The position numbers and the translations under genes are program-made. Source: Candidatus Poribacteria bacterium (GTDB taxonomy: Bacteria; Poribacteria; WGA-4E; WGA-3G). Taken from it: 64,000 nucleotides of DNA. The stretch covers positions 13,743 through 77,742 of the forward strand of contig JAPPBX010000017.1 in NCBI GenBank assembly GCA_026702755.1, given 5' to 3'. The notes under the pieces are model-generated. The model ran no database searches, was not told where the DNA came from, and saw only the letters and a list, made by a program, of their open reading frames with translations. This document shows, in pieces, positions 1 through 64,000 of the stretch. How positions within the stretch are numbered: the stretch's first letter is position 1; the number at the start of each line of letters is the position of its first letter.

Positions 1-2
1 TA

Positions 3-1802
3 GACAGCCGCTTCACACAGAAATCGGGAATTTATACATTACAGTTGAGCGGAGGCACTCTGTTTGCCGGAACCTCTCTGGGAATCTACCGCTTCAAGAC
101 GGGAACTTGGGAACACCTACAGTTGCCAGTGGACAATACTGTGGTAGTGCGTTCTTTGGCGGTGTCTGAAGACACTATCTATGTCGCCGTAGAGGTAAAT
201 ATAATGGAAGGTGACGGAACGCCAGATGAAAATTACCATAATTTGTGTGACATCAGTAAAGATTCGTGGTGGGTATTCCGATCAACCGATGCAGGCGATT
301 CTTGGACAGATGTAACGCCTACAGATGCCCGAAATTTGATAATGAAAACGTTGCCGTCGATTAAACTGGTCGCATCTGGGAAAACTGTTTTACTGATAGG
401 TGGAGAGGAAGGCGTTGTGGCTCGCTCAACGGACTTTGGAAACACTTGGCGTTCCACAGAATCTTCCGGTATTACATCTATGCAGTTTAGTGTGGGTTCT
501 GCTGTCGCTTTAGACGAAAACACCTTTTATACTGGTGGCATCCCTGGAATCCATCAATCAAAGGATGGCGGTGAAACGTGGCACCGATTCAATACAAGGT
601 TTGAGTGCCGTGTGGATAATTTAATCAGTTTAGAGACGAGTCCAAATTCAAAAGCATCTAAGGTGCTGTACGCGACGGTTGTTGGCGGTGTGGTCAAATC
701 AACAGACGCAGGTAGTTCCTGGACTGCTGTTGACATCGAACGGGCAAGGTATACCCTTACGGTACCAAAGTTCAATGCGAAACTCAAAGATAGGGAAGAC
801 ACGCCGCTAATTGGACAGATTTCCGAAGTCAATGGTGTCCTATATGCAAAAGGGATTCGACGTAATTGTGAGACGGCCTACTATCGTTTAGATCCAGACA
901 AAAATTGCTTATTTCCTGTAGAGGGTTATATTTTTAGAGAGGGAAAGACACCGCCTTCGCGAGATTCAGGAAGGCTCATGTGGACCGTGTTCAAGGGAAT
1001 AACACTCCCCTTTGATTCTTACCGGCTACCGAAACAAGAGGGCCAAATTACCTTTACCAGCTCTACAGATCCGGACGCTGATTCTGAGGATTTATCAACG
1101 CAGATAATACGCGAGAATCCGAGATTTGGCGCAGAATGCTTTTTAAAACTGTTGGATCAAAAACAAGACGAGCATCAACTAACTTACACATTGATGTTGG
1201 AAGGCTTATACGGCAACTTCGCGGTGAGTGGAGAAACGTACTATATGGAGTACAACTATAAACTCTTCCGATGGAAACCGGGTGACACAAGATGGTCGGA
1301 TACCGGTGTAGAGGAAACTTGTGAACTCACGCGTGAAAATATGGGTCGAGGTTTTAAACTTGCTACATCGGGTGAAACAGTATACGTCGGTAAGCGGGAT
1401 GGACATCTCGTCCAATCGCTTGATGGTGGAGATAGTTGGAACGACATTACATCAAACCTACCGCTACCTGTTGCGCACTTCAATCAAATTGTCTTTGCCG
1501 ATTCGACGGTTCATATCGCAACTGACAAAGGCGTTTTCAATTCAATAGATGGTGTTGTGTGGAATGCAATCACCGATAAAGCGGGGAAAGACGTAATCAT
1601 TAAGTCGTTAGCAACAGCAGGGGATACTGTTTATGGCGCGAATGATGACGGCATCTATCACTTAGAAAAGGAAACAGGGACTTGGCAACAAATTGTGCCT
1701 GAAATTCCGGATACTATAACTTCTCTCGTTGTTGATAGAGATGCCTTTTACGTTGGCACCGAACATCGTGGCGTGCTCCGTTTTGAACGTTCTGAGTCGT
1801 AG
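3..1802 (+). CDS. BNR/Asp-box repeat (sortilin/Vps10-like beta-propeller) protein, C-terminal portion; the reading frame is open to the window edge, so the 5' end is missing
   Basis: Repeated SxDxGxTW Asp-box motifs (STDAGDSWTDV, STDFGNTWRS, SKDGGETWHRF, STDAGSSWTAV, SLDGGDSWNDI). It aligns along its whole length with the C-terminal 580 aa of ORF 5352..8447 (e.g. GNFAVSGETYYMEYNYKLFRWKPGD vs GNFAVSDETFYMEYNYKLFRWKPGD). There is no in-frame stop codon between nt 3 and the ATG at 45. Confidence 0.7.
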   Translation, partial: DSRFTQKSGIYTLQLSGGTLFAGTSLGIYRFKTGTWEHLQLPVDNTVVVRSLAVSEDTIYVAVEVNIMEGDGTPDENYHNLCDISKDSWWVFRSTDAGDSWTDVTPTDARNLIMKTLPSIKLVASGKTVLLIGGEEGVVARSTDFGNTWRSTESSGITSMQFSVGSAVALDENTFYTGGIPGIHQSKDGGETWHRFNTRFECRVDNLISLETSPNSKASKVLYATVVGGVVKSTDAGSSWTAVDIERARYTLTVPKFNAKLKDREDTPLIGQISEVNGVLYAKGIRRNCETAYYRLDPDKNCLFPVEGYIFREGKTPPSRDSGRLMWTVFKGITLPFDSYRLPKQEGQITFTSSTDPDADSEDLSTQIIRENPRFGAECFLKLLDQKQDEHQLTYTLMLEGLYGNFAVSGETYYMEYNYKLFRWKPGDTRWSDTGVEETCELTRENMGRGFKLATSGETVYVGKRDGHLVQSLDGGDSWNDITSNLPLPVAHFNQIVFADSTVHIATDKGVFNSIDGVVWNAITDKAGKDVIIKSLATAGDTVYGANDDGIYHLEKETGTWQQIVPEIPDTITSLVVDRDAFYVGTEHRGVLRFERSES

Positions 1803-1869
1803 TACCCAACACACATCACCTTGTTTGTTAGATACATGTTTTGTAAGTGTGCACATTGGAGCGTAATTA

Positions 1870-3381
1870 ATGCTAACAACACTCATTCGCCGGGAACTCC
1901 TTGATAACCTGATGACGTTCCGATTTGCTGCAGCTGCCTTGATTATGCTGTTGCTTGTCGTCGCGAATACCTCGGTGCTCATCACGGATCACGAGCAACG
2001 CTTGGCAAGCCACAATGCTGCGGTCAAAATGCATCAGAGGCAGCTTCAGGCGGCGAAAACGTATTCCTCAGGGATAAGGAAATTAGTCGTCGACCGACCC
2101 CCGAACCCGTTAAGCATTTTCAATGTCGGGTTCGATAAGCAGCTCGGAAACGAGGTTCAGATATCCCATTCGTATGTTCCATCGTTGTGGGACACCGGGA
2201 TGCATGGGTCGGACAATCCGTTTATGGATATGTTCGCTTCGCTGGATATTGTTTTTATCTTTGAGGTGATTCTGAGTTTATTGGCACTGATTTTCGCCTA
2301 CGATACGCTCGCTGGAGAATATGAACGTGGCACATTACGTCTGGTCTTGACACATCCGGTCCGTCGCGGGCATATCCTGCTTGCCAAATATATCAGTGCG
2401 ATGCTTTGCTTACTTGTGCCGTTGCTAATGAGCCTGCTCCTTGCAGTCATCTTGCTGACGATGACCCCTTCCATTTCTCTGAACACCGGTGATTTTTTGC
2501 GGATCGGAGGGATTATTTTAACCACCGTTGTATACCTTTCCGTATTCTATCTCATCGGACTGTTGATTTCGGCGGCGACGCGTCGGACCAGAACTGCGTT
2601 GATGCTCTCCATGTTTGTGTGGGGATTTTTGGTTCTTGTCTATCCGAATATGATTCTTGCCGTGGTCCCGCAACCGGAGGCACCGCAAGCGCGCCGGGCA
2701 TCCGCTTTTAATCAAATCGAACAGATGTGGGAGGAATTTGACAGAGACCGGAAACGGTTCCTCGCCACCGACGCGCTCCCAGGGGAAGACTGGCATTTTA
2801 ACATTCTGGGCAGTGGCGGGTATAGTGAAGGTCTTTGGGGTGACCCTAGTCGCTTGTTGTATGCCTACAACAGCAGCATGTCGGCTGGCAGCCTTAACGA
2901 TGAAGCTGAACCTAAGATTCCGCACGCCCAGAATTATTTCGGTTTCCTCGGGACCCAGGTTATCGGGACAGCAGACCAAACATGGCTCATCCGAAAGCCC
3001 GCACTGGAAGGCATCTTCACTCAACCCGCAAACGTGGAGCGACTCTATCTGAAACTCTCGCCCGTGGGACTGTATGATGCCGCAACACAAGCCTGGGCTG
3101 GCACAGACCTGCGCGGTGTCAGAGATTTTCTTGACGCTGCGAGACGACACAGACAGCGCGTAATTGACTATCTCTATGATGAAGAGGTATTCAAGTCTCG
3201 ACAGTGGTTTTCTTCGGACAAAGGTGCCGCAGATTGGAGCAATCTACCGCAGTTCTCTTTTCAAAGGGTCGATGTGAACACAAATGCAAAGCGAGCCTTA
3301 CCGGATTTAAGCATACTACTCATGCTTAATGTCATTATTTTCATCGTGATATTTCTGATTTTCATCAAAAGTGAAGTGTAA
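1870..3381 (+). CDS. ABC-2-type permease-like membrane protein (family A) with a large C-terminal extracytoplasmic domain and a terminal TM helix
   Basis: N-terminal TM helix; ABC-2 hallmark E-x-E-x-GTL (YERGTLRLVL); five further hydrophobic segments; about 220 aa of hydrophilic domain; a final TM helix (ILLMLNVIIFIVIFLIFI). Paralog of 9452..10987 (shared NPLSIFNVG, SDNPF, WFSSD[KR]GAA). Confidence 0.6.
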   Translation: MLTTLIRRELLDNLMTFRFAAAALIMLLLVVANTSVLITDHEQRLASHNAAVKMHQRQLQAAKTYSSGIRKLVVDRPPNPLSIFNVGFDKQLGNEVQISHSYVPSLWDTGMHGSDNPFMDMFASLDIVFIFEVILSLLALIFAYDTLAGEYERGTLRLVLTHPVRRGHILLAKYISAMLCLLVPLLMSLLLAVILLTMTPSISLNTGDFLRIGGIILTTVVYLSVFYLIGLLISAATRRTRTALMLSMFVWGFLVLVYPNMILAVVPQPEAPQARRASAFNQIEQMWEEFDRDRKRFLATDALPGEDWHFNILGSGGYSEGLWGDPSRLLYAYNSSMSAGSLNDEAEPKIPHAQNYFGFLGTQVIGTADQTWLIRKPALEGIFTQPANVERLYLKLSPVGLYDAATQAWAGTDLRGVRDFLDAARRHRQRVIDYLYDEEVFKSRQWFSSDKGAADWSNLPQFSFQRVDVNTNAKRALPDLSILLMLNVIIFIVIFLIFIKSEV

Positions 3382-3553
3382 AATGGCTATCAGCGGTCAG
3401 GTCGCTGCGCTTTCAGCAATCAGTTAAGAAACCTATGTGACGGTTGCTCGTGTGCTCACTCCCACAAACTGCTGATTACCGACTGCACTTACTAATATAG
3501 CACAATCACTCTTTGCTGAAGGCTCATTGCTGACAGCCGACAACCATAAAAAA

Positions 3554-4978
3554 ATGTGGCATATTGCGAAACGCGAACTTTATGATAATCTCAATAGCCT
3601 CCGATTTGCCCTGGCAACGGTGTTGTTGCTCGGCTTGATGTTGACCAACGCGATTGTACATCTCCGAGAACATCCGAAACGCGTCCAGAACTCTCGCAAT
3701 TATGTCGTCGAATATCAGAATCGCTTAGCATTTCATGCTGGGGATAGTTTGTATAAACTCGCCGAGCAGGGACCCGGGGACCTCCATAAGCAGCCATCTG
3801 TCCTCCGTTTCTGTGCAGAAGGCGGTGAGGCGTTTCTACCAAATTATGCGATAGGTGGTGCCGACCGTTGGGGACACGGCGGCCAACCGCCCTTAGAAAG
3901 TTTCTGGATACTGAACTATCCATCGGCCACCCCTGACCTGCATAATGTTCGCACAAACGTCACCAAAGTGGATTGGGGTTTTATCATCGGTTACGTCTTA
4001 AGTCTCATCGCGCTCCTATTCACCTTCGATGCGATTTCCCACGAACGCGAACGAGGCACACTGCGATTGATGTTGGCGAACTCGATTCCGCGTCATACCG
4101 TCCTGATTGGTAAGTTTTTAGGAGCATTAATCAGTATAAACATTCCTTTCACGCTTGCCGTCTTGGTGAATCTCTTAATGATTTCTACGTCAAGCGATGT
4201 ACACCTTAGTGCGGAGGCGTGGGGGCGTTTAGGGCTCATTTTCTCTATTGCGCTTTTGTACATAAGTCTATTTCTGGCGTTGGGGCTGCTTGTGTCGGCA
4301 CGTGTACAACGGAGCGCGGTGAGTCTCGTGATACTCCTCTTGGCTTGGGTCACCTTTGTCGTTTTTATGCCCAGTACACTCGTTTCGATTGCAGGGCGTT
4401 CTGCCCCGTCAACGTCTACTCTCGGATTTTCTGAACGCAGTGCTCAACTTGAGGAGGAACTTCTGCGCGAATACTACACGCTCCAATATGGTTCAAATAA
4501 GCCTTTAACTCAAATCCAAATATTACAAGTGGCAGGCGAGTTCGTCACCAAAGACGCAGCGCAGCAGGAACGCCTGCATGAAGAACGCTTAAAACAGCAA
4601 ATTTCTCAGGTCCGTCGGGCGCGTGCGATCACCCAAATTTCACCCGTCACCATTTTCTATCACCTCCTTGAAGCCTTTGCTGGAACGGGGTTTGAGCGAC
4701 ATTTGCAATTTTTAGAGAACGTTAAATCCTATGCCCAACAATTTCGGGTTTTCATCGCTGACACCGATCAAACCGATCCGGAGAGTCTTCATATCTTTGG
4801 GGTTCGTGAAGGGATGTCGCAGAAGCCTGTCGCTTCAGAGGCGATTCCAAAATTTGAAGATACCTTGAGTCTCAATAAGGACTTCAACACAGCAGCAGTC
4901 GATCTGTTGTTGCTAACGTTGTTCGTTGTAGTTTTACTATCCGCGGCGTATCTCGCGTTTGTCCGTGTCGAGCTTTAA
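3554..4978 (+). CDS. ABC-2-type permease-like membrane protein (family B)
   Basis: ERGTLRLML motif, multiple TM segments and a C-terminal TM. Paralog of 11149..12603 (MWHIAKRELYDNL vs MIWHIAKKEIYHNL; DPESLHIFGVREGMSQKPV vs DPESLHIYPVREGLSQKPV). The ATG at 3554 is preferred over the upstream TTG at 3527 because the paralog starts at the equivalent Met. Confidence 0.6.
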   Translation: MWHIAKRELYDNLNSLRFALATVLLLGLMLTNAIVHLREHPKRVQNSRNYVVEYQNRLAFHAGDSLYKLAEQGPGDLHKQPSVLRFCAEGGEAFLPNYAIGGADRWGHGGQPPLESFWILNYPSATPDLHNVRTNVTKVDWGFIIGYVLSLIALLFTFDAISHERERGTLRLMLANSIPRHTVLIGKFLGALISINIPFTLAVLVNLLMISTSSDVHLSAEAWGRLGLIFSIALLYISLFLALGLLVSARVQRSAVSLVILLLAWVTFVVFMPSTLVSIAGRSAPSTSTLGFSERSAQLEEELLREYYTLQYGSNKPLTQIQILQVAGEFVTKDAAQQERLHEERLKQQISQVRRARAITQISPVTIFYHLLEAFAGTGFERHLQFLENVKSYAQQFRVFIADTDQTDPESLHIFGVREGMSQKPVASEAIPKFEDTLSLNKDFNTAAVDLLLLTLFVVVLLSAAYLAFVRVEL

Positions 4979-5351
4979 CGCAAGCAAATCTTTCTTGTCT
5001 ACATATTCTGAATTTTCTTTTTAAACCTTTTCGATGAAAACCCCCCTCTTTGTAATTACAGTAAAATATACAATCACTTGAACATTGCGGAAGCGAAGAT
5101 ACAATCACCTTGCAATTTCGGGAAATATGACAGTATGAAGTTGGATTTCACTATGTTCTTGAGGATCTATGATCCTCTGTTGGATTTAAGAGATATTTGG
5201 GGCACCCACATCTGTCTCTTCAGTTCCGTTCAACCCAACCTACAGAAGACCTTGAAAAATAAAGATTGCAGAATTACGAAACTTTTTTATTTAAAGTAGC
5301 ATCTTAAATGTTAATATGAATTGATGAACATACCCTTTTCAGAGGTGTCCG

Positions 5352-8300
5352 ATGAAAAACAACGATGCTCAACTCATCCAACGCGTGCTTGAAGGCGATG
5401 ATACTGCGTTCTCCGTGCTTGTGAGAAAATATCAGAAATCCGTTCACGCACTGGCGTGGCGGAAGATCGGGGATTTCCATATCGCCGAGGATATTACACA
5501 GGATACCTTCCTGCAAGCGTATCAAAAACTCTCAACACTGAGAAAACCGCAGCGTTTCGCGGGTTGGCTCTATGTGATAGCAGCGAACTACTGCAAAATG
5601 TGGCTGCGTCAGAAACGTTTATCAACCCAGTCGTTGGAAAACACAAGCAGCGCGCAATTAGAAAAAGCAACCTATTCTGGATATGTTATTGAGGAAAACG
5701 AGCGGACAACAGCAGAAGCACAGCGCGAGATCGTCAAAAAGTTGCTTGCGAAGTTACAAGAGAGCGAGCGTACAGTCATCACCCTTTACTACCTTGGGGG
5801 AATGAATTATGAACAGATAAGCGAGTTTCTGGGTATGTCGGTTAGCGCGATTAAGAGCCGACTCCACCGAGCAAGACAACGATTAAAGAAGGAGGAACCG
5901 ATGATTCGAGAGGCTTTAGGCAACTTCCAAATTACACCAAATCTATCAGAGAATATTATGCGGGAGATTTCGCGTATGAACCCAATTGCGCCATCTAGCA
6001 GTAAACCGTTGGTGCCGTGGGCAATCGGCGTTTCCACATTAGTCGTTGTCTTTTTGATGGTAGGCGTTGGCAGTCAATACCTGTCGCGTTTCCAGAAACC
6101 CTACAGTTTCGATGCGACTTCGGAGATGACAGTTGAACTCATTGAAGCACCTATCGTGCTGAGCCTTGAATCCAAACCTGATGTCCGGACGCAGCTCGGA
6201 AACGTCAATACGCCAAGTAAGAACAATGCCTCTCATCGACAGCCTAATAAGGAAAAGTCTGTGGTTCACGAAACCTTGAAAGATTTCCAACACTCAGACG
6301 ATCTCGTGGAGGACATCATGAAATGGACTCGGGTACGTGAACCGGGTATATTGGGCGAAGTAGGTACCCTGTCAGGGACTTCGGAAAATACGCTCTATAC
6401 CGTTATAGGCGACAGGAGTATCTATAAGCTGCCATCGGGTGAGGAGGCGTGGCAACTTGTCGATGACACCTTCCTATATCAAAACACCGGCGGTAATATA
6501 CCCATAGCAGAGCGGGATGGTACACTTTATATTATCTTATCCAATGAATTGTATGCTTCCACTGATGATGGCGAAACTTGGCACTTCGTCGGCACCTGCC
6601 CCCAAGGGTATGTTAGGGAATTGAGGGTTACAGAAGATGCGCTTTACCTTTGTCTCAGTGACGGTATCTTCCGATCCGATGACGCTGGAAATTCTTGGAA
6701 GGATATAAGCAATGGCTTAGATGATCGCTTGTCCGAACACTCAGGAATTCATTCGTTACAAATGAGTCAAGGCACGCTATTTGTGAAAACCGATCTCGGA
6801 CTCTATCGTCTTGAGGCGGACACTTGGCAACACTTACGATTACCAGTAGATGAAGCCGTGCATGTTGGTTCTTTAGCGATATATGAGGACGAAATTTATG
6901 TCATAGCATCAGTGAATATTTTGGATTTCTATGGGGCTCCGAAAGATATTTGGGAGCGATTGTGGAAAGGCGAGATGCGTTCGTGGTGGATTTTCCGATC
7001 AACCGATGGGGGTGACGCATGGAAAGACATAACACCCATGAACGCTTGGAATCTGACGGGCTTCCGTCCGGATATAACGTTGATTACGACACGGAATACA
7101 CTCTTGGCAATCGGGAATGATGACGGTATGGTAGCACGCTCGGTTGATAGTGGAGACACTTGGACATCTATAGCGTCTTCAGGGATTTCTCCCATACAGT
7201 TCAGTGTGCGATGCGCTGTAGCTTTAGATGGAAACACATTTTATACGGGTGGCAGCAGTGGGATTCACCGTTCAACTGATGGTGGTAAGACGTGGCACCG
7301 CTTTCATACCGGACTGGAAAGTCGTGTTGATAATTTAGTTAGTTTCGTGGCAGATCAGGCACCAGACAGGTCTGCAGCACTTTACGCCAGCGTGGGTAAA
7401 CATTTTGTCAAATCGAACGATGGCGGAACATCCTGGGAGGCTGTCAGCTTGGCAGTGAACCCCAGTGCCCGTTTATCCCAAAAGCAACAACCGGAAATTG
7501 TGCAGGTAGCAAAAACTAATGGGGTGCTCTATGCAAAAGGAATTCAAGAAATTTATGAGACTGCTATTTTTCAGTTGTCTTCCGATGGTAATACTCTCAT
7601 CCCCGTTACAGGAACACCCCCTTCTTTAAGTTCATCTGGACTGGTGCAAAAAGTACTGGCGGGCAAGCGTTTCACTTTCAGAGACGAAAGACGATCAGTG
7701 CCGGAACTTCGCGTTGGCTTTTCTGGTGTAGCTGATGCCTTATTGGATGATTTATCAAAGACCCCTGATTTTGGGGCAGACAGTTTCTTTGAAAGATTGG
7801 TAGAGAGGCAAATAGACCCTCGAGTGGTCTATGAGTTAATACGGGAAGGATTATGGGGTAACTTCGCAGTCAGCGATGAAACGTTCTACATGGAATACAA
7901 CTATAAACTCTTCCGATGGAAACCTGGTGACCCAGAATGGCACGACACCGGTTTGGAGGAGACCGGTGAACTCCGTCGCGAGACCTTGTGGAGAGGCTTT
8001 AAAATCGCTGCATCGGACGGAACCGTCTATGTCGGTAAGCGGGATGGACATCTCTTACAATCGCTTGATGGGGGAGACACTTGGAATGATGTCACACCAA
8101 ATCTGCCCTTCTCTATCGAGCATTTCAAAGAGATAGTCTTTGCAGATTCAACGGTCTGCGTCGCGACTGATAAAGGGGTTTTTTATTCAAAAGATGGCGT
8201 TGTCTGGAATGTCCTTGTCGATGAGACGGGAAAACCTGTTATCATCAAGTCGTTATCTACAATAGGGGATTCCGTTTACGGTGCCAACGATGAAGGCATC

Positions 8301-8447
8301 TATTATCTACAAGGTGAGACAGATACTTGGGAACAAATTGCCCCAGAAGTTTCAGGTGTCGTGACTTCTCTCGTTGTGGACGAAAATATGTTTTACGTCG
8401 GCACGGAACGACGAGGTGTCCTGCGTTTTGAACGTACCAGCAGATAA
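5352..8447 (+). CDS. ECF sigma-70 factor fused in-frame to a transmembrane helix and an extracytoplasmic BNR/Asp-box beta-propeller domain (one-polypeptide sigma/anti-sigma-like sensor)
   Basis: Sigma-70 region 2 (FSVLVRKYQKSVHALAWRKIGDFHIAEDITQDTFLQAY). Region 4 HTH (ERTVITLYYLGGMNYEQISEFLGMSVSAIKSRLHRARQRLKK). Then about 45 aa, then a TM helix (WAIGVSTLVVVFLMVGVGSQYL). Then about 750 aa carrying Asp-box motifs (STDDGETWHF, SDDAGNSWKDI, STDGGDAWKDI, SVDSGDTWTSI, STDGGKTWHRF, SNDGGTSWEAV, SLDGGDTWNDV). A GGGG/SD-like sequence and the ATG lie at 5340-5354. Confidence 0.75.
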   Translation: MKNNDAQLIQRVLEGDDTAFSVLVRKYQKSVHALAWRKIGDFHIAEDITQDTFLQAYQKLSTLRKPQRFAGWLYVIAANYCKMWLRQKRLSTQSLENTSSAQLEKATYSGYVIEENERTTAEAQREIVKKLLAKLQESERTVITLYYLGGMNYEQISEFLGMSVSAIKSRLHRARQRLKKEEPMIREALGNFQITPNLSENIMREISRMNPIAPSSSKPLVPWAIGVSTLVVVFLMVGVGSQYLSRFQKPYSFDATSEMTVELIEAPIVLSLESKPDVRTQLGNVNTPSKNNASHRQPNKEKSVVHETLKDFQHSDDLVEDIMKWTRVREPGILGEVGTLSGTSENTLYTVIGDRSIYKLPSGEEAWQLVDDTFLYQNTGGNIPIAERDGTLYIILSNELYASTDDGETWHFVGTCPQGYVRELRVTEDALYLCLSDGIFRSDDAGNSWKDISNGLDDRLSEHSGIHSLQMSQGTLFVKTDLGLYRLEADTWQHLRLPVDEAVHVGSLAIYEDEIYVIASVNILDFYGAPKDIWERLWKGEMRSWWIFRSTDGGDAWKDITPMNAWNLTGFRPDITLITTRNTLLAIGNDDGMVARSVDSGDTWTSIASSGISPIQFSVRCAVALDGNTFYTGGSSGIHRSTDGGKTWHRFHTGLESRVDNLVSFVADQAPDRSAALYASVGKHFVKSNDGGTSWEAVSLAVNPSARLSQKQQPEIVQVAKTNGVLYAKGIQEIYETAIFQLSSDGNTLIPVTGTPPSLSSSGLVQKVLAGKRFTFRDERRSVPELRVGFSGVADALLDDLSKTPDFGADSFFERLVERQIDPRVVYELIREGLWGNFAVSDETFYMEYNYKLFRWKPGDPEWHDTGLEETGELRRETLWRGFKIAASDGTVYVGKRDGHLLQSLDGGDTWNDVTPNLPFSIEHFKEIVFADSTVCVATDKGVFYSKDGVVWNVLVDETGKPVIIKSLSTIGDSVYGANDEGIYYLQGETDTWEQIAPEVSGVVTSLVVDENMFYVGTERRGVLRFERTSR

Positions 8448-8629
8448 GCATATCCCTCATACATAAAAACATAACTGATCCGAAAAACTTAAAACTATGG
8501 TGAATTGTAAAAATAAGTTTACATTTCGTCGGGGACCCGGTAGGCAGGGTTTCCTGACTGGGTCAGTAGAAAAAATGTCTGCTTATTTTTGGGATTCACC
8601 ATAAATGACCCTAACGAGAGGAAAATAGA

Positions 8630-9451
8630 ATGGAAAAACTATTTGATTACGCTGTGCTATTTAGTGCGTTGATGCTTATTGCAGCAGGCTACGCTGCGGC
8701 AGATATTGCTGATGGCCTTGCGGTTCACTTTACGTTCGATTCCGTCAAAGGCAAGCGAATTCTTGACGAGTCCGGCAACGGTCTGGATGCCGAAGTTATC
8801 AAAAACACTCAATTTGTCAAGGGCAAATACGGAAAAGCAATTCGTATCACTGGTGAAACTGAAGATTGCGTGAATATCCCGTCCTCGGATGCCTTAAAAA
8901 TCAGTGATGAAATTACGATGATGGCATGGGTGTATCACGAAGATTGGACGCGGAGTTCTTCCCAATGGTTTGATAAGGGGTGCTATTCTAAGCACACTGA
9001 ATCTTACGGTATGGTAGTCTGGGGTAAAAAGGATTTTCCGGAACTAGGAGCCCTTGAAACGGACTCAGTGGTCTCGATGCTTGTTGGGGGTGCAGACTTG
9101 CAGCAAAGCATTACTACACCGAACGAAATGAAGCATAGGACATGGCATCATGTCGTCGGAACCTACGGTGATAAAGCTTTAAAAATCTATCTTGATGGAA
9201 AAATAATTGCTAATTTACCTTCACAGGTTGATGACTTCTTCGGCACCAACGAGGAGGATTTGCGGGTTGGCTGTGCGAAAAATAAACCGCAGTACGCATT
9301 TGAAGGCGGTTCCATTGATGAAGTTGCGATATGGAGTCGTGTGCTCAGTGAAGATGAAGTCAGAACCGCGATGCAGGGCCCCTTGCTCGCAATCTCGCCG
9401 AAGGGTAAGGTCACTACGACGTGGGGCAATATGAAGCGGAAGGCGTTTTAG
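8630..9451 (+). CDS. Secreted LamG_3 / concanavalin A-like lectin-glucanase superfamily protein (paralog 1)
   Basis: Signal peptide MEKLFDYAVLFSALMLIAAGYAAA. LamG_3-type motifs (GLAVHFTFD; ITMMAWVY; C-terminal IDEVAIWSRVLSEDEV). GAGG RBS. The stop codon abuts the next ATG (TAGATG at 9449-9454). The C-terminal tail is GKVTTTWGNMKRKAF. Confidence 0.7.
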   Translation: MEKLFDYAVLFSALMLIAAGYAAADIADGLAVHFTFDSVKGKRILDESGNGLDAEVIKNTQFVKGKYGKAIRITGETEDCVNIPSSDALKISDEITMMAWVYHEDWTRSSSQWFDKGCYSKHTESYGMVVWGKKDFPELGALETDSVVSMLVGGADLQQSITTPNEMKHRTWHHVVGTYGDKALKIYLDGKIIANLPSQVDDFFGTNEEDLRVGCAKNKPQYAFEGGSIDEVAIWSRVLSEDEVRTAMQGPLLAISPKGKVTTTWGNMKRKAF

Positions 9452-10987
9452 ATGTCTGAATCGCGGAGGACTTGGTATAAATTTATGACAACACTTTGGC
9501 TAATTATCCAGCGAGAATTCGTCTCAAATGTTCTGACCTCCCGATTCATGATCGGTTTTGTGGTCTGTCTGATGTCGACAGCTGCTGCCGTTTTCGTTCA
9601 GGTTGCAGATTACGAAAAGCGATTGGGAACATATCACGTTGCTGTTCAGGAACATCACGAAGAGAAGCGAATGTGGGACCTCTACAGCCAAATTAATCCA
9701 AAGGCATATAGGAAACCGAATCCACTCAGCATCTTTAACGTCGGCATGGAAAAATCCGGTGCGGATATGGTGAGTATTAAATTGGCAACACCTATTTGGG
9801 AGAAAGAAGCACAGAAACAGGGATCAGACAACCCATTCCTTTCAATTTTCCTTTCTATTGATGTCATTTTCGTCTTCAAAATCGTGCTCAGTGCGTTGGC
9901 AATTTTGTTTGCTTACAACACAATTTCAGGGGAGAGGGAGGATGGTACCCTAAAACTGGTGTTATCCAATCCGGTTTCGAGGGACGCGCTCGTACTTGGG
10001 AAATACCTTGGTGGCGTGTTATCTCTGTTTCCGATTGTGGTGATGAGTTTCACTGTTGGCATCGTTATTGCTTACACCTCTCCTGCTACTGATTTTGATG
10101 CTGATGATCTGCTACGCCTCGTCATGGTGCTCGTTGTTTCGCTGTTGTATGTGTCAATCTGTTATCTTTTAGGGATGCTCTTATCTGTGTGGACAAAGGA
10201 AGCAGCGACTACGCTGATCCTTTCGATGTTTATTTGGGGAATTCTGACAATTGTCCATTCAAATATAGCAACGTTTGCAGTCGCGAAGTTCCCACCGCGT
10301 AAACCTCAACCCGAAAAAGAAGTGCTGCAACAGATTGATCAGATGTGGGAAAATTTCAAGGAAGAACGAAATGCCCAACTGAAAAAGTGGGGATATAAGT
10401 ATCCAACAAGCGCGCTTTCTTGGATAGCCGATGGTCCTCTGACACTGTCGATTGAAATGCGGTCGCCAGGGGAACTCGGGTTCCAAGAACTTTATGAAAT
10501 CAAACCTATTGACATCTTAGATGTTTCCAAATTTCAGGAAGTATTAGGCTACCAAGAACCGCTCCGTATTGATTATGTAAACAAAGCTGAGGAAATTTTC
10601 AAACGGAGGGAGGACATTCGCGAAAGGAACAGTCAACTCGCCAGAGATATTTCCCGGGTATCTTTCGCGGACACATATCGTTTTGCTGTCGGCGCAATTA
10701 TAGGCACGGACAGGAAGAGTTATAATGATTTTATCGGACAGGTGAGAAATTATAAGCGTCAAGTTGTGGACTACCTCGCCGGTAAGAATGCATTTTCCGC
10801 GCGAGCGTGGTTTTCGAGTGATAGGGGAGCTGCAGAACTCACAGATCTACCTGTTTTTCAGCACCGATATAACTCCCTTTCTGAGGGTCTCTCGCGTGCG
10901 TCGGGTGATATTTTTATTTTATTAGCGTGGAATGTTATTCTGTTCATGGGCGCATACGTATCGTTCCTCCGGTATGATATGAGTTGA
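9452..10987 (+). CDS. ABC-2-type permease-like membrane protein (family A, second copy)
   Basis: Paralog of 1870..3381. EREDGTLKLVL motif, TM segments, a large C-terminal hydrophilic domain and a terminal TM helix. The start is translationally coupled to the upstream LamG gene. An alternative start at Met12 (MTTLWLIIQREF) is possible. Confidence 0.6.
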   Translation: MSESRRTWYKFMTTLWLIIQREFVSNVLTSRFMIGFVVCLMSTAAAVFVQVADYEKRLGTYHVAVQEHHEEKRMWDLYSQINPKAYRKPNPLSIFNVGMEKSGADMVSIKLATPIWEKEAQKQGSDNPFLSIFLSIDVIFVFKIVLSALAILFAYNTISGEREDGTLKLVLSNPVSRDALVLGKYLGGVLSLFPIVVMSFTVGIVIAYTSPATDFDADDLLRLVMVLVVSLLYVSICYLLGMLLSVWTKEAATTLILSMFIWGILTIVHSNIATFAVAKFPPRKPQPEKEVLQQIDQMWENFKEERNAQLKKWGYKYPTSALSWIADGPLTLSIEMRSPGELGFQELYEIKPIDILDVSKFQEVLGYQEPLRIDYVNKAEEIFKRREDIRERNSQLARDISRVSFADTYRFAVGAIIGTDRKSYNDFIGQVRNYKRQVVDYLAGKNAFSARAWFSSDRGAAELTDLPVFQHRYNSLSEGLSRASGDIFILLAWNVILFMGAYVSFLRYDMS

Positions 10988-11148
10988 GGAGGAGGGTTAT
11001 CAGTTTTTTAGTTTTCAGTTTTCAGTTAAGATGCGCTTTGTAACAATCTTCCCACCATAGAATATTTTAGGGCGAGGTGAATTGTTACCAGAAACCTCTT
11101 GTGACTGATAACTGTTAACTGACCGCTGACAACTGACAACCATTAAAA

Positions 11149-12603
11149 ATGATTTGGCATATTGCGAAAAAAGAGATATATCATAACCTCATGACGCTGC
11201 GGTTCGTTTTGATGGTAATCCTGCTGCCTGCCCTAATGCTGGCGAACGCGCTCATATACGGCTTCGGCGATAGTGGATATAGAGAGGAAGTCGATGCGTA
11301 TAACCTCGCGATGGAAAGAAGATTGTCTCGCGTTAAGGACGATGCCGACGAGAGTTTAGGGAAACTCGCTATGCGGGGTCCCGGTGAGATTTACAAGCGT
11401 CTGAGTCGATTCAAATTTTGTGCTGATGGGGCTGCTGAACTCATCCCGAACTCTATCCCCATTGCAGCGCATGGAGGCGGTCGTGGAGGTAGTGGTGGTG
11501 TAGTAGAAGACTACAGTTGGCGAGAAATGTGGACTCTTGAATATCTACCGTCAAATCATGGAGGCGGCGCAACCACACTTATCAAAATCGACTGGGTGTT
11601 CATCGGTATCTTCATGGGTTTCTTTGTTATACTATTCACTTTCGATGCCATTGCCGGGGAACGGACAAAGGGAACACTGAGCCTCATGATGTCTAACCAG
11701 ATTTCCCGAGGACAGATGCTATTCGCGAAATATCTGGGCACGTTTTTTACACTCATGGTGCCGCTCACAATAGGTATCCTCATGAACCTACTGGTCATCT
11801 ATCTTTCAGGGAGTATTTCGTTTAGTTCGAGTGATTGGCTTAGAATTTTAGGGATGGTCGGACTTTTTACGCTGCATATCTCTATCTTTATTTTTCTCGG
11901 ACTGTTCTTCTCAAGTCGGGTATCAAACGCCATCACCAGTTTAGTGTGGTTGCTATTAACTTGGGTATGCTTGGCGTTTATCTTTCCGAGCTTACTCGGA
12001 CTTTTCGTTGGTACCCTCGACCCGATTCCGTCAATAGAGATCGTCTCCTCGCGAAAACGTGCACAATTAGCAAACATCGAGGATGAATTTCGTCCAATGG
12101 AGTTGTTGGAGGTAACCAAACTAAGCGAGGCACCTTCACCTGATAATCCATCAGCCACACGCCGATGGGCAACGTACTTCACGAGAAGGTACGAAACGAA
12201 AACCCGTATAGCCGACGAACACGTAGATCAGCAATTGAGGCAGGTGAAACTCGCCAGGGAACTCACCCAAATCTCTCCGATAGTTTGCTTCCAATATGCA
12301 ATGGAAGGGCTTGCAAACACTGGGATTGTTAGTTATATGGATTTTGTCAAGCAGGTTCGCCGTTACAGACAAACATTTATAGATTTCATCAAAACGGAGG
12401 ATCAAGGCGATCCGGAGAGTTTACATATCTATCCTGTGAGAGAAGGGTTGTCTCAGAAACCGGTGGACCCAAACGCTATACCAAGGTTTAAAGAGCGCAT
12501 TTCATATCAAAGTGTGATTTTTCCTGTCGGACTGTTAATCCTTTTTAATATCTTGTTCTTTACTGCAGCGCAGTTGTCCTTTCTGAAATGTGATCTGAAA
12601 TAA
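11149..12603 (+). CDS. ABC-2-type permease-like membrane protein (family B, second copy)
   Basis: Paralog of 3554..4978. ERTKGTLSLMM motif. Gly-rich loop GGGRGGSGG. It is preceded by the CTGACAACTGACAACC-ATTAAAA-ATG leader motif. Confidence 0.6.
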   Translation: MIWHIAKKEIYHNLMTLRFVLMVILLPALMLANALIYGFGDSGYREEVDAYNLAMERRLSRVKDDADESLGKLAMRGPGEIYKRLSRFKFCADGAAELIPNSIPIAAHGGGRGGSGGVVEDYSWREMWTLEYLPSNHGGGATTLIKIDWVFIGIFMGFFVILFTFDAIAGERTKGTLSLMMSNQISRGQMLFAKYLGTFFTLMVPLTIGILMNLLVIYLSGSISFSSSDWLRILGMVGLFTLHISIFIFLGLFFSSRVSNAITSLVWLLLTWVCLAFIFPSLLGLFVGTLDPIPSIEIVSSRKRAQLANIEDEFRPMELLEVTKLSEAPSPDNPSATRRWATYFTRRYETKTRIADEHVDQQLRQVKLARELTQISPIVCFQYAMEGLANTGIVSYMDFVKQVRRYRQTFIDFIKTEDQGDPESLHIYPVREGLSQKPVDPNAIPRFKERISYQSVIFPVGLLILFNILFFTAAQLSFLKCDLK

Positions 12604-12610
12604 GAACTTT

Positions 12611-12639
12611 TTGACTCTTTTCGTTAAATCTGCTATCAT
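12611..12639 (+). promoter_or_regulatory. Candidate sigma-70 promoter for LamG paralog 2 (TTGACT-17-TATCAT)
   Basis: ttgactcttttcgttaaatctgctatcat lies about 90 nt upstream of the ATG at 12732. Confidence 0.35.
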
Positions 12640-12731
12640 TTTTCCAATTGATGTGGTGGTACGCGGTTAAGCGTATTTTCACTGGTTCCGAGACCTTTTT
12701 ATTTTCTCTAACCTGTCAAAAGGAGTTTATC

Positions 12732-13526
12732 ATGAAAAGGGTTCTTGTGATTTTCGCGGTGATTGGGATACTCATCAGTTTTGCACCGTGTAGTAAAGCC
12801 AATCCGCCGGATGGATTAGTGCTACATCTGAGTTTCGATAAAAATAGCATTCAAGGCGATACCGCAAAAGATCTGTCTGAGGAAGGCAATGATGGGATCA
12901 TTAACGGTAACGCAACGATGGTCGCGGGAAAGCATGGCGACGCATTGGAGTTTGATGGCAAGGATGACTTTGTTGAAGTACCACTGGAAGATTCGATTAC
13001 CTTTTCCACTGGCGATTCACTAACAGTCCAAGTGTGGGTAAAAACAGACGATGAGCCACCAAAGAACGATGGGATTGTCGGAAACTATCGTCCGGGTACT
13101 GATGCGGTTTGGATACTCTCTGTCAGCGGCGATAACCCAGCGACTCGTGGCAAAATGGCTTTTAGTGTCCGGGACAAGGGACGTGCCAATAGTGCTGGGA
13201 TAACTTCTCCGGACTTCCTGAACGATGACAAATGGCATGTCCTTGCTGGTGTCCGAGACCAGAAAGCAAAAAAGATCAGATTCTACATAGACGGTAAGTT
13301 GATTGATGAAGTTGATGACAATACAAAGGACATCAACAGCGGGCAGTCAATTTGGGTAGGAGAGCATCTGAACCGGTATTACAAGGGACTCATTGATGAA
13401 GTGAAAGTGTGGAACCGTCCATTGACCGCCGCGGAACTTGAGCAATCAGGCCAACAACCGTCTGCTGTTGGTGCCTCCGGAAAGTTGACGACTGTATGGA
13501 GTGCGCTCAAAACAGCACACCGGTAG
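12732..13526 (+). CDS. Secreted LamG_3 / concanavalin A-like protein (paralog 2)
   Basis: AAGGAG RBS then ATG. Signal peptide MKRVLVIFAVIGILISFAPCSKA. LamG_3 motifs (GLVLHLSFD, LTVQVWV, C-terminal LIDEVKVWNRPLTAAELEQ). C-terminal tail GKLTTVWSALKTAHR. Confidence 0.7.
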   Translation: MKRVLVIFAVIGILISFAPCSKANPPDGLVLHLSFDKNSIQGDTAKDLSEEGNDGIINGNATMVAGKHGDALEFDGKDDFVEVPLEDSITFSTGDSLTVQVWVKTDDEPPKNDGIVGNYRPGTDAVWILSVSGDNPATRGKMAFSVRDKGRANSAGITSPDFLNDDKWHVLAGVRDQKAKKIRFYIDGKLIDEVDDNTKDINSGQSIWVGEHLNRYYKGLIDEVKVWNRPLTAAELEQSGQQPSAVGASGKLTTVWSALKTAHR

Positions 13527-13544
13527 TATTCTATCCAGTAGGGG

Positions 13545-13575
13545 CGAGGTGACCTCGCCCCTACTGCGAACTTAA
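13545..13575. terminator. Perfect 13-bp-stem hairpin between convergent genes (candidate bidirectional terminator)
   Basis: agtaggggcgaggt-ga-cctcgcccctact lies immediately after the LamG-2 stop and is flanked by A/T-rich sequence. Confidence 0.45.
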
Positions 13576-13687
13576 TCTAAAAATAAAAGCAGTATCTGAT
13601 TTGATCATAGGGGATATTTAGGCACCCCCCTCGGTTAAACAACTAAAATAAGAACTCGGGCAACTGGTTCCGTTTGAATGTTGAACC

Positions 13688-14743
13688 TTAACTTAGCGAA
13701 AAAACGCTCACCCCACCCGACTCGTCACCAACAGCAATATACTGGTCGTTCGGTGACCAAACGAGGCTTGTGACCCCCGCTGCCAGGGCGGCTTCATGAA
13801 CCGCCAGAGAACTCATTCTGCCTCGCAATTGCCAGACGTAGATCAGACCGTCAGCACCACCTGAGGCGAGCAGTTTTCCGCGATGTTGAAAACGCACAAC
13901 GCTGAGAAAATCCTGATGCCTGGAAAGCGTGATCGGGTTGGTCCCAGCCGGGCCGCGACCGGAACAATCCCACACCGTAACTTCCTGACTGCCTCCGGTA
14001 GCCAAGTATCGACTCGTGGCATCCCACGAGAGTTCTCGCACTTTCGTCGGATAGCCAGTCATTTGCAAGTCTTCACCGGTAGACATAATCCAGAAATGTA
14101 CGGTCGAATCTTGATCTCCGGTGGCGATGTGTTTGCCGTCAGGGCTCCACGCAATTACCAGTGATGAGCCTTTCCATTCCAATCGGCGGACGGCTTCCGA
14201 CTGTTGCGGGTCCCACAGCGTGACACCGCCGTAGGCAATCGAGGCAAGTTGTCTTACACGCGGTCTCCACTGGAGATCAGAAATCGTGCTCTGATGATCG
14301 GAATATTCGCGAACAAGATCGCCGACAGCGTTCCAGAGTTTCAGCTTACGCCCCGCGGCAGAGGCGAGTATCGGTTTCTTGCCGCCACTCCAAGATAGAT
14401 GCTCAACCCATGCAGCGCCCCCGTCAAGCGAATGGGTCGCTTCGCCACTCGCCATATCCCACAACCGAATTTTCCCATCTTGTCCTGCGCTTGCAAGCAC
14501 CTTGCTGTCTGGACGCCATGCGATTGACATTGTACCGAATTCATGCCCTTCAAAGGCATGGATAACCGTTCGACGACCACCTTCAAAAATTGTAACCGGA
14601 CCGAGAACCGACGCGGCAGCAATGTATCTCCCATCAGGGGACCACGCCAGATCAATGACGTGGTCGCTGATGGTTACGGTCCAATTTTCGCGCAGTTGAG
14701 AGGGCTGGAAAAAGCGGTTGCTCAGGTTGTTCAAGCGAGACAT
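13688..14743 (-). CDS. WD40-repeat beta-propeller protein
   Basis: Multiple WD-like blades (AWSPDGRYIAAASVLGPVTIFE; IAWRPDSKVLASAGQDGKIRLWD; AWSPDGKHIATGDQDSTVHFW; VWSPNDQYIAVGDESGGVSVFS). Its start overlaps the 3' end of the upstream COG0523 gene by 13 nt. Confidence 0.8.
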   Translation of the reverse strand: MSRLNNLSNRFFQPSQLRENWTVTISDHVIDLAWSPDGRYIAAASVLGPVTIFEGGRRTVIHAFEGHEFGTMSIAWRPDSKVLASAGQDGKIRLWDMASGEATHSLDGGAAWVEHLSWSGGKKPILASAAGRKLKLWNAVGDLVREYSDHQSTISDLQWRPRVRQLASIAYGGVTLWDPQQSEAVRRLEWKGSSLVIAWSPDGKHIATGDQDSTVHFWIMSTGEDLQMTGYPTKVRELSWDATSRYLATGGSQEVTVWDCSGRGPAGTNPITLSRHQDFLSVVRFQHRGKLLASGGADGLIYVWQLRGRMSSLAVHEAALAAGVTSLVWSPNDQYIAVGDESGGVSVFSLS

Positions 14744-16083
14744 GCTTCAAATCCTTCAGTCAATTCAGACCGGTCGAGGTTGCGCCCGATGAAGATAAGG
14801 CTATTGTAGCGCGGTTCACCACCCCACGGGCGGTCGGGGCGACCGTCGAAGAGCATATGAACCCCTTGGAAGACGAATCGTTCTGGCTGCCCCTTGATGC
14901 TCAGAATACCTTTCATGCGGAAGATGTCGGGACCTTTTGTCCGAAGCAGGTTGCCAATCCAATCGTTCAGCCGGTCAGGGTCGAGGTCGCCGGGGGTTGT
15001 GATGCCGACCGATGTGACTTCGTCATCATGTTCGTGGTCCGGCTTAAATTCGCGTTCAACAACTGGCTTGACAAGGGTACCGCTGCCAAAGAGTTGTGCT
15101 TGAAATTCGTCGGGGTGATGCTCGGTAAACAGCGCGTAAGCACCGGGGCGGCCGATCTGCACGTCAAAGCGTAATTCGTCCGCCGTGAGATTCAATGCAA
15201 TGAGGTGTCCACCCGGTTGAAGGGTGCCACCCGCCGAAAGTTCATGCTCATCATCGGAGAAAACCATAACGACTGGCTCAACAGCGGACTCCAAAGCTTC
15301 ATCGGTTGACGCACTTACGGGCACCAACGCGACTTTCATCGCCGGGTCAGGACCTTCTTGGAGAACCAGTTCATGCGTGCCTGCCGAAAGGTCATAAACA
15401 CCAGCCCATTCAAACGGATACTCCGGTTCCATAAACTGTGGGTCAATCTCCATCGCCCGGTCCAGATCGAATCCACCGACATTGAGAATCTTGTCCATTT
15501 CAACCACGGCGTCTTTCGTTCGATAAATCTTCGCTGCAGCGTTCATGCTGCGAATTCTGGCTTCCAGTTGCTCTAACTCTCCCTCGGTCACAAGGTCAAT
15601 CTTGTTCAACAAAATGACATCGGCAAAGGCAATCTGTTCACGCGCCTCGTCGCTGTCATCGATGTGCTGCCAGATGTGTTTGGCATCAACCAGTGTCGTG
15701 ACGGAATCCAGTTGCAGTTTCTCCTGCATTTCGGTGTCCATAAAGAACGTCTGAGCAACTGGCCCGGGGTCCGCAAGTCCTGTGGTTTCGACCATGATGT
15801 AGTCAAACTTATCGCGACGCTTCATCAGATTCCCCAAAATACGGATGAGATCACCGCGCACCGTGCAGCAAATGCAACCATTGTTCATCTCGAAAATCTC
15901 TTCTTCGGCACCGATGACCAAATCATTATCGACACCGATCTCGCCAAACTCGTTTTCGATGACGGCGATACGTTTGCCATGGTTTTCGGTGAGAATGCGG
16001 TTGAGAAGCGTGGTTTTACCAGATCCCAAAAAGCCCGTCAACACGGTGACAGGAACTTGATTGTTTAGCATGGCTGTGTTCAT
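14731..16083 (-). CDS. COG0523-family (CobW/ZigA/YciC-like) metallochaperone GTPase
   Basis: Walker A VLTGFLGSGKTTLL. Metal-binding GCICCTVRGDL (CxCC) motif. ETTGLADPGPV switch region. C-terminal CobW_C-like region. AAGGAGAG RBS. Confidence 0.85.
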   Translation of the reverse strand: MNTAMLNNQVPVTVLTGFLGSGKTTLLNRILTENHGKRIAVIENEFGEIGVDNDLVIGAEEEIFEMNNGCICCTVRGDLIRILGNLMKRRDKFDYIMVETTGLADPGPVAQTFFMDTEMQEKLQLDSVTTLVDAKHIWQHIDDSDEAREQIAFADVILLNKIDLVTEGELEQLEARIRSMNAAAKIYRTKDAVVEMDKILNVGGFDLDRAMEIDPQFMEPEYPFEWAGVYDLSAGTHELVLQEGPDPAMKVALVPVSASTDEALESAVEPVVMVFSDDEHELSAGGTLQPGGHLIALNLTADELRFDVQIGRPGAYALFTEHHPDEFQAQLFGSGTLVKPVVEREFKPDHEHDDEVTSVGITTPGDLDPDRLNDWIGNLLRTKGPDIFRMKGILSIKGQPERFVFQGVHMLFDGRPDRPWGGEPRYNSLIFIGRNLDRSELTEGFEACLA

Positions 16084-16102
16084 CTTTCTCTCCTTGTAGA
16101 AT

Positions 16103-16363
16103 TTAGTCAGCGGTCAAGCTAACGATGTCCGTCTGATCCACCTCCGCCAGCGGTTTGTGAATCTTGTATTGCCGGGGCTTTCCCGGCGTCTCCATGATTG
16201 CAATGACCGTTTCAATAGGCGGGCAGCCCTCTTCGGTGCATTGCAACTGAGTAATCATCACAGAAATATCTTCTGATAGGTCAAAGACTTCGGAGACCCA
16301 CGATTTGACTTGGACGAGTTGCTGTGGGTCACTCTCTTTTTGCGAATTAAAAAAATTCAGCAC
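16103..16363 (-). CDS. Small hypothetical protein (86 aa) with a CTEEGC motif, first gene of the COG0523 operon
   Basis: The ORF sits 19 nt upstream of the COG0523 gene on the same strand. I recognise no family. Confidence 0.35.
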   Translation of the reverse strand: MLNFFNSQKESDPQQLVQVKSWVSEVFDLSEDISVMITQLQCTEEGCPPIETVIAIMETPGKPRQYKIHKPLAEVDQTDIVSLTAD

Positions 16364-16483
16364 TATTGTATGTCCTCCTTTAAACCGTCTGTCATCAGGC
16401 TCGTATCAATGTAGCAACGTTGTACGACAGGAACCTGCCTGGCGAACGCTTGCCACTGTGAAGCCTTGTAACTCACGGTTTGC

Positions 16484-16921
16484 TTATTTTTTCTCAAACC
16501 CGAACGAGGGTGATCGAAACCGATCAAAACGGTGACTATCAAAGGCTGAAGGCAACGGAAGTAGTGCATCTGCTCGTGCCACGGCTTCCGCCCAATCTAC
16601 GAGTCGCGCATAGTGTAGATGGAGATCTATCCGTCCTAACCACACGACACCGTGCGGTGAGGTGATACAGATGACATTTGCGAGATCGCACGGACCGAGA
16701 CAGCCTTCGCTGATTGTCAATGTTATTGAAGCCGACAGCCGCTTGTTCCGCCACTCCTTGATGAGCCACTCGACGGGGACAGGCGGTTTTCGTTTCTCTG
16801 TCACGCCACAACAACAACCCTTACAAACCAGTATATGCACTAAGACACGCCGCTTTGATGCGAGTTTGGGCGACGATTCGATTCTATTTGCTCTCATACC
16901 TTTTTCCTGCATACTGTTCAA
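16484..16921 (-). CDS. Thioredoxin-like [2Fe-2S] ferredoxin-fold protein (DUF1636-like), a family often adjacent to cobW/COG0523 genes
   Basis: Cys cluster VHILVCKGCCCG ... EGCLGPCDLANV. Size about 130-145 aa. The true start may be an internal Met. Confidence 0.5.
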   Translation of the reverse strand: MNSMQEKGMRANRIESSPKLASKRRVLVHILVCKGCCCGVTEKRKPPVPVEWLIKEWRNKRLSASITLTISEGCLGPCDLANVICITSPHGVVWLGRIDLHLHYARLVDWAEAVARADALLPLPSAFDSHRFDRFRSPSFGFEKK

Positions 16922-16975
16922 ATCTCCGCTTGGCGTTGCTGATGATATTCCTCTATTATCTGAACTTGATGTTTA

Positions 16976-17569
16976 TCAATCGCTTCCACGCTGTGAAGGC
17001 AAGTATTCGACGAGTTCATACCACTTTGCAGCCATCTCGTGTGCAGGAATAGGTTTCTTCTTCCATGCATCAGTACACCGTTGGCGATAGTCAAGTCCGT
17101 ATTCAGAAATAATCCACCGCTCGTAGTCGCCTATCCATGCGATACCTTGAGTGAGCAAGCTGAAAACGCGACGCCACGCTTCCACATCACATGGATGCGT
17201 AAGCTCAGGGAGTTGCTCCGGTTTCCATATAGGCAACGAAAAATCGACCGCTGCTGTCTGTTTGGGCGCGAATTTGTAACGCTGCAAGAAAAGCCCTCCT
17301 CGGCCCCCATCGCCATAGAAAAACCCGAATCCCCATAAAATAACTCGGCTTCTGCCAGAGTCACGCCACTCATAAGCGGTACTTCCGTGCTTGCCTTCCG
17401 GCGGTCGATGTTTGGTAAAACCGTAGGCGAGCAAAGCATTTTCCTCTGCCCGGCGAATATCCTGTCCCCAACACCACAACTGTTGGTCCAACAGCGTCGT
17501 CCCGATCTTCCTGACCTTGTTCAATGCACCTGACCAAAGCGCTGATTCGTCGTCAGTTCTGTCAGACAT
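16976..17569 (-). CDS. Hypothetical protein (197 aa)
   Basis: Long ORF with no recognisable motifs. It is co-oriented with the neighbouring zinc-related genes. Confidence 0.35.
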   Translation of the reverse strand: MSDRTDDESALWSGALNKVRKIGTTLLDQQLWCWGQDIRRAEENALLAYGFTKHRPPEGKHGSTAYEWRDSGRSRVILWGFGFFYGDGGRGGLFLQRYKFAPKQTAAVDFSLPIWKPEQLPELTHPCDVEAWRRVFSLLTQGIAWIGDYERWIISEYGLDYRQRCTDAWKKKPIPAHEMAAKWYELVEYLPSQRGSD

Positions 17570-17611
17570 GACTTATTCCCCCATAAGAAGCCGCTTCTAC
17601 CTCTTCTCAAG

Positions 17612-17800
17612 GTCACTAAGCAATTCAAAAGCGGTGTCAAGAACTGTCGGTTTCTTTGCACTATTTCTTAACATGAGCCACTTTTCCTCTGTGTTACACA
17701 CGATTCATCACTACCCTATGACATTCAAGGGTAGTGATGAATCTTATCGGCACTTATTTCAAAATAACCATCCGCTTCATCTGATGGAAAGACGGCGTGG
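17612..17800. repeat. Copy 1 of a ~180-bp conserved 3'-end element containing a 13-bp perfect inverted repeat (ttcatcactaccc ... gggtagtgatgaa)
   Basis: It is near-identical to 21817..21990 (aaggtcac[tg]aagcaattcaaaagcggtgtcaagaact.tcggtttctttgcactatttcttaacatgagcc ... ttcatcactaccc-loop-gggtagtgatgaatcttatcggcactta.ttcaaaataaccatccgctt). It overlaps the last codons of the 1078-aa gene. Confidence 0.6.
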
Positions 17801-20800
17801 ACAATCGGTAGAAATAAACACCACTTGAAACCCGCTCACCCACATCATTTCGACCATCCCAATAGGCAGCACGTGATCGACCTTGATAGAAACCCGCTGG
17901 CTTGAAGCCAAGCGAAAGCGTTCGCACCAATCGCCCTGTCGTATCGTAAATTGATAGCGTCACAGGGGCTGACTCCGAAAGGTGATAAGGTATCCACGTT
18001 TCCGGATTGAACGGGTTGGGATAATTCTGCAACACCAGGCTCTGCTTAGGTACGCCAATCCCCTTAAGTGTAATAGGAAGAACAGCGTTTGCAAGCGCCT
18101 CTGGTGTCACGACGAAACTCAGCTTCTCCGAAGCAATCTCTCCGGTTGCATCCGCAACGGTGACTTCCAGAGTGTCGCCAACCTGGACGACGCTCTGGTA
18201 GGAGAGATCGGCAGTCGCTGCGGCAAAGTAACCGTCTCGCACACGATTCGTCATAATAGCGTTCGTCCGCAGGTTTCGTACAGTGACCAGATAGCCTTCA
18301 AGGTTCTGCACACCTTCTAATTGCCCACTGACAACGAATGCCCAAGTACTACTTGGCGTGTCAATTGATCTTGCAATCGGTGCCGCAGGAACTTGCGGTT
18401 GATTTGTCCACGGTGCCCCGACAAAGGCAACCTGTCGGGCGTGCGGCACGTTGACGATGTATCCCTTTGCCCCTTCAATCGGGAATCCGTTGTCTGGTGC
18501 ATCCGGTGTCCAACCAACGAACTTTTGGTTGACATCATCAAGCTTAATTACCGTCGTTGCGCCAACCATCTCCGCCAGCGACCGAGCGTTCATCGGCGTG
18601 CGAGGCTTCAACGGTGAGGAGATCATGTTCAAGCCTTTGGAGAGAGAGGCGTAGTAGACCTGGCTGAAGTCATCTCCGTCTGTAGGCATTGGGGTGGCAA
18701 TGAAGCCGTGAGTCTGCTCTTCGCCGTCTTCCGAATGAATTTCAAACCAACCGACAATGACACCATCATCGTTAATGGCTTGTGCAACGGTGGTTTCTGC
18801 GCCGGGAATCCCGAATAGGTGAAACTCGCCCTCTGGAGTCCGTAGAAATCCCTGTACTTCAGAGAAATCAAGCGGCGCAGTGTGACCAACAATCCTGCCA
18901 TGATTGTCGATGTCATCGGGGAGCGTATGCCGCTCTGCGTTAATAGACAAAGTTGTGAACTCGCCATCCTCGTAAATTAGCCCATCAATAAACTCTGTTG
19001 GTGTAAATCCTGATTCAGGTAGATTCCAGCCCGCCATCACACCGGCGTTATTGATACCACGAAAAACATTGCCGCCAACACCGCCCGAAGAGGGAACTTG
19101 CCCGAAAGTCCCGTCCGGTTCGCGAAGAAAACTGGTGATGACGATGTCGTTTTCTGTTGGGAAATCGAAATGATACGAAGTGAGCTGACCGAGGTCGTTA
19201 ATGCCCCACCCGAAGTTATCGGCTGCACCCGGATTGACTGTGATAAACATACCGTCCGGTTCTCTCAGGAATCCGTGCTGCACGCCATCCGCGTCTTTAT
19301 ATCGACCCGTGATTTGGCCGGATGCATTGATTCCGAATGCCCGTGTGTCTGTTGCCCCTTCTGGAGCAATCGTCTCGAAGACACCATTTTTGAGCCAGAA
19401 TCCTTTCCGAACAGCGTTTGCATCCGCATAGCTCCCGACGATGTCTCCAGCGTTGTTGATACCGAAAAGCTCTGTCTCCGACGCACCTGCGAACGGTATA
19501 TCGACGACCTCAATATGATACGGTACACCTATTGTCAGGTGTATACCATCTGTGGAGAGGTCGGCGACAGACTCATGGCTGTGGTCAGCGTCATGTGATG
19601 GCGCAGGTCCCAGCGGTGCAACCCAATCCAAGGCTGTCATGTTCACTGGCTGCCCCTCGACAGAAAATGTCCTGCTGACTGATACTGTGTCAAGGTCAAC
19701 CTCAAGAATCTCACCGGTATTGGGATTGCTGACATAGGCGAACCCACTACCGACAGTCAGCGCGGGGCGGAGACCGTCCGCACCACTGAAATCTGCAACC
19801 ACTTGTGTCGATCCGAGCAACGTCCAATCGCTTGGGTTGAACACCTGTAACAGACCGTCAACGGTCAGCACTGCTAACCTATCTCCATGTTTCTTGTCAA
19901 AATCGAAACCTCTGTAGTCTGTTGGGAGTTGCTGAATGTCGTTCGGATCAAGCTCGGTCGAAGTGGGGTGGATACGGACGAGGGCTTTGTAGCCTGGATC
20001 CGGGCGGCTACCGTAATTGCCGATGGCAAACGGCTGGGCGTGATGAGACCTGACGATGCTCGTTCGCAGACCATCAGGATAAGCAATCTTGTGTGCGGAG
20101 AACAGACCGGTTACCGGGTCGTGGGTCATCACAAAAACGCCACCATCCCCCGTGCCATCCTCACGTTTCTCATTACAACCAGCTATGAAATGTTCACCGA
20201 CTATCGTTTCACCGTGCATACCGAGGCAGGATGCTTGGAAATCTTCCTTGTCGTTGAACGTTTGAACAATATTTCCGTGTTCATCAACTACCGCAAAGCC
20301 ACTCGGAAGTGATCCGAACTCACGGTCAGGATCCGGGAGCGAGAAAATTATCTTTCCACCGTGCACCGGTGCTCCAGCACCGTGCTGCGGCGCCGAGGTC
20401 AATATGAGCGTGTCCGGGTTGGGTAAGAACAGGTCTTCCTCGCGCACGGTGACGTTCTTTGAATCTACACCCTCACCAAAGTTGCCATCGAAGTGGATGT
20501 TAACGCGCCCATCGTGTGAAACAAAGTGAATGGGTCTTTGCGAGTTTGCGAGTTCGCCGGTCAGGTTGAACGGCAGCAAGCTCGGTCTGCCTTTCTCCTT
20601 ATCGAAATGATCGCCGTGTGCTTCGAGGTACAGACCGGAGTCGATGAAATTAACGCGATTGGCACCCGCTTGAACAGCGACTGCGATGCGCCCGCTTTCG
20701 GTCGTGTAAACACGTGCAGACCCTTCCACCATGAAGGTTTCTATCACTTCTCCATTGTCAAGTTCAATAAGTTGGAGTAAACCGGTTTCGCCATCTGCGA

Positions 20801-20927
20801 CAAGTAACCGACCCAGCGGCTCAGCATGCTCATCATCATACTCTTGTGCGATGGCTTGCATTGAGAGGATCGAACAAGACATCAAAAACATAAGCAGAGC
20901 CAGGGTGGCTCTCATGCAAGTAACCAT
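17754..20927 (-). CDS. Large secreted surface protein: N-terminal beta-propeller-like region (possibly AztD-like zinc chaperone fold), central HAF-family repeats, and a T9SS-type C-terminal sorting domain
   Basis: The ORF is open from 20990 (TTG). The likely start is the Met right after the conserved leader element (MVTCMRATLALLMFLMSCSILSMQAIA signal peptide). HAF-like repeats (FGINNAGDIVG, AFGINASGQITG, GWGINDLGQLT, FRGINNAGVMAG, AQAINDDGVIVG). C-terminal VLQNYPNPFNPETWIPYHL...VTLSIYDTTGRLVRTL...WDGRNDVGERVSSGVYFYRL is typical of TIGR04183/FlgD-Ig-like CTDs. Confidence 0.7.
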   Translation of the reverse strand: MVTCMRATLALLMFLMSCSILSMQAIAQEYDDEHAEPLGRLLVADGETGLLQLIELDNGEVIETFMVEGSARVYTTESGRIAVAVQAGANRVNFIDSGLYLEAHGDHFDKEKGRPSLLPFNLTGELANSQRPIHFVSHDGRVNIHFDGNFGEGVDSKNVTVREEDLFLPNPDTLILTSAPQHGAGAPVHGGKIIFSLPDPDREFGSLPSGFAVVDEHGNIVQTFNDKEDFQASCLGMHGETIVGEHFIAGCNEKREDGTGDGGVFVMTHDPVTGLFSAHKIAYPDGLRTSIVRSHHAQPFAIGNYGSRPDPGYKALVRIHPTSTELDPNDIQQLPTDYRGFDFDKKHGDRLAVLTVDGLLQVFNPSDWTLLGSTQVVADFSGADGLRPALTVGSGFAYVSNPNTGEILEVDLDTVSVSRTFSVEGQPVNMTALDWVAPLGPAPSHDADHSHESVADLSTDGIHLTIGVPYHIEVVDIPFAGASETELFGINNAGDIVGSYADANAVRKGFWLKNGVFETIAPEGATDTRAFGINASGQITGRYKDADGVQHGFLREPDGMFITVNPGAADNFGWGINDLGQLTSYHFDFPTENDIVITSFLREPDGTFGQVPSSGGVGGNVFRGINNAGVMAGWNLPESGFTPTEFIDGLIYEDGEFTTLSINAERHTLPDDIDNHGRIVGHTAPLDFSEVQGFLRTPEGEFHLFGIPGAETTVAQAINDDGVIVGWFEIHSEDGEEQTHGFIATPMPTDGDDFSQVYYASLSKGLNMISSPLKPRTPMNARSLAEMVGATTVIKLDDVNQKFVGWTPDAPDNGFPIEGAKGYIVNVPHARQVAFVGAPWTNQPQVPAAPIARSIDTPSSTWAFVVSGQLEGVQNLEGYLVTVRNLRTNAIMTNRVRDGYFAAATADLSYQSVVQVGDTLEVTVADATGEIASEKLSFVVTPEALANAVLPITLKGIGVPKQSLVLQNYPNPFNPETWIPYHLSESAPVTLSIYDTTGRLVRTLSLGFKPAGFYQGRSRAAYWDGRNDVGERVSSGVYFYRLSTPSFHQMKRMVILK

Positions 20928-21000
20928 AAATCGTGAAATAGCGACAGAAAAGTCGCGCTGAAAAAAATACGTAAACAATGTATTCTCCAATTTTTTTATC
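20928..21000 (-). promoter_or_regulatory. Conserved 5'-UTR element (copy A) that abuts the start codon and contains the GCGAC-N6-GTCGC stem-loop
   Basis: mRNA sense is aaaaaaattggagaataca.tgtttac.tatttttttc.g.gcgacttttctgtcgctatttc.cgatt.ATG. It is shared almost base-for-base with 26254..26330. Confidence 0.55.
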
Positions 21001-21335
21001 TAATTAGGGCTTACGCAGATCGCTCTTTTGTAGCATAAACTCTCTAACGAAGCGTCATAGACTCAAAATTGCGTAAGTCCTGCTAAATGAAATTACACTT
21101 AACGGCGAACATGCCACGCGAAACATATAAAACGCGTGTTGACATGTAGCCAGTAACGGATGCTTTGCGTAATAGATGTGCTTATGGACATCCCGAAAGC
21201 CGACCACGCATGGGTCCACAATCAGATAGCGTCTACTACAGAGCAAAGCAGCGGTGTACAAAGCGCGGGGCGCGTCATAGGTAACCCCGCGATCTTCGTA
21301 CAATCAAGGATATAAAGGAAAAACAAAATCTGCCT

Positions 21336-21707
21336 TTAAAAGGCATAATTTGCGAGTTCAGTGGAGAATACAGGTGGGGCACGACTTCGGGTGTGGATGA
21401 CCAGTTTTAGAGGGATAGAAGTGTCTTCATAAAGTCGGAGTTCAGTATGAAAAAAGAAAGGTGCGTTGAGAGCAAAAGGTTCAACCTCGAAACTGACGTG
21501 CTGGCTGCAAAAGAAGCAGGCTGCACAGGTATTCTCGCGCTGCGAGTGTTCGCTAGGGCAATGCTGGCAATGCGAATGTTCGCTATGATCGTGTGTCAGT
21601 TCGATGAGACCCAGCAGCGCGACGTAGCAACATAAACCTGCTAAAACACAGATTTTCAAACTACGCCTAAATATTAACTTGTTGGGAAAAGTCGTACCGT
21701 TTCTCAT
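21336..21707 (-). CDS. Small membrane-anchored His/Cys-rich protein (copy A)
   Basis: MRNGTTFPNKLIFRRSLKICVLAGLCCYVALLGLIELTHDHSEHSHCQHCPSEHSQRENTCAACFFCSQHV. There is a paralog at 26873..27220 with many synonymous codon differences over the first ~50 codons (GGT/GGC, CCC/CCA, TGC/TGT, TAC/TAT, CAC/CAT), which argues for a real coding gene under purifying selection. A consensus promoter lies 45-50 nt upstream. Confidence 0.6.
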   Translation of the reverse strand: MRNGTTFPNKLIFRRSLKICVLAGLCCYVALLGLIELTHDHSEHSHCQHCPSEHSQRENTCAACFFCSQHVSFEVEPFALNAPFFFHTELRLYEDTSIPLKLVIHTRSRAPPVFSTELANYAF

Positions 21708-21783
21708 ACACCAGAACCTATGGTTATGATTAAAAAAAATGAATGCGAATAAACTTGACGTAAATTATAGCACGCGATTGTGT

Positions 21784-21812
21784 CAATGTCAAATAGAACT
21801 TAAAAAGTTGAT
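21784..21812 (-). promoter_or_regulatory. Perfect-consensus sigma-70 promoter (TTGACA-17-TATAAT) reading toward the small His/Cys ORF and leader A
   Basis: The minus strand reads tTTGACAttgacacaatcgcgtgcTATAATtta. The -35 hexamer is duplicated in tandem (TTGACATTGACA). Confidence 0.6.
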
Positions 21813-21816
21813 AAGG

Positions 21817-21990
21817 TCACGAAGCAATTCAAAAGCGGTGTCAAGAACTCTCGGTTTCTTTGCACTATTTCTTAACATGAGCCGTTACACTCCTGCGAAT
21901 ATACAGATTCATCACTACCCAATGACCTTCAAGGGTAGTGATGAATCTTATCGGCACTTACTTCAAAATAACCATCCGCTTGAACGGTTT
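21817..21990. repeat. Copy 2 of the ~180-bp conserved 3'-end element with a 13-bp hairpin (ttcatcactaccc aatgaccttca agggtagtgatgaa)
   Basis: See 17612..17800. It lies immediately 3' of the ZnuA-like gene (minus strand) and its last bases overlap that gene's stop. Confidence 0.6.
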
Positions 21991-22954
21991 ATAACTCCGA
22001 TTTCCCAATCAAAGCATGGACAATCGTATCAATATTATGTCGGATCATCCCGATGTAGGTACCTTCAGGAGTTCCCTCGTTTCCCATAGCATCTGTGAAG
22101 AGCACACCACCGATCTTCACATCAAATCCTTTTGACTTCACAGCGGCTTTCACGGCTTCGAGACTCCGTGGAGAGACGGATGACTCTACAAAAATAGCAG
22201 AGATACGCCGGTCCGCAATAAACGTCGCCAATTCCTGTACATCAGCGATACCGACTTCTGTCGCAGTGCTAACACCTTGTAATCCGCGCACCTCAAACCC
22301 GTACCCCTTTCCGAAGTAGTTAAAACAGTCGTGCGCCGTCACAAGGACGCGTTGCTGAGATGGCACGCGTTCCACTTGCGACTTTACGTATGCGTCGAGT
22401 TCCATGAGTTTCGTGAGGTAGCGTTCAGCATTGCTTCGGTATAGGACAGTATTATCCGGATCGAATTCACTCAGGGCATCGCGAACCTTTCCCGCCGCTA
22501 GCATCCAAAGTTTCACGTCAAACCATAGGTGCGGATCGTAGAGTCCCTCGTATTCTGCGGGTGTTAGCAGTAGACTCCGATCTACGGCATCTGTTACGGC
22601 GACCGTCAGCGTGTCCTCCGACATCTTCGCAAGGATGTCCACCATTTTTGCTTCAAGGTGCAGCCCGTTATAGAAGATGATGTGTGCTGAACTCAGTTTT
22701 TGAACATCTTTAGGTGTCAGGTTGTAAAAGTGTGGGTCTACGCCAGGTTCCACTATCCCGGTCACCTCAACGCGCGTACCGCCAACATTTTTAACAATAT
22801 CAGTAATCATACCGATCGTGGCAACAACGCGAAGTTTGTCGCCTGTGGCAGCACCCGGTTGTCCCTTCGGATCACAGCCAGCCCATACCAATATACCTAT
22901 CAAACACACTGAAATGTATATTCTCTGCATAATTTTATGCATTTTCTGCCTCAC
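21989..22954 (-). CDS. znuA: Periplasmic metal (Zn/Mn)-binding lipoprotein of an ABC uptake system, ZnuA/TroA family
   Basis: Lipoprotein signal (...LIGILVWAGC). TroA-fold signatures (LRVVATIGMITDIVKNVGG, VDPHFYNLTPKDV, DPHLWFDV, VTAHDCFNYFGKGYGFE). No znuB or znuC gene is adjacent. Confidence 0.75.
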   Translation of the reverse strand: MRQKMHKIMQRIYISVCLIGILVWAGCDPKGQPGAATGDKLRVVATIGMITDIVKNVGGTRVEVTGIVEPGVDPHFYNLTPKDVQKLSSAHIIFYNGLHLEAKMVDILAKMSEDTLTVAVTDAVDRSLLLTPAEYEGLYDPHLWFDVKLWMLAAGKVRDALSEFDPDNTVLYRSNAERYLTKLMELDAYVKSQVERVPSQQRVLVTAHDCFNYFGKGYGFEVRGLQGVSTATEVGIADVQELATFIADRRISAIFVESSVSPRSLEAVKAAVKSKGFDVKIGGVLFTDAMGNEGTPEGTYIGMIRHNIDTIVHALIGKSEL

Positions 22955-23408
22955 ATGTTAAACAGGTCTTACAGAGGTGCCGATTCACGAGATGCGCGGA
23001 GGCGATTAAAACGCCGCCGATACTGTAGAAGACCACTTCAAAAGTGCCTTCAACGGCTATCTGAGCGGTAGCGATGAATGCTAACGCCGCTATCAGTACC
23101 AAAAACGCTCGCCAGTTTCGGTGGCGTCGAACACCCCACGCTAAACTCCCGATTGCCAGTCCAATTGCGCTCGCAATAAGGATAAACTCAACACGCTCAT
23201 TCGCAAGGAAACTCAACCCAATCAAAGGTAAAACTGTTCCTAAAAGCGGCATCGCGAGGCAGTGGATCGCGCATGCGAAAGGGAGACACGCCGCGCACGC
23301 GACAGAGAGACACGCGCCAGTTGTATTCGCCAATTCGTGGTTAAAATATCTTTTCAATTTTATCTCCTTAGAAAATCGAGAACGGCGGGCGATGATAGAA
23401 ATCATCAT
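22935..23408 (-). CDS. MerC-family inner-membrane metal transport protein
   Basis: TM1 Cys motif GACLSVACAACLPFACAIHCLA (compare MerC GCAACFPALA). LIGLSFLANE. C-terminal CKTCLTCE. Four predicted TM helices. Confidence 0.55.
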   Translation of the reverse strand: MMISIIARRSRFSKEIKLKRYFNHELANTTGACLSVACAACLPFACAIHCLAMPLLGTVLPLIGLSFLANERVEFILIASAIGLAIGSLAWGVRRHRNWRAFLVLIAALAFIATAQIAVEGTFEVVFYSIGGVLIASAHLVNRHLCKTCLTCEAENA

Positions 23409-23423
23409 CCCCGTCCTACAATT

Positions 23424-25703
23424 TTAAAAATTAAGTTTATACAAGAGTTTCGCATTCCGTCCTGGTTCCGGCATCGCCGATTTGATGCGGGACAGATGTT
23501 CGCGATACGTTGTATCAAAGAGGTTTTCAATCTCGAAAACGACCATGTTCTCAAGCTGCCACCACGAAAAATTGAGATAGCTCCCGATATCATAGACGAG
23601 ATAGCCGTCTGTCGGTTCCTCAAATTCACCGAGTCGGGTCTGGCTGCCTGAAAAACGGGACGCGACATACAAATGCAACGGGGCAGGCGTGTAACTGATG
23701 ACGAATTTACCGTTGAGGGGTGGGACACGCTCCAGCGGTCGCCCATTGCTTTGAATCGTTCCGTTGACGTAACTCATATTGAGCTGAAGATGGACTTGCG
23801 GCAGGACCTCACTCCCTATTTGGATTTCAGCCCCATCCATCACAACGTCGTGTCCCATGTATTGATAAATCCACAACCATCCTGCTGCGCCGCTGCCCCA
23901 CTCTTTTTCACCGCTGTTCATCGGAACGAGATAGTTCTGTATCTGATTCCTGAAAAGCGCAAGATTGAGTCTGAATCTGTCGTCTGCGTATTTGACGAAG
24001 AGTTCAGTGCCGTATCCGTTTTCGGGTCCCAGTTCTGAATTGCCGATTTCGTAGGAATAGACAGCCAAGTGCGGACCATCGCTGAAAAGCTCCTCGATCC
24101 CCGGTGCGCGAAACGTTTTCATCAGGGTAGCCCCGGTACTTAGCCTATCCGTCCAATGATAAATTCCAGAGGCAGCCCCTGAGAAACCGTTGAAATCGCG
24201 GCGTTGGACGGCTCCGGCTCGGACAACTGCCCCAGGTCTAAACGGTTCCGAACGTCTAATGTCGTAGCGGATAGCCCCTTGTAAGGTGAGTTTGTCGAAG
24301 TTACGCTGGTTTAGATAAAATCCCGCCAACGCGAGCTCACGGGTGTGAGGAGTCCAGTAAAATCCGTCTGTGGCGTGGTCTCGGTATTCCCACGAAACAC
24401 CTGCAATCGCGTTGTCTAATAGATGCGCCATCGCTGAGACGTTGTAGGTTAACAGACCGAATTCGACACCAAGTCTCCCGTTGGATTCCCATTCCTGATG
24501 CTGATAACGCGTATAGGCAGTCTGGAGTTTTACCTTTTCAAGTATTGCTGTATTGAAGCGGTACTCCATCTGTCCTTCATAACGTTGCTTGTCGAGTTCG
24601 ATGTTGACCCCGCTAATATGTCCTTCTGGTGAGCCGGGAACGCCGTAATCTGAACGATAACTGCTTCCCGAGGCACCGATGAAACCCCACGGCTTAATCA
24701 GCGAAGCACCGCCTGAAAAATTAACATTTGAAAGGGCAGTGTTTTTGAGTACACCTACCGGCGTTTGTATGTCAGATGCAAGCCGCCGATTCCATTCTAT
24801 ATTTCCCGCAAAATCACCAATTGGGAACGTAAAACCTGTCGTTCCGGTCAAACCTGAGTTGACAGATTCACCTTGGAACGTTAGATGCATATCCAGCCGT
24901 CTCGGTAGAATTTGCGGTATGTGATTGCTTTTGACATTGATGACACCGCCCAACGTACTTGAGCCGTAAATGAGCGATGCGGGACCCCGCGTAATTTCAA
25001 CACCTTCAGCGATCGTCGGATCAATCGATACGGCATGGTCGGCACTGGATGCCGATTTATCGCCCGTTCGCTCGCCGTTTTCGAGAATAAGCAGCCTGTC
25101 ACCGCCCAATCCACGAATAACGGGACGCGCAATCGCCCGTCCCATCGTTCGTTGTGAAATGCCCGTCTCATCTGCCAATGTGTTCGCCAAGGTCATCCCT
25201 AACCGTCTTTGGAGTTCCGCTTCACCCAATGCTAAGTCGGTTGTTTCCTCAAACTGTGAAAGAGAGCGATTTGAACCGTATACCCTGATGGTTTGCAGTT
25301 GAAACGGCAACGTCTCCAGTTCAATTTTGAGATAAGGCGTGGAGGCATTGACATCAATTACCTGTTCAAACCGCTGATAACCGACCTTCAGAAACTGGAG
25401 CGTCTGTTGTCCTTCCGGCACTGCGTCAAATTTAAACCGACCGTTTGCATCGGTCCGGACGCTTCCCTCAAGTCCCGCAATCTGGACTCTCACTCCACCA
25501 AGTCGAGCATGCGTCCGTACTTCCGTAACTTCTCCTTCCAAGGATCGCATTGGGTTCTGTGCACTTTGGGAATCCCTGAGATAGCAAAATAGGCATACTA
25601 TTATCCCAGACACCAACACGAGTAGGTAGGGACGCTTTCTAAGAATCCCTACCGTGGGAGATCTATGCGGACAGGCACAAGTGCTTGAACAAGTGCTTAA
25701 CAT
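23424..25703 (-). CDS. TonB-dependent outer-membrane receptor with an N-terminal carboxypeptidase-regulatory-like domain (ZnuD-like role inferred from context)
   Basis: CarbopepD_reg-like segment (GEVTEVRTHARLGGVRVQIAGLEGSVRTDANGRFKFDAVPEGQQTL). Plug (ITRGPASLIYGSSTLGGVINV). Long beta-barrel. C-terminal aromatic residue (...LLYKLNF). Confidence 0.8.
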   Translation of the reverse strand: MLSTCSSTCACPHRSPTVGILRKRPYLLVLVSGIIVCLFCYLRDSQSAQNPMRSLEGEVTEVRTHARLGGVRVQIAGLEGSVRTDANGRFKFDAVPEGQQTLQFLKVGYQRFEQVIDVNASTPYLKIELETLPFQLQTIRVYGSNRSLSQFEETTDLALGEAELQRRLGMTLANTLADETGISQRTMGRAIARPVIRGLGGDRLLILENGERTGDKSASSADHAVSIDPTIAEGVEITRGPASLIYGSSTLGGVINVKSNHIPQILPRRLDMHLTFQGESVNSGLTGTTGFTFPIGDFAGNIEWNRRLASDIQTPVGVLKNTALSNVNFSGGASLIKPWGFIGASGSSYRSDYGVPGSPEGHISGVNIELDKQRYEGQMEYRFNTAILEKVKLQTAYTRYQHQEWESNGRLGVEFGLLTYNVSAMAHLLDNAIAGVSWEYRDHATDGFYWTPHTRELALAGFYLNQRNFDKLTLQGAIRYDIRRSEPFRPGAVVRAGAVQRRDFNGFSGAASGIYHWTDRLSTGATLMKTFRAPGIEELFSDGPHLAVYSYEIGNSELGPENGYGTELFVKYADDRFRLNLALFRNQIQNYLVPMNSGEKEWGSGAAGWLWIYQYMGHDVVMDGAEIQIGSEVLPQVHLQLNMSYVNGTIQSNGRPLERVPPLNGKFVISYTPAPLHLYVASRFSGSQTRLGEFEEPTDGYLVYDIGSYLNFSWWQLENMVVFEIENLFDTTYREHLSRIKSAMPEPGRNAKLLYKLNF

Positions 25704-25713
25704 GGGAGTCCCC

Positions 25714-26253
25714 TTATTGAACAGTTACCGGTATGAGAAGTGCTCCCGTGAAGTCTGGATGGTCCCCGTGAAGGAGTTGAAGTTTGATGCTCGTTTCGCC
25801 TGCCTTCAATCCCTCGAGTCCAAATCCTAATTCTTCACCATGTTCTTCTTCACCATGTTCTTCTTCACCGTGTTCGTGTTCATCTTCATGTTCCAGATGA
25901 ATCTCAATAATAGCGGAATCGTACTCCGACAAGCCCAAGTTGAAGACTTCCTCATGTCCATGCTCATCCACTGCCTCTACTTCATCGAGATGGACTTCCG
26001 CTTCGTTCGCGTCAATAAATACAACATGGACCTCAATCTCTTCACCAACGCCAACGGTGAGACCGCCTTCATGGGCACCTTGATGTTGATGATAGACCAC
26101 TTCTCCATTAACTTCCAGGTTAAAGCCGTCGGCATCGGCATGCATGGGGGCATCCGTTTCGTGGTCGTGGTCATGGTCATCTTCAACAATAGGGTTGTCA
26201 CTTTCGCCACAACCTCCCATGAGGGGAAGTACGGTGACAAAAGTTAGTAACAT
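25714..26253 (-). CDS. His/Asp/Glu-rich periplasmic lipoprotein (putative low-affinity zinc-binding protein)
   Basis: The likely start is the Met right after the conserved leader element (MLLTFVTVLPLMGGCG, lipobox LMGGC). His-rich tracts (EDDHDHDHETDAPMHADADG, HLEHEDEHEHGEEEHGEEEHGEE, LLHGDHPDF). The ORF as printed continues upstream to 26385 by translating the conserved leader. Confidence 0.65.
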   Translation of the reverse strand: MLLTFVTVLPLMGGCGESDNPIVEDDHDHDHETDAPMHADADGFNLEVNGEVVYHQHQGAHEGGLTVGVGEEIEVHVVFIDANEAEVHLDEVEAVDEHGHEEVFNLGLSEYDSAIIEIHLEHEDEHEHGEEEHGEEEHGEELGFGLEGLKAGETSIKLQLLHGDHPDFTGALLIPVTVQ

Positions 26254-26330
26254 TAATCGAGAAATAGCGACAGAAAAGTCGCACCGAAAAAAATAGGTAA
26301 ACATTTGTATTCTCCAATTTTTTTTAAACT
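26254..26330 (-). promoter_or_regulatory. Conserved 5'-UTR element (copy B) that abuts the start codon and contains the GCGAC-N6-GTCGC stem-loop
   Basis: Plus strand reads cgagaaatagcgacagaaaagtcgcaccgaaaaaaataggtaaacatttgtattctccaattttttt. Compare 20941-21000 gaaatagcgacagaaaagtcgcgctgaaaaaaatacgtaaacaatgtattctccaattttttt. Confidence 0.55.
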
Positions 26331-26872
26331 TTTTTAATCTGATGGTACACAGTATGTGCCCATTGCTTCTAAAATGGAATTGCACTTAACAACGAAAATG
26401 CCACGCGAAAGATATAAAACGCGCGGTGACATGCCGCGAGTATCTCATGCTTTGTTAAAATAATAGATGTACCTATAGACTTCCTAAAAGCGTACCATTC
26501 ATTGATACACAATTAGGTAGCATCTACTATAACCCAAGTTGCTACTAACAAATTTTGGTGTTTGTGCTTGGGTATTTCTGTGTGTTTCAACACCACTTTT
26601 CAAGTATTTCCTCACCCCAGATGAAGTTTAATAAAATATTTGGGTAATTCTATGTTCTCCAGACCCGGTAGGTGCGGTTTCCCAACCGCACCGGGCATCG
26701 GTAAAAATTACCCGATTAAATTCTTAATCTTCATGAGAGGCGATATATCTATAGAATATAGAAGAACACCACAATATGTTGCAAAGCAGAGATGTACAAA
26801 GCGCGGGACGCGTAAATAAGGACCCGCAATCTTTGGACAATAAGAGATATAAAGGAAAAACAAAATCTGCCT

Positions 26873-27220
26873 TTAAATGGCATAATTTGCGAGTTCAGTG
26901 GAAGGTATAGGCGGGGCACGACTCCAAGCGGTCGTGGTAAATCTTAAAGGAAGAAAAACGATTTCATACAGCGGAAGCGTCGTACTTGGAAGAAACGGAG
27001 AGGTGAGTACTACCACCTCAATTTCCTCTCCGACGTGTTGGCTGTTGTAGACACAGGCTGTACAAGTTTCCTCAGAATGCGCGTGTTCACAATGATCGTG
27101 ATCATGCGTGAGTGCTATGACACTCAGCAACGCAACATAACAAAATAAACCTATTAAAATGCCGGTTTTCAAACTACGCCTAAAGACAAGCGTGTTTGGA
27201 AAAGCGATGCCGTTTCTCAT
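26873..27220 (-). CDS. Small membrane-anchored His/Cys-rich protein (copy B)
   Basis: MRNGIAFPNTLVFRRSLKTGILIGLFCYVALLSVIALTHDHDHCEHAHSEETCTACVYNSQHV. See the paralog at 21336..21707. Confidence 0.6.
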   Translation of the reverse strand: MRNGIAFPNTLVFRRSLKTGILIGLFCYVALLSVIALTHDHDHCEHAHSEETCTACVYNSQHVGEEIEVVVLTSPFLPSTTLPLYEIVFLPLRFTTTAWSRAPPIPSTELANYAI

Positions 27221-27273
27221 AACCTATGCCTGTGTTATTATCAAAGCTCAGATTGCCAACAAACTTGCGATAT

Positions 27274-27302
27274 ATTATATCATACGATTATGTCAATGTC
27301 AA
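27274..27302 (-). promoter_or_regulatory. Perfect-consensus sigma-70 promoter (TTGACA-17-TATAAT) for the small His/Cys ORF and leader B
   Basis: The minus strand reads tTTGACAttgacataatcgtatgaTATAATatatcgc. The -10 is embedded in the palindrome GATATA-A-TATATC. Confidence 0.6.
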
Positions 27303-27459
27303 ATAAAAGTGGAAATCATACCAGAACCATTTAGTTTTCTTGTAGGAGGGATCCCCGAATTCCGACTGCTGACACCCTCTCAGAAAAGATAGGCTTGCAC
27401 TTATCGGCGCGATGCTTTATCATATTCACCATGAGATTACCCAAAGGAGACATAATTAG

Positions 27460-28662
27460 ATGCTAAGTGTTAAAGAAGCCCGCCAACAAATGCTAAATAC
27501 CATTCCGGTTTTACCCACAGAAAAACGGGAAATTCTAAGTTGTGCGAACTACGTTCTCGCTGAGACACTGCATGCCGAAGAAAACATTCCGCCGTTCGAC
27601 AATTCAGCGATGGATGGGTATGCGGTTCACGCAGCAGATGTTCAAAACGCTTCCGAAGCGAAACCTGCTGTTCTTTCGGTTGTAGAAACCATAGCCGCCG
27701 GATATGCCCCAACACAACAGGTCGCAGCCGGGCAAGCGTCGCGCATCATGACAGGTGCCATGATGCCGGAAGGTGCCGACGCGGTTGTGATGCAAGAGGT
27801 GACCCAGCGGGACGGGGATACAGTCAAAATTTTTGAGAGTATTGACAAAACTGGAAACGTCCGTTTCACGGGTGAAAGTGTCGCGGAGGGACAGCAGGTC
27901 ATGGGAAAAGGGAAATACCTACGTCCACCGGAAATTTCAATGCTCGCCTCTCTTAATCGCCCAGAGGTTACAGTCTATCGCAAGCCCACCGTTGCGATTG
28001 TTTCGACGGGTGACGAACTCCTGCTACTCGGTGACCGGCTTGAACCAGGAAAAATTCGAGAAAGCAACCGTTACGGTCTCTATGCACAGGTCGAGGAAGC
28101 GGGCGGCATACCGATTGATATGGGTATCGCGCCTGACGATGAAGCAGAAATAGAGCGAATTTTTCGGGACGCGCTTGCAAAGGCTGATGCCCTCATTACA
28201 AGTGGTGGCGTTTCGGTAGGGGAGCACGACTTTGTGAAAAGTGTATTGGAGAGATTAGGCGAAGTTAACTTCTGGCGCGTCGCCATGAAACCCGGAAAAC
28301 CGCAGGCTTACGGTATCTCGGACGGAAAACCTATTTTTGGATTGCCCGGCAATCCGGTCTCTTCGCTCGTTGTGTTTGAACTTTTTGTCCGACCCGCGCT
28401 CCTCAAAATGGCAGGACGTACAGAATTATTGCGTCCAACCTTCAAAGCTACTTTGGCAGAATCCATTACCAATAGAGATGGACGCGTTAATTATATGCGC
28501 GCAATTCTCAAAGAGTCTGATGGTCAATATACTGCTGAAACAACGGGTCCCCAGGGTTCTGGTATTTTGCACTCGCTTGTATTGGCGAACGGCTTAATCA
28601 CGATTCCATCCGGTGTAACGTTACAGGCTGGAGAAACGGTCGATGCCCAGTTCCTATTTTAG
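27460..28662 (+). CDS. moeA: Molybdopterin molybdotransferase MoeA
   Basis: MoeA motifs: NIPPFDNSAMDGYAV, ITSGGVSVGEHDF, FGLPGNPVSSLVVFELFVRPAL. AAAGGAGA RBS. Confidence 0.85.
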   Translation: MLSVKEARQQMLNTIPVLPTEKREILSCANYVLAETLHAEENIPPFDNSAMDGYAVHAADVQNASEAKPAVLSVVETIAAGYAPTQQVAAGQASRIMTGAMMPEGADAVVMQEVTQRDGDTVKIFESIDKTGNVRFTGESVAEGQQVMGKGKYLRPPEISMLASLNRPEVTVYRKPTVAIVSTGDELLLLGDRLEPGKIRESNRYGLYAQVEEAGGIPIDMGIAPDDEAEIERIFRDALAKADALITSGGVSVGEHDFVKSVLERLGEVNFWRVAMKPGKPQAYGISDGKPIFGLPGNPVSSLVVFELFVRPALLKMAGRTELLRPTFKATLAESITNRDGRVNYMRAILKESDGQYTAETTGPQGSGILHSLVLANGLITIPSGVTLQAGETVDAQFLF

Positions 28663-28850
28663 ATATAGACAAGACTTACGCAGCACAAAATAAGAATAGG
28701 ACTTACGTACACGTGGATATTGAACGGTGGAAGGACGGAAGGAAGGGAAGGATGGAAGACCTGCCTCCACGCTTCCACCCTTCCAATCTGCCGATCCCGC
28801 AAGAAACGAAGGGATTTTGCGTAAGTCCTAATAGCATTGAGGAGTTTTCC

Positions 28851-29696
28851 ATGGTTGTAGACACGCATGTTCATGTTTGGGAAATAGATCCCCCGAAATA
28901 TCCTGTCGGTCCCACTGCGCCGAGTTGGAATTCCTATCCAGATGAACCCGGTACCGCTGATGAACTCTTGGCAGAGATGAACGAGCACGGTGTTGACTGG
29001 ACAGTGCTGGTTCAAACGAGTTGGTCTACTTGGGATAATGGTTATATTGCGGATTCGGTAGCGCGTTTTCCAGACCGGTTCATTGGGCACGGCTTAATCG
29101 ATCCCCAGGACCCAGACAACGCTGATCACGTCCGTTATTGGATAAAAGACCGAGGCTTGGCAGGCTTTCGCTTCCATCCGATGTACTATCCCGATGAAAA
29201 GATATTGCTCACCCAGCAGAACGCACCGATGTGGGAAGAGATTGCGGCACTAGACGCAGTCATCCAGTTTCATCTGCGTGCTGAGTTTGCCGATCAGGTC
29301 GCTGTTATCGCGCAACAGTACCCACATCTGACCCTGATTCTTGACCACATGGGTTACCCGCAGGTGGGTTCCGAGGAAGCAGCGTTTCAACCAATTGTGG
29401 ACCTCGCTCGATACGATAATGTCCACTTCAAACTGTCAGATGTTGCAGGACGTTCTCACCAAGATTTCCCGTACACGGATGTACATCCGTTCATTGAAAA
29501 ATTGCTTTCGGTTTTCGGGGCAGCGCGGACGGTCTGGGGCACAGGCTACCCCGGACACCATCGGCAAAAGCACAACTGGCCATCTTTAGAACAGGAACTT
29601 CGTCTCATTCGGGAAGGCTTACCGTTCCTGACAGAAGCCGACAAGGAACAGATTCTGGGAGGCACAGCCGCGCACATCTGGAATTTGGCGGTGTAG
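28851..29696 (+). CDS. Amidohydrolase-2 family (TIM-barrel metal-dependent hydrolase) protein
   Basis: GAGGAG RBS 7 nt upstream of the ATG. MVVDTHVHVWE metal-binding HxH motif. The ORF track's longer N-terminal extension from 28713 is probably untranslated. Confidence 0.65.
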   Translation: MVVDTHVHVWEIDPPKYPVGPTAPSWNSYPDEPGTADELLAEMNEHGVDWTVLVQTSWSTWDNGYIADSVARFPDRFIGHGLIDPQDPDNADHVRYWIKDRGLAGFRFHPMYYPDEKILLTQQNAPMWEEIAALDAVIQFHLRAEFADQVAVIAQQYPHLTLILDHMGYPQVGSEEAAFQPIVDLARYDNVHFKLSDVAGRSHQDFPYTDVHPFIEKLLSVFGAARTVWGTGYPGHHRQKHNWPSLEQELRLIREGLPFLTEADKEQILGGTAAHIWNLAV

Positions 29697-29795
29697 GAGG
29701 GGTTCCAATTTCTATGCGGATGTTGATTGATTCGTCAGTTAAAAGTCGGGATTCGGAAATCCCTCCTACACAAGAATTAGAGTACAGGTTCTGTT

Positions 29796-30518
29796 ATGAC
29801 AACAATCGCAATGAATTGGGGTGAGATGGCTTATCTTGATTCAGGTGATTCGGGATGTCCGCTGCTGTTCTTGCATGGGACTGGCTGTGATGCCTCCGAT
29901 TGGATGCCAGTGATTGAAAGATTGCCGAGTGCGCAGCGTTGTATTGCTCCCGATTTTCGCGGACATGGACAGAGTGCTGTGCCTACCCAACCATTTACAT
30001 TGGCGGATCTTGCTGGTGATGTATTGTGCCTTGCAGACTTTTTGGGAATTCAGGAATTGGTGATTGTTGGGCACAGTCTTGGCGGCATGGTGGCGATGGA
30101 GGTCGCGCAGCATTCCTCCTGTGTTGTTGGGCTTATTTTGCTGGAGGGATGGACAAGTCTTTCATCTGCGGGCAGTGCTTTCGACCCCGGACGGTTTTAC
30201 GGTTCACTGTCCGAAACCGTGGTTGCACAGATTCAGCGGAAGTCTGAGAGGACTCGAAATCGTTTTCAATCCGAAGTCTGGCACGATTTCTGGGAGTCTG
30301 TCAAGAAATTTGATGCCTATACCTACTTGCAGCGCGCCTCTATTCCTATCTACGAGGTCTTTGGCGGTATGGGACGGAATGATTTAACTGAAGATAAGTT
30401 ACGCATTCCGTCCAATCCGCATATTCGATGGGTATGGATACCCAACGCCGGACATTACCTACCGCATGAATGTCCGACTGAAATCGCCAAGGTAATAAGC
30501 ACACTCTGTGTGCCTTAA
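29796..30518 (+). CDS. Alpha/beta-hydrolase fold protein
   Basis: LLFLHGTGCDASDW. Nucleophile elbow VIVGHSLGGMVAM. C-terminal His (NAGHYLPHE). Confidence 0.7.
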   Translation: MTTIAMNWGEMAYLDSGDSGCPLLFLHGTGCDASDWMPVIERLPSAQRCIAPDFRGHGQSAVPTQPFTLADLAGDVLCLADFLGIQELVIVGHSLGGMVAMEVAQHSSCVVGLILLEGWTSLSSAGSAFDPGRFYGSLSETVVAQIQRKSERTRNRFQSEVWHDFWESVKKFDAYTYLQRASIPIYEVFGGMGRNDLTEDKLRIPSNPHIRWVWIPNAGHYLPHECPTEIAKVISTLCVP

Positions 30519-30579
30519 CTTCAAGGTAGTGGGCACACGCCGTGAGTTCCTGTAATCTCACACCGTGTGTCGTAATACG

Positions 30580-31416
30580 CTAAGCTTCCGGAATTTCGAC
30601 CGGCAGATCCAGCCGGTCACCCCACTCTTTCCACGAACCTATGTAGTTGCTTACTTTTGGATAGCCCAAGAGTCGCAACGCCAAATAGGCTTGTGAAGAG
30701 CGGTAACCACCCTGTCAGTAGCACATGACCTGTTTTTCCGGTGTGATACCGACATTTTCGTACATCTGCCGGAGTTCGTCAGCCGGTTTAAAAGCCCCTG
30801 CTTCATCGAGATTATTGAGCCACTCAATATGGATCGAACCCGGAATCGCACCTGGGCGTTCGGCGCGAGCGACCCTGCCGTAGTGTTCATCATCTGTGCG
30901 CGTATCGAGAGGAACAAAATCAGTTCGGTTTAAGAGGACGCGGATCACATCAGCATCCATGTGTATATCGTGTTTTGGATTTATTGGGAAGGGTGGCACC
31001 TCTGGTGGCTCAACACCGACCGTACTCACAGGTCCATCTGCTGCTAACCACGCCTTGAAGCCGCCATCCAATAGACGGGTTTCAGGGTGTCCTAAGTACT
31101 CGCAGAACCAAAACCCTCGCGAGGCGCGCGTTCCTGAGATGTCTTCATACCATACAATCGGCTTGCTCGGATCGAGTCCGCGTTGCTGAAATAGGTATGC
31201 TATCATCCACATAAAGGTATCGAAAGTCTCTTTTCGAGTATCAATAAGACTCAACCCAAACAAATCTAAATGAAGTGCACCAGGGATGTGTCCTTGGATA
31301 TATTCATAGGTTGGTCGGGTATCGACAAGGCAGTACGTCTGATCGTCAAGTGTGCCTTTCAATTCCTCAGCAGAGATAACCAGTTGTGGATTTTCATAAC
31401 CTTTATAGGTTTCCAT
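30580..31416 (-). CDS. Two-domain rhodanese-like sulfurtransferase with an in-frame TGA (30715-30717) at the catalytic-cysteine position: candidate selenocysteine-containing rhodanese
   Basis: ORF 30715..31416 ends ...[13 protein letters not shown]. The same frame continues [47 protein letters not shown] (stop 30580-30582; 837 nt total, divisible by 3). In the alignment y-C-q-s-G-g-R-S-a-q-a / [11 protein letters not shown] the TGA takes the place of the CX5R catalytic Cys. The N-terminal domain has [22 protein letters not shown]. Confidence 0.6.
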
Positions 31417-31567
31417 CTTTAGTTATAACTCCTTTAGGACTTACGCAATTTTCTTACGAACAACGGCTACCACACGCCGCTGGCGAGGTTTTAAACCTCG
31501 CCAGCGATGAAGCTGCGCAAGTCCTGTCCTTCTAATTTTTTATAAGACGCGTCGTCCTGTCTGCGTC

Positions 31568-32944
31568 CTACGCCGTTTTCGGCTTCTTTTTGTTAACAAG
31601 TTTTATTGCTTTCCATTTTCCAGTACGATACCAGAACCACATGGCGATCCCCTGGACGACATTAGAAAGGGCGATGCCCAACCAAACGCCGTTAAGCCCG
31701 ATGAAGTGTGAAAGTAGGATCACGAGTCCCAAACCAACGCCTACCTGTGCTGCGAGCGTAATCACCATCGGAGAGAAGGTGTCTCCAGCACCGTTGAGTG
31801 CTCTTCCTAAGATGAGCGAAAAAGCAATGAATCCAAACGTTGGTGCGAGAAATTGTAGATAAACGATGCCGATTTCGGTAACATCCGTCTCCGTAGTAAA
31901 GATCCGAATGAAGATTTGTGGAAAGACGAAAAAGACTGCGCCGATACCTGCCATAATTGCGGCACCTACAAGGTTTGCCACTCGTGTCGATTCTTCGGCG
32001 CGTTCTATCTGATTCGCTCCCAAATTCTGTCCGACCAATGGCACGACGGCGTTTGCGATCCCGAAGCCGGGATTCATTACCAGAATCCTGAGTCGCATAC
32101 AGATTGTATATGCTGCGACGACCGTCTTACCGTAGGGTCCGATAACCCATAAAAAACCGAGTCTCGAAATATGCCGCCAAAACCCTTGCATCGAACTATA
32201 AACACCGAGCCTTAAAATATCAAGCATTTCCACCGGGTCCACCTGATACCGAACGCGCCGTAATGAAACAGGTGCACGTCCACTCCAACAGAGATAAAGT
32301 AGGATAATCACACCCGCGCCACGCCCGATAAGCGTCGCATACGCTGAACCTGCTACCCCAAGTTTCGGAAACCCCCACAACCCAAAAATCAGCAACGGAT
32401 CAAGTCCGATGTTAATCAACGTTGAGAAGATCAGGACCATCATTGGTGTAACCGTGTCGCCACCTGCACGGAAGATAGAGCCGAGTGTCATCGACACGAA
32501 CATTGTGCTAATACCAGCGAGAATGATGTGCATGTAAGTGGTGCCGAGCCTTAGCACCTCTGGGTCCACCATTCGGACAGCGAGCAAGCCCTGTTCCGCC
32601 AAGGGATAACCAACGAGCGTGACACCGATTGAAAAAAAAACGGCTAACAGGATTGACTGCATGGCGATGTGTTCGGCTTGCGCGAGGTTCCTCGCTCCGA
32701 GGTTCTGTGCCACCATAATCCCAGCACCCGTTGAGACACCGAGCGAGAAAACCCCGATTAACCGAATTAGATTTCCGCTCACACCAACAGCTGCTATCGC
32801 GCCAGCCCCCAATCTGCCAACGAAAATCATATCAACGATATTGAATGCTTCTTGGAGAATGTAGCTGAGTGTTATGGGACCCGCAAGCTGCAGAAGGTGT
32901 CTCAGAAGGCTCCCTCGGGTTAAATCGCCCCGTGTTTTTTTCAT
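31568..32944 (-). CDS. MATE-family efflux transporter
   Basis: 458 aa with 12 predicted TM helices. Typical MATE N-terminus (GSLLRHLLQLAGPITLSYILQEAFNIVDMIFVGRLG) and internal repeat. Confidence 0.8.
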   Translation of the reverse strand: MKKTRGDLTRGSLLRHLLQLAGPITLSYILQEAFNIVDMIFVGRLGAGAIAAVGVSGNLIRLIGVFSLGVSTGAGIMVAQNLGARNLAQAEHIAMQSILLAVFFSIGVTLVGYPLAEQGLLAVRMVDPEVLRLGTTYMHIILAGISTMFVSMTLGSIFRAGGDTVTPMMVLIFSTLINIGLDPLLIFGLWGFPKLGVAGSAYATLIGRGAGVIILLYLCWSGRAPVSLRRVRYQVDPVEMLDILRLGVYSSMQGFWRHISRLGFLWVIGPYGKTVVAAYTICMRLRILVMNPGFGIANAVVPLVGQNLGANQIERAEESTRVANLVGAAIMAGIGAVFFVFPQIFIRIFTTETDVTEIGIVYLQFLAPTFGFIAFSLILGRALNGAGDTFSPMVITLAAQVGVGLGLVILLSHFIGLNGVWLGIALSNVVQGIAMWFWYRTGKWKAIKLVNKKKPKTA

Positions 32945-33108
32945 ATTTTCGGCTTTTCGTGAGTCCTGCTTGTTCTCTCTGAGTTTTGATCCCCTTACCG
33001 AATAGAAATCTGATAACTACGACTTTCGGATACGGTGTTTCTGGGCTTCACTATAGCAGAATTTTGTTTGGATGTCAAGAGAAAAATAGGGCTTAAAAGT
33101 ATTTTTCT

Positions 33109-33138
33109 TTGACAGAATCTTTAGAAACCTGTTATAAT
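33109..33138 (+). promoter_or_regulatory. Consensus sigma-70 promoter (TTGACA-18-TATAAT) for LamG paralog 3
   Basis: tttcTTGACAgaatctttagaaacctgtTATAATgt, followed by an AGGAGG RBS and the ATG at 33165. Confidence 0.5.
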
Positions 33139-33164
33139 GTTCTATATTTTTTAGGAGGCAGAAT

Positions 33165-33953
33165 ATGAAGAATGCAGTATTGACTTACAAGTTCTCCCCT
33201 TACGGGGTCGTGTGTTTCTTGGTAGCGTTGTCTATGATCCTCGCGCCGTTTGTTTCGGCTAACTTTGAAGAGGGACTTGTCCTGAATCACCATTACGATG
33301 AGGGGCAAGGCACACTTGCTGCAGATGCCAGCGGACATGGGCACGATGGCGAAATTTCCAATCCAGAGTGGGTCGATGGTAAATTCGGGAAGGCACTCAG
33401 ATTTGGTGGTGAAGGCAGCGACGTTTTCGTTACCGTTGAGAGTACGGCTGCCTTGAATGTAAACGAGTGTACGTTTATGGCGTGGATTAACGCCGATCAT
33501 TGGAATGGGGTACGCCAAATTGTTGGCAAATCCGTCCACGGTGGTTGCGCCGGTAGAACGCAATACGGCCTGTTTAGTGAAGGTGGTGTTTTCAAAGTCC
33601 GCTTTGAAACTGAAAACGGCAGAGCCGACATTTCAACGGATCTTCCACCAACCGGTGAATGGGTTCACGTCGCTTTTACCAACGATGGTGCAATGGCGAA
33701 AATCTATATTAATGGCAGCTCAGTTGTTGAAGGCGCGGTCCCGGGTCCACTGAGAGCGAACGACGATCCCTGGCGGATCGGACAGGACTGTGAACGTCTC
33801 AACTACGTCTTCGCAGGTGCTATAGACGAAGTTCGTCTCTGGAACCGTGCGTTGACGACTGCTGATATTGGTGAGTTAATGCCTTCAGCCGTTGCTGTTG
33901 ACGCTCGCGGAAAATTGGCGACCACTTGGGGCAGTATCAAAACTGCTCATTAA
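33165..33953 (+). CDS. Secreted LamG_3 / concanavalin A-like protein (paralog 3)
   Basis: Signal peptide. GLVLNHHYDEG, CTFMAWIN, NDDPWRIGQDCERLNYVFAGAIDEVRLWNRALTTADIGELM. C-terminal tail GKLATTWGSIKTAH. About 75% identical to paralog 4. Confidence 0.75.
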   Translation: MKNAVLTYKFSPYGVVCFLVALSMILAPFVSANFEEGLVLNHHYDEGQGTLAADASGHGHDGEISNPEWVDGKFGKALRFGGEGSDVFVTVESTAALNVNECTFMAWINADHWNGVRQIVGKSVHGGCAGRTQYGLFSEGGVFKVRFETENGRADISTDLPPTGEWVHVAFTNDGAMAKIYINGSSVVEGAVPGPLRANDDPWRIGQDCERLNYVFAGAIDEVRLWNRALTTADIGELMPSAVAVDARGKLATTWGSIKTAH

Positions 33954-34062
33954 AACATTGTAGGTGCTTTCAGGCGCGCTTTCAGGCGCGCCCGCCTCTT
34001 TCTCTGCCATCACTTAGGATCACATCTGCTGAGAAAAAATACACTGGACAGCGGAGAAAAAA

Positions 34063-35973
34063 ATGTTTTGGGAAGAAGTAAAAAAACACTATCAAGCCGG
34101 GTCTGCACATCAATTTCTACTCCATTTTAATGTGCAAGACTTGTTACACGACGATGTCTACGGATACTTGCCTACCTCTGAATATCTCTCGGAGCAACTC
34201 AATGTGTTGGGGTGCGACCTTGTCCTCGGCTATAATACGTCGGAAGGTATTCATTTCCCCAATATTGGGCGATGGCGTGCCACCCAAAGAATGTTAGATG
34301 TAATTCCAAAGTATGAAAAAACCGGCACTTTCCATTTCCAGAGTATAGCGACATGGATTGAGACATTTCGGCGTTTACGGGAAGTGGAAGACCCACATCT
34401 TGCTGATCAGGAAGTAGATCCACAAGTGGCACGCCGAAGAATCAATGCCACTTTAGCATTTGACAAACCCCATGAAGACCCATTCGTCAGTCTTGATCCT
34501 GCGCCTTCGGATGAGTTGCAAGAGAAACTTAATCATCTATTGCATCAAGACAGAGCGAGGGTTGGATTAATTATCAACTTTCTGGAGCAGCTCGCGCCGA
34601 ACGATCCTTCCTTGAGCAGTGCCTCTAACGATGACCTGCAACGCTTTTTCAATCAGATGCAGAATTGGGCATCCGACCTGGAGGTACGAAAACGGAAACA
34701 CATCATCTTGCTCCTGACCCATAATACGTTTGACATACATTCAAATCTTACCACGAATCCTGAAATTCCTCTCATAGAAATTCCGTTCCCCGACTATGAC
34801 CAGCGCCACCATTTTATTCAGTACCTCCACACCATTTCGGATGTTTCGTCACAAATGCGGAGGAGTCTCGGAGATGCACGGGACAGGGAAACTTTGGCAC
34901 GTGAGACAATAGGATTGAACCTCTTCGGTATCCACGATGTTGTTCAACAGGCGGAATCTACAGAGCAGAAAGCAGGTGGTGAACCGATTGTGCATTACCG
35001 TCGTGAGAGTCTCAAGGCTTTCAGCCATGGGGTCCTTGAACTCGGCGAAACCCATACAAACCCCTCTGGTGATGGTTGGTATGTAACGCGGATAATTCGG
35101 GATATAGCGGACGGTATGAGACACCGAGATCTGCGGCGTGTGCCACGAGGTATGCTTCTTCTTGGACCCCCTGGGACCAGTAAGGATTACGCCGCAAGGG
35201 TGCTCGCTGGTGAGGCAAACATGACGCTCGTCCAACTCCGCTACGCGAGTCAGGTGGGTGAGGTGACGATAAACATCAACGAAAATGGGAACACTTACGA
35301 TCGGAATCTTAATGCCGCCATTAATTTTATCCGAGGTATTTCACCGACGGTTGTCTTTATGGATGGGATTGAGCAGGTATCGCCACGTACGACAATGAAT
35401 CCCGACGACTATGAACAAGCGTTTCCTCAAGCCCTCATGAATGCTATGAATGATGCGTCCTTACACGGCAGAGTGATATGGGTCGGGGCATCGCAACGCC
35501 CAGACTTAATACCGCCAATCTTTCGACGGTATGGCGTTTTTGACACCAAATTAATCATGCTACCTCCTATCGGTGCAGGCAGAGCGGAAATTCTACGAAT
35601 ATTCTGCCAAGGACAAACATCAGGCAACATCAATTTTCAGGCACTCGTCGGTGGCTCAGAAACAGATGGGTTGACTTGGCGGGACCTGTTCTTAATTGTC
35701 CAACGTGCAAGTAACCTCGCAAAACGCGACAGACGCGATACCTTCACTGAAGCCGAACTCCGTCAAACACTCAACGACTTCATCCCTGACTATTCACGGG
35801 AGATGCAAATCTTCATGGGGTTATTAGCATTGCGAGAAGCGAATTCACGTATCATGGTTCCAGACGGCTTGTTACCAGAGTACCAAGAATTTGTCGATGA
35901 CAATCGGATTGATAAAACAGGGATTAATAGGCGTTTGATGGAACTGAGCAGCCAACTTGGCTTGAATACTTGA
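34063..35973 (+). CDS. AAA+ ATPase-domain protein (636 aa) with non-canonical Walker motifs and a large N-terminal region of unknown function
   Basis: Walker A-like LLLGPPGTSKDYAARVLAGE (GPPGTSKD instead of GPPGTGKT). Walker B-like VVFMDGIEQV (DG instead of DE). It lies between LamG paralogs 3 and 4. Confidence 0.55.
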   Translation: MFWEEVKKHYQAGSAHQFLLHFNVQDLLHDDVYGYLPTSEYLSEQLNVLGCDLVLGYNTSEGIHFPNIGRWRATQRMLDVIPKYEKTGTFHFQSIATWIETFRRLREVEDPHLADQEVDPQVARRRINATLAFDKPHEDPFVSLDPAPSDELQEKLNHLLHQDRARVGLIINFLEQLAPNDPSLSSASNDDLQRFFNQMQNWASDLEVRKRKHIILLLTHNTFDIHSNLTTNPEIPLIEIPFPDYDQRHHFIQYLHTISDVSSQMRRSLGDARDRETLARETIGLNLFGIHDVVQQAESTEQKAGGEPIVHYRRESLKAFSHGVLELGETHTNPSGDGWYVTRIIRDIADGMRHRDLRRVPRGMLLLGPPGTSKDYAARVLAGEANMTLVQLRYASQVGEVTININENGNTYDRNLNAAINFIRGISPTVVFMDGIEQVSPRTTMNPDDYEQAFPQALMNAMNDASLHGRVIWVGASQRPDLIPPIFRRYGVFDTKLIMLPPIGAGRAEILRIFCQGQTSGNINFQALVGGSETDGLTWRDLFLIVQRASNLAKRDRRDTFTEAELRQTLNDFIPDYSREMQIFMGLLALREANSRIMVPDGLLPEYQEFVDDNRIDKTGINRRLMELSSQLGLNT

Positions 35974-36055
35974 TACCCAACAATCCTCTTATTCTCCTTC
36001 CGTAAGCCTTCTAAAACTGACCGCTGATGGCTGACAACTATTCTTCTATTTTTTC

Positions 36056-36084
36056 TTGACAGGTATTTTTTTGTTTGCTATAAT
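36056..36084 (+). promoter_or_regulatory. Perfect-consensus sigma-70 promoter (TTGACA-17-TATAAT) for LamG paralog 4
   Basis: tTTGACAggtatttttttgtttgcTATAATgcc, then an AAGGAGGG RBS and the ATG at 36120. Confidence 0.55.
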
Positions 36085-36119
36085 GCCTTATCTTTACCTA
36101 TAAGGAGGGAATTCTAACG

Positions 36120-36896
36120 ATGAAATTGGCTATTTGTTTATCTATCGCCTTGCTTTTGATGGTGACACCCTTCGCTATGTCTATTGGTCCAGGAGAATTT
36201 CTGGACGGTTTAGTGCTATACCATCCCTATGATGAAGGGAAAGGGGCCAAAGCCGAAGATTTTAGCGAAAATGAACACGAGGGTGTAATTGACAACCCGA
36301 AGTGGGTTAACGGAAAATTCGGAAAGGCATTGGAATTTGGTGGTCCAGGCAGCGACGTTTTTGTCACAGTTGAGAGCACTCCAAAACTGAACGTGGATGA
36401 ATTCTCGTTTATGGCGTGGATCAACTCCGAGGAATGGAATGGTGTCCGTCAAATCGTCGGCAAATCCGTTCATGGTGGATGCGGCGGTAGGGTCCAATAC
36501 GGCGTGTTCAGTGAAGGAGGGGTCTTCAAAATCCGTCTCGAAACCGAATCGGGGCGCGCCGATATTGCAACCGATCTACCTGAGACTGGGGAATTTGTGC
36601 ATATCGCTTTCACCAACGATACCAAGAAAACCAAAATCTACTATGATGGCAAAGAGGTACAGGAGGGAGATACGCCCGGGAAACTCAAAGCCAACGATGA
36701 TCCCTGGCGGGTTGGACAGGATTGCGACCGTCTCCAGTATGTTTTTGCAGGGATTATTGACGAAGTTCGTCTCTGGAATCGCGCATTGAGCGAGGAGGAA
36801 ATCAATACGTTTATGGATCAGGGCGTAGAGGCACTCGCGGTTGAAGCAACTGGGAAACTCTCCACAACCTGGAGCCGTCTTAAAGCAGGACTTTAA
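36120..36896 (+). CDS. Secreted LamG_3 / concanavalin A-like protein (paralog 4)
   Basis: Signal peptide MKLAICLSIALLLMVTPFAMS. GLVLYHPYDEG. NDDPWRVGQDCDRLQYVFAGIIDEVRLWNRALSEEEI. C-terminal tail GKLSTTWSRLKAGL. Confidence 0.75.
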   Translation: MKLAICLSIALLLMVTPFAMSIGPGEFLDGLVLYHPYDEGKGAKAEDFSENEHEGVIDNPKWVNGKFGKALEFGGPGSDVFVTVESTPKLNVDEFSFMAWINSEEWNGVRQIVGKSVHGGCGGRVQYGVFSEGGVFKIRLETESGRADIATDLPETGEFVHIAFTNDTKKTKIYYDGKEVQEGDTPGKLKANDDPWRVGQDCDRLQYVFAGIIDEVRLWNRALSEEEINTFMDQGVEALAVEATGKLSTTWSRLKAGL

Positions 36897-36940
36897 GGTA
36901 GGCTTAAAGTCGGAATTCGTAAGATAATTTGTTTTGCTGG

Positions 36941-36996
36941 CGAGGTTTATAACCTCGCCTCTTTTCAAGCGGCGCGCTTTCTTAGCGCGCCCTACC
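36941..36996 (+). terminator. Tandem hairpins after LamG-4: GGCGAGGTTtataAACCTCGCC then a T-run then GGCGCGCtttcttaGCGCGCC
   Basis: gctggcgaggtttataacctcgcctcttttcaagcggcgcgctttcttagcgcgccc. A similar GGCGCGC-tttcag-GCGCGCC hairpin follows LamG-3 at 33975-33999. Confidence 0.5.
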
Positions 36997-37009
36997 AATT
37001 AGAGAAAAA

Positions 37010-37783
37010 ATGTCCCAAACTTCAAAAAAAGTGTCATGTAGAAATTGCGATGCACAGATTACGGAAAAAGTATTCGCTAAAAATCTTAAAGTTTGTCCGC
37101 ACTGCGACCACCATCACTATATGAGTGCTTATGAGCGGCTTGATCTCATTGTAGATGCGGACAGTTTTGAGGAATACGATGCGGACCTTTACTCGGTTGA
37201 TTCGCTGGAGTTCCCAGAATATCCGGAGAAATTGGAGAGAGATGTCGCCAGAACAGGGCTCAGATCCGAGATGCTTTCCGGCATAGCCAATATTGGTGGT
37301 TATTCAACTGCTATTGCGATTGGCGATGTTGGATTTATAGGCGGCACGTGCGGTTCTGTCATCGGTGAAAAGGTTACCCGATGTATTGAGCGCGCCCTTG
37401 AGAATCAATTACCGTTGGTGATCGTCTCTGTAAGTGGTGGAATGCGGATGCAGGAGGGGACGCTCGCCTTGATGCAGATGGCGAAAACCGCTGCCGCTTG
37501 TGCTGCGTATGCGAAATCGGGGCTTTTTTATATCTCCGTTGTCACCGATCCGACGTTTGGGGGGGCGACTGCCAGTTATACTTCACTCGGTGATGTGATT
37601 GTCGCTGAAGCGGGTGCGCGAATCGGCTTCGCAGGTCCGTTAGCCATTGCCAGCCTTCGTGAAGAATTGCCCGAAAACTTTCAGAAAGCGGAGTCGTTAC
37701 TGGAACATGGGTTTGTTGATGCTGTTGTCCACCGCTCAGAGATGCGGCAAATGCTTACAGATCTGATTGCCTTCGCTTCCTAA
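37010..37783 (+). CDS. accD: Acetyl-CoA carboxylase carboxyltransferase beta subunit
   Basis: N-terminal zinc ribbon CRNCDAQ...CPHCDHHHYMSAYERL. Carboxyltransferase core IGGYSTAIAIGDVGFIGGTCGSVIGEK...SGGMRMQEG. Confidence 0.85.
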   Translation: MSQTSKKVSCRNCDAQITEKVFAKNLKVCPHCDHHHYMSAYERLDLIVDADSFEEYDADLYSVDSLEFPEYPEKLERDVARTGLRSEMLSGIANIGGYSTAIAIGDVGFIGGTCGSVIGEKVTRCIERALENQLPLVIVSVSGGMRMQEGTLALMQMAKTAAACAAYAKSGLFYISVVTDPTFGGATASYTSLGDVIVAEAGARIGFAGPLAIASLREELPENFQKAESLLEHGFVDAVVHRSEMRQMLTDLIAFAS

Positions 37784-38200
37784 TAATGGAACCATCTTTT
37801 CTTTTTCGTCCCCGTCTGAAAATAGAATGTGTTTTGTATCATATAACCTAAGTTGCCACGTAAAGCGTTGTATACATCATTTCTGCTTGAAAACCCACAC
37901 GAATTTCAGTTACTATACTATATACCTATCGCTTCTACGAGTCTGTTAAAGCTGCTTAAAGCTGCTATATAGGTGGGGTGCCGCCGCGGTTAGAAACCCT
38001 GCCAGTGAAACCATTATCAACATGAAACGTTATTAGAGGTGTGTAGTTAGGCAATATTGCGTGCTTAAATACTGAGTGCCTCTGGCATTACACGCTACAC
38101 ACTTCGCTTTTGGACGCGAACTGCTACTATCAAATCGGACACCGAAGTGCACGAAACGGGTGCGCCTCGCAATGCAAATACAGAAAAATAAGGATAAAAC

Positions 38201-40483
38201 ATGCCAAAGTCACTCGTCGTTGTTGAATCGCCGGCGAAAGCGAAAACTATCAAAAAGATTTTAGGTAAGGATTACATCGTTGAATCCTCCGTTGGACATA
38301 TCCGGGATCTCCCAAAGAAGGACCTTGGAGTTGACATTGAGAATGCCTTTGCACCGAAGTATGTCTTAATTCGAGGGAAAGGGAAGGTCGTGAAGTCCCT
38401 CCAGAGCGAGGCACGTAAGGTTGATAATATCTATCTTGCTGCGGATCCCGATCGCGAAGGGGAAGCTATTTGTTGGCATCTTGCTGAAGAACTCAAGAAG
38501 GCAAAGAAACCGATCTATCGGATAACCTACAACGAAGTCACCAAAAACGCAATTTTAGAAGCAATCGAAGATCCGGGTGATATTGATATGGCGCTCGTTG
38601 ATGCGCAACAGGCGCGTCGTGTACTGGACAGGCTCGTCGGATACCTGATCTGCCCTCTTTTGTGGCGGAGCGTTAAACCGGGATTAAGTGCAGGCAGAGT
38701 CCAATCCGTCGCAGTGCGTCTTATCTGTGAGCGTGAGGCTGAAATTGAGGCGTTTAAACCCGAAGAATACTGGACACTCACAGCGACATTGACCCCAACT
38801 GAGGTTGAGCATCCCTTCCCAGCAAAGTTACATAAAATCGGGACAAAGAAGGGCGAAATCAATAACTACGGGTTTCGCATAGATGAAGCGCGCGCCAAGG
38901 AACTCGCCGCGGACGCAAAGACACAGACATATCTCGTTGAAAAAGTCCAAAAACGCGAGCGGAAACAGAATCCAGTCCCACCCTTTATCACGAGTACTCT
39001 ACAACAGGAAGCGTCTCGGAAACTCCGTTTTGTTGCTAAAAAAACGATGCTTATCGCCCAACAACTCTATGAAGGCCTGGAGATTCACGGCGAAGGTTCA
39101 ATCGGGTTGATCACCTACATGCGGACCGACTCAACGCGTGTTGCCCAAGAGGCACTTCAAGCGGCACGATCATATATCGAAACGACGTATGGCGGAGAAT
39201 ATTTGCCGAACCGTGCTGTTAACTATCGAAGCAAAAGAGGGGCACAAGATGCACACGAGGCGATCCGCCCTACATTGCCGTTGCGAACACCTACAGAATT
39301 GAAACCCCATCTGAATGATGACCAGTACCGGCTCTATGAACTGATCTGGATGCGGTTCATAGCAAGTCAGATGAAGCCTACTGTTCTTGATGCGACAACA
39401 ATTGACATCAAAGCAGGGACCTATCTCTTCCGAGCCACCGGTTCAATTGTCAAGTTTGATGGGTTCAGGCGTATCTACATGGAGGGTAAAGATGACCCGG
39501 TTGCTAATGCGCCTGAATCGGAAGAAGAGAATCTCAACTTACCTGTTGTCAAAGAGGGTGATCCGCTGGATCTGCGCAAGTTAGAGCCGAAACAGCATTT
39601 TACGCAACCGCCACCGCGCTACAACGAAGCAACACTCGTCAAGATGCTGGAAGCAAAAGAGATCGGACGACCAAGTACCTATGCTTCTATCCTGTCAACG
39701 ATTCAGAAAGAGTATGTCACCAAGGAGCGTGGTAGACTCTTGCCTACAGATGTTGGTAGACTCGTTAATGAACTCCTGATACACGGATTTCCCGCGATCC
39801 TCGACGTTGAATTCACAGCGAAAATGGAAGATCAACTTGATACTATTGCTGATGGAAAAGTTGCGTGGGTACAGACGTTAGCGGAATTTTATCCTGACTT
39901 CCAAACCGCACTCAGTGAAGCCCCTGATAAGATGTATGAAGCCCGAAAAGCGATGGAAGAGCAGTCGGACGAAACGTGTGAAAAATGTGGAGGCAATATG
40001 ATCGTGAAGTGGGGCAGATATGGGCGGTTCCTGGGTTGTGCTAATTATCCAGAGTGTCAGAATATCAAGCGTTTAACCGCCGACGATACCCCCACCGCGG
40101 AACCCGAACTGACCGATACAGTGTGTGATAAGTGTGGTGAACCGATGGTTATTAGGGTGAGCCGCGCCGGCGCGAAATTTTTGTCGTGTAGTGGATACCC
40201 AAAATGCAAAAACGCCAAGCCGGTCCCAATGGGCATCGACTGTCCAGAGGCTGGTTGCGACGGTTACCTCGGTGAACGTCGCAGTCGCCGTGGAAAAATT
40301 TTTTACGGTTGTAGCAACTATCCCAAGTGTGAATTCTCTACATGGGATAAACCTATACCGGAACCTTGCCCAAAATGTAACGCACCCTTTCTTGTTGAAA
40401 AAACCAGAAAACCGAAAGGCAGTGAGACTGTAACCGTGTCACTGAGTTGTCAATCACCGGATTGTGACTATACAAAGGAATAG
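38201..40483 (+). CDS. topA: DNA topoisomerase I
   Basis: Toprim LVVVESPAKAKTI and AADPDREGEAI. Active-site Tyr context LITYMRTDS. Multiple C-terminal C4 zinc ribbons (CEKCGGNM...CANYPEC; CDKCGEPM...CSGYPKC; CPKCNAPF). Confidence 0.9.
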   Translation: MPKSLVVVESPAKAKTIKKILGKDYIVESSVGHIRDLPKKDLGVDIENAFAPKYVLIRGKGKVVKSLQSEARKVDNIYLAADPDREGEAICWHLAEELKKAKKPIYRITYNEVTKNAILEAIEDPGDIDMALVDAQQARRVLDRLVGYLICPLLWRSVKPGLSAGRVQSVAVRLICEREAEIEAFKPEEYWTLTATLTPTEVEHPFPAKLHKIGTKKGEINNYGFRIDEARAKELAADAKTQTYLVEKVQKRERKQNPVPPFITSTLQQEASRKLRFVAKKTMLIAQQLYEGLEIHGEGSIGLITYMRTDSTRVAQEALQAARSYIETTYGGEYLPNRAVNYRSKRGAQDAHEAIRPTLPLRTPTELKPHLNDDQYRLYELIWMRFIASQMKPTVLDATTIDIKAGTYLFRATGSIVKFDGFRRIYMEGKDDPVANAPESEEENLNLPVVKEGDPLDLRKLEPKQHFTQPPPRYNEATLVKMLEAKEIGRPSTYASILSTIQKEYVTKERGRLLPTDVGRLVNELLIHGFPAILDVEFTAKMEDQLDTIADGKVAWVQTLAEFYPDFQTALSEAPDKMYEARKAMEEQSDETCEKCGGNMIVKWGRYGRFLGCANYPECQNIKRLTADDTPTAEPELTDTVCDKCGEPMVIRVSRAGAKFLSCSGYPKCKNAKPVPMGIDCPEAGCDGYLGERRSRRGKIFYGCSNYPKCEFSTWDKPIPEPCPKCNAPFLVEKTRKPKGSETVTVSLSCQSPDCDYTKE

Positions 40484-40565
40484 TTATCGGTTATCAGTTA
40501 CCTTGTTGTGGCACCAAAAGTTTTGTGGACATTACAGCATATCTGAACACCATAGCACATTAACT

Positions 40566-40619
40566 TTAACCATCAACTCGTCTACAGATACTTTTGCTAA
40601 GGCGCAAGTTGATGGTTAA
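40566..40619 (+). ncRNA. Hairpin RNA-like motif, copy 1: variable 8-11-bp stem enclosing the conserved loop TCTACAGATACTTTTGCTAAGGCGC
   Basis: ttaaCCATCAACTCGtctacagatacttttgctaaggcgCAAGTTGATGGttaa. Strand is inferred from the flanking genes. Confidence 0.45.
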
Positions 40620-40650
40620 AACTGAAGACTGATAACCGACAACCCTAAAA

Positions 40651-41298
40651 ATGATACAGTTGCACCAGGTTAGTTTCAGTTATGGCGATCTTAGTGTGCT
40701 CGAGAAGGTGAGCTTTCGCGTGGAACGCGGCGAATTTGTGTTTCTCCTCGGTCCAAGTGGCTCAGGGAAGACAACACTGTTGCGATTGTTATATGCTGAT
40801 TTAGAGCCGATTGGTGGTGATTTGAGTGTCGTTGGGCAACCCCTTGCACGGTTGGACAAAGTCAGTCTACCCTACTTTCGACAGAAGATAGGGATTGTTT
40901 TTCAAGATCTTAAGTTCTTGGCAGATAAAACGGTCCAGGATAATCTGGCACTGCCGCAGCGATTGGTAGGAACACCACCGCAGACAATCAAAGAAAACGT
41001 ACACAAGCTCCTGAATCAGATGGGATTGCTTCACCATCAAAATGCACTTCCAGCAGAAATATCTGGCAACGAGAGGCGACGGCTTGCTATAGCAAGAGCC
41101 GTTATCAACAATCCTCTGTTATTACTTGCGGATGCACCCACAGAGGGCTTAGATTTGCGCCTTTCGCTTGAGGTAATGGCACTTCTTGATGCACTTAATT
41201 TTCAAGGTATGACTATCTTTGTGGCGACGAGTGATCGACAACTCGCTGAGAAATGTAATAAGCGGATTATTGAGCTACGGGATGGTGGTATCCATTGA
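40651..41298 (+). CDS. FtsE-like ABC transporter ATP-binding protein with substituted catalytic residues
   Basis: Walker A LLGPSGSGKTTLL. Q-loop IVFQD. Signature ISGNERRR (canonical LSGGEQQR). Walker B LLLADAPTEGLD (canonical ADEPTGNLD; catalytic Glu replaced by Ala). H-loop VATSD (canonical ATHD). Confidence 0.75.
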   Translation: MIQLHQVSFSYGDLSVLEKVSFRVERGEFVFLLGPSGSGKTTLLRLLYADLEPIGGDLSVVGQPLARLDKVSLPYFRQKIGIVFQDLKFLADKTVQDNLALPQRLVGTPPQTIKENVHKLLNQMGLLHHQNALPAEISGNERRRLAIARAVINNPLLLLADAPTEGLDLRLSLEVMALLDALNFQGMTIFVATSDRQLAEKCNKRIIELRDGGIH

Positions 41299-41352
41299 AT
41301 CGTCATCGGTTATCAGTTAAGGGGTGCCCTGTTTAACCAAAAACCTCTTTTA

Positions 41353-41490
41353 ACCGGCAACTTTGACCAAGAACTCGCCTACAGATACTTTTGCTAAGGC
41401 GCGAGTTCGCATTAAACCAGAGCCTCTCAAACCGGCAACTTTGACCAAGAACTCGTCTACAGATACTTTTGCTAAGATGCAAGTTCTTAG
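41353..41490 (+). ncRNA. Hairpin RNA-like motif, copies 2 and 3 (tandem ~80-bp direct repeat, each with a stem enclosing the CTACAGATACTTTTGCTAAG loop)
   Basis: accggcaactttgaccaaGAACTCGCctacagatacttttgctaaggcGCGAGTTC and accggcaactttgaccaAGAACTcgtctacagatacttttgctaagatgcAAGTTCTTag. The stems differ between copies but stay complementary. Confidence 0.45.
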
Positions 41491-41512
41491 TCAAAACCGA
41501 CAACTATAAAAA

Positions 41513-42370
41513 ATGCGTTACTACTTCAAGAATGCCATATCCCATATAGCCTATGCTGGCAGTACGAGTATGATGAGTTTCATTGGAATCGGTTTCGTTA
41601 CTGTCTTACTTGCCACCTTACTATTAAACCACTCGTTTATATTACAACAATCTGAGTTTAAAAGCCACGCGCCTACCCTTGTTGCGTTTCTAAAAGATAC
41701 TGTCAATGAGTCAAAAGGTCGCGCCTTAGTCAGCCAGATCGAGAAAAGCGGGCAGGTGCTTGCTGTCAATTATGCTTCAAAGGCAGAGAGTCTCGCTCGT
41801 GGTGAAACCCAGTTTCAGGATTTAGGCATCCTCATTAAGGAGGCGTTTGCGGGGACAAGGGGTGTAAACCCGTTTCCGGCATCCCTCAAAATCTATGTAG
41901 ATGAAGAATTGATAACACGTAAAGCGTTAGAACAGATTTCTTTGAATATTAAAGCACACGACGAAATCGAGGACGTGTTATTGACTGGACAGGGACAACT
42001 GAAGGACCGCATACGCGATTCAGAACGCACAACTTTCATCGCTATTGGAGCGGCGGTCATTGCGATCTGGTTTATTATCGGTTCTGTTATTAAAAAAACA
42101 ACGATTGCTCGCGCTGAGGAGATAGCCCTCATGAAACTCCTCGGTATGGTCGGCCGTTATCTCCTCGTTCCTTTTATGGTCCATGGACTTTTCCTCGGCG
42201 GGCTTGGCGCGCTGTGTGGACTCGGCTGCTTCTATGGGATGTTTTATGTATTCAAACCTCAATTAGGGGCGGTCAGTTTCCTAAGCATTTATCAGTCTAT
42301 CTTGATCGTTGTAGCTGGAATGGTAATTGGATTTCTCGTGGGGCTTACCGCACACCGGAAATTTGTGTAG
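41513..42370 (+). CDS. FtsX-like ABC transporter permease
   Basis: 285 aa. N-terminal TM, a periplasmic domain of about 100 aa, then three C-terminal TM helices (FIAIGAAVIAIWFIIGSV; LVPFMVHGLFLGGLGALCG; ILIVVAGMVIGFLVGL). It follows the FtsE-like gene. Confidence 0.7.
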   Translation: MRYYFKNAISHIAYAGSTSMMSFIGIGFVTVLLATLLLNHSFILQQSEFKSHAPTLVAFLKDTVNESKGRALVSQIEKSGQVLAVNYASKAESLARGETQFQDLGILIKEAFAGTRGVNPFPASLKIYVDEELITRKALEQISLNIKAHDEIEDVLLTGQGQLKDRIRDSERTTFIAIGAAVIAIWFIIGSVIKKTTIARAEEIALMKLLGMVGRYLLVPFMVHGLFLGGLGALCGLGCFYGMFYVFKPQLGAVSFLSIYQSILIVVAGMVIGFLVGLTAHRKFV

Positions 42371-42501
42371 CAGTCATACCTATGCACATGCAAGCGCAAG
42401 CGACCCCACCCGTTAATGGAAATGGACGGGCGCGCTGGATAAACGGAACGGATCGTTCTTGACACAACCTACCTAACTAAACCACAAGGAAAAATAAAAA
42501 T

Positions 42502-44400
42502 ATGACAAACCGAGACATCAGTGTTGTGTTTCGAGCCATCGGATCCCTCTTACAGATCCGAGGTGAAAACGCATTTCGCTCGCGAATTTATGAACGGGCA
42601 GCCGATATAATTGAGGAATTCCCCGATGAACTGGCTTCTGAAGATTCCGAAGCGAGCACACTGCATTACAATAAGGAAGCGGTAGAAAAACTTCGAGCGA
42701 CACCCGGCATTGGGAAGGCGATTGAGGACAAAACCGTTGAGATGTTGGAAACTGGACGCTGCAAATTCTACGACGAACTCACAGCAGAGATGGGGACGGA
42801 AATACTCGAATTGCTTGCCCTCCGGGGCGTTGGTGTAAAAACCGTAGAGAGATTCTATCAAGAATTCGATGTCAGAAACCTTGAAGACCTCCGTGAATTG
42901 ATTGAGAGTGGACGGATTAGAAACATAAAGGGTATCGGACGGAAAACCCTTCAGATGATAACTGAGAGTTTGGCATTCCACACGGAACAGAGAAAGATGC
43001 GTCCGTTCTGGAGTATTTCGCCCACCGCCCAAGACATCTTGGATCACCTCACAGCGTTAGTAGATGACGGATGGATAAAACGCTGCCAATTCACAGGAGA
43101 TTTACGGCGGCGTGAGGAGGTCTGTCAAAGTATCGAATTGATTGTTGAATGTCAGGACGAAACAGCCTTTCAATTTGAGCATAATGCTCTGCCACCTGTG
43201 CTACAGTCAATCCTCGCGCGCCTTTCACAAGCCCGATTTAGTCTAACGGTTCTGCAACAAACATCGGACAATCTTGGTTCGCTGATACTTTTCAGAACGA
43301 AAAATAGGATTCAGTACGTGTATGACAGCGAACGCGAGGCTCTCGTTAAAAAAGAACAAGATGAGTCAACAGATGATGTACGCCACACGCTTCCTGTAAT
43401 TCAATTCTATATTGATAAAAATTTTCCTGTATCTCTCTATTTATGCACTGCTGCCACCTACGACGCCACGCTCTTCTTAACAACAGCGACTGATGCCCAC
43501 TTCAAAGCACTTCTTGACGCGGTTTCCCTGGAGTCGCCTGACTTTTGGCATGTAACACGTGATATAACAGAAGCGGGGATTTATGAGAAGTTCGGAATCT
43601 CCTATATTTTGCCGGAACTTCGACAGGACGGTGCTTCAGTCACAGCCGCTGCGGAAGGCACTTTACCAACTCTCATTGAATTCACGGATTTGCGAGGCGA
43701 CTTGCACGCACATACTGACTGGAGTGATGGACGAAATACGCTTCAAGAGATGGTGGCGGCAGCAAAAGCAGAAGGTCTCGAATACTTCGCTATTACGGAT
43801 CACTCTGTCTCTTCTATTGTTGCAAACGGTTTGGATCAGAAACGACTCCTTGAACAAGTAGAGCGAGTTCGCGAATTCGATGCGGAGGTCGAGGGTATCA
43901 CAGTGCTTGCGGGTTCTGAGGTGGATATTAGGCGATCTGGGAAACTTGATTTCCCAGATGAGATTTTAGCGCAGCTCGATATTGTCGTCGCAAGCGTTCA
44001 CAGCAATTTCACGCTCACCGAAGCAGAGATGACAAAGCGTATCATTCGTGCGATTGAGAATCCGTTCGTCAATATCATTGGTCATCCAACAGGTAGGATG
44101 CTCGGACGTAGACCGATGTATCCACTCAATCTTCAGGAAGTTATTGCGGCAGCTGCAGAAAATAAAACAGTCTTAGAGATTAACGGCTCACCAAATCGAT
44201 TGGATCTCAACCCTGAATTTGTTCAGATGGCGAAAAGCGCAGGCGTGCTATTGGCTGTCAATACCGATGCACACGGTATTCAACAGTTAGCACACCGTCA
44301 ATCTGGGTTGAATGTTGCGCGTCGCGGGTGGTTGACAAAAGACGAGGTCATCAACACTTATGCTTTAGAGGAATTGCGCGAGAAATGCGGTATTGGCTAA
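42502..44400 (+). CDS. DNA polymerase X family protein with a C-terminal PHP phosphoesterase domain
   Basis: N-terminal Pol-beta-like HhH region (FRAIGSLLQIRGENAFRSRIYERAA; LRGVGVKTVERFY). C-terminal PHP domain (DLHAHTDWSDGRNTLQEM; AITDHS; VASVHSNF; NTDAH). Confidence 0.8.
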   Translation: MTNRDISVVFRAIGSLLQIRGENAFRSRIYERAADIIEEFPDELASEDSEASTLHYNKEAVEKLRATPGIGKAIEDKTVEMLETGRCKFYDELTAEMGTEILELLALRGVGVKTVERFYQEFDVRNLEDLRELIESGRIRNIKGIGRKTLQMITESLAFHTEQRKMRPFWSISPTAQDILDHLTALVDDGWIKRCQFTGDLRRREEVCQSIELIVECQDETAFQFEHNALPPVLQSILARLSQARFSLTVLQQTSDNLGSLILFRTKNRIQYVYDSEREALVKKEQDESTDDVRHTLPVIQFYIDKNFPVSLYLCTAATYDATLFLTTATDAHFKALLDAVSLESPDFWHVTRDITEAGIYEKFGISYILPELRQDGASVTAAAEGTLPTLIEFTDLRGDLHAHTDWSDGRNTLQEMVAAAKAEGLEYFAITDHSVSSIVANGLDQKRLLEQVERVREFDAEVEGITVLAGSEVDIRRSGKLDFPDEILAQLDIVVASVHSNFTLTEAEMTKRIIRAIENPFVNIIGHPTGRMLGRRPMYPLNLQEVIAAAAENKTVLEINGSPNRLDLNPEFVQMAKSAGVLLAVNTDAHGIQQLAHRQSGLNVARRGWLTKDEVINTYALEELREKCGIG

Positions 44401-44499
44401 GCGTGGCTTTCGACTTTCAGTCTTCAGCGGTCAGTAAAGAAAATCCTGTGGTGGTTATGTTGATATACCTGCCCCAAGGCTCTGACTGACAACTGATAG

Positions 44500-46455
44500 C
44501 TACATACCTGCAAGTTGGGTCAAATGCCAATTCGGATCCACTAATGCCTCATAAACGACTCCACCTTCTACATTGTTAGGCATCGGTAATCCCAAGAGAT
44601 AACAGAGCGTCGGTGCGACATCAACGACACGAACCTGCCGCTGCAATGCAACTCCTTGCCGAACCCCTGCACCCGATAGGATAAATGTAGAGTGTTGTCC
44701 ACCGATACCGAAACTCACGGAGGGCAACTGCTTGCCGTGGGCACCGTCAAACTCAGGACGCAGCGCATAGACGACATCGCCGACTAAGTCGCCGTGTAAA
44801 TTGAACATCTCTGCATCTGCTCGCGTTACCGCTAAAGTAAAGGGGTGCCGTCCGGTTTTTTCGTCCTTGTAAGTATGCAGTGCTGCGATAAGTTCACGTT
44901 GTGTTGCTTCGTAGTCCTCAGGTGCGACGATTCCATCCGGTTCGCGTCCGGCTAAGTTAATGAAGATATGCACCAATCCGACATTGACGGCGCGGGTTTT
45001 CGTCCAATCTATCGCTCCGTTTGCATCTTTAACGATGAACCCTGTTTCCTCCAGCACGTCTTCAATGTCTACGGCACGAAATTGGTTTGGCGTGCCGCCG
45101 TGATCAGAGCAGACGAGAACGACGGTCTCTTCATCCGCCTGTTCCATCAGTCTCCCAATCATCCGATCCACAGATTTGTATGTCCGCCGCAAGCCCTCGC
45201 GACACCGGTGAATCGTCTCAGGAGCTGCGCCACTGATTTCATCTGCTTGACTCAGGAAGAAATGACTGGCGTAATCCGGTGCATGGCTCTCCACCATTAG
45301 GATGTCCCAATCGTTGTTTGTTGCGAGGTGTGTTGCCACATCCGCGAGGCGTTGGTGGTGGTAGTCTAACACCTCGAAGTAGGTATCGTCGTCCATCTGT
45401 CCAAGTGCATCGCGCGCCGGATTTTGCAGGAACGAACCGATTTCTGTGTCAATCGTGGTGGCGGCTGTATCTGGTGCTGTATATCCTTTTCTCGGCCAAA
45501 TCTGTGGTACAAAGAGTTCAAAAGCGTCCGCTGTCGGCGTGAGCGTCACGAGTTTCATTCGGACATAGCCTTCCACTTCAGCCTTATCAATTTCAAACGT
45601 ATCCAGCCACCATTCGCTCCATTCACCGACACCTAAGTCTGCAACGGAATCGTCTCCAGACCGACTTCGACAGATTCGCACTCGGTCATAACCGTTATCA
45701 CCGGAGGCATAAATCAACCCATAAAAGGGTTTTGGGACGCGTGTCTCATCGGAGGCTTCACCTTTTGCGTAGACTGAAGGCATTACATCTTCTCTACCGC
45801 GTGCTAAAGGTTGGATCGTCAGCTGAACCTCTCGCACCGGTTCTGTGGAATCAGGCACGGCTTCCCATTCACCGCTCTCAATCGGTTCAATAGTGACAGG
45901 GTCAATGTGGCGGACTCTCTGTAATGCGCTTGGATCAAGTGTCTCAGGATCGCGCTGTCCACCGATAGGACGCGCTGCCCATTTCCCTGCGACAAAGAGG
46001 TGGTAGCCAGCAACCTGATGATGGTTCGAGACCCCCGGTCCCGTTCCTTCTACCTGAATGCCGGTTTTGACGGTGGGGGGCCAGGACATTTCCCACTTCA
46101 CCAGAATCGGTTTTCCACCTACCCGTTCCACGAGATTCCAGAGATATTCGGATTGACATAAACCCGTGTTGATGCCCCACGTTGTTTTATCAAGGCGTTC
46201 TCCCAGTGCGCGGATGTTAAAGTCCATCACCCGATGTGTACCGGGCCATGAACCGGTAGAGAGTGCCGTCCACCCCGGCGGTGTCAAGGTCGGAAATACA
46301 CCGATCATCGGACGATAGACCCCTGTCTGAACCAATTTCGCCATAGAGGGTGCATGTCCCCAATCAATCATATTTTTAACCAGTTCCATGCTTGCCCCAT
46401 CCATTCCGATAACAATTGCGCGTTTTGCTGGGGCGAGCTGCGTACGTTTTGTCAT
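44500..46455 (-). CDS. Alkaline-phosphatase-superfamily enzyme (type I phosphodiesterase / nucleotide pyrophosphatase-like)
   Basis: GAAGGAG RBS then ATG (MTKRTQ). Metal-ligand motifs IVIGMDGASMELV and VLVCSDHGGTPNQ. Confidence 0.65.
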   Translation of the reverse strand: MTKRTQLAPAKRAIVIGMDGASMELVKNMIDWGHAPSMAKLVQTGVYRPMIGVFPTLTPPGWTALSTGSWPGTHRVMDFNIRALGERLDKTTWGINTGLCQSEYLWNLVERVGGKPILVKWEMSWPPTVKTGIQVEGTGPGVSNHHQVAGYHLFVAGKWAARPIGGQRDPETLDPSALQRVRHIDPVTIEPIESGEWEAVPDSTEPVREVQLTIQPLARGREDVMPSVYAKGEASDETRVPKPFYGLIYASGDNGYDRVRICRSRSGDDSVADLGVGEWSEWWLDTFEIDKAEVEGYVRMKLVTLTPTADAFELFVPQIWPRKGYTAPDTAATTIDTEIGSFLQNPARDALGQMDDDTYFEVLDYHHQRLADVATHLATNNDWDILMVESHAPDYASHFFLSQADEISGAAPETIHRCREGLRRTYKSVDRMIGRLMEQADEETVVLVCSDHGGTPNQFRAVDIEDVLEETGFIVKDANGAIDWTKTRAVNVGLVHIFINLAGREPDGIVAPEDYEATQRELIAALHTYKDEKTGRHPFTLAVTRADAEMFNLHGDLVGDVVYALRPEFDGAHGKQLPSVSFGIGGQHSTFILSGAGVRQGVALQRQVRVVDVAPTLCYLLGLPMPNNVEGGVVYEALVDPNWHLTQLAGM

Positions 46456-46693
46456 AAAAACTCCTTCTATATTGAACAACTTTAGGTATTAAAGTTCAAG
46501 TTTTGCGTCCGCAATTGGGGTGGAAAGTTGGAAGATAGGAAGGTTGGAAGATAGAGGATACGGGGTTGCCGCCAGCCTTCCTCAAAACCTGATATTGATT
46601 TCTTAATGTTGCTTAGGGCCAAAACGACTTAATCAACGATACGATCGCTGCAAGTGCCGATCCCAATGCTATCCAGATGGTAGTCTTTACGTC

Positions 46694-46914
46694 TTAGTTT
46701 GATGTCGCTTCCTGTCTTCCCTCTAATTTACCCCGAATCCATCTAACGTCCCCGTGAAGATTAGTTACATCTTTTTCTACGGCTGCTAACCTACTATTTA
46801 GTTTCTCGTTCACTTGTTCTATTCTGCCTTCTACGCGTTCTATTTTGTCTTCCACGCGTTCGGTGGTGCGCTTGAGGTCTGCAATAGCACTTAATACCCG
46901 TTCTCTGAAATCTT
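46694..46914 (-). CDS. Small coiled-coil protein (73 aa)
   Basis: AAGGAGGTG RBS then ATG (MSDQDFRERVLSAIADLKRTTERVEDKIERVEGRIEQVNEKLNSRLAAVEKDV...). Heptad-like charged pattern. Confidence 0.5.
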
Positions 46915-46987
46915 GATCTGACATGTTTTCCACCTCCTTTGCTGTATCTATTATGACATAGAAAAGAGAAAAAGTCAAATCTATCGG

Positions 46988-48481
46988 TTATGGAACACGT
47001 TGAATGTAGATGTCGTAATCTTGTCCGCGGGCATCACTCCAGACGATGATTGCTGCGTCACCATCCGTAGATACAGCTTGCGGTGTGATTTGTTCTTTTG
47101 GTGCGTGACAGACAGGGATGCCATTGATTTCCCAAAGCGGTTTCCCATCGTCATCAAGCCGTTGCGCGTAGATTGCATCTTCAGTTGAATCCCCGAAATC
47201 CTCGCGATAATCCAGCCAATAGACGATGGCTCCCCCTACCTCACTCGTGGCAACGAGTTGAGGGAGACGTTGAACGCCGGCTCCGGTACAGACAGGGACC
47301 CCGCTGTTTTGCAAAGGTGCGTTTTCTTCGTTCCACAACGCCTCACCGTTTTTGTTAATACGTTGTGCGTAGATGTCAGCGAAAATATCACGTTCATCCC
47401 ACCATGTAACGATGAAGCCACCACTCCCGTCGGGAATACAGAAGGGTTGTTGTTGATTGACGCGCAATTTGCAGATAGGGATACCGTCTTTTTCCCATAA
47501 AGCGTTCCCTTCAGGGGTTATGTGTTGTGCGTATAGCTGCGCACTTGTATAAAAGTTTGGATCATTACGATAATCCGACCAGATGAAAAACACACCACCG
47601 TTCTCGTCGCTAACGGCAGCCGGCGCGCCTTGGTTCCCGATTGCTGTGCAGATAGGAATAGGAGCGTTTTCTGTGTCGTCGGTTGAATTCCACATCAGGT
47701 TACCGTCTGCTGACAGCCGTTGTGCAAAGATATTCCAATCCGGCGTGCTGATGTCCCACCATGCGAAAATAGCACCGCCTTGTCCATCTGCGATTAGAAC
47801 CGGATCGTACTGGTCACCGTCGCCACTATAGACGGGAACACCGTTCGCTTCCCATAACGGTTTTCCAGTGCTGTCGATTCTTTGGGCATAGATATCCTGA
47901 TTGCCGTTTCGCCAATCCTCCCATGCGATAATTACGCCACCTTTACCGTCAGCAATAGCATTCAGATCGTCTTGCAGCGTTGGGTGCGTGCAGACAGGTA
48001 TACCTTCGGGATCCCACAATTTGTTGCCGTTTGCATCGATGCGCTGTGCGTAACTGTCCTGATTGCCGTGGCGGGTGTCGCCCCAAACGAGAATCGCTCC
48101 GCCCTCTGTATCTTCAACGATCAGGGGCCAACTTTGTGATGAGGGTAGGTCGCAGATCGGGATGCCGTTCGCGTTCCAATGGATATCACCTGTCGCGCTA
48201 ATCCGCTGTGCGAAAATATCGCGGTTCGCGTGTCGTGCGTCACTCCACGCCACGATAGCCCCACCTTGTGCGTCAGGGATGAGAACAGGGAAGTGTTGTT
48301 CGTTCTGTGCTGTGCATAACGCAAGGTTTTGTGTCGCTGAAGGGGACCATTCCGCCCTTGAGATTTCTACTATTAAGGTAAGCACAGAAAGGATAGTGAG
48401 AGCGAGGCATATCCAGGGCTGTAGAAGAGAAGTGTGATTTGACTTTCCGGTGTGGCACCAGGTGCTGACAGTCTCCCGCAT
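46988..48481 (-). CDS. Secreted/membrane-anchored protein with eight tandem ~54-aa repeats (consensus ...GGAIV.W.D.R.GNQDIYAQRID..G..LW..NGIPVC...)
   Basis: The likely start is the internal Met (MRETVSTW...ICLALTILSVLTLIV signal/anchor). Repeats DIFAQRISATGDIHWNANGIPIC, DSYAQRIDANGNKLWDPEGIPVC, DIYAQRIDSTGKPLWEANGVPVY, NIFAQRLSADGNLMWN, LYAQHITPEGNALWEKDGIPIC, DIYAQRINKNGEALWNEEN, AIYAQRLDDDGKPLWEINGIPVC, DIYIQRVP. Confidence 0.6.
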   Translation of the reverse strand: MRETVSTWCHTGKSNHTSLLQPWICLALTILSVLTLIVEISRAEWSPSATQNLALCTAQNEQHFPVLIPDAQGGAIVAWSDARHANRDIFAQRISATGDIHWNANGIPICDLPSSQSWPLIVEDTEGGAILVWGDTRHGNQDSYAQRIDANGNKLWDPEGIPVCTHPTLQDDLNAIADGKGGVIIAWEDWRNGNQDIYAQRIDSTGKPLWEANGVPVYSGDGDQYDPVLIADGQGGAIFAWWDISTPDWNIFAQRLSADGNLMWNSTDDTENAPIPICTAIGNQGAPAAVSDENGGVFFIWSDYRNDPNFYTSAQLYAQHITPEGNALWEKDGIPICKLRVNQQQPFCIPDGSGGFIVTWWDERDIFADIYAQRINKNGEALWNEENAPLQNSGVPVCTGAGVQRLPQLVATSEVGGAIVYWLDYREDFGDSTEDAIYAQRLDDDGKPLWEINGIPVCHAPKEQITPQAVSTDGDAAIIVWSDARGQDYDIYIQRVP

Positions 48482-48521
48482 AAACTGAAGGAGGACTGAC
48501 AACTGATGACCGACAACTATT

Positions 48522-50114
48522 TCAGATGAGCAGTTCGTCTCCAATTGGGTAGAACTGGTCTGCGATCTGTTGTAAATCCATAGAGGTGTTGTGTTCAAAA
48601 GCGACAACCTCCACCCGTTTACTCTGTTGTTTGATGAGTTCGGCAAGTGGGCAGAAATCACCATCACCACTCGCTAAGATGACGACATCCAATGAACTGA
48701 GCATTGAAACGACATCCACTGCGATACCGACATCCCAATCACCCTTTGCGGAACCGTCGCCGCGTAAGCGTAAATCTTTGCTCTTAATGGTATATCCGTT
48801 GTGTTGAAGAAGTGACAGAAAGGGAGCCTGGTCGATTTCCGGTATCTGGACAACATAAGCATAAGCACCCATAAGGTAGCGCGGACCGACGATCAGATCA
48901 AGTAGTTTGATGTAATCGACTCTTCTTCCGTACCGATCTTTGGCAGCGTAAAACATGTTTTGGACATCAACGAAGACACCAACGCGAGGTTGTTCAGTCG
49001 TTAGACTGTAGGGACTCTCACCTTCAGTGAGTTGCTGTGTATCATCTAAATAAGTGAGGGTTTGGCGAATTTGGTTCAGTGCGCTTCGCGCCCCTTGATG
49101 ACAATTTTCCAAAATGTCGAAGTGATTATCTAAAGTGGTCTGAAAGTCTTCAAGTTCTTGGTGCCCTTTATAGATTGCCTCCTCAACCAGCTTGAGGTCT
49201 GTCGTGAATGTTTCCTTGGCGGACTTAATTTGTTCGTACTCTTTCAGTTGTTCTGCCATCCGTTCCTTTTCAGCAAGGAGATGGTCGCGTTCGTTGGCAA
49301 GTTGCTGTAACTCAGTGGCATCTTCAATATACTGTGCTACCTTTTCGCGGAGTATTTGATTCTCTTGTTCGAGCGTCTTTAGCCGTTTCTCGTTTCCATT
49401 ATGCGCTTCTGCTCTCGTTTTTAGCCCTTTGTTTTCCTCTAATAGAAACGCGCGCTGTTGATTTAAGCGGTTATGCTTCTGCTCAAGCGAGGTATAGTCC
49501 GCTTTAGAGTCGGCTAACTGCTGTTCAAGGTGCCCGATCTCTGGGTCAGGTGCCTCGCTTTGTTGCTGTTCATCTTCTAAGTTGTGGGCGTACTGAGAGC
49601 CTATTTCTTCTAATTGCTCTATGCTTGAGAGGTCCACTCGTCCGTTGGTATGTACGACTTCTACAGATTCGTATGTTGTGTTGAGGAGTTTGTAGCCGTG
49701 TTCAACGACTGCGGAACGTTCATCGCTGAGAAGTGCCCAGACGACTTCGCCAAAGTCGCCGCCCTCTATGAGGACATCGGACGTTTTGAAGAACGTTTCG
49801 ATTTCGGAAATTTCCATATAGCCGACTCGTGAGATTGCATCCTGCGCCTTTTCGGTAAGGAATTGGCTGACTTGCACTTCAATTGAGACTTCGGAATTTT
49901 TTATCTCAGGTTCCGCTGTGCCAACGACGCCCAAAAATACGTCAGTTAGGTTTACAAGTAGTTCTCGTCTAGATAGCGCATACAGGCGATCCACATCAAG
50001 GACAATACCGGTAGAAGCACTTAATTGGAAGATTTCCTTTTCGTCCAGAAGTAGGTCTAAAAACCACGTAAGTTGGTCCCGCTGTATATGCAATTTTAGA
50101 TTTGGATTTGACAT
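48522..50114 (-). CDS. NYN (LabA-like) nuclease-domain protein with a long central coiled coil and an N-terminal domain of unknown function
   Basis: C-terminal NYN motifs VGVFVDVQNMFYAAKDRYGRRVDY ... GDWDVGIAVD ... VVILASGDGDFCPL. Central region rich in E/Q/L heptads (about 200 aa). Confidence 0.65.
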   Translation of the reverse strand: MSNPNLKLHIQRDQLTWFLDLLLDEKEIFQLSASTGIVLDVDRLYALSRRELLVNLTDVFLGVVGTAEPEIKNSEVSIEVQVSQFLTEKAQDAISRVGYMEISEIETFFKTSDVLIEGGDFGEVVWALLSDERSAVVEHGYKLLNTTYESVEVVHTNGRVDLSSIEQLEEIGSQYAHNLEDEQQQSEAPDPEIGHLEQQLADSKADYTSLEQKHNRLNQQRAFLLEENKGLKTRAEAHNGNEKRLKTLEQENQILREKVAQYIEDATELQQLANERDHLLAEKERMAEQLKEYEQIKSAKETFTTDLKLVEEAIYKGHQELEDFQTTLDNHFDILENCHQGARSALNQIRQTLTYLDDTQQLTEGESPYSLTTEQPRVGVFVDVQNMFYAAKDRYGRRVDYIKLLDLIVGPRYLMGAYAYVVQIPEIDQAPFLSLLQHNGYTIKSKDLRLRGDGSAKGDWDVGIAVDVVSMLSSLDVVILASGDGDFCPLAELIKQQSKRVEVVAFEHNTSMDLQQIADQFYPIGDELLI

Positions 50115-50200
50115 TGTTATGCTCCGATTTTTTACAGCAAGTTGGCCCTTTCCAGTAAAGGATAGGGACCCCGGCGTTGCGAGTTACGCCGAAATAAGAA

Positions 50201-51526
50201 TTAAATTTTAATAATTTTTTCCTGTCCTTTCTTCACACTACGCGTCGCGTTGCGCGCGTCAACAACTAATTGAGCATGTTCCACGAGCCAGCAGTAGTCT
50301 ATGACATCGTGGTCGGTTAAGATGACAACGCAATCGGCATTTTCTACCAGATCCGCTGTCAAGGGCTCCGAGTGATAGATGTTTCTGTCATCAAGAGACA
50401 GGTCTTTTACATACGGGTCATGATATAGAAAATCCGCTTTTTTGTCAAGAATTAAACGAATTACGTCAAGGGCAGGCGATTCGCGAATGTCACCGATGTC
50501 CTTTTTATAGGCGATACCTAAGATTAATAATTGTGCGCCATTCAATGGTTTGTGCTGAAGATTCAGCGCATGGATGATTTTGTCTACCACATATTTTGGC
50601 ATCTCGCTATTGATTTCAGTGGCGAGTTCGATGAATCGAGCGTGGTACTGATACATCTGTGCTTTCCAAGAGAGGTAGTGCGGATCGATCGGGATGCAGT
50701 GTCCGCCAAGCCCGGGGCCTGGGTAAAACGGCATAAATCCGAAAGGCTTCGTGGCAGCAGCGTCAACGATTTCCCAGACATCCAGATTCATCCGGTCGCA
50801 GATAAGCGCGACCTCATTGATTAAGCCGATATTGACGCTCCGGAATGTGTTTTCAAGGAGTTTCACCATTTCTGCCGTTCGGGGTGAGGATACTGTATGG
50901 GTTTTATTGATGAACTGCGCATAGAAGGTTTCAGCGACATGCGTACATTGCGGGGTAACACCGCCTATAATTTTGGGGGTGTTTGTCATGGAGTATGTAC
51001 TATTTCCCGGCTCAATACGCTCCGGCGAGAAAGCGAGATAGAAATCGCGTCCGACTTGTGTGGTGTCAGGAGATGTATCTTTACTAAAATAGGCGTTGAG
51101 TTCTGGTAGGATAATTTCTTCGGTTGTGCCGGGGTAGGTGGTGCTTTCGAGGATGACCAGTTGTTCGGGGTGCAGGTGTAGCGCGACCTGCTTTACTGCT
51201 GCAGTAATAAACTGCATATCGGGTGTTCGGTTTTCACGCAAAGGGGTCGGTACGCAGATATTGACCGTATCCAGTTCCCCAAGCACACTGAAATCTGTTG
51301 TTACCTGAATCTGTCCGGACCGAATAAGCGGCGCGAGGACTTCATTGGTGACATCAGGCACATCGGAGATGCCCTGTTTCAATCGTTCTATTTTTTCTGA
51401 ACAGATGTCAATACCTGTAGCTCGGAACCCCGCGCGTGCAATAGCAACCGTAAGTGGCAGTCCGACATATCCAAGTCCGATAACGCCAGCGCGAGCTGTC
51501 CGGGTTTCTATCTTTTCAAGAATCAT
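50201..51526 (-). CDS. Nucleotide-sugar dehydrogenase (UDP-glucose / UDP-N-acetyl-mannosamine dehydrogenase family)
   Basis: N-terminal Rossmann motif AGVIGLGYVGLPLTVAIA. Three-domain length of 441 aa. Catalytic Cys region (GGHCIPIDP). Confidence 0.8.
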   Translation of the reverse strand: MILEKIETRTARAGVIGLGYVGLPLTVAIARAGFRATGIDICSEKIERLKQGISDVPDVTNEVLAPLIRSGQIQVTTDFSVLGELDTVNICVPTPLRENRTPDMQFITAAVKQVALHLHPEQLVILESTTYPGTTEEIILPELNAYFSKDTSPDTTQVGRDFYLAFSPERIEPGNSTYSMTNTPKIIGGVTPQCTHVAETFYAQFINKTHTVSSPRTAEMVKLLENTFRSVNIGLINEVALICDRMNLDVWEIVDAAATKPFGFMPFYPGPGLGGHCIPIDPHYLSWKAQMYQYHARFIELATEINSEMPKYVVDKIIHALNLQHKPLNGAQLLILGIAYKKDIGDIRESPALDVIRLILDKKADFLYHDPYVKDLSLDDRNIYHSEPLTADLVENADCVVILTDHDVIDYCWLVEHAQLVVDARNATRSVKKGQEKIIKI

Positions 51527-52082
51527 TTTTTAGTAGCCAGCACGTTGCTGCGTAAACATTTGTGAAAATTTTTTCGGGGCGGTCCCCATTCTGATCCGTC
51601 CGTCTAATATAGTGGTAATAACTCTCCTGTCCAAGTCCAGTTAAAACGAGAAATGTTGTGGCTCCGACGCTTTGCCCTGCTTCAATATCTGTCGTTGTAT
51701 CGCCGATCAAGTAAGCATCTGACAGTTTGATATTGTGTTCGCGTGCAGCGCGTGTTAGCATACCGGGCTTCGGTTTTCGGCACTCACACCCCGCCTCAGG
51801 GTGGTGTGGACAATAATAAACAGCACTAACTATTCCACCTGCCTTGTTAATTTCAGCGAGCATCCGTGTGTGAATATCTGTCAAATCCTCTTCTGAGTAG
51901 AGACCTCTTCCAATTCCTGATTGATTCGTTACCACGATGATGCGATAACCGCTTTCTGTTAATTCTCGGATCGCTTTCCGGGCGTTCGGAATAAAGGTGA
52001 ATTCTGTCCATTTTCGGACGTAACCTTTATTCGCGGGGTTCCGATTGATAACGCCGTCCCGATCCAGAAAGACAGTTTTCAT
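51516..52082 (-). CDS. gmhB: D-glycero-beta-D-manno-heptose-1,7-bisphosphate 7-phosphatase (HAD family)
   Basis: VFLDRDGVIN and YYCPHHPEAGCECRKPKPGML signatures. Overlaps the upstream dehydrogenase gene by 11 nt. Confidence 0.8.
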   Translation of the reverse strand: MKTVFLDRDGVINRNPANKGYVRKWTEFTFIPNARKAIRELTESGYRIIVVTNQSGIGRGLYSEEDLTDIHTRMLAEINKAGGIVSAVYYCPHHPEAGCECRKPKPGMLTRAAREHNIKLSDAYLIGDTTTDIEAGQSVGATTFLVLTGLGQESYYHYIRRTDQNGDRPEKIFTNVYAATCWLLKNDS

Positions 52083-52219
52083 TTTTTAATTTTACCTTGC
52101 GGAGAAACGACGTAACTTTGAACCTTTGACGCGCATTCCTTAAATCTGAAGAAACACCGGATTTAGTCTGGGGATAGACTAAATCCATTCCTTAGTATTA
52201 CATTGCAAAAACCTCTCCA

Positions 52220-53257
52220 TTACATTTCAGAAACAGATTCCACGGTCTCAATTGCACTTAGCAGTTCCTTTGGTGTAACGGTCGCACATCCCATCTTACC
52301 GACGGCAATTCCACCGGCGAGGCTGGACAATAGCGCAGCACTCCGAAATTCTGCATCTGCCGCGAGTGCAAGCGTGAAAACAGCAACGACAGTGTCCCCT
52401 GCACCTGTTACATCCGTCACGACACTTGAATTCGGGGGTAAATGCTCCACTTTGACTGCGCCATCCGACTTGCGCTGGAAAAGGGACATCCCCTTTGCAT
52501 CGCGCGTAATTAACAATGCTTTGAGCGATAACTGATTTAAGATCTTCTCACCGACAGCAACAAGATGTGGCACATCCGTGATTTCTTCATGGACCGCGGT
52601 ACCCGCTTCCTCGTGATTCGGCGTGACGGCAGTTATCCCTTCATAGTGCCAAAAGTTGTTTTGCTTCGGATCGGCTATAATCGGTATACCATACGACTGG
52701 GCATGTTTCATCACACCTTTGATGAGTTGGGCATTCACAACTCCCTTGTCGTAGTCCGCGAAGATAATTGCATCACTCGTTGGCAATTGAGAAACGACTG
52801 TGTCCAATAGACGCTCTTGCATCCGGGAAGAGATTTCCTGTTTGGATTCCCTGTCAATGCGCAGCAGATGGTGTCCCGAATCCGACGCGCAATCTGTAAG
52901 AGGCAGCGTGGCACGGGCAATCACACGCGTTTTCGTGCTTGTCGGTCGGTCGGCATCAATACAGACCTTGGTGGTAACGAGATTCGTTTCGGTTAGCATC
53001 TGGACCAACTTTTCGCCTTCTGTGTCCTTACCGATGACACCGACCAAGATGGCGTTGCCGCCTAAACTTGCGACGTTCTTTGCGACATTCGCAGCACCAC
53101 CACATCCGGTCTCTTCTGTCTTCGTTTCAAACACTGGCACAGGGGCTTCGGGCGAAATCCGCTGCACATCGCCCCAGATATATTTGTCCACGATGACATC
53201 GCCGATGATCATTACCCGTTGGTCTTGAAGTTGTTTAAAAACGGCTTTTAAATTCAC
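52220..53257 (-). CDS. rfaE: PfkB-family sugar kinase, RfaE/HldE domain-I type (D-glycero-beta-D-manno-heptose-7-phosphate kinase)
   Basis: VMIIGDVIVDKYIWGDVQRISPEAPVPV N-terminus and VTDVTGAGDTVVAV (DTxGAGD) motif. Kinase domain only (345 aa). Confidence 0.7.
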   Translation of the reverse strand: MNLKAVFKQLQDQRVMIIGDVIVDKYIWGDVQRISPEAPVPVFETKTEETGCGGAANVAKNVASLGGNAILVGVIGKDTEGEKLVQMLTETNLVTTKVCIDADRPTSTKTRVIARATLPLTDCASDSGHHLLRIDRESKQEISSRMQERLLDTVVSQLPTSDAIIFADYDKGVVNAQLIKGVMKHAQSYGIPIIADPKQNNFWHYEGITAVTPNHEEAGTAVHEEITDVPHLVAVGEKILNQLSLKALLITRDAKGMSLFQRKSDGAVKVEHLPPNSSVVTDVTGAGDTVVAVFTLALAADAEFRSAALLSSLAGGIAVGKMGCATVTPKELLSAIETVESVSEM

Positions 53258-53433
53258 AACACTATATTAGCACAAATCCGAGAGTTAAGGCAACAAACAT
53301 TCTTGGGAATACATTCGGTTTTTTGAAAATACCGTTCTACCCTTATTTGATTTTCAGTAGACCCTGATATTTTTTGAAGAGAACCGAAACGATTCACAAC
53401 AAATGTAGTATAATAGGAGGATACTTAATTATT

Positions 53434-53994
53434 ATGTTCAGAGTTGTTGCAAAAATTATCAGTTTCCTTATCTTACTCATAGGCTTTATGGGGTGTGGGA
53501 ACGCTGAAAGATATGATCAGGCTCCACCTAAAGTACTGCTTGAAATTAATAAAGTCTTAGACCAATGGCGGCAGGGGTATGAGACAGAGGATGTTAACGC
53601 TTACATCGGGACCTTCTGGGAAGAAGGGTTCCTTTATGTTTCCGATTGGGGAACAGATGGGGACAAGACAGACGATTTAGAGTTTGATGACATCCGACAG
53701 GAACGGGATGCCGCTATCCGAGTCTTTAAGAAGTATCAGGATATTGAGATAGAACTCTCTGTTCCACCGGAGATTTCTATGAACGAGGACGGAACACAGG
53801 TGGAAGTTCGGAATCACTATAGGATCCAACTTTTTATATCGGATGGACACTCGCTTGAGGGTGGATTTAGCGGTGTGTATGCTGAAGGGGACAACCTCTT
53901 TATCTTTGAAAAAAGAAACGATGAATGGCGCATAGCTGAGTGGCATGACGAAGCCTATAATGAAGAAGAGATTCGTATCGCCAATAGCCTATAA
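53434..53994 (+). CDS. Small lipoprotein of unknown function (NTF2/SnoaL-like fold suspected)
   Basis: AGGAGG RBS then ATG. Lipoprotein signal MFRVVAKIISFLILLIGFMGCGN. Confidence 0.45.
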   Translation: MFRVVAKIISFLILLIGFMGCGNAERYDQAPPKVLLEINKVLDQWRQGYETEDVNAYIGTFWEEGFLYVSDWGTDGDKTDDLEFDDIRQERDAAIRVFKKYQDIEIELSVPPEISMNEDGTQVEVRNHYRIQLFISDGHSLEGGFSGVYAEGDNLFIFEKRNDEWRIAEWHDEAYNEEEIRIANSL

Positions 53995-54142
53995 ATGCCT
54001 TATGTCAGTACGATTTTTCCCTTGTATTTCGGGTAAATATCTGTTAAAATATTCGGCGGTGTTAAGAATTAATTAAAGGACTTGCTTCCGAGAACCAACA
54101 AAAAGACAAAATCTTCAGAAAAAAGGTTAGCAGTGAATTTCC

Positions 54143-55390
54143 ATGAGCATATTTTCTTTACGAAAACGATTTTTTGGCGGCGTTTGCGAGTTTCCAAAGT
54201 TTTCTATTAAAAGTTTTTTACTATTTTTCCTGGGTGTATTACTCCTCAGTCTTTCCATCCCCGTTTCAGCCGTAGATTCCCCTGCCGAAAATCCAACGAC
54301 TGGCACAGAAGTTACGTCAGAAACTACAAAGACCCCAGAATTCTCTACATATAGACTGCAAGTTGGTGATAGTTTTGTTGTCACCGTGGATGGCTATCCC
54401 GAATATAGTAAAGAGCGGATCCCTGTGCCGGTTCAACAAGACGGTTATGTCTCCTATCCGCTCATTGGACTCATCAAGGCAACGAATCTCACCGTTTCTG
54501 AGTTGGAAGCACAGATGCAGTCGGCTTTCTCAAAACATCTTCCGACAGCACGCGTATTTGTAACGCTCATGCAACCAAAACGGACGATTCTCGTGTTCGG
54601 CGCGGTTGAACCGCGACCACGCGGAAACTTTCATATCTTTGAAGTCGGACAGGTTTATCTCCTTCAGGCACTCGCCTCCGCTGGAATCAATTATGAAGCT
54701 GCGGATCTTACGGACATCTCTATCTGGCGCGATGGGAAACTGTATAAAAAGGTTGATTACCTTCAGCTCATGAGTTCAGGAGGACCGGATATTCCATTGA
54801 AAGATCACGATACGATCTTTGTTCCGTCTATCTTTCAACAGCGCCCCGTGCGTGTTATAGGGGCAGTGGTGGCTCCGGGTGTTTATCCCATAACCACACC
54901 GCAGGTACCAGCAACCCAAGTGTTGAAAATTGCAGGGGGGTCGAGAACTGATTTCGCGGACTTGCACAAATCAGAAATTCTCACGAGCAAAGAACGCATT
55001 TTAGTGAATCTCGCTGCGGAGAACGTTAATGCGATGTTGGGACCGGGAGACACGTTGTATGTCCCTTTGGCGGAAGCGAAAATAAGTGTTACGGGTGCTG
55101 TAGAAAAGCCAGGACAATATGTGATCACCGAGCCAATACTTCTGGGGCAAGCCATTGCGATGGCGGGTGGATTCAACGAGGAAAGGGCAAACCCAAAGAA
55201 ATGCTTACTGACACGCGCAGATGGGACAGAGGAAGAACTGAACTTTGACCAGGTACACTCGGAAGTTTATTTGAATCCGAAAGATCAACTCCGAATTCGT
55301 GAACGAACACGTTTAGATTGGCGGGTCATTACCTTCGGAACATCATTTGTGAATCTACTTGTCACTGTTCTGTTTAGGTACAGGAATTAA
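54143..55390 (+). CDS. Polysaccharide export outer-membrane protein (Wza / Poly_export + SLBB family)
   Basis: Signal peptide. Poly_export-like YRLQVGDSFVVTVDGYPEYS...YVSYPLIGLIKATNLTVSELE. Repeated SLBB-like segments (GAVEPRPRGNF; IGAVVAPGVYPI; TGAVEKPGQYVI). Confidence 0.7.
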   Translation: MSIFSLRKRFFGGVCEFPKFSIKSFLLFFLGVLLLSLSIPVSAVDSPAENPTTGTEVTSETTKTPEFSTYRLQVGDSFVVTVDGYPEYSKERIPVPVQQDGYVSYPLIGLIKATNLTVSELEAQMQSAFSKHLPTARVFVTLMQPKRTILVFGAVEPRPRGNFHIFEVGQVYLLQALASAGINYEAADLTDISIWRDGKLYKKVDYLQLMSSGGPDIPLKDHDTIFVPSIFQQRPVRVIGAVVAPGVYPITTPQVPATQVLKIAGGSRTDFADLHKSEILTSKERILVNLAAENVNAMLGPGDTLYVPLAEAKISVTGAVEKPGQYVITEPILLGQAIAMAGGFNEERANPKKCLLTRADGTEEELNFDQVHSEVYLNPKDQLRIRERTRLDWRVITFGTSFVNLLVTVLFRYRN

Positions 55391-55530
55391 TTGCGGGATA
55401 TACGCACGCGGATCAGTTATCGGTTTTCAGTTTTCAGTTTTCAGCGACAAGAGGTGTTGTGGCTGCCACAAGAAACCTCTTAACTGATGACTGACCACTG
55501 ATGACTGATAACTATTAAACGAGGTTAGAA

Positions 55531-57885
55531 ATGCCAGAGACAGCCGATAGGCAGCTTGAGGAAGTTAGAGAAATTCGATTGTCAGACTATTTTTGGATTC
55601 TCTTTCGGAATAAGTGGAGTGTCCTTCTCATTTTTTTGCTTTCCATTTTCGTTGCGTTCCTCATTACCGATCTCACGCCACAAGTTTATCAATCTGAAAC
55701 AACACTTCGCACTTTAGATGGTCAACCCACTCCTTCTTTACTCTCACAGTTGCCTATATCAGGATTATTGGGTAGCACATCGTTGGGGGCTTACGCTGCA
55801 CAGATACAATCGCGCGACCTTGTGATCGCGCCTGCGGTCCGTGAGCTTAGAGAAGAAGGGCTGCTCGATCCCTTACCTGTACATCGTGGGCGAACTGTTG
55901 TGTGGCTCGCAAACTTGTTAAATATTAAACTTGATCCCGACGCGACGGAGCAAGGCGATCTTACCCTCACGGAGTGGGAAGATTTCTTTGTGAAAACCCT
56001 TATTGACGAACAACTGAAAATCGAAGAAACGCCGGATGGAAGCGTAATCACCGTTACCGTGCAACAACCGACTCCAGAACGAGCACAGAATTTAGCCAAC
56101 AGGATCGCTGCAGTGTTTCAAGAGGCTGTTGAAGCAGAAGCCGTTGAAAGAATGGAGTGGTGGGAAAAGCCCCTCCCACAGATGATGCTGACGCAGACAA
56201 GGGATGACCTCACAAAGGCTGATGAGGCGTTCTTTAAATTTCAACAGGAGTACCCGGAGATAACTTTAAACGCGGAGGGGGCAATACAAGCGCAAATCAT
56301 TTTAGCACTTCAGGTCAAAGAAAACGAATTGATAGATCTCTTGGCAGGTGCTGAATTGAGACTGGCAACCTATCAAGCGGAGTTAGAAAAGTCGTCAGAA
56401 GAGGTCATCTCAGAAACGATCGCTCGAAATCCTTCACATTCCAAATTACAAGATAATTTAAACGAATATGAAATTGAGAGGGCGGAACTGCTTGGCAAAT
56501 ACGATGAAACGCATCCTGAAGTGACGGCGAAAGATAAAAAAATTAAGGAGACAGAAGCGCGTCTCGCCAGAGAGGAGAAGGACATAAAAAGCACCACTTC
56601 CTCTTACAATCCGCTTCATCAAGCACTCACGGAGAAAGTAAATGAGACCCAGGCATCTATTACGAGTCTCAAGCAACAGCAAGCGAATGTCGCTGCCCAA
56701 ATTGACGAACATCACGCGAAGCTTGGTGGTTGGTCAGACGAGCAGTTACAGTTCTATCGCCTCAAACGAGATGTTGAGATTAACAACGCCCAAGTAGTCG
56801 CTTTGGAAACGAGAATGCGGGAAGCAGAAATTTTTGCCCAAGCGCGATCAGAAAGTATCAAGGTTTTAGATAAAGCACGAGCACCCGAAGAACCATTGAA
56901 ACCACGCCTGAAACTCAATCTCGCTTTAGGTGCTATGGTGGGTATGCTACTTGCCATGACGTTTGCTGTCGCCAAAAATTACTTCAAAGATACATATCTC
57001 CGGTTAGAAGAGGCTGTGCGTCAATTAGGCGCGCTGCCGGAGTCACCGAGTTTCCTCGGTGTGCTTCCATCTATTAAAAAACGTAGTGCCTACCGACTTC
57101 CGCTGGTTGTTCACGATGCTCCTAAATCGAGGTCAGCCGAAGCATTTCGCGTCCTACAAGCGAAATTGCCGTTTCTGAATCCAGGCGCACCCGTGCAAAC
57201 AATTCTCGTCACAAGTGCGACGCGCGGGGAAGGGAAAAGCACGATCTCCTCTAATCTTGCTGTCGCACTTGCGGAAAGAGGAAATCGAGTTTTGTTGATA
57301 GATGCCGATATGCGCCGTCCTTCGCAACACAACACTTTTCCGGGAGAGCAACCGCCTCAAGTAGAGAACACGGCAGAGACATCTGACTCTGAATTCCCGA
57401 TTGCGCGCGTTGATGCTCGTAAACCCGGTTTGAGTGAAGCCCTTATCCATTTAAACTCCGAAAACGGAGTCGATGTACTCCATGAAACAGTTAAGCAGAC
57501 CGACATCCCCAATTTACATCTGGTGCCGAGTGGGACAGTGCCACCGAATCCAATTGAACTTCTGAACTCAGAAATGATGACAGAATGGTTGGAACTCGCA
57601 AAATCGGAGTATAATGTGATTGTGATCGACTCACCACCTGTGCGTGCTGTCGCCGATCCAATGATTTTGGCGAATATCGTTGATGCTATCGTTTACGTAT
57701 TTGACATCACAAAAACCCGCCGCTTTGATATCCTTACGGGTGTACGGCATTTGACAGAGGCTTTCCCAATGAAAGGTATCGGCGTGCTTTGCAATATGAT
57801 CAATCCGAGACATGCAAAATCTTATGGATACTACAGCCGCCATGGTAATTACGCCGATCTTGCCGATGAAGAGGGTGAGAGTTGA
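55531..57885 (+). CDS. Polysaccharide co-polymerase / BY-kinase (Wzc/GumC family): Wzz-like N-terminal domain, periplasmic coiled coil, C-terminal P-loop kinase
   Basis: Wzz motif DYFWILFRNKWSVLLIFLLSIFVAF. Second TM LALGAMVGMLLAMTFAVAK. Walker A VTSATRGEGKSTISSNLAVALA. VLLIDADMRRP. VIVIDSPP. Confidence 0.8.
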   Translation: MPETADRQLEEVREIRLSDYFWILFRNKWSVLLIFLLSIFVAFLITDLTPQVYQSETTLRTLDGQPTPSLLSQLPISGLLGSTSLGAYAAQIQSRDLVIAPAVRELREEGLLDPLPVHRGRTVVWLANLLNIKLDPDATEQGDLTLTEWEDFFVKTLIDEQLKIEETPDGSVITVTVQQPTPERAQNLANRIAAVFQEAVEAEAVERMEWWEKPLPQMMLTQTRDDLTKADEAFFKFQQEYPEITLNAEGAIQAQIILALQVKENELIDLLAGAELRLATYQAELEKSSEEVISETIARNPSHSKLQDNLNEYEIERAELLGKYDETHPEVTAKDKKIKETEARLAREEKDIKSTTSSYNPLHQALTEKVNETQASITSLKQQQANVAAQIDEHHAKLGGWSDEQLQFYRLKRDVEINNAQVVALETRMREAEIFAQARSESIKVLDKARAPEEPLKPRLKLNLALGAMVGMLLAMTFAVAKNYFKDTYLRLEEAVRQLGALPESPSFLGVLPSIKKRSAYRLPLVVHDAPKSRSAEAFRVLQAKLPFLNPGAPVQTILVTSATRGEGKSTISSNLAVALAERGNRVLLIDADMRRPSQHNTFPGEQPPQVENTAETSDSEFPIARVDARKPGLSEALIHLNSENGVDVLHETVKQTDIPNLHLVPSGTVPPNPIELLNSEMMTEWLELAKSEYNVIVIDSPPVRAVADPMILANIVDAIVYVFDITKTRRFDILTGVRHLTEAFPMKGIGVLCNMINPRHAKSYGYYSRHGNYADLADEEGES

Positions 57886-57959
57886 TTAATGGAAAGTCTA
57901 TGTATGGAAGATTGGAAAGTTGGGACTCTGCCTCCCGCCTTCCTCCTTTCAATCCTTTT

Positions 57960-58799
57960 TCATTTCATTTTCCCTAAACTCGCGGGTGGACGCGATGTGC
58001 CTACCAATCCAGCGAGGACGATCATTGTTAAGATATATGGTAAACTATTCAACAGTTGTCCCGGAATGTTCCATCGGTTCGCGAGTTCTAAAGCAGTAGC
58101 AAATCCGAAAAGGAAGCATGCTGCTACGCCACTCAACGGACGCCAATTCCCAAAGATAACAGCTGCGAGCGCGAGATAGCCCCGCCCTGCCGTCATCCCT
58201 TTTGTGAAATAGTGAACTTCAGATGCCAGAAAACAACCGCCGGTTGCCGCCAAGATGCCGCTGAACAGAACCCCAAAATATTGCCATTTTACTCGACTCA
58301 GACTGAGTGCTTCGAGTGCTTCTGTTGATTCACCCGCGGCACGCAATCGCAAGCCCCACGGTGTTTTAAACAGGAAGATATGACTTATTACCATCAGGAC
58401 GGGTAGTAAATAGACGATAAAACCGTAGGAACCAATAAGTGGTAGCTGCCAATGTGGAAGACCGCTGACCTGTTCAGAAGTGGGCAAAAGGTATTCTGTA
58501 ATCCCTAACGCGAGAATATTAATGCCAACCCCCGTGACGATCTGTTCTGCCTGAAAGGTAATCGTTGCAACCGCGTGGAGTAGTGCCAACGCTAACCCGA
58601 AACTTATCGCTACAAGTAACCCGATCCATACTGACCCCGAAGCCTGTGTCCCGATAACATAACCGAAAGCCCCTATGAGCATCATACCTTCTAAGGCAAG
58701 GTTGATTACACCGGCGCGCTCCGAATAAATTCCGCCCAGTGCAGCGAATCCTAACGGGGTTGCCATTCGTAAAGTGCTTGGAATCAATTCAAAAATCAT
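57960..58799 (-). CDS. ABC transporter permease, BPD_transp_2 family (BMP/nucleoside-type, COG1079-like)
   Basis: MIFELIPSTLRMATPLGFAALGGIYSERAGVINLALEGMMLIGAF is typical of this permease family. Eight TM segments. Confidence 0.75.
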   Translation of the reverse strand: MIFELIPSTLRMATPLGFAALGGIYSERAGVINLALEGMMLIGAFGYVIGTQASGSVWIGLLVAISFGLALALLHAVATITFQAEQIVTGVGINILALGITEYLLPTSEQVSGLPHWQLPLIGSYGFIVYLLPVLMVISHIFLFKTPWGLRLRAAGESTEALEALSLSRVKWQYFGVLFSGILAATGGCFLASEVHYFTKGMTAGRGYLALAAVIFGNWRPLSGVAACFLFGFATALELANRWNIPGQLLNSLPYILTMIVLAGLVGTSRPPASLGKMK

Positions 58800-59010
58800 A
58801 TTTTTAATTTACCTTGCGGTTCGGTATAGCAGGTTTAGACTTTGGCGTGCCTTTCTGTAGAGTTGAAGAAATCCGCAGAAACACCCAAGCAAAAACCCCA
58901 AGCAAAACCCCTCCACTTCGTTTCGGGCTTAGTCTTCTTTTTTTAACAAGAAAGTTTCTTAGCTGGACATCACACACCGGCGCGGCTTATGGAAATTTCA
59001 AGACCCACCG

Positions 59011-60111
59011 CTACCGAAGGAGGAAAGCATCTATTTTTCCTGAAATGCGTTCCATGCTAACTAACCAGATAATTAGCATGCCCTGACCTGCAAGGAATAA
59101 ACCGCGCCGAACCTCCAACAAGATTTCGATGTCCAAAGCGACTTTGTTCAATAATCCGAACAGGATGGCTGCAGCAAAGATGCCGAACGGATTGTTTCTA
59201 CCCAAAAGCGCGACTGCAATTCCGGTGAACCCCCATCCCGATGAGAAGTTATCCAAAAACCGATAGCGGTATCCCATCACGTCAGCGACACCTGCTAACC
59301 CTGCGACGGCACCGCTCAACGCCATTACCCATATCGTTACAGCGTAAGGATTTATCCCACCATAGGATGCAGCATCTCGCGCGTTTCCTACCAAACGGAG
59401 TTCATATCCCCAACGCGTGTAGGTTAAGAAAATGTAGGAGAGTACCACACCTCCACAGGCGAGCAAGAAACTCATGTTTAACGGATTGCTTTGTGGAAGA
59501 CCGGGGAGCAAAGATGCTAATCGTGGGAATTGCGCTGCTTCGTAAATTTGCCGTGTATGTGGGATCATCTGGCTGGGTTCTTGGTAGACAGACGTAACAA
59601 GGTAGTTCATGAGAGCAAAGGCGATAAAGTTCATCATAATCGTATTGATAACTTCATGTGCGCCGTATCTTGCCTTTAGAAACCCCGGAATCGCGCCCCA
59701 TCCAGCACCGGCAACCATTGCCCCACCCACACAGAAAGGGGCCAACAGGAAAGCGGGAAGGTTCAGGTGTATACCTATCCATGCAGCGGTGAACGCAGCA
59801 ATGTAGAGTTGTCCTTCGCAGCCGATGTTAAACAGTCCACTCTTATAGGCAATAGCAACGGCGAGTCCTGTAAACACAAGCGGCGTTGCGTTAAATAGAA
59901 CGTAGCCGAAGTCGTCAAAACTTGCGAACCCACTGACGAAGATGATGCTATAGAATTCCAGTGGATCCTGTCCACGGACATAGAGGACAAACCCACATAG
60001 AAGAAAGAATCCAGAAAGCGCGAGCAGCGTAGGTATACAATTAACGAATAGGCGTTTGACTTGGGGAACACTGTCCCGGAACAGCGAGATGGACACTTTT
60101 CGGATATTCAA
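59011..60111 (-). CDS. ABC transporter permease, BPD_transp_2 family (COG4603-like partner)
   Basis: ATPLVFTGLAVAIAYKSGLFNIGCEGQLYIAAF signature and multiple TM segments. The start is uncertain: the ORF is open to 60255 but the N-terminal ~50 aa look non-coding, and a TTG/GTG start near 60111/60096 is more likely. Confidence 0.6.
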   Translation of the reverse strand: MNIRKVSISLFRDSVPQVKRLFVNCIPTLLALSGFFLLCGFVLYVRGQDPLEFYSIIFVSGFASFDDFGYVLFNATPLVFTGLAVAIAYKSGLFNIGCEGQLYIAAFTAAWIGIHLNLPAFLLAPFCVGGAMVAGAGWGAIPGFLKARYGAHEVINTIMMNFIAFALMNYLVTSVYQEPSQMIPHTRQIYEAAQFPRLASLLPGLPQSNPLNMSFLLACGGVVLSYIFLTYTRWGYELRLVGNARDAASYGGINPYAVTIWVMALSGAVAGLAGVADVMGYRYRFLDNFSSGWGFTGIAVALLGRNNPFGIFAAAILFGLLNKVALDIEILLEVRRGLFLAGQGMLIIWLVSMERISGKIDAFLLR

Positions 60112-60265
60112 GATGTTCTCAATCTTCCCACTAAAATTTGACAAAGGTTCTCGAAACGTGTTATTATGGATAGTGCTGAATCTATGTGGAACACCCCTTG
60201 AGTATAGCACAAGTGTCGGATTAAAACAATTTACCGGTTGAGAGAAAAACCGCAAGGAGATCGAG

Positions 60266-61675
60266 ATGGAGAGAAACAGTGCAAAGTTGTCTCATGTTAA
60301 AAATGAGGCTACCCCAACAAATCTTCCTGCTCTTTTAGGAGGAACGACAGTCTTTGAAAAGACACCTGATGTGCCTTTTCCGAAACTGGAGCAGTGGACT
60401 CAGGTGACAGAGGAAGAGGCACAGGTTGTTTATGAGATGACCCTTCGGAACGAACTCTCTGGTATATCTCCCACCGTTCAGGAATTTGAAAAAACTTGGC
60501 GTGAACGTCACCAAACCGAATATGCATTGAGCCTTACCAACGGGACAGCAGCACTACATAGCGCAATGTTTGGGCTTGGTGTCGGTCCCGGTGATGAGGT
60601 CATCTGTCCGACATATACATGGATGGGTTCAATTACGCCAGCGTTGACATTGATGGCGAAACCGGTTTTTTGTGAAGTTGATCCGAAGACATTATTGATC
60701 GATGTGGCTGACGTGCGGCGGCGCATTACATCACGAACCAAAGCAATTATAGCAGTACATCTGTGGGGTAATGTGTGTGACATGGATGCACTAATGGCAC
60801 TTAGCGAGGAGACCGGTGTGCCGGTCATAGAGGACTGCTCTCACGCCCACGGGGCATCTTACAAAGGTGTGCCGTGTGGAAGTATCGGGCAGGTCGGCGC
60901 GTGGAGTTTGCAAGGCAGTAAACCCGTTAGCGGTGGTGAAGGTGGGATGTTGGCTACGAACGACGTAGCCGTTTTTGAGCGAGCATGTTTACTTGGACAG
61001 GTTAACCGTCCGCTCGGTACTACAGATGAAACGGCGGTATTGCGCTATGCACATCTTCCACCGATGGGGCTTGGCGTTAAATTTCGAGCACATCCACTGG
61101 CTATCGGCATCGCTTCGGTGCAGCTCAAGAAACTTGATAAACTCAATGCCGGTCGCCGTGCCTATATCCGAGCGATCTCCGATGGATTACAGGAGATTCC
61201 GGGCGTTTCACCTATTGAAATCTATAAAGGTGCTGAGCCAGCCGGATTTTTTGGCTTCCCCATCCACTATCACGAAGAAGAGATGCACGGACTTCCTGCG
61301 CCGATTTTTGCAGAGGCACTTCGACAAGAAGGCGTTTTAGCAAATAATAATCCTTATCCGCTCCTTGTGGGTGATGGCGTGCCTGTGTTTTCAGGGGGTC
61401 TACCGACAAATAGCAATCCATATCCACTCCTACATACTTTACCGCTTTTCATGCAAGGGCTTGATATGTACATGGACGGTCGAGGTGTCCTCTGTACCAC
61501 CGATATGGGTGGGGAGTTTGAACCCTATACAGCAGGAGACTTTCCTGTGACTGAAAAGGTGTGTTCGCAGCTCATATTTTTGCCGCTGTTGGCGGAACCG
61601 GTGGCGGGTGCTGTGTCAGGAATTTTGGATGCTATTCGTAAGGTCTCTTTACATAGCCATTTAATGAATGGTTAG
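60266..61675 (+). CDS. DegT/DnrJ/EryC1/StrS-family PLP-dependent sugar aminotransferase with an extended C-terminus
   Basis: LTNGTAALHSAMFGLGVGPGDEVICP, DCSHAHGASYKG, and the PLP-Lys motif SLQGSKPVSGGEGGMLATND. AAGGAGA RBS. Confidence 0.75.
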   Translation: MERNSAKLSHVKNEATPTNLPALLGGTTVFEKTPDVPFPKLEQWTQVTEEEAQVVYEMTLRNELSGISPTVQEFEKTWRERHQTEYALSLTNGTAALHSAMFGLGVGPGDEVICPTYTWMGSITPALTLMAKPVFCEVDPKTLLIDVADVRRRITSRTKAIIAVHLWGNVCDMDALMALSEETGVPVIEDCSHAHGASYKGVPCGSIGQVGAWSLQGSKPVSGGEGGMLATNDVAVFERACLLGQVNRPLGTTDETAVLRYAHLPPMGLGVKFRAHPLAIGIASVQLKKLDKLNAGRRAYIRAISDGLQEIPGVSPIEIYKGAEPAGFFGFPIHYHEEEMHGLPAPIFAEALRQEGVLANNNPYPLLVGDGVPVFSGGLPTNSNPYPLLHTLPLFMQGLDMYMDGRGVLCTTDMGGEFEPYTAGDFPVTEKVCSQLIFLPLLAEPVAGAVSGILDAIRKVSLHSHLMNG

Positions 61676-61684
61676 ACGAACAAA

Positions 61685-63343
61685 ATGCCGATAGAATTTT
61701 CAGCCCGAACTCGCGCACAGAATATAGAAACTTTCAAGACGGAACCTTTGGATGTTTTGGTTATCGGTGGCGGCATCGTCGGGGCGGGTTTAATCCGTGA
61801 CCTTGCGCGCAACGGGGGCATCAAAGCAGGCTTGATTGAACAAGGCGATTTCGCGAGTGGCACAAGTAGTGCTACCTCCCAACTTGTACACGGTGGGTTT
61901 CGCTACCTACTTAAACGCGATATTGACCTCGTCAAGAATTCCCGCAAGGAACGTGAAATTCTGCGACGCATTGCACCGAATCTTGTCAAACCGATGCCAA
62001 TAGCAGTGCTCAGCTACAAAGGCGATCCGTACCCGTTGACGGGGATACAACTCGCTGCACATTACTACAATCGTCTCTTTAAAGCAGATGAAGCGGAGAA
62101 AACGGTCGTCATTCGTGATAGGCAAAAAGTGCAGCGTTTGGTAGGACCTATCACCGCGGATACGCTAAAAGGATGCGTCCTATTATGGGATAGCACTGTT
62201 GATGACGCAAGGTTGACCCTCGCAACACTCCAGGATGCACACCGACACGGTGCTATCATCGCAAACTATGTCCGTTTCCTCGATTTTGTCAGGCAATCAG
62301 ATACCGGTGGAAATCGGGTGTCCGGAATAATTGCTGAAGATGTTATTTCTGGGCAACGTTTCGAGATCACTGCCCGGAAAATTGTGGCAGCTACAGGTCC
62401 TTGGAGCGACAAGGTGTGGTCTAAAGATCCAAGTTACGACGGGGTACCACGCTTGGTGACGAAAAACGCGAAAGGTATTCATCTTGTCCTACCGCGCTGC
62501 GGAAAAGAAGATGACTCCGAAGCGTACGGTTTGATTGTTTGTACACGCTCGGAAAAACAACGCAAACGTAATCCGCGTGTTATTTTTATTTTACCGGGTG
62601 CCCATAATACTTCTATTGTCGGTACCACTGAAACAACACCGCAGGAAGAACTCGCATCAGTCCGTCCGTCAGTGGATGAAGTAAGTTATCTACTTTCGGA
62701 AACGCAGCGAATTTTCCCAGAAAAAACACTCAACAAAAATACTATCATTGCTGCGTATGCTGGAACCCGACCCCTCATCGCAGCGAAGAGACATGAGCGA
62801 GGATTTACAAGAGCAGGTTTTGTTTCAAGGGAGCACTTAATCACAGAGAGTCCGAGCGGGGTAATGTATCTCTATGGCGGAAAACTTACCACACACCGAC
62901 AGATGGCGGAGGAGACTGTAAACTGGCTTGCGAAGTTTTTAGACGTTCCTCGTAACTGTAAAACCGCCATGTATCCTTTACCTAATGCAATCGGGGAGAC
63001 ACCGGACGTTGACACAGAACGCCTTGCCAAACGATATGGTGAAGGATATAAAATTATTCAGCAGTTCATTGCCGAAGATAAAACACTTGCGGAGCCAATG
63101 ACATCATCTCTCCCTTTCACAAAAGCTGAAATCCTCTACGCCTGTTGGGGCGAGATGGTGATGACTCTTGAGGATCTTCTCTGGCGACGGACCCGAATCG
63201 GTTGGACCCCCGGTCAAGGTGTGGATATAGCACCTCAAATTGCGCAGTTTTTGGGGGAGAAGAACAATTGGAGTGATGCCAGAATCACAGCAGAGGTCAA
63301 GACATACCGCGAACGTATTGAATGGCTGAATTTTAATGTGTAA
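61685..63343 (+). CDS. FAD-dependent oxidoreductase of the glycerol-3-phosphate dehydrogenase (GlpD/GlpA) family
   Basis: DVLVIGGGIVGAGLIRDLARNG dinucleotide-binding motif. SGTSSATSQLVHGGFRYL. 552 aa with a C-terminal helical domain. Confidence 0.65.
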   Translation: MPIEFSARTRAQNIETFKTEPLDVLVIGGGIVGAGLIRDLARNGGIKAGLIEQGDFASGTSSATSQLVHGGFRYLLKRDIDLVKNSRKEREILRRIAPNLVKPMPIAVLSYKGDPYPLTGIQLAAHYYNRLFKADEAEKTVVIRDRQKVQRLVGPITADTLKGCVLLWDSTVDDARLTLATLQDAHRHGAIIANYVRFLDFVRQSDTGGNRVSGIIAEDVISGQRFEITARKIVAATGPWSDKVWSKDPSYDGVPRLVTKNAKGIHLVLPRCGKEDDSEAYGLIVCTRSEKQRKRNPRVIFILPGAHNTSIVGTTETTPQEELASVRPSVDEVSYLLSETQRIFPEKTLNKNTIIAAYAGTRPLIAAKRHERGFTRAGFVSREHLITESPSGVMYLYGGKLTTHRQMAEETVNWLAKFLDVPRNCKTAMYPLPNAIGETPDVDTERLAKRYGEGYKIIQQFIAEDKTLAEPMTSSLPFTKAEILYACWGEMVMTLEDLLWRRTRIGWTPGQGVDIAPQIAQFLGEKNNWSDARITAEVKTYRERIEWLNFNV

Positions 63344-63420
63344 GCGCAACCAACGGGCGCGCTGATATACGGAAAGGACACTTCACACACCCATCTGAAC
63401 GAACCGCAAGGAAAAGTAAA

Positions 63421-64000
63421 ATGGAAGTTTACCGTTGGGAAGACCGGAAATTTGGGAAACTTGAACCTTTACGCTTTGGCGAGGAACGCGACTTCGAGGA
63501 TCTGCTTGAAAAGGATGCAACACTCGTCCTTGGTGAACCTCTCTGTGTTATCAGCAGGCAACCGCCCCTTAGCACATCAAAACAGAAAATTGACCTACTC
63601 GCACTTGATCGGCAGGGCAATTGTGTGATTATTGAGCTGAAACGGGGAAAACCTTCTCGGACAGCAATCACACAGATTTTAGAGTACGCCGCCGGAGTTT
63701 CTCAACTCGCTTTCATTGAATTGGAACAACTCGCGTATCGTTGGTGCCAACAGCAAGGTAAGGAGTTTTCCTCTCTGACGCTTCTCCACAGTGAGTTTTT
63801 TGGGTATGAACCTGGCGATATTCGGCAATCTGCGTTCAATCAACGCCAGCGGCTGGTGCTTGTTTCGGAGGGCGTGGATACGCGCGTCTTAGAGGTCGCC
63901 GAATATCTGCGAGCCTTAGGACTTGACCTCACCTATATCTCTTATTTTTCCTACCACGCCCCTGATGAAATCTTGGTCGCAACCGAAACCGTCTTGGGTG
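63421..64000 (+). CDS. NucS/DUF91-like PD-(D/E)XK nuclease-fold protein, 3'-truncated by the window edge
   Basis: AAGGAAAAG RBS then ATG. KIDLLALDRQGNCVIIELKRGKPSRTAITQILEYAAGV resembles the NucS/DUF91 catalytic core (D...E.K). Confidence 0.5.
   Translation, partial: MEVYRWEDRKFGKLEPLRFGEERDFEDLLEKDATLVLGEPLCVISRQPPLSTSKQKIDLLALDRQGNCVIIELKRGKPSRTAITQILEYAAGVSQLAFIELEQLAYRWCQQQGKEFSSLTLLHSEFFGYEPGDIRQSAFNQRQRLVLVSEGVDTRVLEVAEYLRALGLDLTYISYFSYHAPDEILVATETVLG

Follow-up and report, generated by a model that had tools for sequence, protein, structure and literature searches.

The 170-bp "element" that occurs twice in a zinc-acquisition cluster of Candidatus Poribacteria is a mosaic, not a single functional unit. 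It is put together from an aztD-like gene end, a stem-loop, a spacer, and a conserved stretch that we call block 1. Judging from its sequence and setting, the stem-loop is most likely a lineage-restricted member of the familiar class of gene-end stem-loops. Of these pieces, only the stem-loop shows signs of selection. We consider it probable, if only just, that the hairpin, read on the sense strand, serves as a terminator without a U-tract, an attenuator, or a 3' stabilizer that was duplicated by rearrangement.

The repeat and its place in the zinc cluster

All coordinates refer to the window, i.e., the whole 64-kb stretch of DNA that was analyzed. BLAST and repeat finding assign positions 17609-17777 to copy A of the repeat and 21813-21981 to copy B; together with a pattern search, they confirm the two-copy, two-block repeat that an initial annotation of this DNA had described. 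The copies are 96 to 97% identical in two blocks, which flank a divergent spacer of 24 nt: block 1 (71 nt, 97% identical) and the hairpin with its tail (76 nt, 96% identical). The hairpin pattern and the 62-nt core of block 1 each have exactly two matches in the window, with 0 expected from 100 shuffles in both cases. Neither a fuzzy search for the arms nor nhmmer profiles built on block 1 and on the hairpin core turned up a third copy in the window. The features that bear on the argument are the following.

16976..17569, minus strand: 197-aa gene; block 1 is always upstream of it, and its position in the cluster varies between genomes
17597..17674, minus strand: 25-codon ORF within block 1 (MLRNSAKKPTVLDTAFELLSDLEKR, then stop), intact and in frame with a fossil cobW-paralog end
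17609..17777, minus strand: repeat copy A, with the 1078-aa AztD-like gene on one side and the 197-aa gene on the other (BLAST, repeat finding, alignment)
17609..17679, minus strand: block 1 of copy A, the conserved region upstream of the 197-aa gene (nhmmer, alignments)
17680..17701, minus strand: spacer A, a deleted derivative of the relatives' spacer between the hairpin and the 145-aa gene, GTGTGTAACACAGAGGAAAAGT
17702..17743, minus strand: hairpin A, perfect 15- to 16-bp stem GATTCATCACTACCC/GGGTAGTGATGAATC (inverted-repeat search, folding)
17754..17777, minus strand: tail of copy A, real coding sequence: the 1078-aa gene's final 7 codons (KRMVILK) with their stop, where its T9SS C-terminal sorting domain ends (ORF list)
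17754..20990, minus strand: 1078-aa gene, last of unit 2 (AztD-like beta-propeller, HAF repeat, T9SS type A sorting domain)
21764..21792, minus strand: promoter of unit 2, perfect sigma-70 type (12/12 plus TG), 21 nt downstream of copy B
21813..21981, minus strand: repeat copy B, flanked by the ZnuA stop and the 123-aa gene's promoter (BLAST, repeat finding, alignment)
21813..21883, minus strand: block 1 of copy B, orphaned; relatives have the 197-aa gene after block 1 here, and it is deleted in the window
21884..21904, minus strand: spacer B, TGTATATTCGCAGGAGTGTAAC (sense), the form that most relatives conserve 3' of the hairpin (29-copy alignment)
21905..21948, minus strand: hairpin B, arms as in hairpin A; its 12-nt loop differs from that of hairpin A at 2 positions
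21958..21981, minus strand: tail of copy B, AAGCGGATGGTTATTTTGAAGTAA, 24 nt with one synonymous-type difference from copy A, 3' of the ZnuA stop
21989..22954, minus strand: ZnuA/AztC-type zinc-binding protein gene, last of unit 1 (Pfam ZnuA, E = 1.3e-80)
27274..27302, minus strand: promoter of unit 1, a paralogous perfect sigma-70 type (12/12 plus TG) upstream of the 115-aa gene

All local genes are on the minus strand. In transcription order, unit 1 consists of a 115-aa gene, a 223-aa gene, a ZnuD-like TonB-dependent receptor, a MerC-like gene, and the ZnuA/AztC-type gene, after which copy B follows. Unit 2 begins after copy B and comprises a 123-aa gene, a doubtful 82-aa ORF, and the 1078-aa gene, which is followed by copy A. 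Beyond copy A are the 197-aa gene, a 145-aa ferredoxin-like gene (source annotation, "(2Fe-2S) ferredoxin domain-containing protein"), an 86-aa gene, a CobW/ZigA-like GTPase, and a WD40 protein. At the head of both units, a gene for a small His/Cys-rich protein comes after the promoter, and the final gene of each encodes an exported zinc-binding protein, ZnuA for unit 1 and the T9SS-sorted, AztD-like protein for unit 2. The ~800 bp downstream of each perfect promoter are paralogous (repeat families D5, D8, D12, D13, and D18). On this sequence evidence, the zinc-acquisition cluster is made up of two paralogous transcription units, each headed by a predicted promoter and ended by the hairpin, and to speak of the hairpin as closing each zinc-related unit was apt.

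The products of the two terminal genes both score well below the NCBIfam equivalog cutoffs (133 bits versus 400 for AztD and 215 versus 350 for AztC). The C-terminal T9SS sorting domain of the 1078-aa protein scores 30.8 bits against TIGR04183 (cutoff, 23). An exact look-up of ZnuA returned no record, probably through a different choice of start codon. The zinc uptake operons aztABCD of Paracoccus encode the AztC binding protein and the periplasmic metallochaperone AztD. The cluster studied here is like them in that ZnuA/AztC-type and AztD-like genes are grouped with CobW/ZigA-like GTPases and a ZnuD-like TonB receptor, and unlike them in that the AztD-like protein is 1,078 aa long, with HAF repeats and a T9SS sorting domain. 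We know of no hairpin of this kind described for aztABCD operons.

The stem is perfect in both copies, as initially reported, although its length is 15 to 16 bp and not 13 bp (arms at 17702-17717 and 17728-17743 in copy A and at 21905-21920 and 21933-21948 in copy B). Hairpins A and B are the two longest perfect inverted repeats of the 64-kb window, and the predicted folding energy of hairpin A is about -28.6 kcal/mol. In copy A, the stem starts ~10 nt past the stop of the AztD-like gene; in copy B, 41 nt separate it from the ZnuA stop. Each copy had been thought to overlap the final gene of its unit; this holds for copy A and the 1078-aa gene, but not for copy B, as the ZnuA stop (21989-21991) is 8 nt outside it.

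No run of U residues is found 3' of the stem on the sense strand (copy A, GAAUCGUGUGUAAC; copy B, GAAUCUGUAUAUUC), and the same is true of the relatives; for the window, the missing U-tract had been correctly described for both strands of both copies. Measured against a canonical Rho-independent terminator, the locus has the stable, GC-containing stem-loop after a stop codon and lacks the U run. Base pairs at the foot of the stem are AT-rich and those near the loop GC-rich, the opposite of typical intrinsic terminators, and a consensus scan does not list the stem.

Distribution and rearrangement among relatives

The genome scan used exact arms of 12 nt and one genome per species (185,579 species). 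It detected 23 loci with 27 hairpins, all of them in Candidatus Poribacteria MAGs, with one or two copies per genome (21 species genomes) and every copy inside the zinc cluster. By tblastn, each locus is the zinc cluster, with proteins 85 to 95% identical to those of the window. Looking for further copies, as the initial annotation proposed, thus gave none beyond the two in the window and a hairpin that is conserved in at least 22 Poribacteria genomes; in the sense that the annotation had in mind, further copies are not lacking, as they would be for a simple duplication scar. Scans of metagenomes and viruses with 11+11-nt arms returned ten unrelated hairpins with other flanks and no cluster genes nearby, and these are chance matches. 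When metagenomes were scanned with alignment patterns of the 145-aa protein, 99 stretches matched and none was confirmed. A distant homolog of this protein (P0024, 55% identity) is in a nitrile-hydratase context and is uninformative. The host of the cluster, Candidatus Poribacteria, is a sponge symbiont.

No Rfam family reached its gathering score in the window, and at E values of up to 10 the hits were eukaryotic miRNA or snoRNA models that matched a generic hairpin, at chance level. A literature search found nothing on Poribacteria zinc clusters or on the hairpin. Because the genome hits are restricted to Poribacteria and to one cluster and there is no Rfam match, the hairpin is specific to this lineage and locus and is neither a dispersed repeat nor a mobile element. 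As a lineage-restricted, conserved intergenic hairpin, it is like families held in Rfam, including motifs derived from Poribacteria. Two kinds of mobile sequence were considered and rejected. The end of a MITE or insertion sequence does not agree with the occurrence at one locus only and with the same fossil gene end adjoining nearly all copies. An integron attC site does not agree with a perfect stem without bulges, and no GTTRRRY core is present at the repeat boundaries (the GTTACAC of the spacer does not fit).

Gene order around the hairpin differs repeatedly among genomes with 85 to 95% protein identity, and at least six different junctions are inside the stem or within ~15 nt of it. The order common to the relatives is ZnuA-fossil-hairpin-block 1-197-aa-promoter-123-aa-(82)-AztD-hairpin-145-aa (L016, L020, L021/L006, and L027). 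Set beside L027, copy B corresponds to the first hairpin and its block 1, minus a cleanly removed 197-aa gene; the junction is between GTGACCTT and ATCAAC. In copy A, it is the second (aztD) hairpin that is followed by block 1 and the 197-aa gene, which lie within a shortened spacer of the 145-aa gene. The segment of block 1 and the 197-aa gene has thus come to lie behind the aztD hairpin, a gene-less block 1 is left behind the ZnuA hairpin, and two near-identical copies are the result. The two window copies share derived bases that no relative has, namely the G in GATAAGATTC and, within block 1, AGTTC. These bases point to an event that was recent or to copies that have undergone gene conversion, and private loop changes shared in L020 and in L006/L021 reveal the same process elsewhere. 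By these alignments, the two copies are the product of local rearrangement in the Poribacteria zinc cluster. The suggestion that the repeat is the end of a duplicated cassette gains support here, in the form of a mosaic of fossil gene ends and a hairpin brought together by rearrangement.

The pieces of the mosaic have separate histories. In the relatives, an aztD-like gene end or truncated fossils of one almost always precede the hairpin, even directly after ZnuA. At the position of the copy B tail, they carry longer AztD-like fossils of up to 52 codons; those of 52 codons directly follow the ZnuA stop in L002, L007, L015, L022, L023, and L027, and the fossils are shorter elsewhere. Alignment with these sequences identifies the copy B tail as a noncoding fossil of the end of the AztD-like (1078-aa) gene, and the fossils after ZnuA show that aztD once directly followed the binding-protein gene.

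The two spacers, both 24 nt, are not variants of one sequence. The spacer conserved 3' of the hairpin in the relatives is TCNGTATATTCGCAGGAGTGTAACAC, and what lies beyond it is mostly the 145-aa gene, ~35 nt downstream, or alternatively block 1 with the 197-aa gene, in some cases with an intervening insert of 60 nt. A 15-codon frame begins at an ATG of the right arm, and its stop codon overlaps the 145-aa gene's start. This upstream ORF was rejected as a conserved peptide, as substitutions in the spacer are nearly all nonsynonymous in its frame and neither window copy retains it. An N-terminal extension of the 145-aa protein from an ATG in the loop, the start chosen by gene callers, was also rejected, given in-frame stops in L001 and L014.

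Block 1 has its own origin. Its 3' half aligns (nhmmer, alignments) with the 3' end of a cobW paralog (...TILDDAFELLRDLVEK, then stop), and a cobW-paralog gene is directly upstream of the 197-aa gene in L012, L024, L025, and L028. In L029 and L030, block 1 occurs without the hairpin. Its rate of change, counted on the alignment, is ~4.5% per site versus 5.9% at the 4-fold degenerate sites of the 197-aa gene. Taken at the level of sequence comparison, block 1 is the decayed remnant of a gene's 3' end and moves together with the 197-aa gene. The 25-codon ORF within it is probably not a functional gene, being disrupted in four relatives (frameshifted in L002, L007, and L023 and without its start codon in L030). 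As a promoter, block 1 offers TTGACA but no acceptable -10 hexamer at 16 to 18 nt, and the promoter scan does not list it. The idea that the 65-nt block is an independent sRNA is therefore unsupported: block 1 is a decayed cobW-paralog end with no acceptable promoter and no Rfam match, and it evolves near neutrally, at about the synonymous rate. In this zinc-uptake cluster rebuilt by local rearrangement, fossil gene ends can be mistaken for regulatory elements or sRNA genes, which is a practical caution for genome scans.

The hairpin could still serve as the terminator of a plus-strand transcript, i.e., an antisense or independent small RNA over block 1 or over the start of the downstream gene. 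On the antisense strand of most relatives, AAUUUUCUCGG comes after the stem; the outermost pair is G-U on that strand and A-C on the sense strand, and both strands fold well. However, the antisense strand of the window has no U-tract (GAAUCUUAUC), no conserved promoter was found (the only nearby match is 9/12, at chance frequency), and the sequence upstream varies by context, being block 1, the start of the 145-aa gene, or fragments of the 197-aa gene. Together with the fossil nature of block 1, these observations make a small RNA most improbable.

Constraint on the hairpin

As the genome scan demanded exact arms, an unbiased set of hairpins was built from those upstream of homologs of the 145-aa protein, which were found by protein identity, and from the second hairpins of loci found through the first. 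Arms are exact in 7 of these 11 hairpins, and the other four (L010, L023, L025, and L027) have one or two substitutions each. Differences from the majority base are found at 2.4% of arm sites in the unbiased set (7/286) and at 0.9% in all copies, a biased set (8/884), at 5.6% of loop sites (22/396), and at 11.3% of the 4-fold degenerate sites of the cluster genes (2016/17806). The comparison of arms with 4-fold sites gives a Fisher p of 6.5e-8, which ignores phylogenetic nonindependence and gene conversion within genomes, and that of the unbiased arms with the loop gives a p of 0.055.

None of the 15 base pairs has changed on both sides and 7 of the 15 never vary, in a shallow clade (4-fold divergence, ~11%) in which few changes are expected. 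The ~6 substitution events in the arms are uncompensated and have no strand preference for G-U pairs. The case for constraint thus comes from a perfect stem that is conserved while the loop varies more freely, and not from compensatory change. Subject to nonindependence and gene conversion, the substitution rates are evidence for purifying selection on the stem.

The hairpin is also dispensable in some lineages: the stem is only 7 to 8 bp in L024, L028, and L029, and the hairpin is missing in L026 and L030. These halved and missing hairpins favor a pure duplication scar, in which hairpin and blocks would be neutral leftovers whose conservation stems from recent spread and gene conversion. So do the absence of compensatory changes, the uncompensated mismatches of the four imperfect hairpins, a block 1 rate that is near that of the 4-fold sites of the 197-aa gene, and private substitutions common to the copies within a genome (the window, L020, and L006/L021), as expected from gene conversion. 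In contrast, the arms are ~5-fold more conserved than 4-fold sites and 2- to 6-fold more than the loop, a neutral perfect palindrome of 15 bp would be expected to decay, and the hairpin has been kept through at least six independent junction events in which its neighbors were lost. We consider it unlikely that the repeat is only a scar.

The same junctions raise the question of whether the palindrome itself drives recombination, with a DNA hairpin that promotes or targets the deletions, duplications, and relocations of the cluster. Junctions are inside the left arm in L024/L028/L029, at the end of the right arm in L020 copy 2 and L013, just 3' of the stem in L016 copy 1 and L006, and at the left flank in L010 and L013, and part of an arm is duplicated in L009. 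Two direct copies of 100 to 250 bp per genome are a substrate for homologous exchange, and TnpB/IS605-type genes are near the cluster in relatives. A hot spot or recombination site nevertheless seems very unlikely to us: no recombinase is linked to the hairpin, which has one or two copies per genome at a single locus, selection that keeps the hairpin while its flanks vanish explains the pattern equally, and the conservation of the arms is left unexplained.

Candidate roles of the hairpin

A terminator variant or an RNase-protective 3' structure is, on comparative grounds, the best functional reading of the hairpin, because it is positioned after stop codons at the end of promoter-headed paralogous units and because its arms are more conserved than its loop and than synonymous sites. 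In the sense mRNA, the hairpin would form the 3' boundary of each promoter-headed unit and would act as a terminator or attenuator without a U-tract, as a barrier to 3'-5' exonucleases, or as both. The upstream message for the exported binding protein would be kept abundant, and read-through into the downstream genes would be limited or partly allowed.

The next strong promoter is within ~110 nt downstream of the copy B hairpin. In the relatives, no recognizable promoter is present in the ~35 nt between the hairpin and the 145-aa gene. A gene so close 3' of the hairpin without a promoter of its own suggests partial read-through, so that a fully efficient terminator is unlikely there, and partial read-through would point to an attenuator or a 3' exonuclease barrier rather than a full stop. 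By itself, the hairpin reveals no new mechanism. If it is a working terminator or stabilizer without a U-tract, it would be a clean, conserved test case for the ends of transcription units in an uncultivated phylum that has no transcript maps, with natural "mutants" (mismatched, halved, and deleted hairpins) at hand in related genomes.

The inverted repeat could instead work as double-stranded DNA, i.e., as an operator of 15-bp arms to which a dimeric regulator (zinc responsive or other) of the downstream genes would bind. Arm sequences conserved without covariation, the restriction to one metal-related locus, a right arm and spacer that persist 5' of the 145-aa gene even in loci that have lost the left arm, and a TATATT hexamer just after the right arm in most copies of the alignment are all consistent with an operator. 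However, the spacing of the arms drops from 12 to 6 nt in L004, where the shorter loop would break a fixed dimer geometry and the arms are kept; TATATT has no usable -35 hexamer 16 to 18 nt away; and the site is directly after stop codons, with recognizable promoters elsewhere. Zur boxes are AT-rich with a 7-1-7 arrangement, and the hairpin arms are unlike them. A Zur box or similar dimeric operator was accordingly rejected as a match, with arms of 15 bp at a spacing of 12 or 6 nt, no overlapping promoter, and the perfect promoters at least 21 nt downstream; an operator of any type is highly improbable.

Another reading, which we leave open because of the invariant arms without covariation, the restriction to a single locus, and the clustering of junctions at the stem, is a dedicated cis element of the Poribacteria zinc cluster, with an RNA or single-stranded DNA stem that is recognized by a lineage-specific factor and sets an expression ratio or directs module exchange. 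We regard such an element as distinctly unlikely. The ratio in question would be that of the exported zinc-binding proteins to the downstream cytoplasmic genes (CobW GTPase and ferredoxin-like), and the exchange would be a shuffling of the cluster's gene modules between the paralogous units at the hairpin.

For a terminator or 3' stabilizer, there are known systems with which the hairpin can be compared. REP hairpins between malE and malF of Escherichia coli are intercistronic 3' stabilizers. Like that REP, the Poribacteria hairpin is strong, directly follows the cistron of an exported substrate-binding protein in a same-strand cluster, and as a putative stabilizer would raise the upstream message relative to the downstream one. 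REPs occur in hundreds of dispersed copies and have transposase-like partners of their own. The Poribacteria hairpin is unlike them, with one or two copies per genome in the zinc cluster only, and it does not show the many copies in unrelated intergenic regions that mark REPs and dispersed palindromes.

Noncanonical "I-shaped" terminators, which have no U-tract, have been described mainly in Actinobacteria and are catalogued in WebGeSTer. The Poribacteria stem-loop, a putative terminator, resembles them in its stability, in following a stop codon within a few nucleotides, in closing a promoter-headed unit, and in lacking a U run. It is dissimilar in that its stem is AT-rich at the base and its downstream genes appear to depend on read-through. 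Hairpins without a U stretch follow ~50% of stop codons across 1060 species (PMC8355165). Their ability to terminate transcription by themselves is disputed, and work cited in that paper found that mycobacterial RNA polymerase needs the U-tract (PMC8355165). In the window, other strong gene-end hairpins (13536-13566, 31478-31506, and others) are also without a U-tract. A small stem with a U-rich tail is present after the 123-aa gene, which indicates that this organism can carry canonical-looking terminators.

Paralogous heads of the two zinc units

The heads of the two zinc units are paralogous over ~800 bp (window 20925-21708 versus 26251-27221; repeat families D5, D8, D12, D13, and D18), a stretch that comprises the promoter, the gene for the small His/Cys-rich protein, a structured spacer, and the region encoding the signal peptide common to the 1078-aa and 223-aa proteins. 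Each head carries a perfect sigma-70-type promoter with the layout TTGACA, 17 nt, TGnTATAAT:

21764-21792, minus strand, promoter upstream of the 123-aa gene (12/12 matches)
27274-27302, minus strand, promoter upstream of the 115-aa gene (12/12 matches)

The two promoter regions are 77-79% identical across ~60 nt, both promoters are accompanied by the duplicated TTGACATTGACA, and the products of the genes downstream, of 123 aa and 115 aa, are small His/Cys-rich paralogs. We consider both to be candidate zinc-regulated promoters; no Zur box was identified at either one. Across the ortholog set of the 123-aa gene (21336-21707 in the window), pairwise identity is about equal at third codon positions (0.908) and at first and second positions (0.919), which suggests that selection on this protein is relaxed or diversifying.

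Two further structures lie at or beyond the 3' ends of the small genes:

~21255-21302, with a paralog at ~26793-26840, minus strand, strong conserved hairpin TGTACGAAGATCGCGGGG...CCCCGCGCTTTGTACA (-24.9 kcal/mol), 3' of the 123-aa and 115-aa genes
21331-21345, minus strand, small stem of 6 bp with GATTTTGTTTTT after it, located right at the 123-aa gene's stop codon

Because the strong hairpin falls inside the so-called 82-aa ORF, that ORF is probably not a gene. The hairpin itself could form a structured leader for the next gene. The 6-bp stem with GATTTTGTTTTT, which comes after the strong promoter and before the AztD-like gene, is the cluster's one canonical-looking terminator or attenuator.

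An AztD-like domain fossil behind ZnuA

In related Poribacteria, a fossil T9SS sorting domain of the AztD-like type begins one codon past the ZnuA stop, with the frame unchanged. The fossils span at most 52 codons at 77-88% identity to the intact domain, and none of those in the following loci of relatives contains an internal stop codon:

L002, 3361-3516
L007, 7130-7285
L015, 423-578
L022, 1454-1609
L023, 5100-5255
L016, 3102-3191
L006, 160-237

They probably derive from a single ancestral deletion junction, with similarity maintained via gene conversion. In several relatives, TnpB/IS605 OrfB-type genes adjoin or neighbour the zinc cluster (L024, 129-1262; L027, 10496-11650; L029, 5339-6358), consistent with a recombination-prone neighbourhood.

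Other repeats in the window

Perfect GC-rich palindromes with the common core GGCGAGGT...ACCTCGCC occur at gene ends (13536-13566, 31478-31506, and 36936-36975), none of them with a U-tract; they may be a REP-like family or this genome's usual terminator style. One 69-nt element that contains a hairpin (AACTTTGACC...CTACAGATACTTTTGCTAAGGCGC...) occurs in three intergenic copies of 71-83% identity (40562-40630, 41359-41427, and 41437-41505). The CTGAC/CTGAT-rich 28-nt motif AACTGACCGCTGACAACTGACAACCATT has six copies (28 nt each, at 3521, 11117, 36015, 40620, 48494, and 55489) and may be a common 5' leader or promoter-proximal motif; a gene starts directly 3' of most of them.

Follow-up and report, generated by a model that had tools for sequence, protein, structure and literature searches.

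A Poribacteria zinc-uptake locus encodes an AztD-family propeller joined to HAF repeats and a T9SS type-A-like C-terminal domain, a candidate for zinc capture outside the cell

A gene in a zinc-uptake cluster of a Candidatus Poribacteria genome encodes, in a single polypeptide, a Sec signal peptide, an eight-bladed AztD propeller, a His-rich linker, HAF repeats, two beta-sandwiches and a T9SS type-A-like C-terminal domain (CTD), in that order. The fusion of AztD to HAF repeats and a surface-sorting tail within such a cluster suggests that zinc may be captured outside the cell. We propose a Sec-exported, multi-domain zinc-capture protein of a sponge symbiont that would feed co-expressed uptake genes, and we give this proposal as a whole an even chance of being right. 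The gene is placed on the minus strand at 17754..20978 of the 64 kb stretch of DNA analyzed here (the window), based on the open reading frame, its translation, the N termini of homologues and a Shine-Dalgarno sequence.

According to an ORF scan and translation, the reading frame is uninterrupted from 20990 to the stop codon at 17754-17756. The start codon selected in a first-pass annotation of this DNA, ATG 20927, gives a protein of 1057 amino acids. In six homologues (P0001, P0003-P0005, P0008 and P0012), translation begins at MFTYFFQRDFSVAISRFM, 17 codons upstream of this ATG; the equivalent start in the window is TTG 20978, which is preceded by a GGAG Shine-Dalgarno sequence, and the upstream codons are conserved. 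Because of these homologue N termini and the Shine-Dalgarno sequence, the gene probably starts at TTG 20978 and encodes 1074 rather than 1057 amino acids. Since full-length homologues of 91-93% identity are present in three clusters with 45 member sequences, comparison at the sequence level indicates that this is a real gene and not a chimera. Sequence inspection and homologue alignment place a Sec-type signal peptide at amino acids 1-27 (20847..20927, minus strand; ...SMQAIA|QEY), with a hydrophobic core followed by AIA|QE and an AxA cleavage motif that is kept in homologues. Cys18 of the signal peptide lies outside any canonical lipobox. In the AF2 model, amino acids 2-21 form a helix, followed by a disordered stretch. 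The short motifs quoted in the first-pass annotation are all found in the translation: HGDHFD at amino acids 104-109, SHDADHSHE at 444-452, six HAF-type units of the form GIN/AIN-x-G-x-[IV]-[VT]-G, and a tail that reads NYPNPFNPETWIPY...GVYFYRL...KRMVILK.

Amino acids ~38-440 (19608..20816, minus strand) form the AztD-family beta-propeller, which was delimited using NCBIfam, phmmer against the PDB, AF2/Foldseek and ligand conservation. The NCBIfam AztD profile NF038015 matches with E=8.2e-39 and 133.3 bits over profile positions 1-353 of 356, a score below the 400 bits required for naming. Judged by this profile, the domain is a divergent member or subfamily, and its fusion architecture differs from the one modelled by NF038015. 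A phmmer search retrieved the AztD chains 6cmk (E=1.3e-31) and 6ck1 (E=1.1e-24) at an overall identity of 26-30%. The AF2 model has a pLDDT mostly above 85 across amino acids 40-440. All of the Foldseek ranks 1-9 are AztD crystal structures, with E values from 4e-26 to 6e-22, target-normalized TM scores of 0.86-0.89 and rmsd values of 2.4-2.7 A. An AztD-like fold had been the least confident call of the first-pass annotation, which had itself proposed a structural comparison of the N-terminal region with AztD; with the profile match, the PDB sequence match, the Foldseek ranking and the conserved metal ligands, it is now the best supported.

In Paracoccus denitrificans AztD (PdAztD), zinc is bound at site 1 by H124, H167 and H218 and at site 2 by H99, H102 and D104 (PMC6689063). 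The predicted site 1 ligands of the Poribacteria protein, H134, H182 and H238, align with these three His residues at the central pore and are kept in 43-44 of the 54 aligned sequences. At site 2, H104-G105-D106-H107-F108-D109 aligns with PdAztD H99, G100, H102 and D104. Taken together, the six mappable zinc ligands are kept in 37-45 of 54 aligned sequences, and most of the others lack an AztD domain. A fourth site 2 ligand, the C-terminal His, may tentatively be assigned to H445, H449 or H451 of the linker. C234 and C251, the sole cysteines of the mature AztD domain, match the conserved AztD disulfide pair. Retention of the ligands, the turn glycine and the disulfide pair at 26-30% identity argues for selection on metal binding. 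Based on alignment and model, the N-terminal domain is thus a genuine AztD-family propeller that keeps both zinc sites of crystallized AztD.

The propeller is followed by a His-rich linker (amino acids 441-456, PAPSHDADHSHESVAD; 19560..19607, minus strand), which was defined by alignment to Citrobacter koseri AztD (CkAztD), by conservation and by its position at a recombination junction. In the CkAztD alignment, the linker coincides with the region that, in free-standing AztD, holds the C-terminal His ligand and the His tract; H449 and H451 are conserved, and the linker is a junction common to HAF-only paralogues too. Next comes the HAF domain (amino acids 457-748; 18684..19559, minus strand) with six to seven repeats, recognized from TIGR02913, the model and indel boundaries. 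The HAF repeats claimed in the first-pass annotation exceed the curated cutoff of TIGR02913 in our HMM search, with 37 bits against 22.65 in three scored stretches, and six motif copies are visible; the model shows all-beta repeats at a pLDDT of ~80. The indel boundaries identify the HAF block as an exact 879-nt module that is missing from the common AztD-CTD relatives. The gene is modular beyond this block, in that some relatives lack HAF, some lack AztD and some lack the entire gene. At a related locus, L002, a paralogue with HAF and without AztD fills the same slot. It has a His-rich N-terminal tract, is located among ZnuA/COG0523 genes, and adjoins a Fur-family gene with Zur-type boxes.

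Two beta-sandwich domains, here termed the stalk (amino acids 749-965; 18033..18683, minus strand), were delimited from 224 homologues, the model and Foldseek, and the CTD (amino acids 966-1057; 17757..18032, minus strand) from TIGR04183, FlgD_ig and Foldseek. The stalk-CTD model has a pLDDT of ~90 and matches Ig-like, adhesin-stalk and RgpB IgSF-CTD structures; the CTD itself matches the RgpB CTD (5ag8) and PorU (6za2). As claimed in the first-pass annotation, the CTD is of type A: it scores 30.9 bits against the T9SS type A sorting domain profile TIGR04183, over the curated cutoff of 23. It also exceeds the cutoff of FlgD_ig PF13860 (34 bits against 27), and falls below that of Por_Secre_tail PF18962 (22.7 against 27). 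The matches to NF038015, TIGR02913, TIGR04183 and PF13860 are much stronger than chance would produce. The stalk-CTD module is widespread among small Poribacteria proteins, with at least 224 homologues; for several of these the NCBI name is 'T9SS type A sorting domain-containing protein', and such genes occur in clusters. As part of our joint best explanation, we propose that this module serves Poribacteria as a general-purpose carrier, onto which recombination places AztD and HAF as exchangeable payloads. No T9SS core genes (SprA/Sov, PorV, PorU, PorK/L/M/N) were detected among the scanned ORFs of the window or near the sampled CTD genes at other Poribacteria loci. Recent reviews describe the T9SS as confined to Bacteroidota/FCB (PMC12421860, PMC10515386, PMC12398890). 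The host phylum lies outside this group, and all close homologues and promoter matches are from Candidatus Poribacteria. From its domains, we infer that the AztD-HAF-CTD protein may be displayed on the cell surface.

The genomic neighborhood is one of zinc uptake. Based on Pfam and NCBIfam, an upstream unit (21989..26304, minus strand) comprises genes for a His-rich lipoprotein (25714-26304), a ZnuD-like TonB-dependent receptor (23424-25703), a MerC-like membrane protein (22935-23408) and an AztC/ZnuA-like lipoprotein substrate-binding protein (SBP; 21989-22954), all on the minus strand. ZnuD is the top family for the receptor, yet the match, which scores 175.9 bits where 950 are required, misses the equivalog level. 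The best NCBIfam match of the SBP is AztC, with 215 bits. Downstream (13688..17569, minus strand) are ORF197, the Cys-rich ORF145, ORF86, a zinc-chaperone-type COG0523 GTPase (14731-16083) and a WD40 protein (13688-14743), in a gene order that is the same in relatives. The published AztD neighborhood contains ZnuA and CobW/COG0523, with which the window agrees; no ABC permease or ATPase (aztAB) is present in the zinc cluster. A tail repeat that takes in the final 8 CTD codons together with a hairpin with a 16-bp stem (17609..17777, minus strand; repeat families D4 and D5, inverted repeats I19-I22) has a second, 96-97% identical copy after ZnuA at 21813-21981. Several Poribacteria species have lost the AztD-HAF-CTD gene, which is thus dispensable. 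Outside this gene, the fusion partners of AztD domains are ZnuA, ZinT and a ZIP transporter.

Repeat comparison and a promoter search revealed a leader cassette upstream of the AztD-HAF-CTD gene (20928..21805, minus strand), which contains a sigma-70 promoter (-35 at 21792-21787, -10 at 21769-21764), a small His/Cys ORF, a terminator-like hairpin and conserved untranslated sequence. A second cassette (26254..27315, minus strand; promoter 27302-27274, small ORF 26873-27220) heads the His-rich lipoprotein/TBDR/MerC/ZnuA unit. The regions 20925-21805 and 26251-27315 are 77-91% identical in blocks, and both copies have a 12/12 sigma-70 promoter with identical -35 and -10 elements. All 30 sites returned by a promoter pattern search are in Poribacteria MAGs, where each heads a TBDR unit or an AztD/COG0523 unit; within Poribacteria genomes the cassette is found only at the zinc locus, and in every species that has the AztD-HAF-CTD gene, the gene has its own copy. 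The leader that the first-pass annotation described as shared with the TBDR/ZnuA unit is accordingly a duplicated cassette, conserved and locus-specific across Poribacteria. It is also more than a leader, as its first ORF (21336..21707, minus strand) encodes a small, conserved His/Cys-rich membrane protein of 123 amino acids, whose paralogue at 26873-27220 has a weak DUF2946 match (E=0.011). Because the window contains neither a Zur box of the L002 type nor a Fur/Zur gene, we infer zinc-responsive expression from gene content only.

In the mechanism that we propose, the receptor-SBP unit and the AztD-HAF-CTD gene, each headed by a copy of the cassette, would be switched on together, presumably under zinc scarcity. 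After Sec export, the CTD would carry the protein across the outer membrane and leave it on or near the cell surface, where the AztD propeller and the His tract could bind Zn2+ from the sponge mesohyl. Zinc might then pass to the ZnuD-like TonB-dependent receptor expressed alongside it and from there to the periplasmic AztC/ZnuA-like binding protein. A bolder version, which we put forward tentatively and would sooner expect to fail than to hold, is that a T9SS-like CTD pathway, operating beyond FCB, displays AztD on the exterior of the outer membrane, where it acts as a protein 'zincophore' that feeds the ZnuD-like receptor. Combined with the promoter/small-ORF cassette, the stalk-CTD carrier would be a plug-and-play system through which strains swap zinc-starvation payloads (AztD, HAF or both) by recombination.

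It is possible, although rather unlikely in our view, that the protein is instead a periplasmic AztD chaperone, perhaps tethered by its C-terminal module, that gives zinc directly to the adjacent AztC/ZnuA-like SBP, as does AztD of P. denitrificans. The 'T9SS' tail would then be a mere Ig-like (FlgD-type) fold with no role in export in Poribacteria. The characterized AztD proteins reside in the periplasm, where they dock with AztC directly (PMC6689063), and with an AztC-like SBP encoded next door (215 bits) a periplasmic hand-off fits at least as naturally as one at the surface; the insertion of AztD into ZnuA in Chloroflexi underlines the AztD-SBP partnership. The subthreshold Por_Secre_tail score, the T9SS genes missing from the scanned window ORFs and sampled Poribacteria loci, and the reports of T9SS for Bacteroidota/FCB only, in the reviews cited above, point the same way. 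By contrast, the tail exceeds the TIGR04183 cutoff and carries the type-A motifs NYPNPF...GVYFY...K-x-x-x-x-x-K, and extracellular proteins are where HAF repeats and Ig-like stalks typically occur. Poribacteria use the stalk-CTD in hundreds of proteins that differ in payload, and in this respect the module resembles a sorting tag. Moreover, the His-Tyr-His loop with which PdAztC reaches into AztD (PMC6689063) is missing from the SBP.

Two further readings dispense with a zinc hand-off. The highly rearranged locus, with its tail repeats, CTD remnants after ZnuA and gene presence or absence among species, together with the HAF-only paralogue in the same slot at L002 and the many Poribacteria repeat proteins with the same CTD, would also be expected if the protein were a surface adhesin or host-interaction protein with a zinc-inactive AztD-like propeller, brought into the zinc island merely through a recombination hot spot for cassette swapping. 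We regard this as improbable, given that the protein has kept all six mappable ligands along with the turn glycine and both disulfide cysteines, and that a zinc-operon promoter cassette accompanies the gene wherever it occurs; even the HAF-only paralogue is His-rich at its N terminus and sits amid ZnuA/COG0523, beside the Fur-family gene with Zur-type boxes. More improbable still is that the protein buffers or stores zinc outside the cell or in the periplasm, sequestering it or excluding competing metals without a dedicated hand-off partner. The two conserved predicted zinc sites, the His-rich tracts (20 His in the AztD part) and the dispensability of the gene in several species agree with such a role, and knockouts in P. 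denitrificans suggested a function in periplasmic zinc accumulation and not an essential uptake step (PMC6689063). However, the genes with which it is grouped serve uptake (receptor, SBP, COG0523) rather than efflux or storage, and site 2 is the transfer site in known AztD proteins (PMC6689063).

To our knowledge, AztD has been known only as a small periplasmic chaperone, or a Gram-positive lipoprotein, that serves the binding protein of an ABC transporter. The AztD proteins of P. denitrificans and C. koseri (6ck1, 6cmk, 6n01) share with the Poribacteria domain the eight-bladed propeller, the zinc sites, the disulfide, a His-rich tract past the last blade, and a cluster A-I SBP and a COG0523 GTPase nearby. 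They are free proteins of ~400 amino acids, whereas here the domain, at 26-30% identity, is the N-terminal part of a 1057-1074-amino acid HAF/stalk/CTD protein; unlike in the aztABCD operon, there is no adjacent aztAB permease/ATPase, and the cluster includes a TonB-dependent receptor. AztD fusions of Chloroflexi/SAR202 and other bacteria likewise employ AztD as a module of larger secreted zinc-uptake proteins, but with ZnuA (AztD inserted within), ZinT or a ZIP transporter as partners, and the CTD is absent from all non-Poribacteria AztD homologues checked. The proposed logic, an exposed His-rich zinc binder that is co-expressed with uptake machinery and supplies it, is that of ZnuD zinc-piracy receptors and of pneumococcal Pht histidine-triad proteins, the latter of which feed AdcAII. 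The fold is unrelated to that of Pht, the receptor match to ZnuD is weak (176 bits against 950), and the hand-off is only proposed here. If the proposal is correct, chaperone-type zinc capture would extend beyond the outer membrane of a diderm as a protein-based route of zinc scavenging. It would also provide a concrete cargo for the abundant 'T9SS-type' CTDs of Poribacteria, an uncultured phylum of sponge symbionts that does not belong to the group with a demonstrated T9SS. The zinc link is invisible in databases because the proteins are annotated merely as 'T9SS type A sorting domain-containing protein', and we found no description of a metal-chaperone payload on T9SS cargo in the literature searched.

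Similar to type-A cargo of the Bacteroidota T9SS, such as gingipain RgpB with its IgSF and CTD, the protein has a Sec signal, a payload, Ig-like domains and a C-terminal beta-sandwich of ~90 amino acids. It differs in its host, which is outside Bacteroidota/FCB, and would depend on a putative secretion machinery. The two-propeller-plus-CTD arrangement of the Poribacteria protein recalls the layout of PorZ (two propellers and a CTD), which ranked tenth in Foldseek. The GIN-x-x-G-x-[IV]-[VT]-G signature and apparent export are shared with the HAF proteins of TIGR02913, which have no assigned function; unlike in those, the repeats here form an exchangeable block set between zinc chaperone and sorting module.

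The N-terminal domain of the protein encoded at 17754-20978 (-) belongs, as a divergent member, to the AztD family, an assignment that is solid by fold, ligands, and context. Pfam recognizes nothing in this protein other than the FlgD_ig/Por_Secre_tail C-terminal region. The NCBIfam AztD model NF038015 aligns with residues 43-432 (numbered from ATG 20927) over profile positions 1-353 of 356, with E=8.2e-39. At 133 bits it falls far short of the naming cutoff of 400 bits, and automatic annotation therefore misses the domain; NCBI names one homologue solely "T9SS type A sorting domain-containing protein." A PDB sequence search returned both crystallized AztD proteins and no others (6cmk/6n01, E=1.3e-31; 6ck1, E=1.1e-24). 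In a first full-length AlphaFold2 model built on 54 homologues, pLDDT was mostly above 85 over residues 40-440. When this model was compared with the PDB by Foldseek, the best nine matches were AztD chains without exception (E 4e-26 to 6e-22; target-normalized TM 0.86-0.89; rmsd 2.4-2.7 Å; about 405 aligned columns), and the next match followed at E 1e-12. The first-pass annotation had proposed an AztD-like fold and a structural comparison with AztD; profile, sequence, and structure searches all bear the proposal out, as do the retained zinc ligands.

According to the AztD structure paper (PMC6689063), site 1 consists of His124/His167/His218 and site 2 of His99/His102/Asp104 together with the C-terminal His408, and Gly100 and a disulfide are likewise conserved. 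Based on the PDB-sequence alignments, these ligands correspond to H134/H182/H238 (site 1) and H104/G105/H107/D109 (site 2). They are kept in 37-45 of the 54 aligned sequences, the remainder mostly being without an AztD domain. C234 and C251, the sole cysteines of the mature domain, align with the AztD disulfide pair. A His-rich stretch (H445, H449, and H451) occupies the place that in free AztD is taken by the His tract and the C-terminal His ligand.

The minus strand holds a single long ORF from 20990 to 17754. The gene had been placed at 17754-20927; the ORF itself stands and is intact, and the start is better revised. Translation from ATG 20927 gives 1057 amino acids. Close homologues start 17 codons further upstream, with MFTYFFQRDFSVAISRFM, and homologue-type codons are in frame in the window from TTG 20978, with a GGAG ribosome-binding site ahead of it. 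The probable length of the protein is therefore 1074 amino acids. An assembly chimera or pseudogene was ruled out by the intact ORF and by an identical architecture in three homologue clusters comprising 45 members. We also rejected the conserved Cys18 as a lipoprotein cysteine: the residue at position -1 is S or F, and the conserved AxA site lies downstream.

Beyond the AztD domain, the HAF repeats and the T9SS type-A C-terminal signature noticed from the sequence alone were both recovered above cutoff, by TIGR02913 (37 bits; cutoff 22.65) and TIGR04183 (30.9 bits; cutoff 23), respectively. In agreement with the HAF matches, residues 457-748 were modeled as repeated all-beta structure with pLDDT of about 80. 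Residues 748-865 were left unmodeled in the 54-homologue model and were modeled as beta-sandwich domains with an alignment of 107 sequences, by which the C-terminal 313 residues form two beta-sandwich domains and then the CTD sandwich (mean pLDDT 84.5). Foldseek matches of this C-terminal model included adhesin Ig-like stalks, the IgSF-CTD of RgpB gingipain (5ag8, E=1.2e-5), and PorU (6za2). A search with residues 745-960 retrieved 224 homologues, mostly Poribacteria proteins of 280-375 amino acids consisting of the stalk region and CTD alone. As judged from these homologues and the model's matches, the C-terminal third is a stalk-plus-sorting-tag module that is generic and abundant in Poribacteria. 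Clusters of adjacent genes sharing a FlgD_ig/T9SS-like CTD, including proteins of 890-1175 amino acids, are present in the Poribacteria loci L033 (5170-14096), L035 (10001-19509), and L034 (6948-10864); no T9SS component was recognizable near these three clusters.

Three classes of related proteins were distinguished. The first combines AztD, HAF, and stalk-CTD (P0001-P0003, 91-93% identical, 45 member sequences); the second and commonest consists of AztD and stalk-CTD without HAF (760-786 amino acids); the third has a signal peptide, His tract, HAF, and stalk-CTD without AztD (about 640 amino acids). Compared as DNA, the window gene and HAF-less genes share 90-93% identity on either side of a clean 879-nt gap (amino acids 457-749), and from amino acid 445 on the window gene shares 91% identity with a HAF-only gene. 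The junction common to both comparisons is the His-rich linker. By these alignments, the AztD-HAF-stalk-CTD architecture is a mosaic produced by recombination and does not stem from faulty assembly.

Among the Poribacteria species representatives (loci L003-L032), the AztD gene is polymorphic. It is intact in L021, L022, and L028, and deleted with a CTD remnant left behind in L004 and L032. In L012, L026, and L031 it is absent, and the leader cassette (promoter and small ORF) passes directly into ORF145, the first gene of the block downstream. The second cassette is wholly absent from L013, L016, and L030. Of all the representatives, L030 (OZ220722.1) is closest to the window, the proteins of its flanking genes being 93-99% identical. 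Two direct repeats, 96-97% identical, lie at 17609-17777 and 21813-21981, one after the AztD-HAF-CTD gene and the other after ZnuA; each consists of the last eight CTD codons and a hairpin with a perfect 16-bp stem. A 52-amino acid CTD remnant directly follows ZnuA in L001, L004, L010, L026, L031, and L032. These tail repeats and remnants appear to have been left behind by an earlier CTD gene or by unequal recombination.

The gene is part of a same-strand zinc island. Its upstream part consists of a promoter and small ORF, a His-rich lipoprotein (25714-26304, -), a TonB-dependent receptor (23424-25703, -; best family ZnuD, 176 bits, cutoff 950), a MerC-family membrane protein (22935-23408, -), and a lipoprotein SBP (21989-22954, -; best match AztC, 215 bits, cutoff 350). 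After the SBP come a second promoter and small ORF, the AztD-HAF-CTD gene, three small ORFs, a ZigA/YeiR-like COG0523 GTPase, and a WD40 protein. The His-rich lipoprotein carries a DDHDHDHE tract and (EHGEE)3 repeats from a 15-nt tandem repeat, has no Pfam or NCBIfam match, and keeps its position directly upstream of the receptor in all Poribacteria loci; it is a candidate receptor-associated zinc binder. The MerC-family protein, encoded between receptor and SBP, might be an inner-membrane zinc entry route. A four-gene block at 13688-16921 (-) comprises a Cys-rich 145-amino acid ORF (ORF145, with CKGCCCG) and an 86-amino acid ORF (ORF86), which precede the COG0523 and WD40 genes overlapping by 13 nt. 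It is kept in all examined related loci reaching far enough downstream, several of them without ORF145. Published AztD neighbourhoods are characterized by ZnuA-family SBPs and by CobW/COG0523 genes. The gene order of the island is repeated in loci L001 and L002, the latter adding a Fur-family gene with Zur-type palindromes. Pfam and NCBIfam scans found no znuBC or aztAB among the window ORFs. Elsewhere in the window, an ORF at 5352-8447 (+) encodes 1031 amino acids, an ECF-type sigma-70 domain fused to a BNR/Sortilin-like region of about 850 amino acids, and four small Laminin_G_3 (concanavalin-like) proteins (8630-9451, 12648-13526, 33165-33953, and 36120-36896) are interspersed with ABC-2 permease genes.

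Both units of the island are headed by a copy of the same leader, as the first-pass annotation had claimed: 20925-21805 and 26251-27315 are homologous in blocks of 77-91% identity. Both contain a TTGACA-17-TATAAT promoter with a TG extension and a small ORF (21336-21707 and 26873-27220, both -) of 115-123 amino acids (105-123 for the conserved protein in general), with an N-terminal membrane helix followed by the pattern THDH..H..C-x-A-C..SQH...SRAPP. The small ORF is clearly coding, to judge from 34 Poribacteria copies that align with indels all in multiples of three. Its sole family signal is a weak DUF2946 match (E=0.011), and its product could be a metal sensor or chaperone. At its stop lies a terminator-like hairpin, TGCCTTTTAAAGGCA, with a T-run. 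There follow about 400 nt of conserved non-coding sequence (20928-21335 and 26305-26872, -), with a GC-rich hairpin (CGCGGGG...CCCCGCG) and a further hairpin immediately ahead of the start codon; the opening codons of the downstream gene, which come next, are conserved too. This stretch may be an attenuator or other cis-regulatory RNA. A riboswitch or other known RNA in the leader was rejected on the basis of Rfam, which gave no match at gathering thresholds in the window and none at E<=1 over 20850-21850. An insertion of about 250 nt (~26530-26780), in the window present solely in the TBDR-unit leader, matches in parts L002 6517-6644 and L001 19406-19453 and is possibly a small MITE-like mobile repeat.

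A scan for the promoter core with one genome per species gave 30 matches, all in Candidatus Poribacteria MAGs, and the small ORF follows at every one. Three arrangements come next: the lipoprotein-TBDR-MerC-ZnuA unit; the AztD-stalk-CTD gene; or, in species that lost the AztD gene, a CTD remnant with ORF145-ORF86-COG0523-WD40. The earlier suggestion of co-regulation with the ZnuA/TBDR unit is therefore well supported at the sequence level by this shared, conserved cassette. The promoter region (conserved sequence TTGACATTGACAyAATCGyrTGmTATAATTTATCGCAAG) is near-invariant well outside the -35/-10 hexamers, which suggests an overlapping operator. In L002, three copies of the palindrome TGTTATAnTATAACA separate the Fur-family gene from ZnuA. 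An operator of this type was rejected for the window leaders: allowing up to three mismatches, the one match is a three-mismatch site that coincides in part with the -10 box in the TBDR leader, and their promoter region is unlike the L002 Zur box. Neither the window nor the loci other than L002 yielded a Fur/Zur gene. We therefore infer zinc as the regulatory signal from gene content.

The protein combines a Sec signal, an AztD propeller with intact zinc sites, extracellular-type repeats and stalk, and a type-A-like CTD, encoded in a zinc-uptake neighbourhood under a shared promoter cassette. Its localization and zinc function are predicted from these features. We consider it an even prospect that the protein would be produced together with the receptor/SBP unit, be carried past the outer membrane by its CTD, and there take up zinc and pass it to the ZnuD-like receptor. 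The main alternative, a periplasmic AztD serving the adjacent AztC-like SBP as in Paracoccus, appears rather improbable to us. It is favoured by the known AztD-AztC docking mechanism (PMC6689063) and by passages in PMC12421860, PMC10515386, and PMC12398890 that report T9SS as restricted to Bacteroidota/FCB. It is countered by how abundantly this one stalk-CTD module is found on many unrelated Poribacteria payloads, which argues for a working sorting signal. Pfam and NCBIfam scans found no T9SS core genes among the window ORFs, nor were any present within 20-kb regions around L001, L002, and three further CTD genes; literature searches for a link of Poribacteria to T9SS returned incidental co-mentions only. 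Less likely readings are an adhesin no longer functional in zinc handling, which the retention of all mappable zinc ligands contradicts, and a zinc buffer.

Unlike the whole protein described here, classic AztD is a chaperone that is free in the periplasm and belongs to an aztABCD operon. Searched exhaustively with HMMER, 1.84 billion representatives yielded 627 AztD relatives, mostly of 400-480 amino acids, among which the Poribacteria fusion is a single 50%-identity cluster. An HMM built on the Poribacteria CTD had no match among the non-Poribacteria AztD homologues checked (the listed representatives of this search and the hits of the homologue search behind the three classes); very divergent CTDs could escape it. 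The papers found to mention AztD, and those retrieved on T9SS combined with zinc acquisition, describe no comparable fusion. As far as sequences and models indicate, the tie that joins a zinc chaperone fold to a surface-sorting module in this uncultured symbiont phylum is well supported and currently unannotated. In other long AztD relatives the fusion partner is ZnuA, ZinT, or a ZIP transporter. Such zinc-uptake fusions in other phyla (P0029, P0231, P0237, P0248, P0030, P0032, and P0240) include AztD inserted inside ZnuA in SAR202/Chloroflexi, AztD with ZinT and ZnuA, AztD with ZinT and a second propeller, and a 2432-amino acid protein in which six AztD-like stretches precede a ZIP transporter.

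Follow-up and report, generated by a model that had tools for sequence, protein, structure and literature searches.

A predicted leader-peptide switch of the CruR/CutF (DUF2946) kind in a duplicated cassette of Candidatus Poribacteria

Organization of the duplicated cassette

The window is a 64,000-nucleotide stretch of Candidatus Poribacteria DNA that contains two minus-strand copies of a cassette, here units A and B, each with a promoter, a small gene, a spacer and a start region (Table 1). A preliminary description of this DNA had proposed the duplication, and the sequences bear it out: positions 20900-21900 and 26220-27400 align at ~75% identity. The leader alignment that it suggested shows that unit B differs from unit A by a ~250-nt insertion in B. 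The order of a small gene at the head of the operon, a spacer of 194-576 nt and then a TonB-dependent receptor is kept in 59 Poribacteria loci, so the lack of additional copies that was named as a possible refutation is not what we found.

The five-part unit of the preliminary description stands for its promoter, small gene, spacer and start region, and falls for the “70-nt element” and the “3' element” as units. The former consists of GGAGAATACA, ATG/TTG and 17 conserved N-terminal cargo codons; the correct start codon is found 17 codons before the Met used previously. Measured to this conserved start, the spacer is 358 nt in unit A and 568 nt in unit B, and not ~450-550 nt. The two copies of the “3' element” (17609-17777 and 21813-21981) are 96-97% identical and comprise a T9SS tail, a 15-bp hairpin and the region upstream of ORF 16976-17569. 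As this ORF sits between ZnuA and small gene A in relatives, the repeat marks a rearrangement junction and does not belong to a unit. In this genome a duplication has copied the cassette (promoter, sensor gene, spacer, SD and first 17 codons), and it now also precedes a T9SS surface protein, whose reading frame continues from the 17 duplicated N-terminal codons.

Table 1 Features of units A and B and their surroundings.
Feature	Positions	Strand	Remarks
Promoter, unit B	27274..27302	-	TTGACA TTGACA .. TGATATAAT; perfect -35/17/-10 with extended -10
Small gene B	26873..27220	-	115 aa; basic N-terminus, membrane anchor, HDHDHCEH, CTAC (CxxC), SRAPP + 11 residues
RAPP codons B	26909..26920	-	Predicted arrest site; RAPP invariant in homologue alignment
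Anti-SD position in B, decayed	26898..26908	-	ATACCTTCCAC; 5 bp, -5.0 kcal/mol, rank 147
T1 of B	26854..26882	-	Hairpin TGCCAttTAAaGGCA, stop codon in loop, then GATTTTGTTTTTCC
H2 of B	26793..26839	-	Long hairpin TGTCCAAAG..GCGGG..CCCGC..CTTTGTACA
Insertion in spacer B	26530..26780	-	Lineage-specific; contains palindromic hairpin at 26664-26695
H3 of B	26402..26425	-	Hairpin CGCGCG-TTTTATATCTTT-CGCGTG
H4 of B	26344..26361	-	Hairpin GGGCACAtacTGTGTACC before A-rich tract and SD
Ribosome-binding site + start, cargo B	26302..26317	-	TTGGAGAATACAA ATG
His-rich lipoprotein	25714..26304	-	196 aa; MFTYFFRCDFSVAISRLM.. LMGGC lipobox
TonB-dependent receptor	23424..25703	-	CarboxypepD_reg N-domain; best NCBIfam match ZnuD, below cut-off
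MerC-family membrane protein	22935..23408	-	
ZnuA-family substrate-binding protein	21989..22954	-	Best NCBIfam match AztC, below cut-off
“3' element” copy 1	21813..21981	-	T9SS-tail end remnant, 15-bp hairpin (21906-21947), region upstream of 197-aa ORF
Promoter, unit A	21764..21792	-	TTGACA TTGACA .. TGCTATAAT
Small gene A	21336..21707	-	123 aa; membrane anchor, HDHSEHSHCQHC, CAAC (CxxC, residues 61-64), RAPP 109-112, 11-residue tail
RAPP codons A	21372..21383	-	CGT GCC CCA CCT
Anti-SD of A	21361..21371	-	GTATTCTCCAC, directly 3' of RAPP codons
T1 of A	21317..21345	-	TGCCTTttaAAGGCA (stop codon in loop) + GATTTTGTTTTTCC
H2 of A	21255..21302	-	TGTACGAAG-AT-CGCGGGG..CCCCGCG-CTTTGTACA
H3 of A	21115..21138	-	CACGCG-TTTTATATGTTT-CGCGTG
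Ribosome-binding site + TTG start, cargo A	20976..20990	-	TTGGAGAATACA TTG; pairs with 21361-21371 in MFE and centroid folds
Cargo A	17754..20978	-	~1075-aa surface protein, FlgD_ig / T9SS sorting tail
“3' element” copy 2	17609..17777	-	T9SS gene end, hairpin 17702-17743, region upstream of ORF 16976-17569
Downstream conserved genes	13688..17569	-	197-aa ORF, 145-aa Cys-rich ORF, 86-aa ORF, COG0523 GTPase, WD40 protein
COG0523 GTPase	14731-16083	-	
WD40 protein	13688-14743	-	

The four cargo genes of unit B are as previously listed, and the His-rich lipoprotein among them belongs to no Pfam or NCBIfam family. The proposed zinc-uptake context is plausible from the best matches of the gene products to ZnuD (1.5e-51), AztC (1.2e-63) and ZigA/YeiR-like proteins, all of which fall below curated cut-offs. 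The COG0523 gene, placed “just upstream” before, lies downstream of unit A by the direction of transcription; DUF1636, assigned to a neighboring ferredoxin, is unsupported in Pfam and NCBIfam scans. MoeA is the gene that is transcribed divergently from promoter B.

Both promoters are perfect TTGACA-17-TATAAT sequences, as claimed, with a TG extension, and are the sole two such sites in the window. The consensus ATTTGACATTG..AAT..TGnTATAAT is conserved in 63 units. A second TTGACA is present in A and B and is not conserved in relatives. The -10 element and the ATG are 53-56 nt apart instead of about 45 nt, and no strong internal promoter was found.

The small His/Cys proteins and the RAPP motif

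The small membrane-anchored His/Cys ORFs (115-123 aa) are real, conserved genes with 117 homologues. Their products share an architecture of an N-in, N-terminal membrane anchor, an HDH..H motif, a CxxC, a spacer and RAPP, with no variation at C61, C64 and R109-A-P-P112 across 43 aligned homologues. The distance between CxxC and RAPP is 44-45 residues in the Poribacteria proteins, compared with 45 +/- 1-2 in DUF2946. PF11162 matches 32 of the 43 homologues at E<=1 (best 1.3e-6), and the two window proteins have no Pfam-significant match of their own. All sequence hallmarks of the CruR/CutF (DUF2946) arrest-peptide regulators (PMC9426467) are found in the small protein, and on its sequence we classify it as a divergent DUF2946 (CruR/CutF-like) protein.

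An arrest state at RAPP is described in the literature. Proteomes avoid the motif, and small exported proteins encoded upstream of diverse genes are enriched in it at their C-termini. In the Poribacteria units, the small exported His/Cys protein is likely to arrest, at Arg-Ala-Pro-Pro, the ribosome that is translating it. At the RNA level, 68 of 69 units have more C than G (C minus G, 0.14) over the final 150 nt of the small gene, with values of ~0 in its first 150 nt and in the spacer.

Pairing between the post-RAPP stretch and the cargo ribosome-binding site

Our main new result, a pairing predicted from sequence, concerns the 10-13 nt directly 3' of the RAPP codons (GTATTCTCCAA): their reverse complement is the ribosome-binding site (TTGGAGAATAC) of the first cargo gene, 200-570 nt downstream. 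In each unit ~500-880 upstream windows were compared for pairing with the SD region; the post-RAPP window formed the best duplex in 50 of the 55 units. The median energy of this duplex is -14.8 kcal/mol against -9.6 for the best other window, and only 0.03% of the other windows attain -13 kcal/mol. The helix is part of the minimum-energy fold in 51 of these units and, in window unit A, of both the MFE and the centroid fold (z = -5.4). As the spacer folds into local hairpins, the predicted long-range helix closes the whole spacer. Cargo-deleted A-type units provide a natural control: they keep the anti-SD without its partner, and reach -3.6 to -8.8 kcal/mol.

Within Poribacteria proper the arms are almost invariant, and this set alone is therefore without covariation. 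Distant relatives keep the helix with compensatory changes (GTATCCTCC/GGAGGATAC, TTCCTCCATC/GATGGAGGAA and GTCCTCTG/CGGAGGAC). Seven pairs are changed on both sides, compared with 4.3 +/- 1.0 in shuffles (5/500 shuffles reach 7); further pair types number 19 against 14.2 (0/500), and the covariation score of the helix is 0.192 against 0.141 (0/500). This signal comes from a handful of distant loci, and the helix is absent from 4 of 10 distant loci. The anti-SD codons are strongly conserved at synonymous sites, but they are not the only codons of the small gene to be so. By sequence, the predicted gate is intact in unit A, and the anti-SD is lost in unit B, so that the actual uptake operon of the window is without the helix.

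The spacer holds further elements. The conserved blocks CACGCG..CGCGTG and GCCTTTTAAAGGC reported earlier are present, and the arms of H4 covary among relatives, although this hairpin is absent from A-type units. Of 69 units, 38 (55%, against a background of 2.6%) have a terminator-like hairpin with a U tail at the stop codon. It occurs with two unrelated pairs of arms, TGCCTT/AAGGCA and CAGATTTTGCT/GGCAAAATCTG, both of which loop the stop codon.

Proposed mechanism and alternatives

We propose that each unit may be a metal-sensing switch that acts in cis through a leader peptide of the CruR/CutF (DUF2946) kind, with an anti-SD:SD gate on the cargo, a reading to which we assign a probability of roughly 0.6. 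The consensus sigma-70 promoter would drive the small sensor gene. A ribosome arrested at RAPP would keep the next 7-10 nt, which are the anti-SD, within its mRNA channel, leaving the cargo ribosome-binding site free and the cargo translated. Once arrest is released, the ribosome would reach the stop codon 33 nt further on and depart, whereupon the anti-SD would pair with the SD and turn cargo translation off. The untranslated C-rich RNA may then also be accessible to Rho, as in CruR. Because the cargo resembles a zinc-uptake system (ZnuD-like receptor, AztC/ZnuA-like binding protein, COG0523 GTPase and His-rich lipoprotein), zinc at the nascent His/Cys site would plausibly be what ends the arrest, turning uptake off with the polarity of CruR. 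As the characterised DUF2946 members sense copper, the ligand could also be copper or another metal. Arrest, metal response and helix are all predictions.

The preliminary description left open a metal-sensing attenuator, a riboswitch-like RNA and a leader peptide, and the hallmarks of CruR/CutF (DUF2946) favor the last. Its statement that the regulatory logic was not a recognised one does not hold, because that logic was published in 2022 (PMC9426467). One could then ask whether attenuation as in CruR explains everything: the arrested ribosome would only shield a C-rich rut site, release would lead to Rho termination in the spacer, and the SD complementarity would be idle. The C-over-G bubble in the 3' half of the small gene and the long spacer followed by a TonB-dependent receptor, exactly as in bp2923-bfrG, fit this reading. 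It leaves unexplained the 10-13-nt complementarity, its top rank and its compensatory changes in distant relatives, and we consider it unlikely. Rho attenuation and the anti-SD gate are not mutually exclusive, with the use of Rho in Poribacteria here being putative. The stop-codon hairpin allows a reading of opposite sign, in which metal strengthens the arrest (as in CutF) so that the hairpin forms and terminates, while a ribosome that goes on to the stop codon opens the hairpin, and RNA polymerase can read through. The frequency of the hairpin and its recurrence with unrelated arms speak for an intrinsic terminator; the common version is, however, a weak stem of 5-6 bp with modest covariation counts, and its sign is opposed to that of the gate, which makes this reading improbable. 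The hairpin would form while the ribosome is arrested upstream, a polarity that does not sit neatly with the gate model.

Control could instead lie in Zur/Fur-type repression at the consensus promoter, with the small protein as a membrane-anchored, metal-binding part of the uptake machinery and the spacer mostly filler. The gene content is typical of Zur regulons, and conservation extends to the sequence flanking -35 and -10, with TGATATAATATATCG-like partial palindromes across the -10. This palindrome is not conserved, since unit A has GCTATAATTTACG, and the window contains no recognisable Zur box or Fur-family gene. An invariant RAPP at a fixed distance from CxxC and the SD complementarity would be unexpected for a structural protein. 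We regard this repression as a very improbable substitute for the leader-peptide switch, with which it may coexist. Finally, a riboswitch or structured regulatory RNA in the spacer could sense metal directly. The spacers are more stable than shuffles (z = -5.4 and -4.5) and carry conserved hairpins with some compensatory changes. Rfam gave no family match at gathering or relaxed thresholds and RNAalifold no consensus fold, leaving the riboswitch-like option without support; the spacer varies from 194 to 576 nt, accepts insertions and is unalignable in divergent genomes, though both its ends stay fixed. A riboswitch is accordingly the reading to which we give hardly any credence.

Comparison with known systems

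CruR (Bp2923) of Bordetella pertussis is a DUF2946 upstream ORF of bp2923-bfrG-bp2921 (Roy et al. 2022, PMC9426467). The Poribacteria units share with it the CxxC followed after ~45 residues by a C-terminal RAPP, the C-rich, G-poor 3' half of the small gene, the long spacer, the TonB-dependent receptor cargo and, as expected polarity, arrest with cargo on and metal freeing the ribosome. They differ in host (Poribacteria, not Proteobacteria), in an extra invariant HDH..H motif, in the position of RAPP (10-11 residues before the stop codon, against 3), in spacer length (194-576 nt, against 162) and in a cargo that resembles zinc rather than copper uptake. The predicted anti-SD:SD helix and the terminator-like stop-codon hairpin are not described for CruR.

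The uptake genes recall Zur-regulated znuA / znuD / COG0523 operons, which also contain a TonB-dependent receptor, a ZnuA-family binding protein and a COG0523 GTPase. In contrast to those operons, no Zur box or Zur gene was identified in the window, and regulation seems to act post-transcriptionally, with expression from a consensus promoter.

SecM-secA, MifM-yidC2, VemP and ApdA/ApdP/ApcA (RAPP) likewise use arrest of an exported nascent chain to expose a downstream SD, and force on the chain ends the arrest (PMC7897499, PMC10951233, PMC12992588). They monitor the secretion/insertion machinery and not metal, and their masking structures are local.

In cutFOG of Rhodobacter capsulatus, CutF is also a DUF2946-like sensor exported co-translationally with a C-terminal proline stalling motif, and a stem-loop hides the ribosome-binding site of the next gene until stalling opens it (Ozturk et al., 10.1101/2022.11.11.516240, 10.1101/2025.02.05.636593). 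The cutFOG system has a local stem-loop and a short spacer; its stalling is promoted by metal, and it carries a detoxifying oxidase as cargo. The masking helix predicted in Poribacteria spans instead the whole spacer of 200-570 nt. Its 5' arm is part of the sensor ORF, immediately behind the stall site, and the cargo genes encode an uptake-like system. The authors of the CutF work suggest that His-containing clusters may sense other metals (10.1101/2022.11.11.516240, 10.1101/2025.02.05.636593).

Two copies of a leader cassette in the window

Repeat finding and alignment agree with the preliminary description that the window holds two minus-strand copies of a promoter, a small gene, a spacer and a cargo start region (units A and B). 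Positions 20900-21900 and 26220-27400 share about 75% identity, and pairwise alignment shows an insertion of about 250 nt in copy B relative to copy A. The perfect TTGACA-17-TATAAT promoters reported for both units are also present. Each has a TG extension, and they are the sole such sites in the window. The earlier observation is thus real, and it was partly mis-parsed: of the five parts assigned to each unit, the duplication stands, while the "70-nt element" and the "3' element" were misassigned, as described below. The genes of the two units are listed in the table.

Genes of units A and B and downstream genes in the window
Feature	Position	Strand	Basis or placement
Small gene B	26873-27220	-	family scans; 3' of promoter B
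His-rich lipoprotein	25714-26304	-	3' of small gene B
TonB-dependent receptor	23424-25703	-	family scans
MerC-family protein	22935-23408	-	family scans
ZnuA-family binding protein	21989-22954	-	family scans
Small gene A	21336-21707	-	family scans; 3' of promoter A
~1075-aa protein, FlgD_ig and T9SS tail	17754-20978	-	cargo A, 3' of small gene A
COG0523 GTPase	14731-16083	-	after the T9SS gene and three small ORFs without family
WD40 protein		-	last of the genes listed 3' of promoter A, after COG0523

The COG0523 gene had been placed just upstream of the units; family scans identify the gene divergent from promoter B as MoeA. Pfam and NCBIfam gave no family for the His-rich lipoprotein, the 197-, 145- and 86-aa ORFs or the small proteins of the window, and the DUF1636 label proposed for the 145-aa ORF is unconfirmed, with no match at E<=0.01 in either database. 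This ORF (16484-16921) is rich in cysteine (CKGCCCG .. CLGPC). The 86-aa ORF (16103-16363), also without a family match, lies directly 5' of COG0523 and is retained at 83-99% identity in almost every Poribacteria locus. The WD40 beta-propeller gene and the COG0523 GTPase gene end overlap by 13 nt (13688-16083). The pair is kept at 86-96% identity in nearly all loci and may consist of a chaperone and its partner. The His-rich lipoprotein contains repeated HGEEE units, which derive from a 15-nt tandem repeat in its gene (25831-25890).

The small protein resembles CruR and CutF

CruR (Bp2923) of Bordetella is an upstream ORF of the DUF2946 type in which a CxxC motif senses copper and a C-terminal RAPP arrests the ribosome, with the two motifs 45 +/- 1-2 residues apart (PMC9426467). 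The 3' half of that ORF contains a C>G bubble that serves as a rut site, and a long spacer leads to a TonB-dependent receptor (PMC9426467). Rhodobacter CutF is a related exported sensor; when it stalls, a stem-loop covering the RBS of the following gene is opened (10.1101/2022.11.11.516240, 10.1101/2025.02.05.636593). Proteomes avoid RAPP. The exception is small exported proteins encoded 5' of various genes, which carry it at their C-termini.

The protein alignment of 43 small-protein homologues has a similar layout. The N-terminus is basic (MRNG..FRRSLK) and is followed by one conserved hydrophobic stretch of 19-20 residues, read from the sequence as a likely N-terminal export signal or N-in/C-out membrane segment. 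In the HDH..H motif H39 is invariant, and D40, H41 and H44 are nearly invariant. C61 and C64 of the CxxC motif are invariant in 43/43, H70 is nearly so, and after the invariant R109-A-P-P112 comes a short tail. RAPP lies 44-45 residues from the invariant CxxC, or 46 in one case. Among 117 homologues, RAPP occurs in 115. The tail after RAPP has 10-11 residues in 93 of them, whereas that of Bp2923 has 3. Over the final 150 nt of the gene, 68/69 units have a C-minus-G excess of +0.14, against about 0 elsewhere, so a C>G bubble, a candidate rut site, is present in the 3' half of the small ORF. The small gene opens its operon: a consensus promoter lies 5', and a spacer of 194-576 nt leads to lipoprotein-receptor-MerC-ZnuA cargo in 59 loci.

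Of the 43 aligned proteins, 32 matched PF11162 (DUF2946) at E<=1 (best 1.3e-6), and the domain is precomputed on three homologues; window protein A gave no match at E<=1 and protein B none at E<=0.01. An exhaustive profile search of 1.84 billion representatives returned only 34 relatives at E<=0.001, and therefore the Poribacteria proteins appear to be a small, divergent branch of the DUF2946 family. The distant relatives share the layout of membrane anchor, HxH, CxxC and SRAPP. Judged by these sequence hallmarks, the Poribacteria family would belong with the CruR/DUF2946 upstream ORFs.

An anti-SD after RAPP is predicted to pair with the cargo ribosome-binding site

The nucleotides directly 3' of the RAPP codons have the consensus GTATTCTCCAA, with at least 90% conservation. 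Read as its reverse complement, this anti-SD corresponds exactly to the cargo RBS region TTGGAGAATAC, which is near-invariant. In 55 units, we scored all 16-nt windows of the upstream transcript for pairing with the Shine-Dalgarno (SD) region. The post-RAPP window ranked first in 50 of these units, at a median of -14.8 kcal/mol; the best other window had a median of -9.6, and only 0.03% of other windows reached -13. For RNA spanning the RAPP codons through the cargo start, the minimum-energy fold contained the anti-SD:SD helix in 51/55 units. In window unit A the helix is a perfect 10 bp, is found in both the MFE and the centroid fold, and encloses the spacer, which is multi-branched (-135.3 kcal/mol, z = -5.4).

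No covariation of this helix was found within Poribacteria alone because its arms are nearly invariant there. We also examined the helix in ten more distant metagenomic loci. The helix is present in six (weakly in L072) and absent in four, and compensatory changes occur in four of the six: GTATCCTCC/GGAGGATAC in L070, TTCCTCCATC/GATGGAGGAA in L069, GTCCTCTG/CGGAGGAC in L062 and GTATTCTCCG/CGGAGGATAT in L060. In a count over 26 core and 8 distant sequences, with fixed register and negatives included, 7 pairs changed on both sides versus 4.3 +/- 1.0 in shuffles (5/500 reach 7). Further pair types numbered 19 versus 14.2, and the covariation score was 0.192 versus 0.141 (0/500 shuffles for each). 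A natural control is provided by the eight A-type units (those resembling unit A) with deleted T9SS cargo. The anti-SD persists in them, and the gene that now follows offers it no partner (-3.6 to -8.8 kcal/mol).

The folds predict that, across units, an RNA structure masks the next RBS as in CutF. Window unit B, at the head of the uptake genes, is an exception: its anti-SD is decayed (5 bp, -5.0 kcal/mol, rank 147), its SD is unpaired in the centroid fold, and it reads AWSRAPP where NTRSRAPP is usual. In B the RAPP codons and the lost anti-SD occupy 26898-26920, versus 21361-21383 for the RAPP codons and the perfect gate of A before the T9SS protein. In L018, the closest relative (88% identical), the gate is also weakened (-8.9 kcal/mol).

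The "70-nt element" said to reach up to the cargo start codon turned out to be the SD region, the start codon and conserved cargo codons. It opens with GGAGAATACA, and the start codon follows at variable spacing, being ATG in B-type units and TTG in the five A-type units with T9SS cargo. The conserved codons MFTYFFGRDFSVAISRLM come next, in frame with a lipoprotein signal peptide and its lipobox. Entropy at codon positions 1/2/3 is 0.52/0.13/1.25 for codons 19-33, a classical coding pattern, and 0.41/0.36/0.63 for codons 1-18, which are coding with extra constraint at the nucleotide level. We rejected a non-coding RNA because the SD-ATG spacing varies, the reading frame is preserved up to the lipobox and most changes fall at third positions. 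Synonymous variation is lowered across codons 1-18, and a small hairpin, GCGACttttctGTCGC, is seen in codons 8-13 (20941-20956 and 26267-26282). In some relatives it reads GCGGC..GCCGC or ACGAC..GTCGT, by eye apparently compensatory.

Other candidate regulatory elements

Control at the promoter is one alternative. The sequences flanking the promoters are conserved and a partial palindrome overlaps the -10, with no match to a defined Zur box, and these conserved surroundings could be an operator for a regulator. A tblastn search of the 64-kb window that used Fur of E. coli and Zur of B. subtilis as queries gave no Fur/Zur hit below E=1. A second promoter in the spacer was matched at only 9/12 positions, which is chance level, and sigma-54 and -10 candidates noted by eye near the pre-SD hairpin did not hold. 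The promoter conservation extends well beyond the hexamers, TTGNCACAAT .. ATWTATCGCAAGTTTATTGGCA (27274-27302, 21764-21792 and 63 related promoters). Matching inverted arms are apparent by eye at some loci, such as TTGCCGTAA..TTACGGCAA across the promoter of L021.

A structured RNA elsewhere in the spacer is another. The authors of the CruR study note that a riboswitch for copper or zinc is not yet described (PMC9426467). Rfam 15 gave no window match at gathering thresholds and only chance-level matches at E<=10. RNAalifold found a weak consensus (-6.4 kcal/mol) in a 25-sequence subset and none in alignment A3, and a whole-spacer alignment of 56 units, with 1852 gappy columns, was unusable. 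A long spacer hairpin (H2) shows modest compensatory change, with 38 double-change cells versus 18.9 +/- 5. A hairpin located 5' of the A-rich tract and SD, which A-type units lack, covaries among units of the B type. Another hairpin, with the small-gene stop codon in its loop and a U-rich tail, is found in 38/69 units against a background of 2.6% at random positions; it has two unrelated arm versions and does not fit neatly with the anti-SD gate.

The insertion in spacer B (26530-26780) is lineage-specific and contains a palindromic unit, GGTNCGGTT..AACCGNACCTACC, with a hairpin at 26664-26695. This is the single copy in the window, and similar palindromes in the spacers of L008, L033 and L042 suggest a small mobile or REP-like element.

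Proposed mechanism and ligand

The mRNA channel of a ribosome encloses nucleotides at about +7 to +13, and therefore a ribosome arrested at RAPP would keep the helix from forming and leave the cargo SD free. A released ribosome would run to the stop codon 33 nt downstream and leave, after which the helix could close the cargo ribosome-binding site. Rho acting on the C-rich RNA, as in CruR, is a possible added transcriptional layer. The gate would explain why the spacer ends are invariant and the middle varies freely, accepts insertions and is unalignable between divergent genomes. It would also explain why the post-RAPP bases are conserved although they are not yet translated at arrest, and why the SD and first codons are part of the duplicated cassette in unit A.

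The preliminary description did not recognise the regulatory logic. As read from the sequence, it belongs to the arrest-peptide kind published in 2022, to which it would add a new RNA gate and a new phylum. The principle is that of SecM and CutF, except that the predicted Poribacteria helix spans the whole 194-576-nt spacer. Metal-sensing arrest peptides such as CruR and CutF have been described only in 2022-2025, and the tested cases are all copper sensors in Proteobacteria. Here a divergent DUF2946 branch is placed in an uncultivated, sponge-associated phylum, before zinc-uptake-like genes. The locus offers a precise, testable RNA mechanism, with the anti-SD exactly where the arrested ribosome would sit and pairing across a long variable spacer. 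It also gives a rule for finding such switches: bases after RAPP complementary to the SD of the next gene.

The best match of the receptor is ZnuD (1.5e-51, versus 3.4e-15 for a copper receptor family), that of the binding protein is AztC and that of the COG0523 GTPase is the YeiR/ZigA type, all three below the curated cut-offs. These cargo matches and the mixed His/Cys site favour zinc, and the metal sensed is probably new for the kind. For an uptake cargo, metal would release the arrest, which is the polarity of CruR. We know of no post-transcriptional zinc sensor. The most far-reaching interpretation, with a probability of about 0.35, is a first zinc-responsive nascent-chain sensor. A Cys2/His-rich site on the exported leader would read zinc before the chain leaves its RAPP-arrested ribosome, and uptake genes would be controlled by a helix from the stall site to an RBS up to 570 nt away. 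The promoter, sensor, spacer, SD and first 17 codons would together form a portable cassette able to be copied before unrelated cargo. The portable-module part derives from the T9SS surface protein as cargo in the window and the different cargo in L069. At 754-1245, L069 has a distant sensor homologue with an intact compensated anti-SD:SD pair (-18.6 kcal/mol). Its cargo is a protein of >446 aa without a family match, which suggests that the cassette was reused.

Origin of the tandem units

The 117 small-protein homologues came from a large protein collection, in which the named ones are all Candidatus Poribacteria; the 59 loci from the genome scan are likewise all Poribacteria. Synteny mapping gave the canonical order MatE, rhodanese, <hydrolases, <MoeA, then small gene -> His-rich lipoprotein -> receptor -> MerC -> ZnuA -> (197-aa ORF) -> [second small gene -> (T9SS protein)] -> (145-aa ORF) -> 86-aa ORF -> COG0523 -> WD40. 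The second small gene is of A-type, with 78-85% identity to window A and about 55% to B, and is confined to L001-L012 and the window. The T9SS protein follows it only in four of these loci and the window. The unit architecture is therefore ancient and phylum-wide, and the second unit in tandem goes back to an older duplication of the regulatory cassette that is specific to one clade.

The conserved 3' element described as the fifth part of each unit is a rearrangement junction, not a functional unit end. Its copies are 96-97% identical and comprise the last T9SS codons, a 15-bp hairpin and the region 5' of the 197-aa ORF. In relatives, ZnuA and small gene A flank this ORF, and the hairpin block also occurs 5' of the 145-aa ORF where the T9SS gene is deleted. 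A unit terminator was rejected as a reading of the element. Remnants of the T9SS sorting tail with the 15-bp hairpin are found after ZnuA and small gene A where the T9SS gene is absent (L002 at ~6900-7100 and ~8450-8560, L007 and L057), which indicates repeated duplication and deletion of the T9SS gene in the region.
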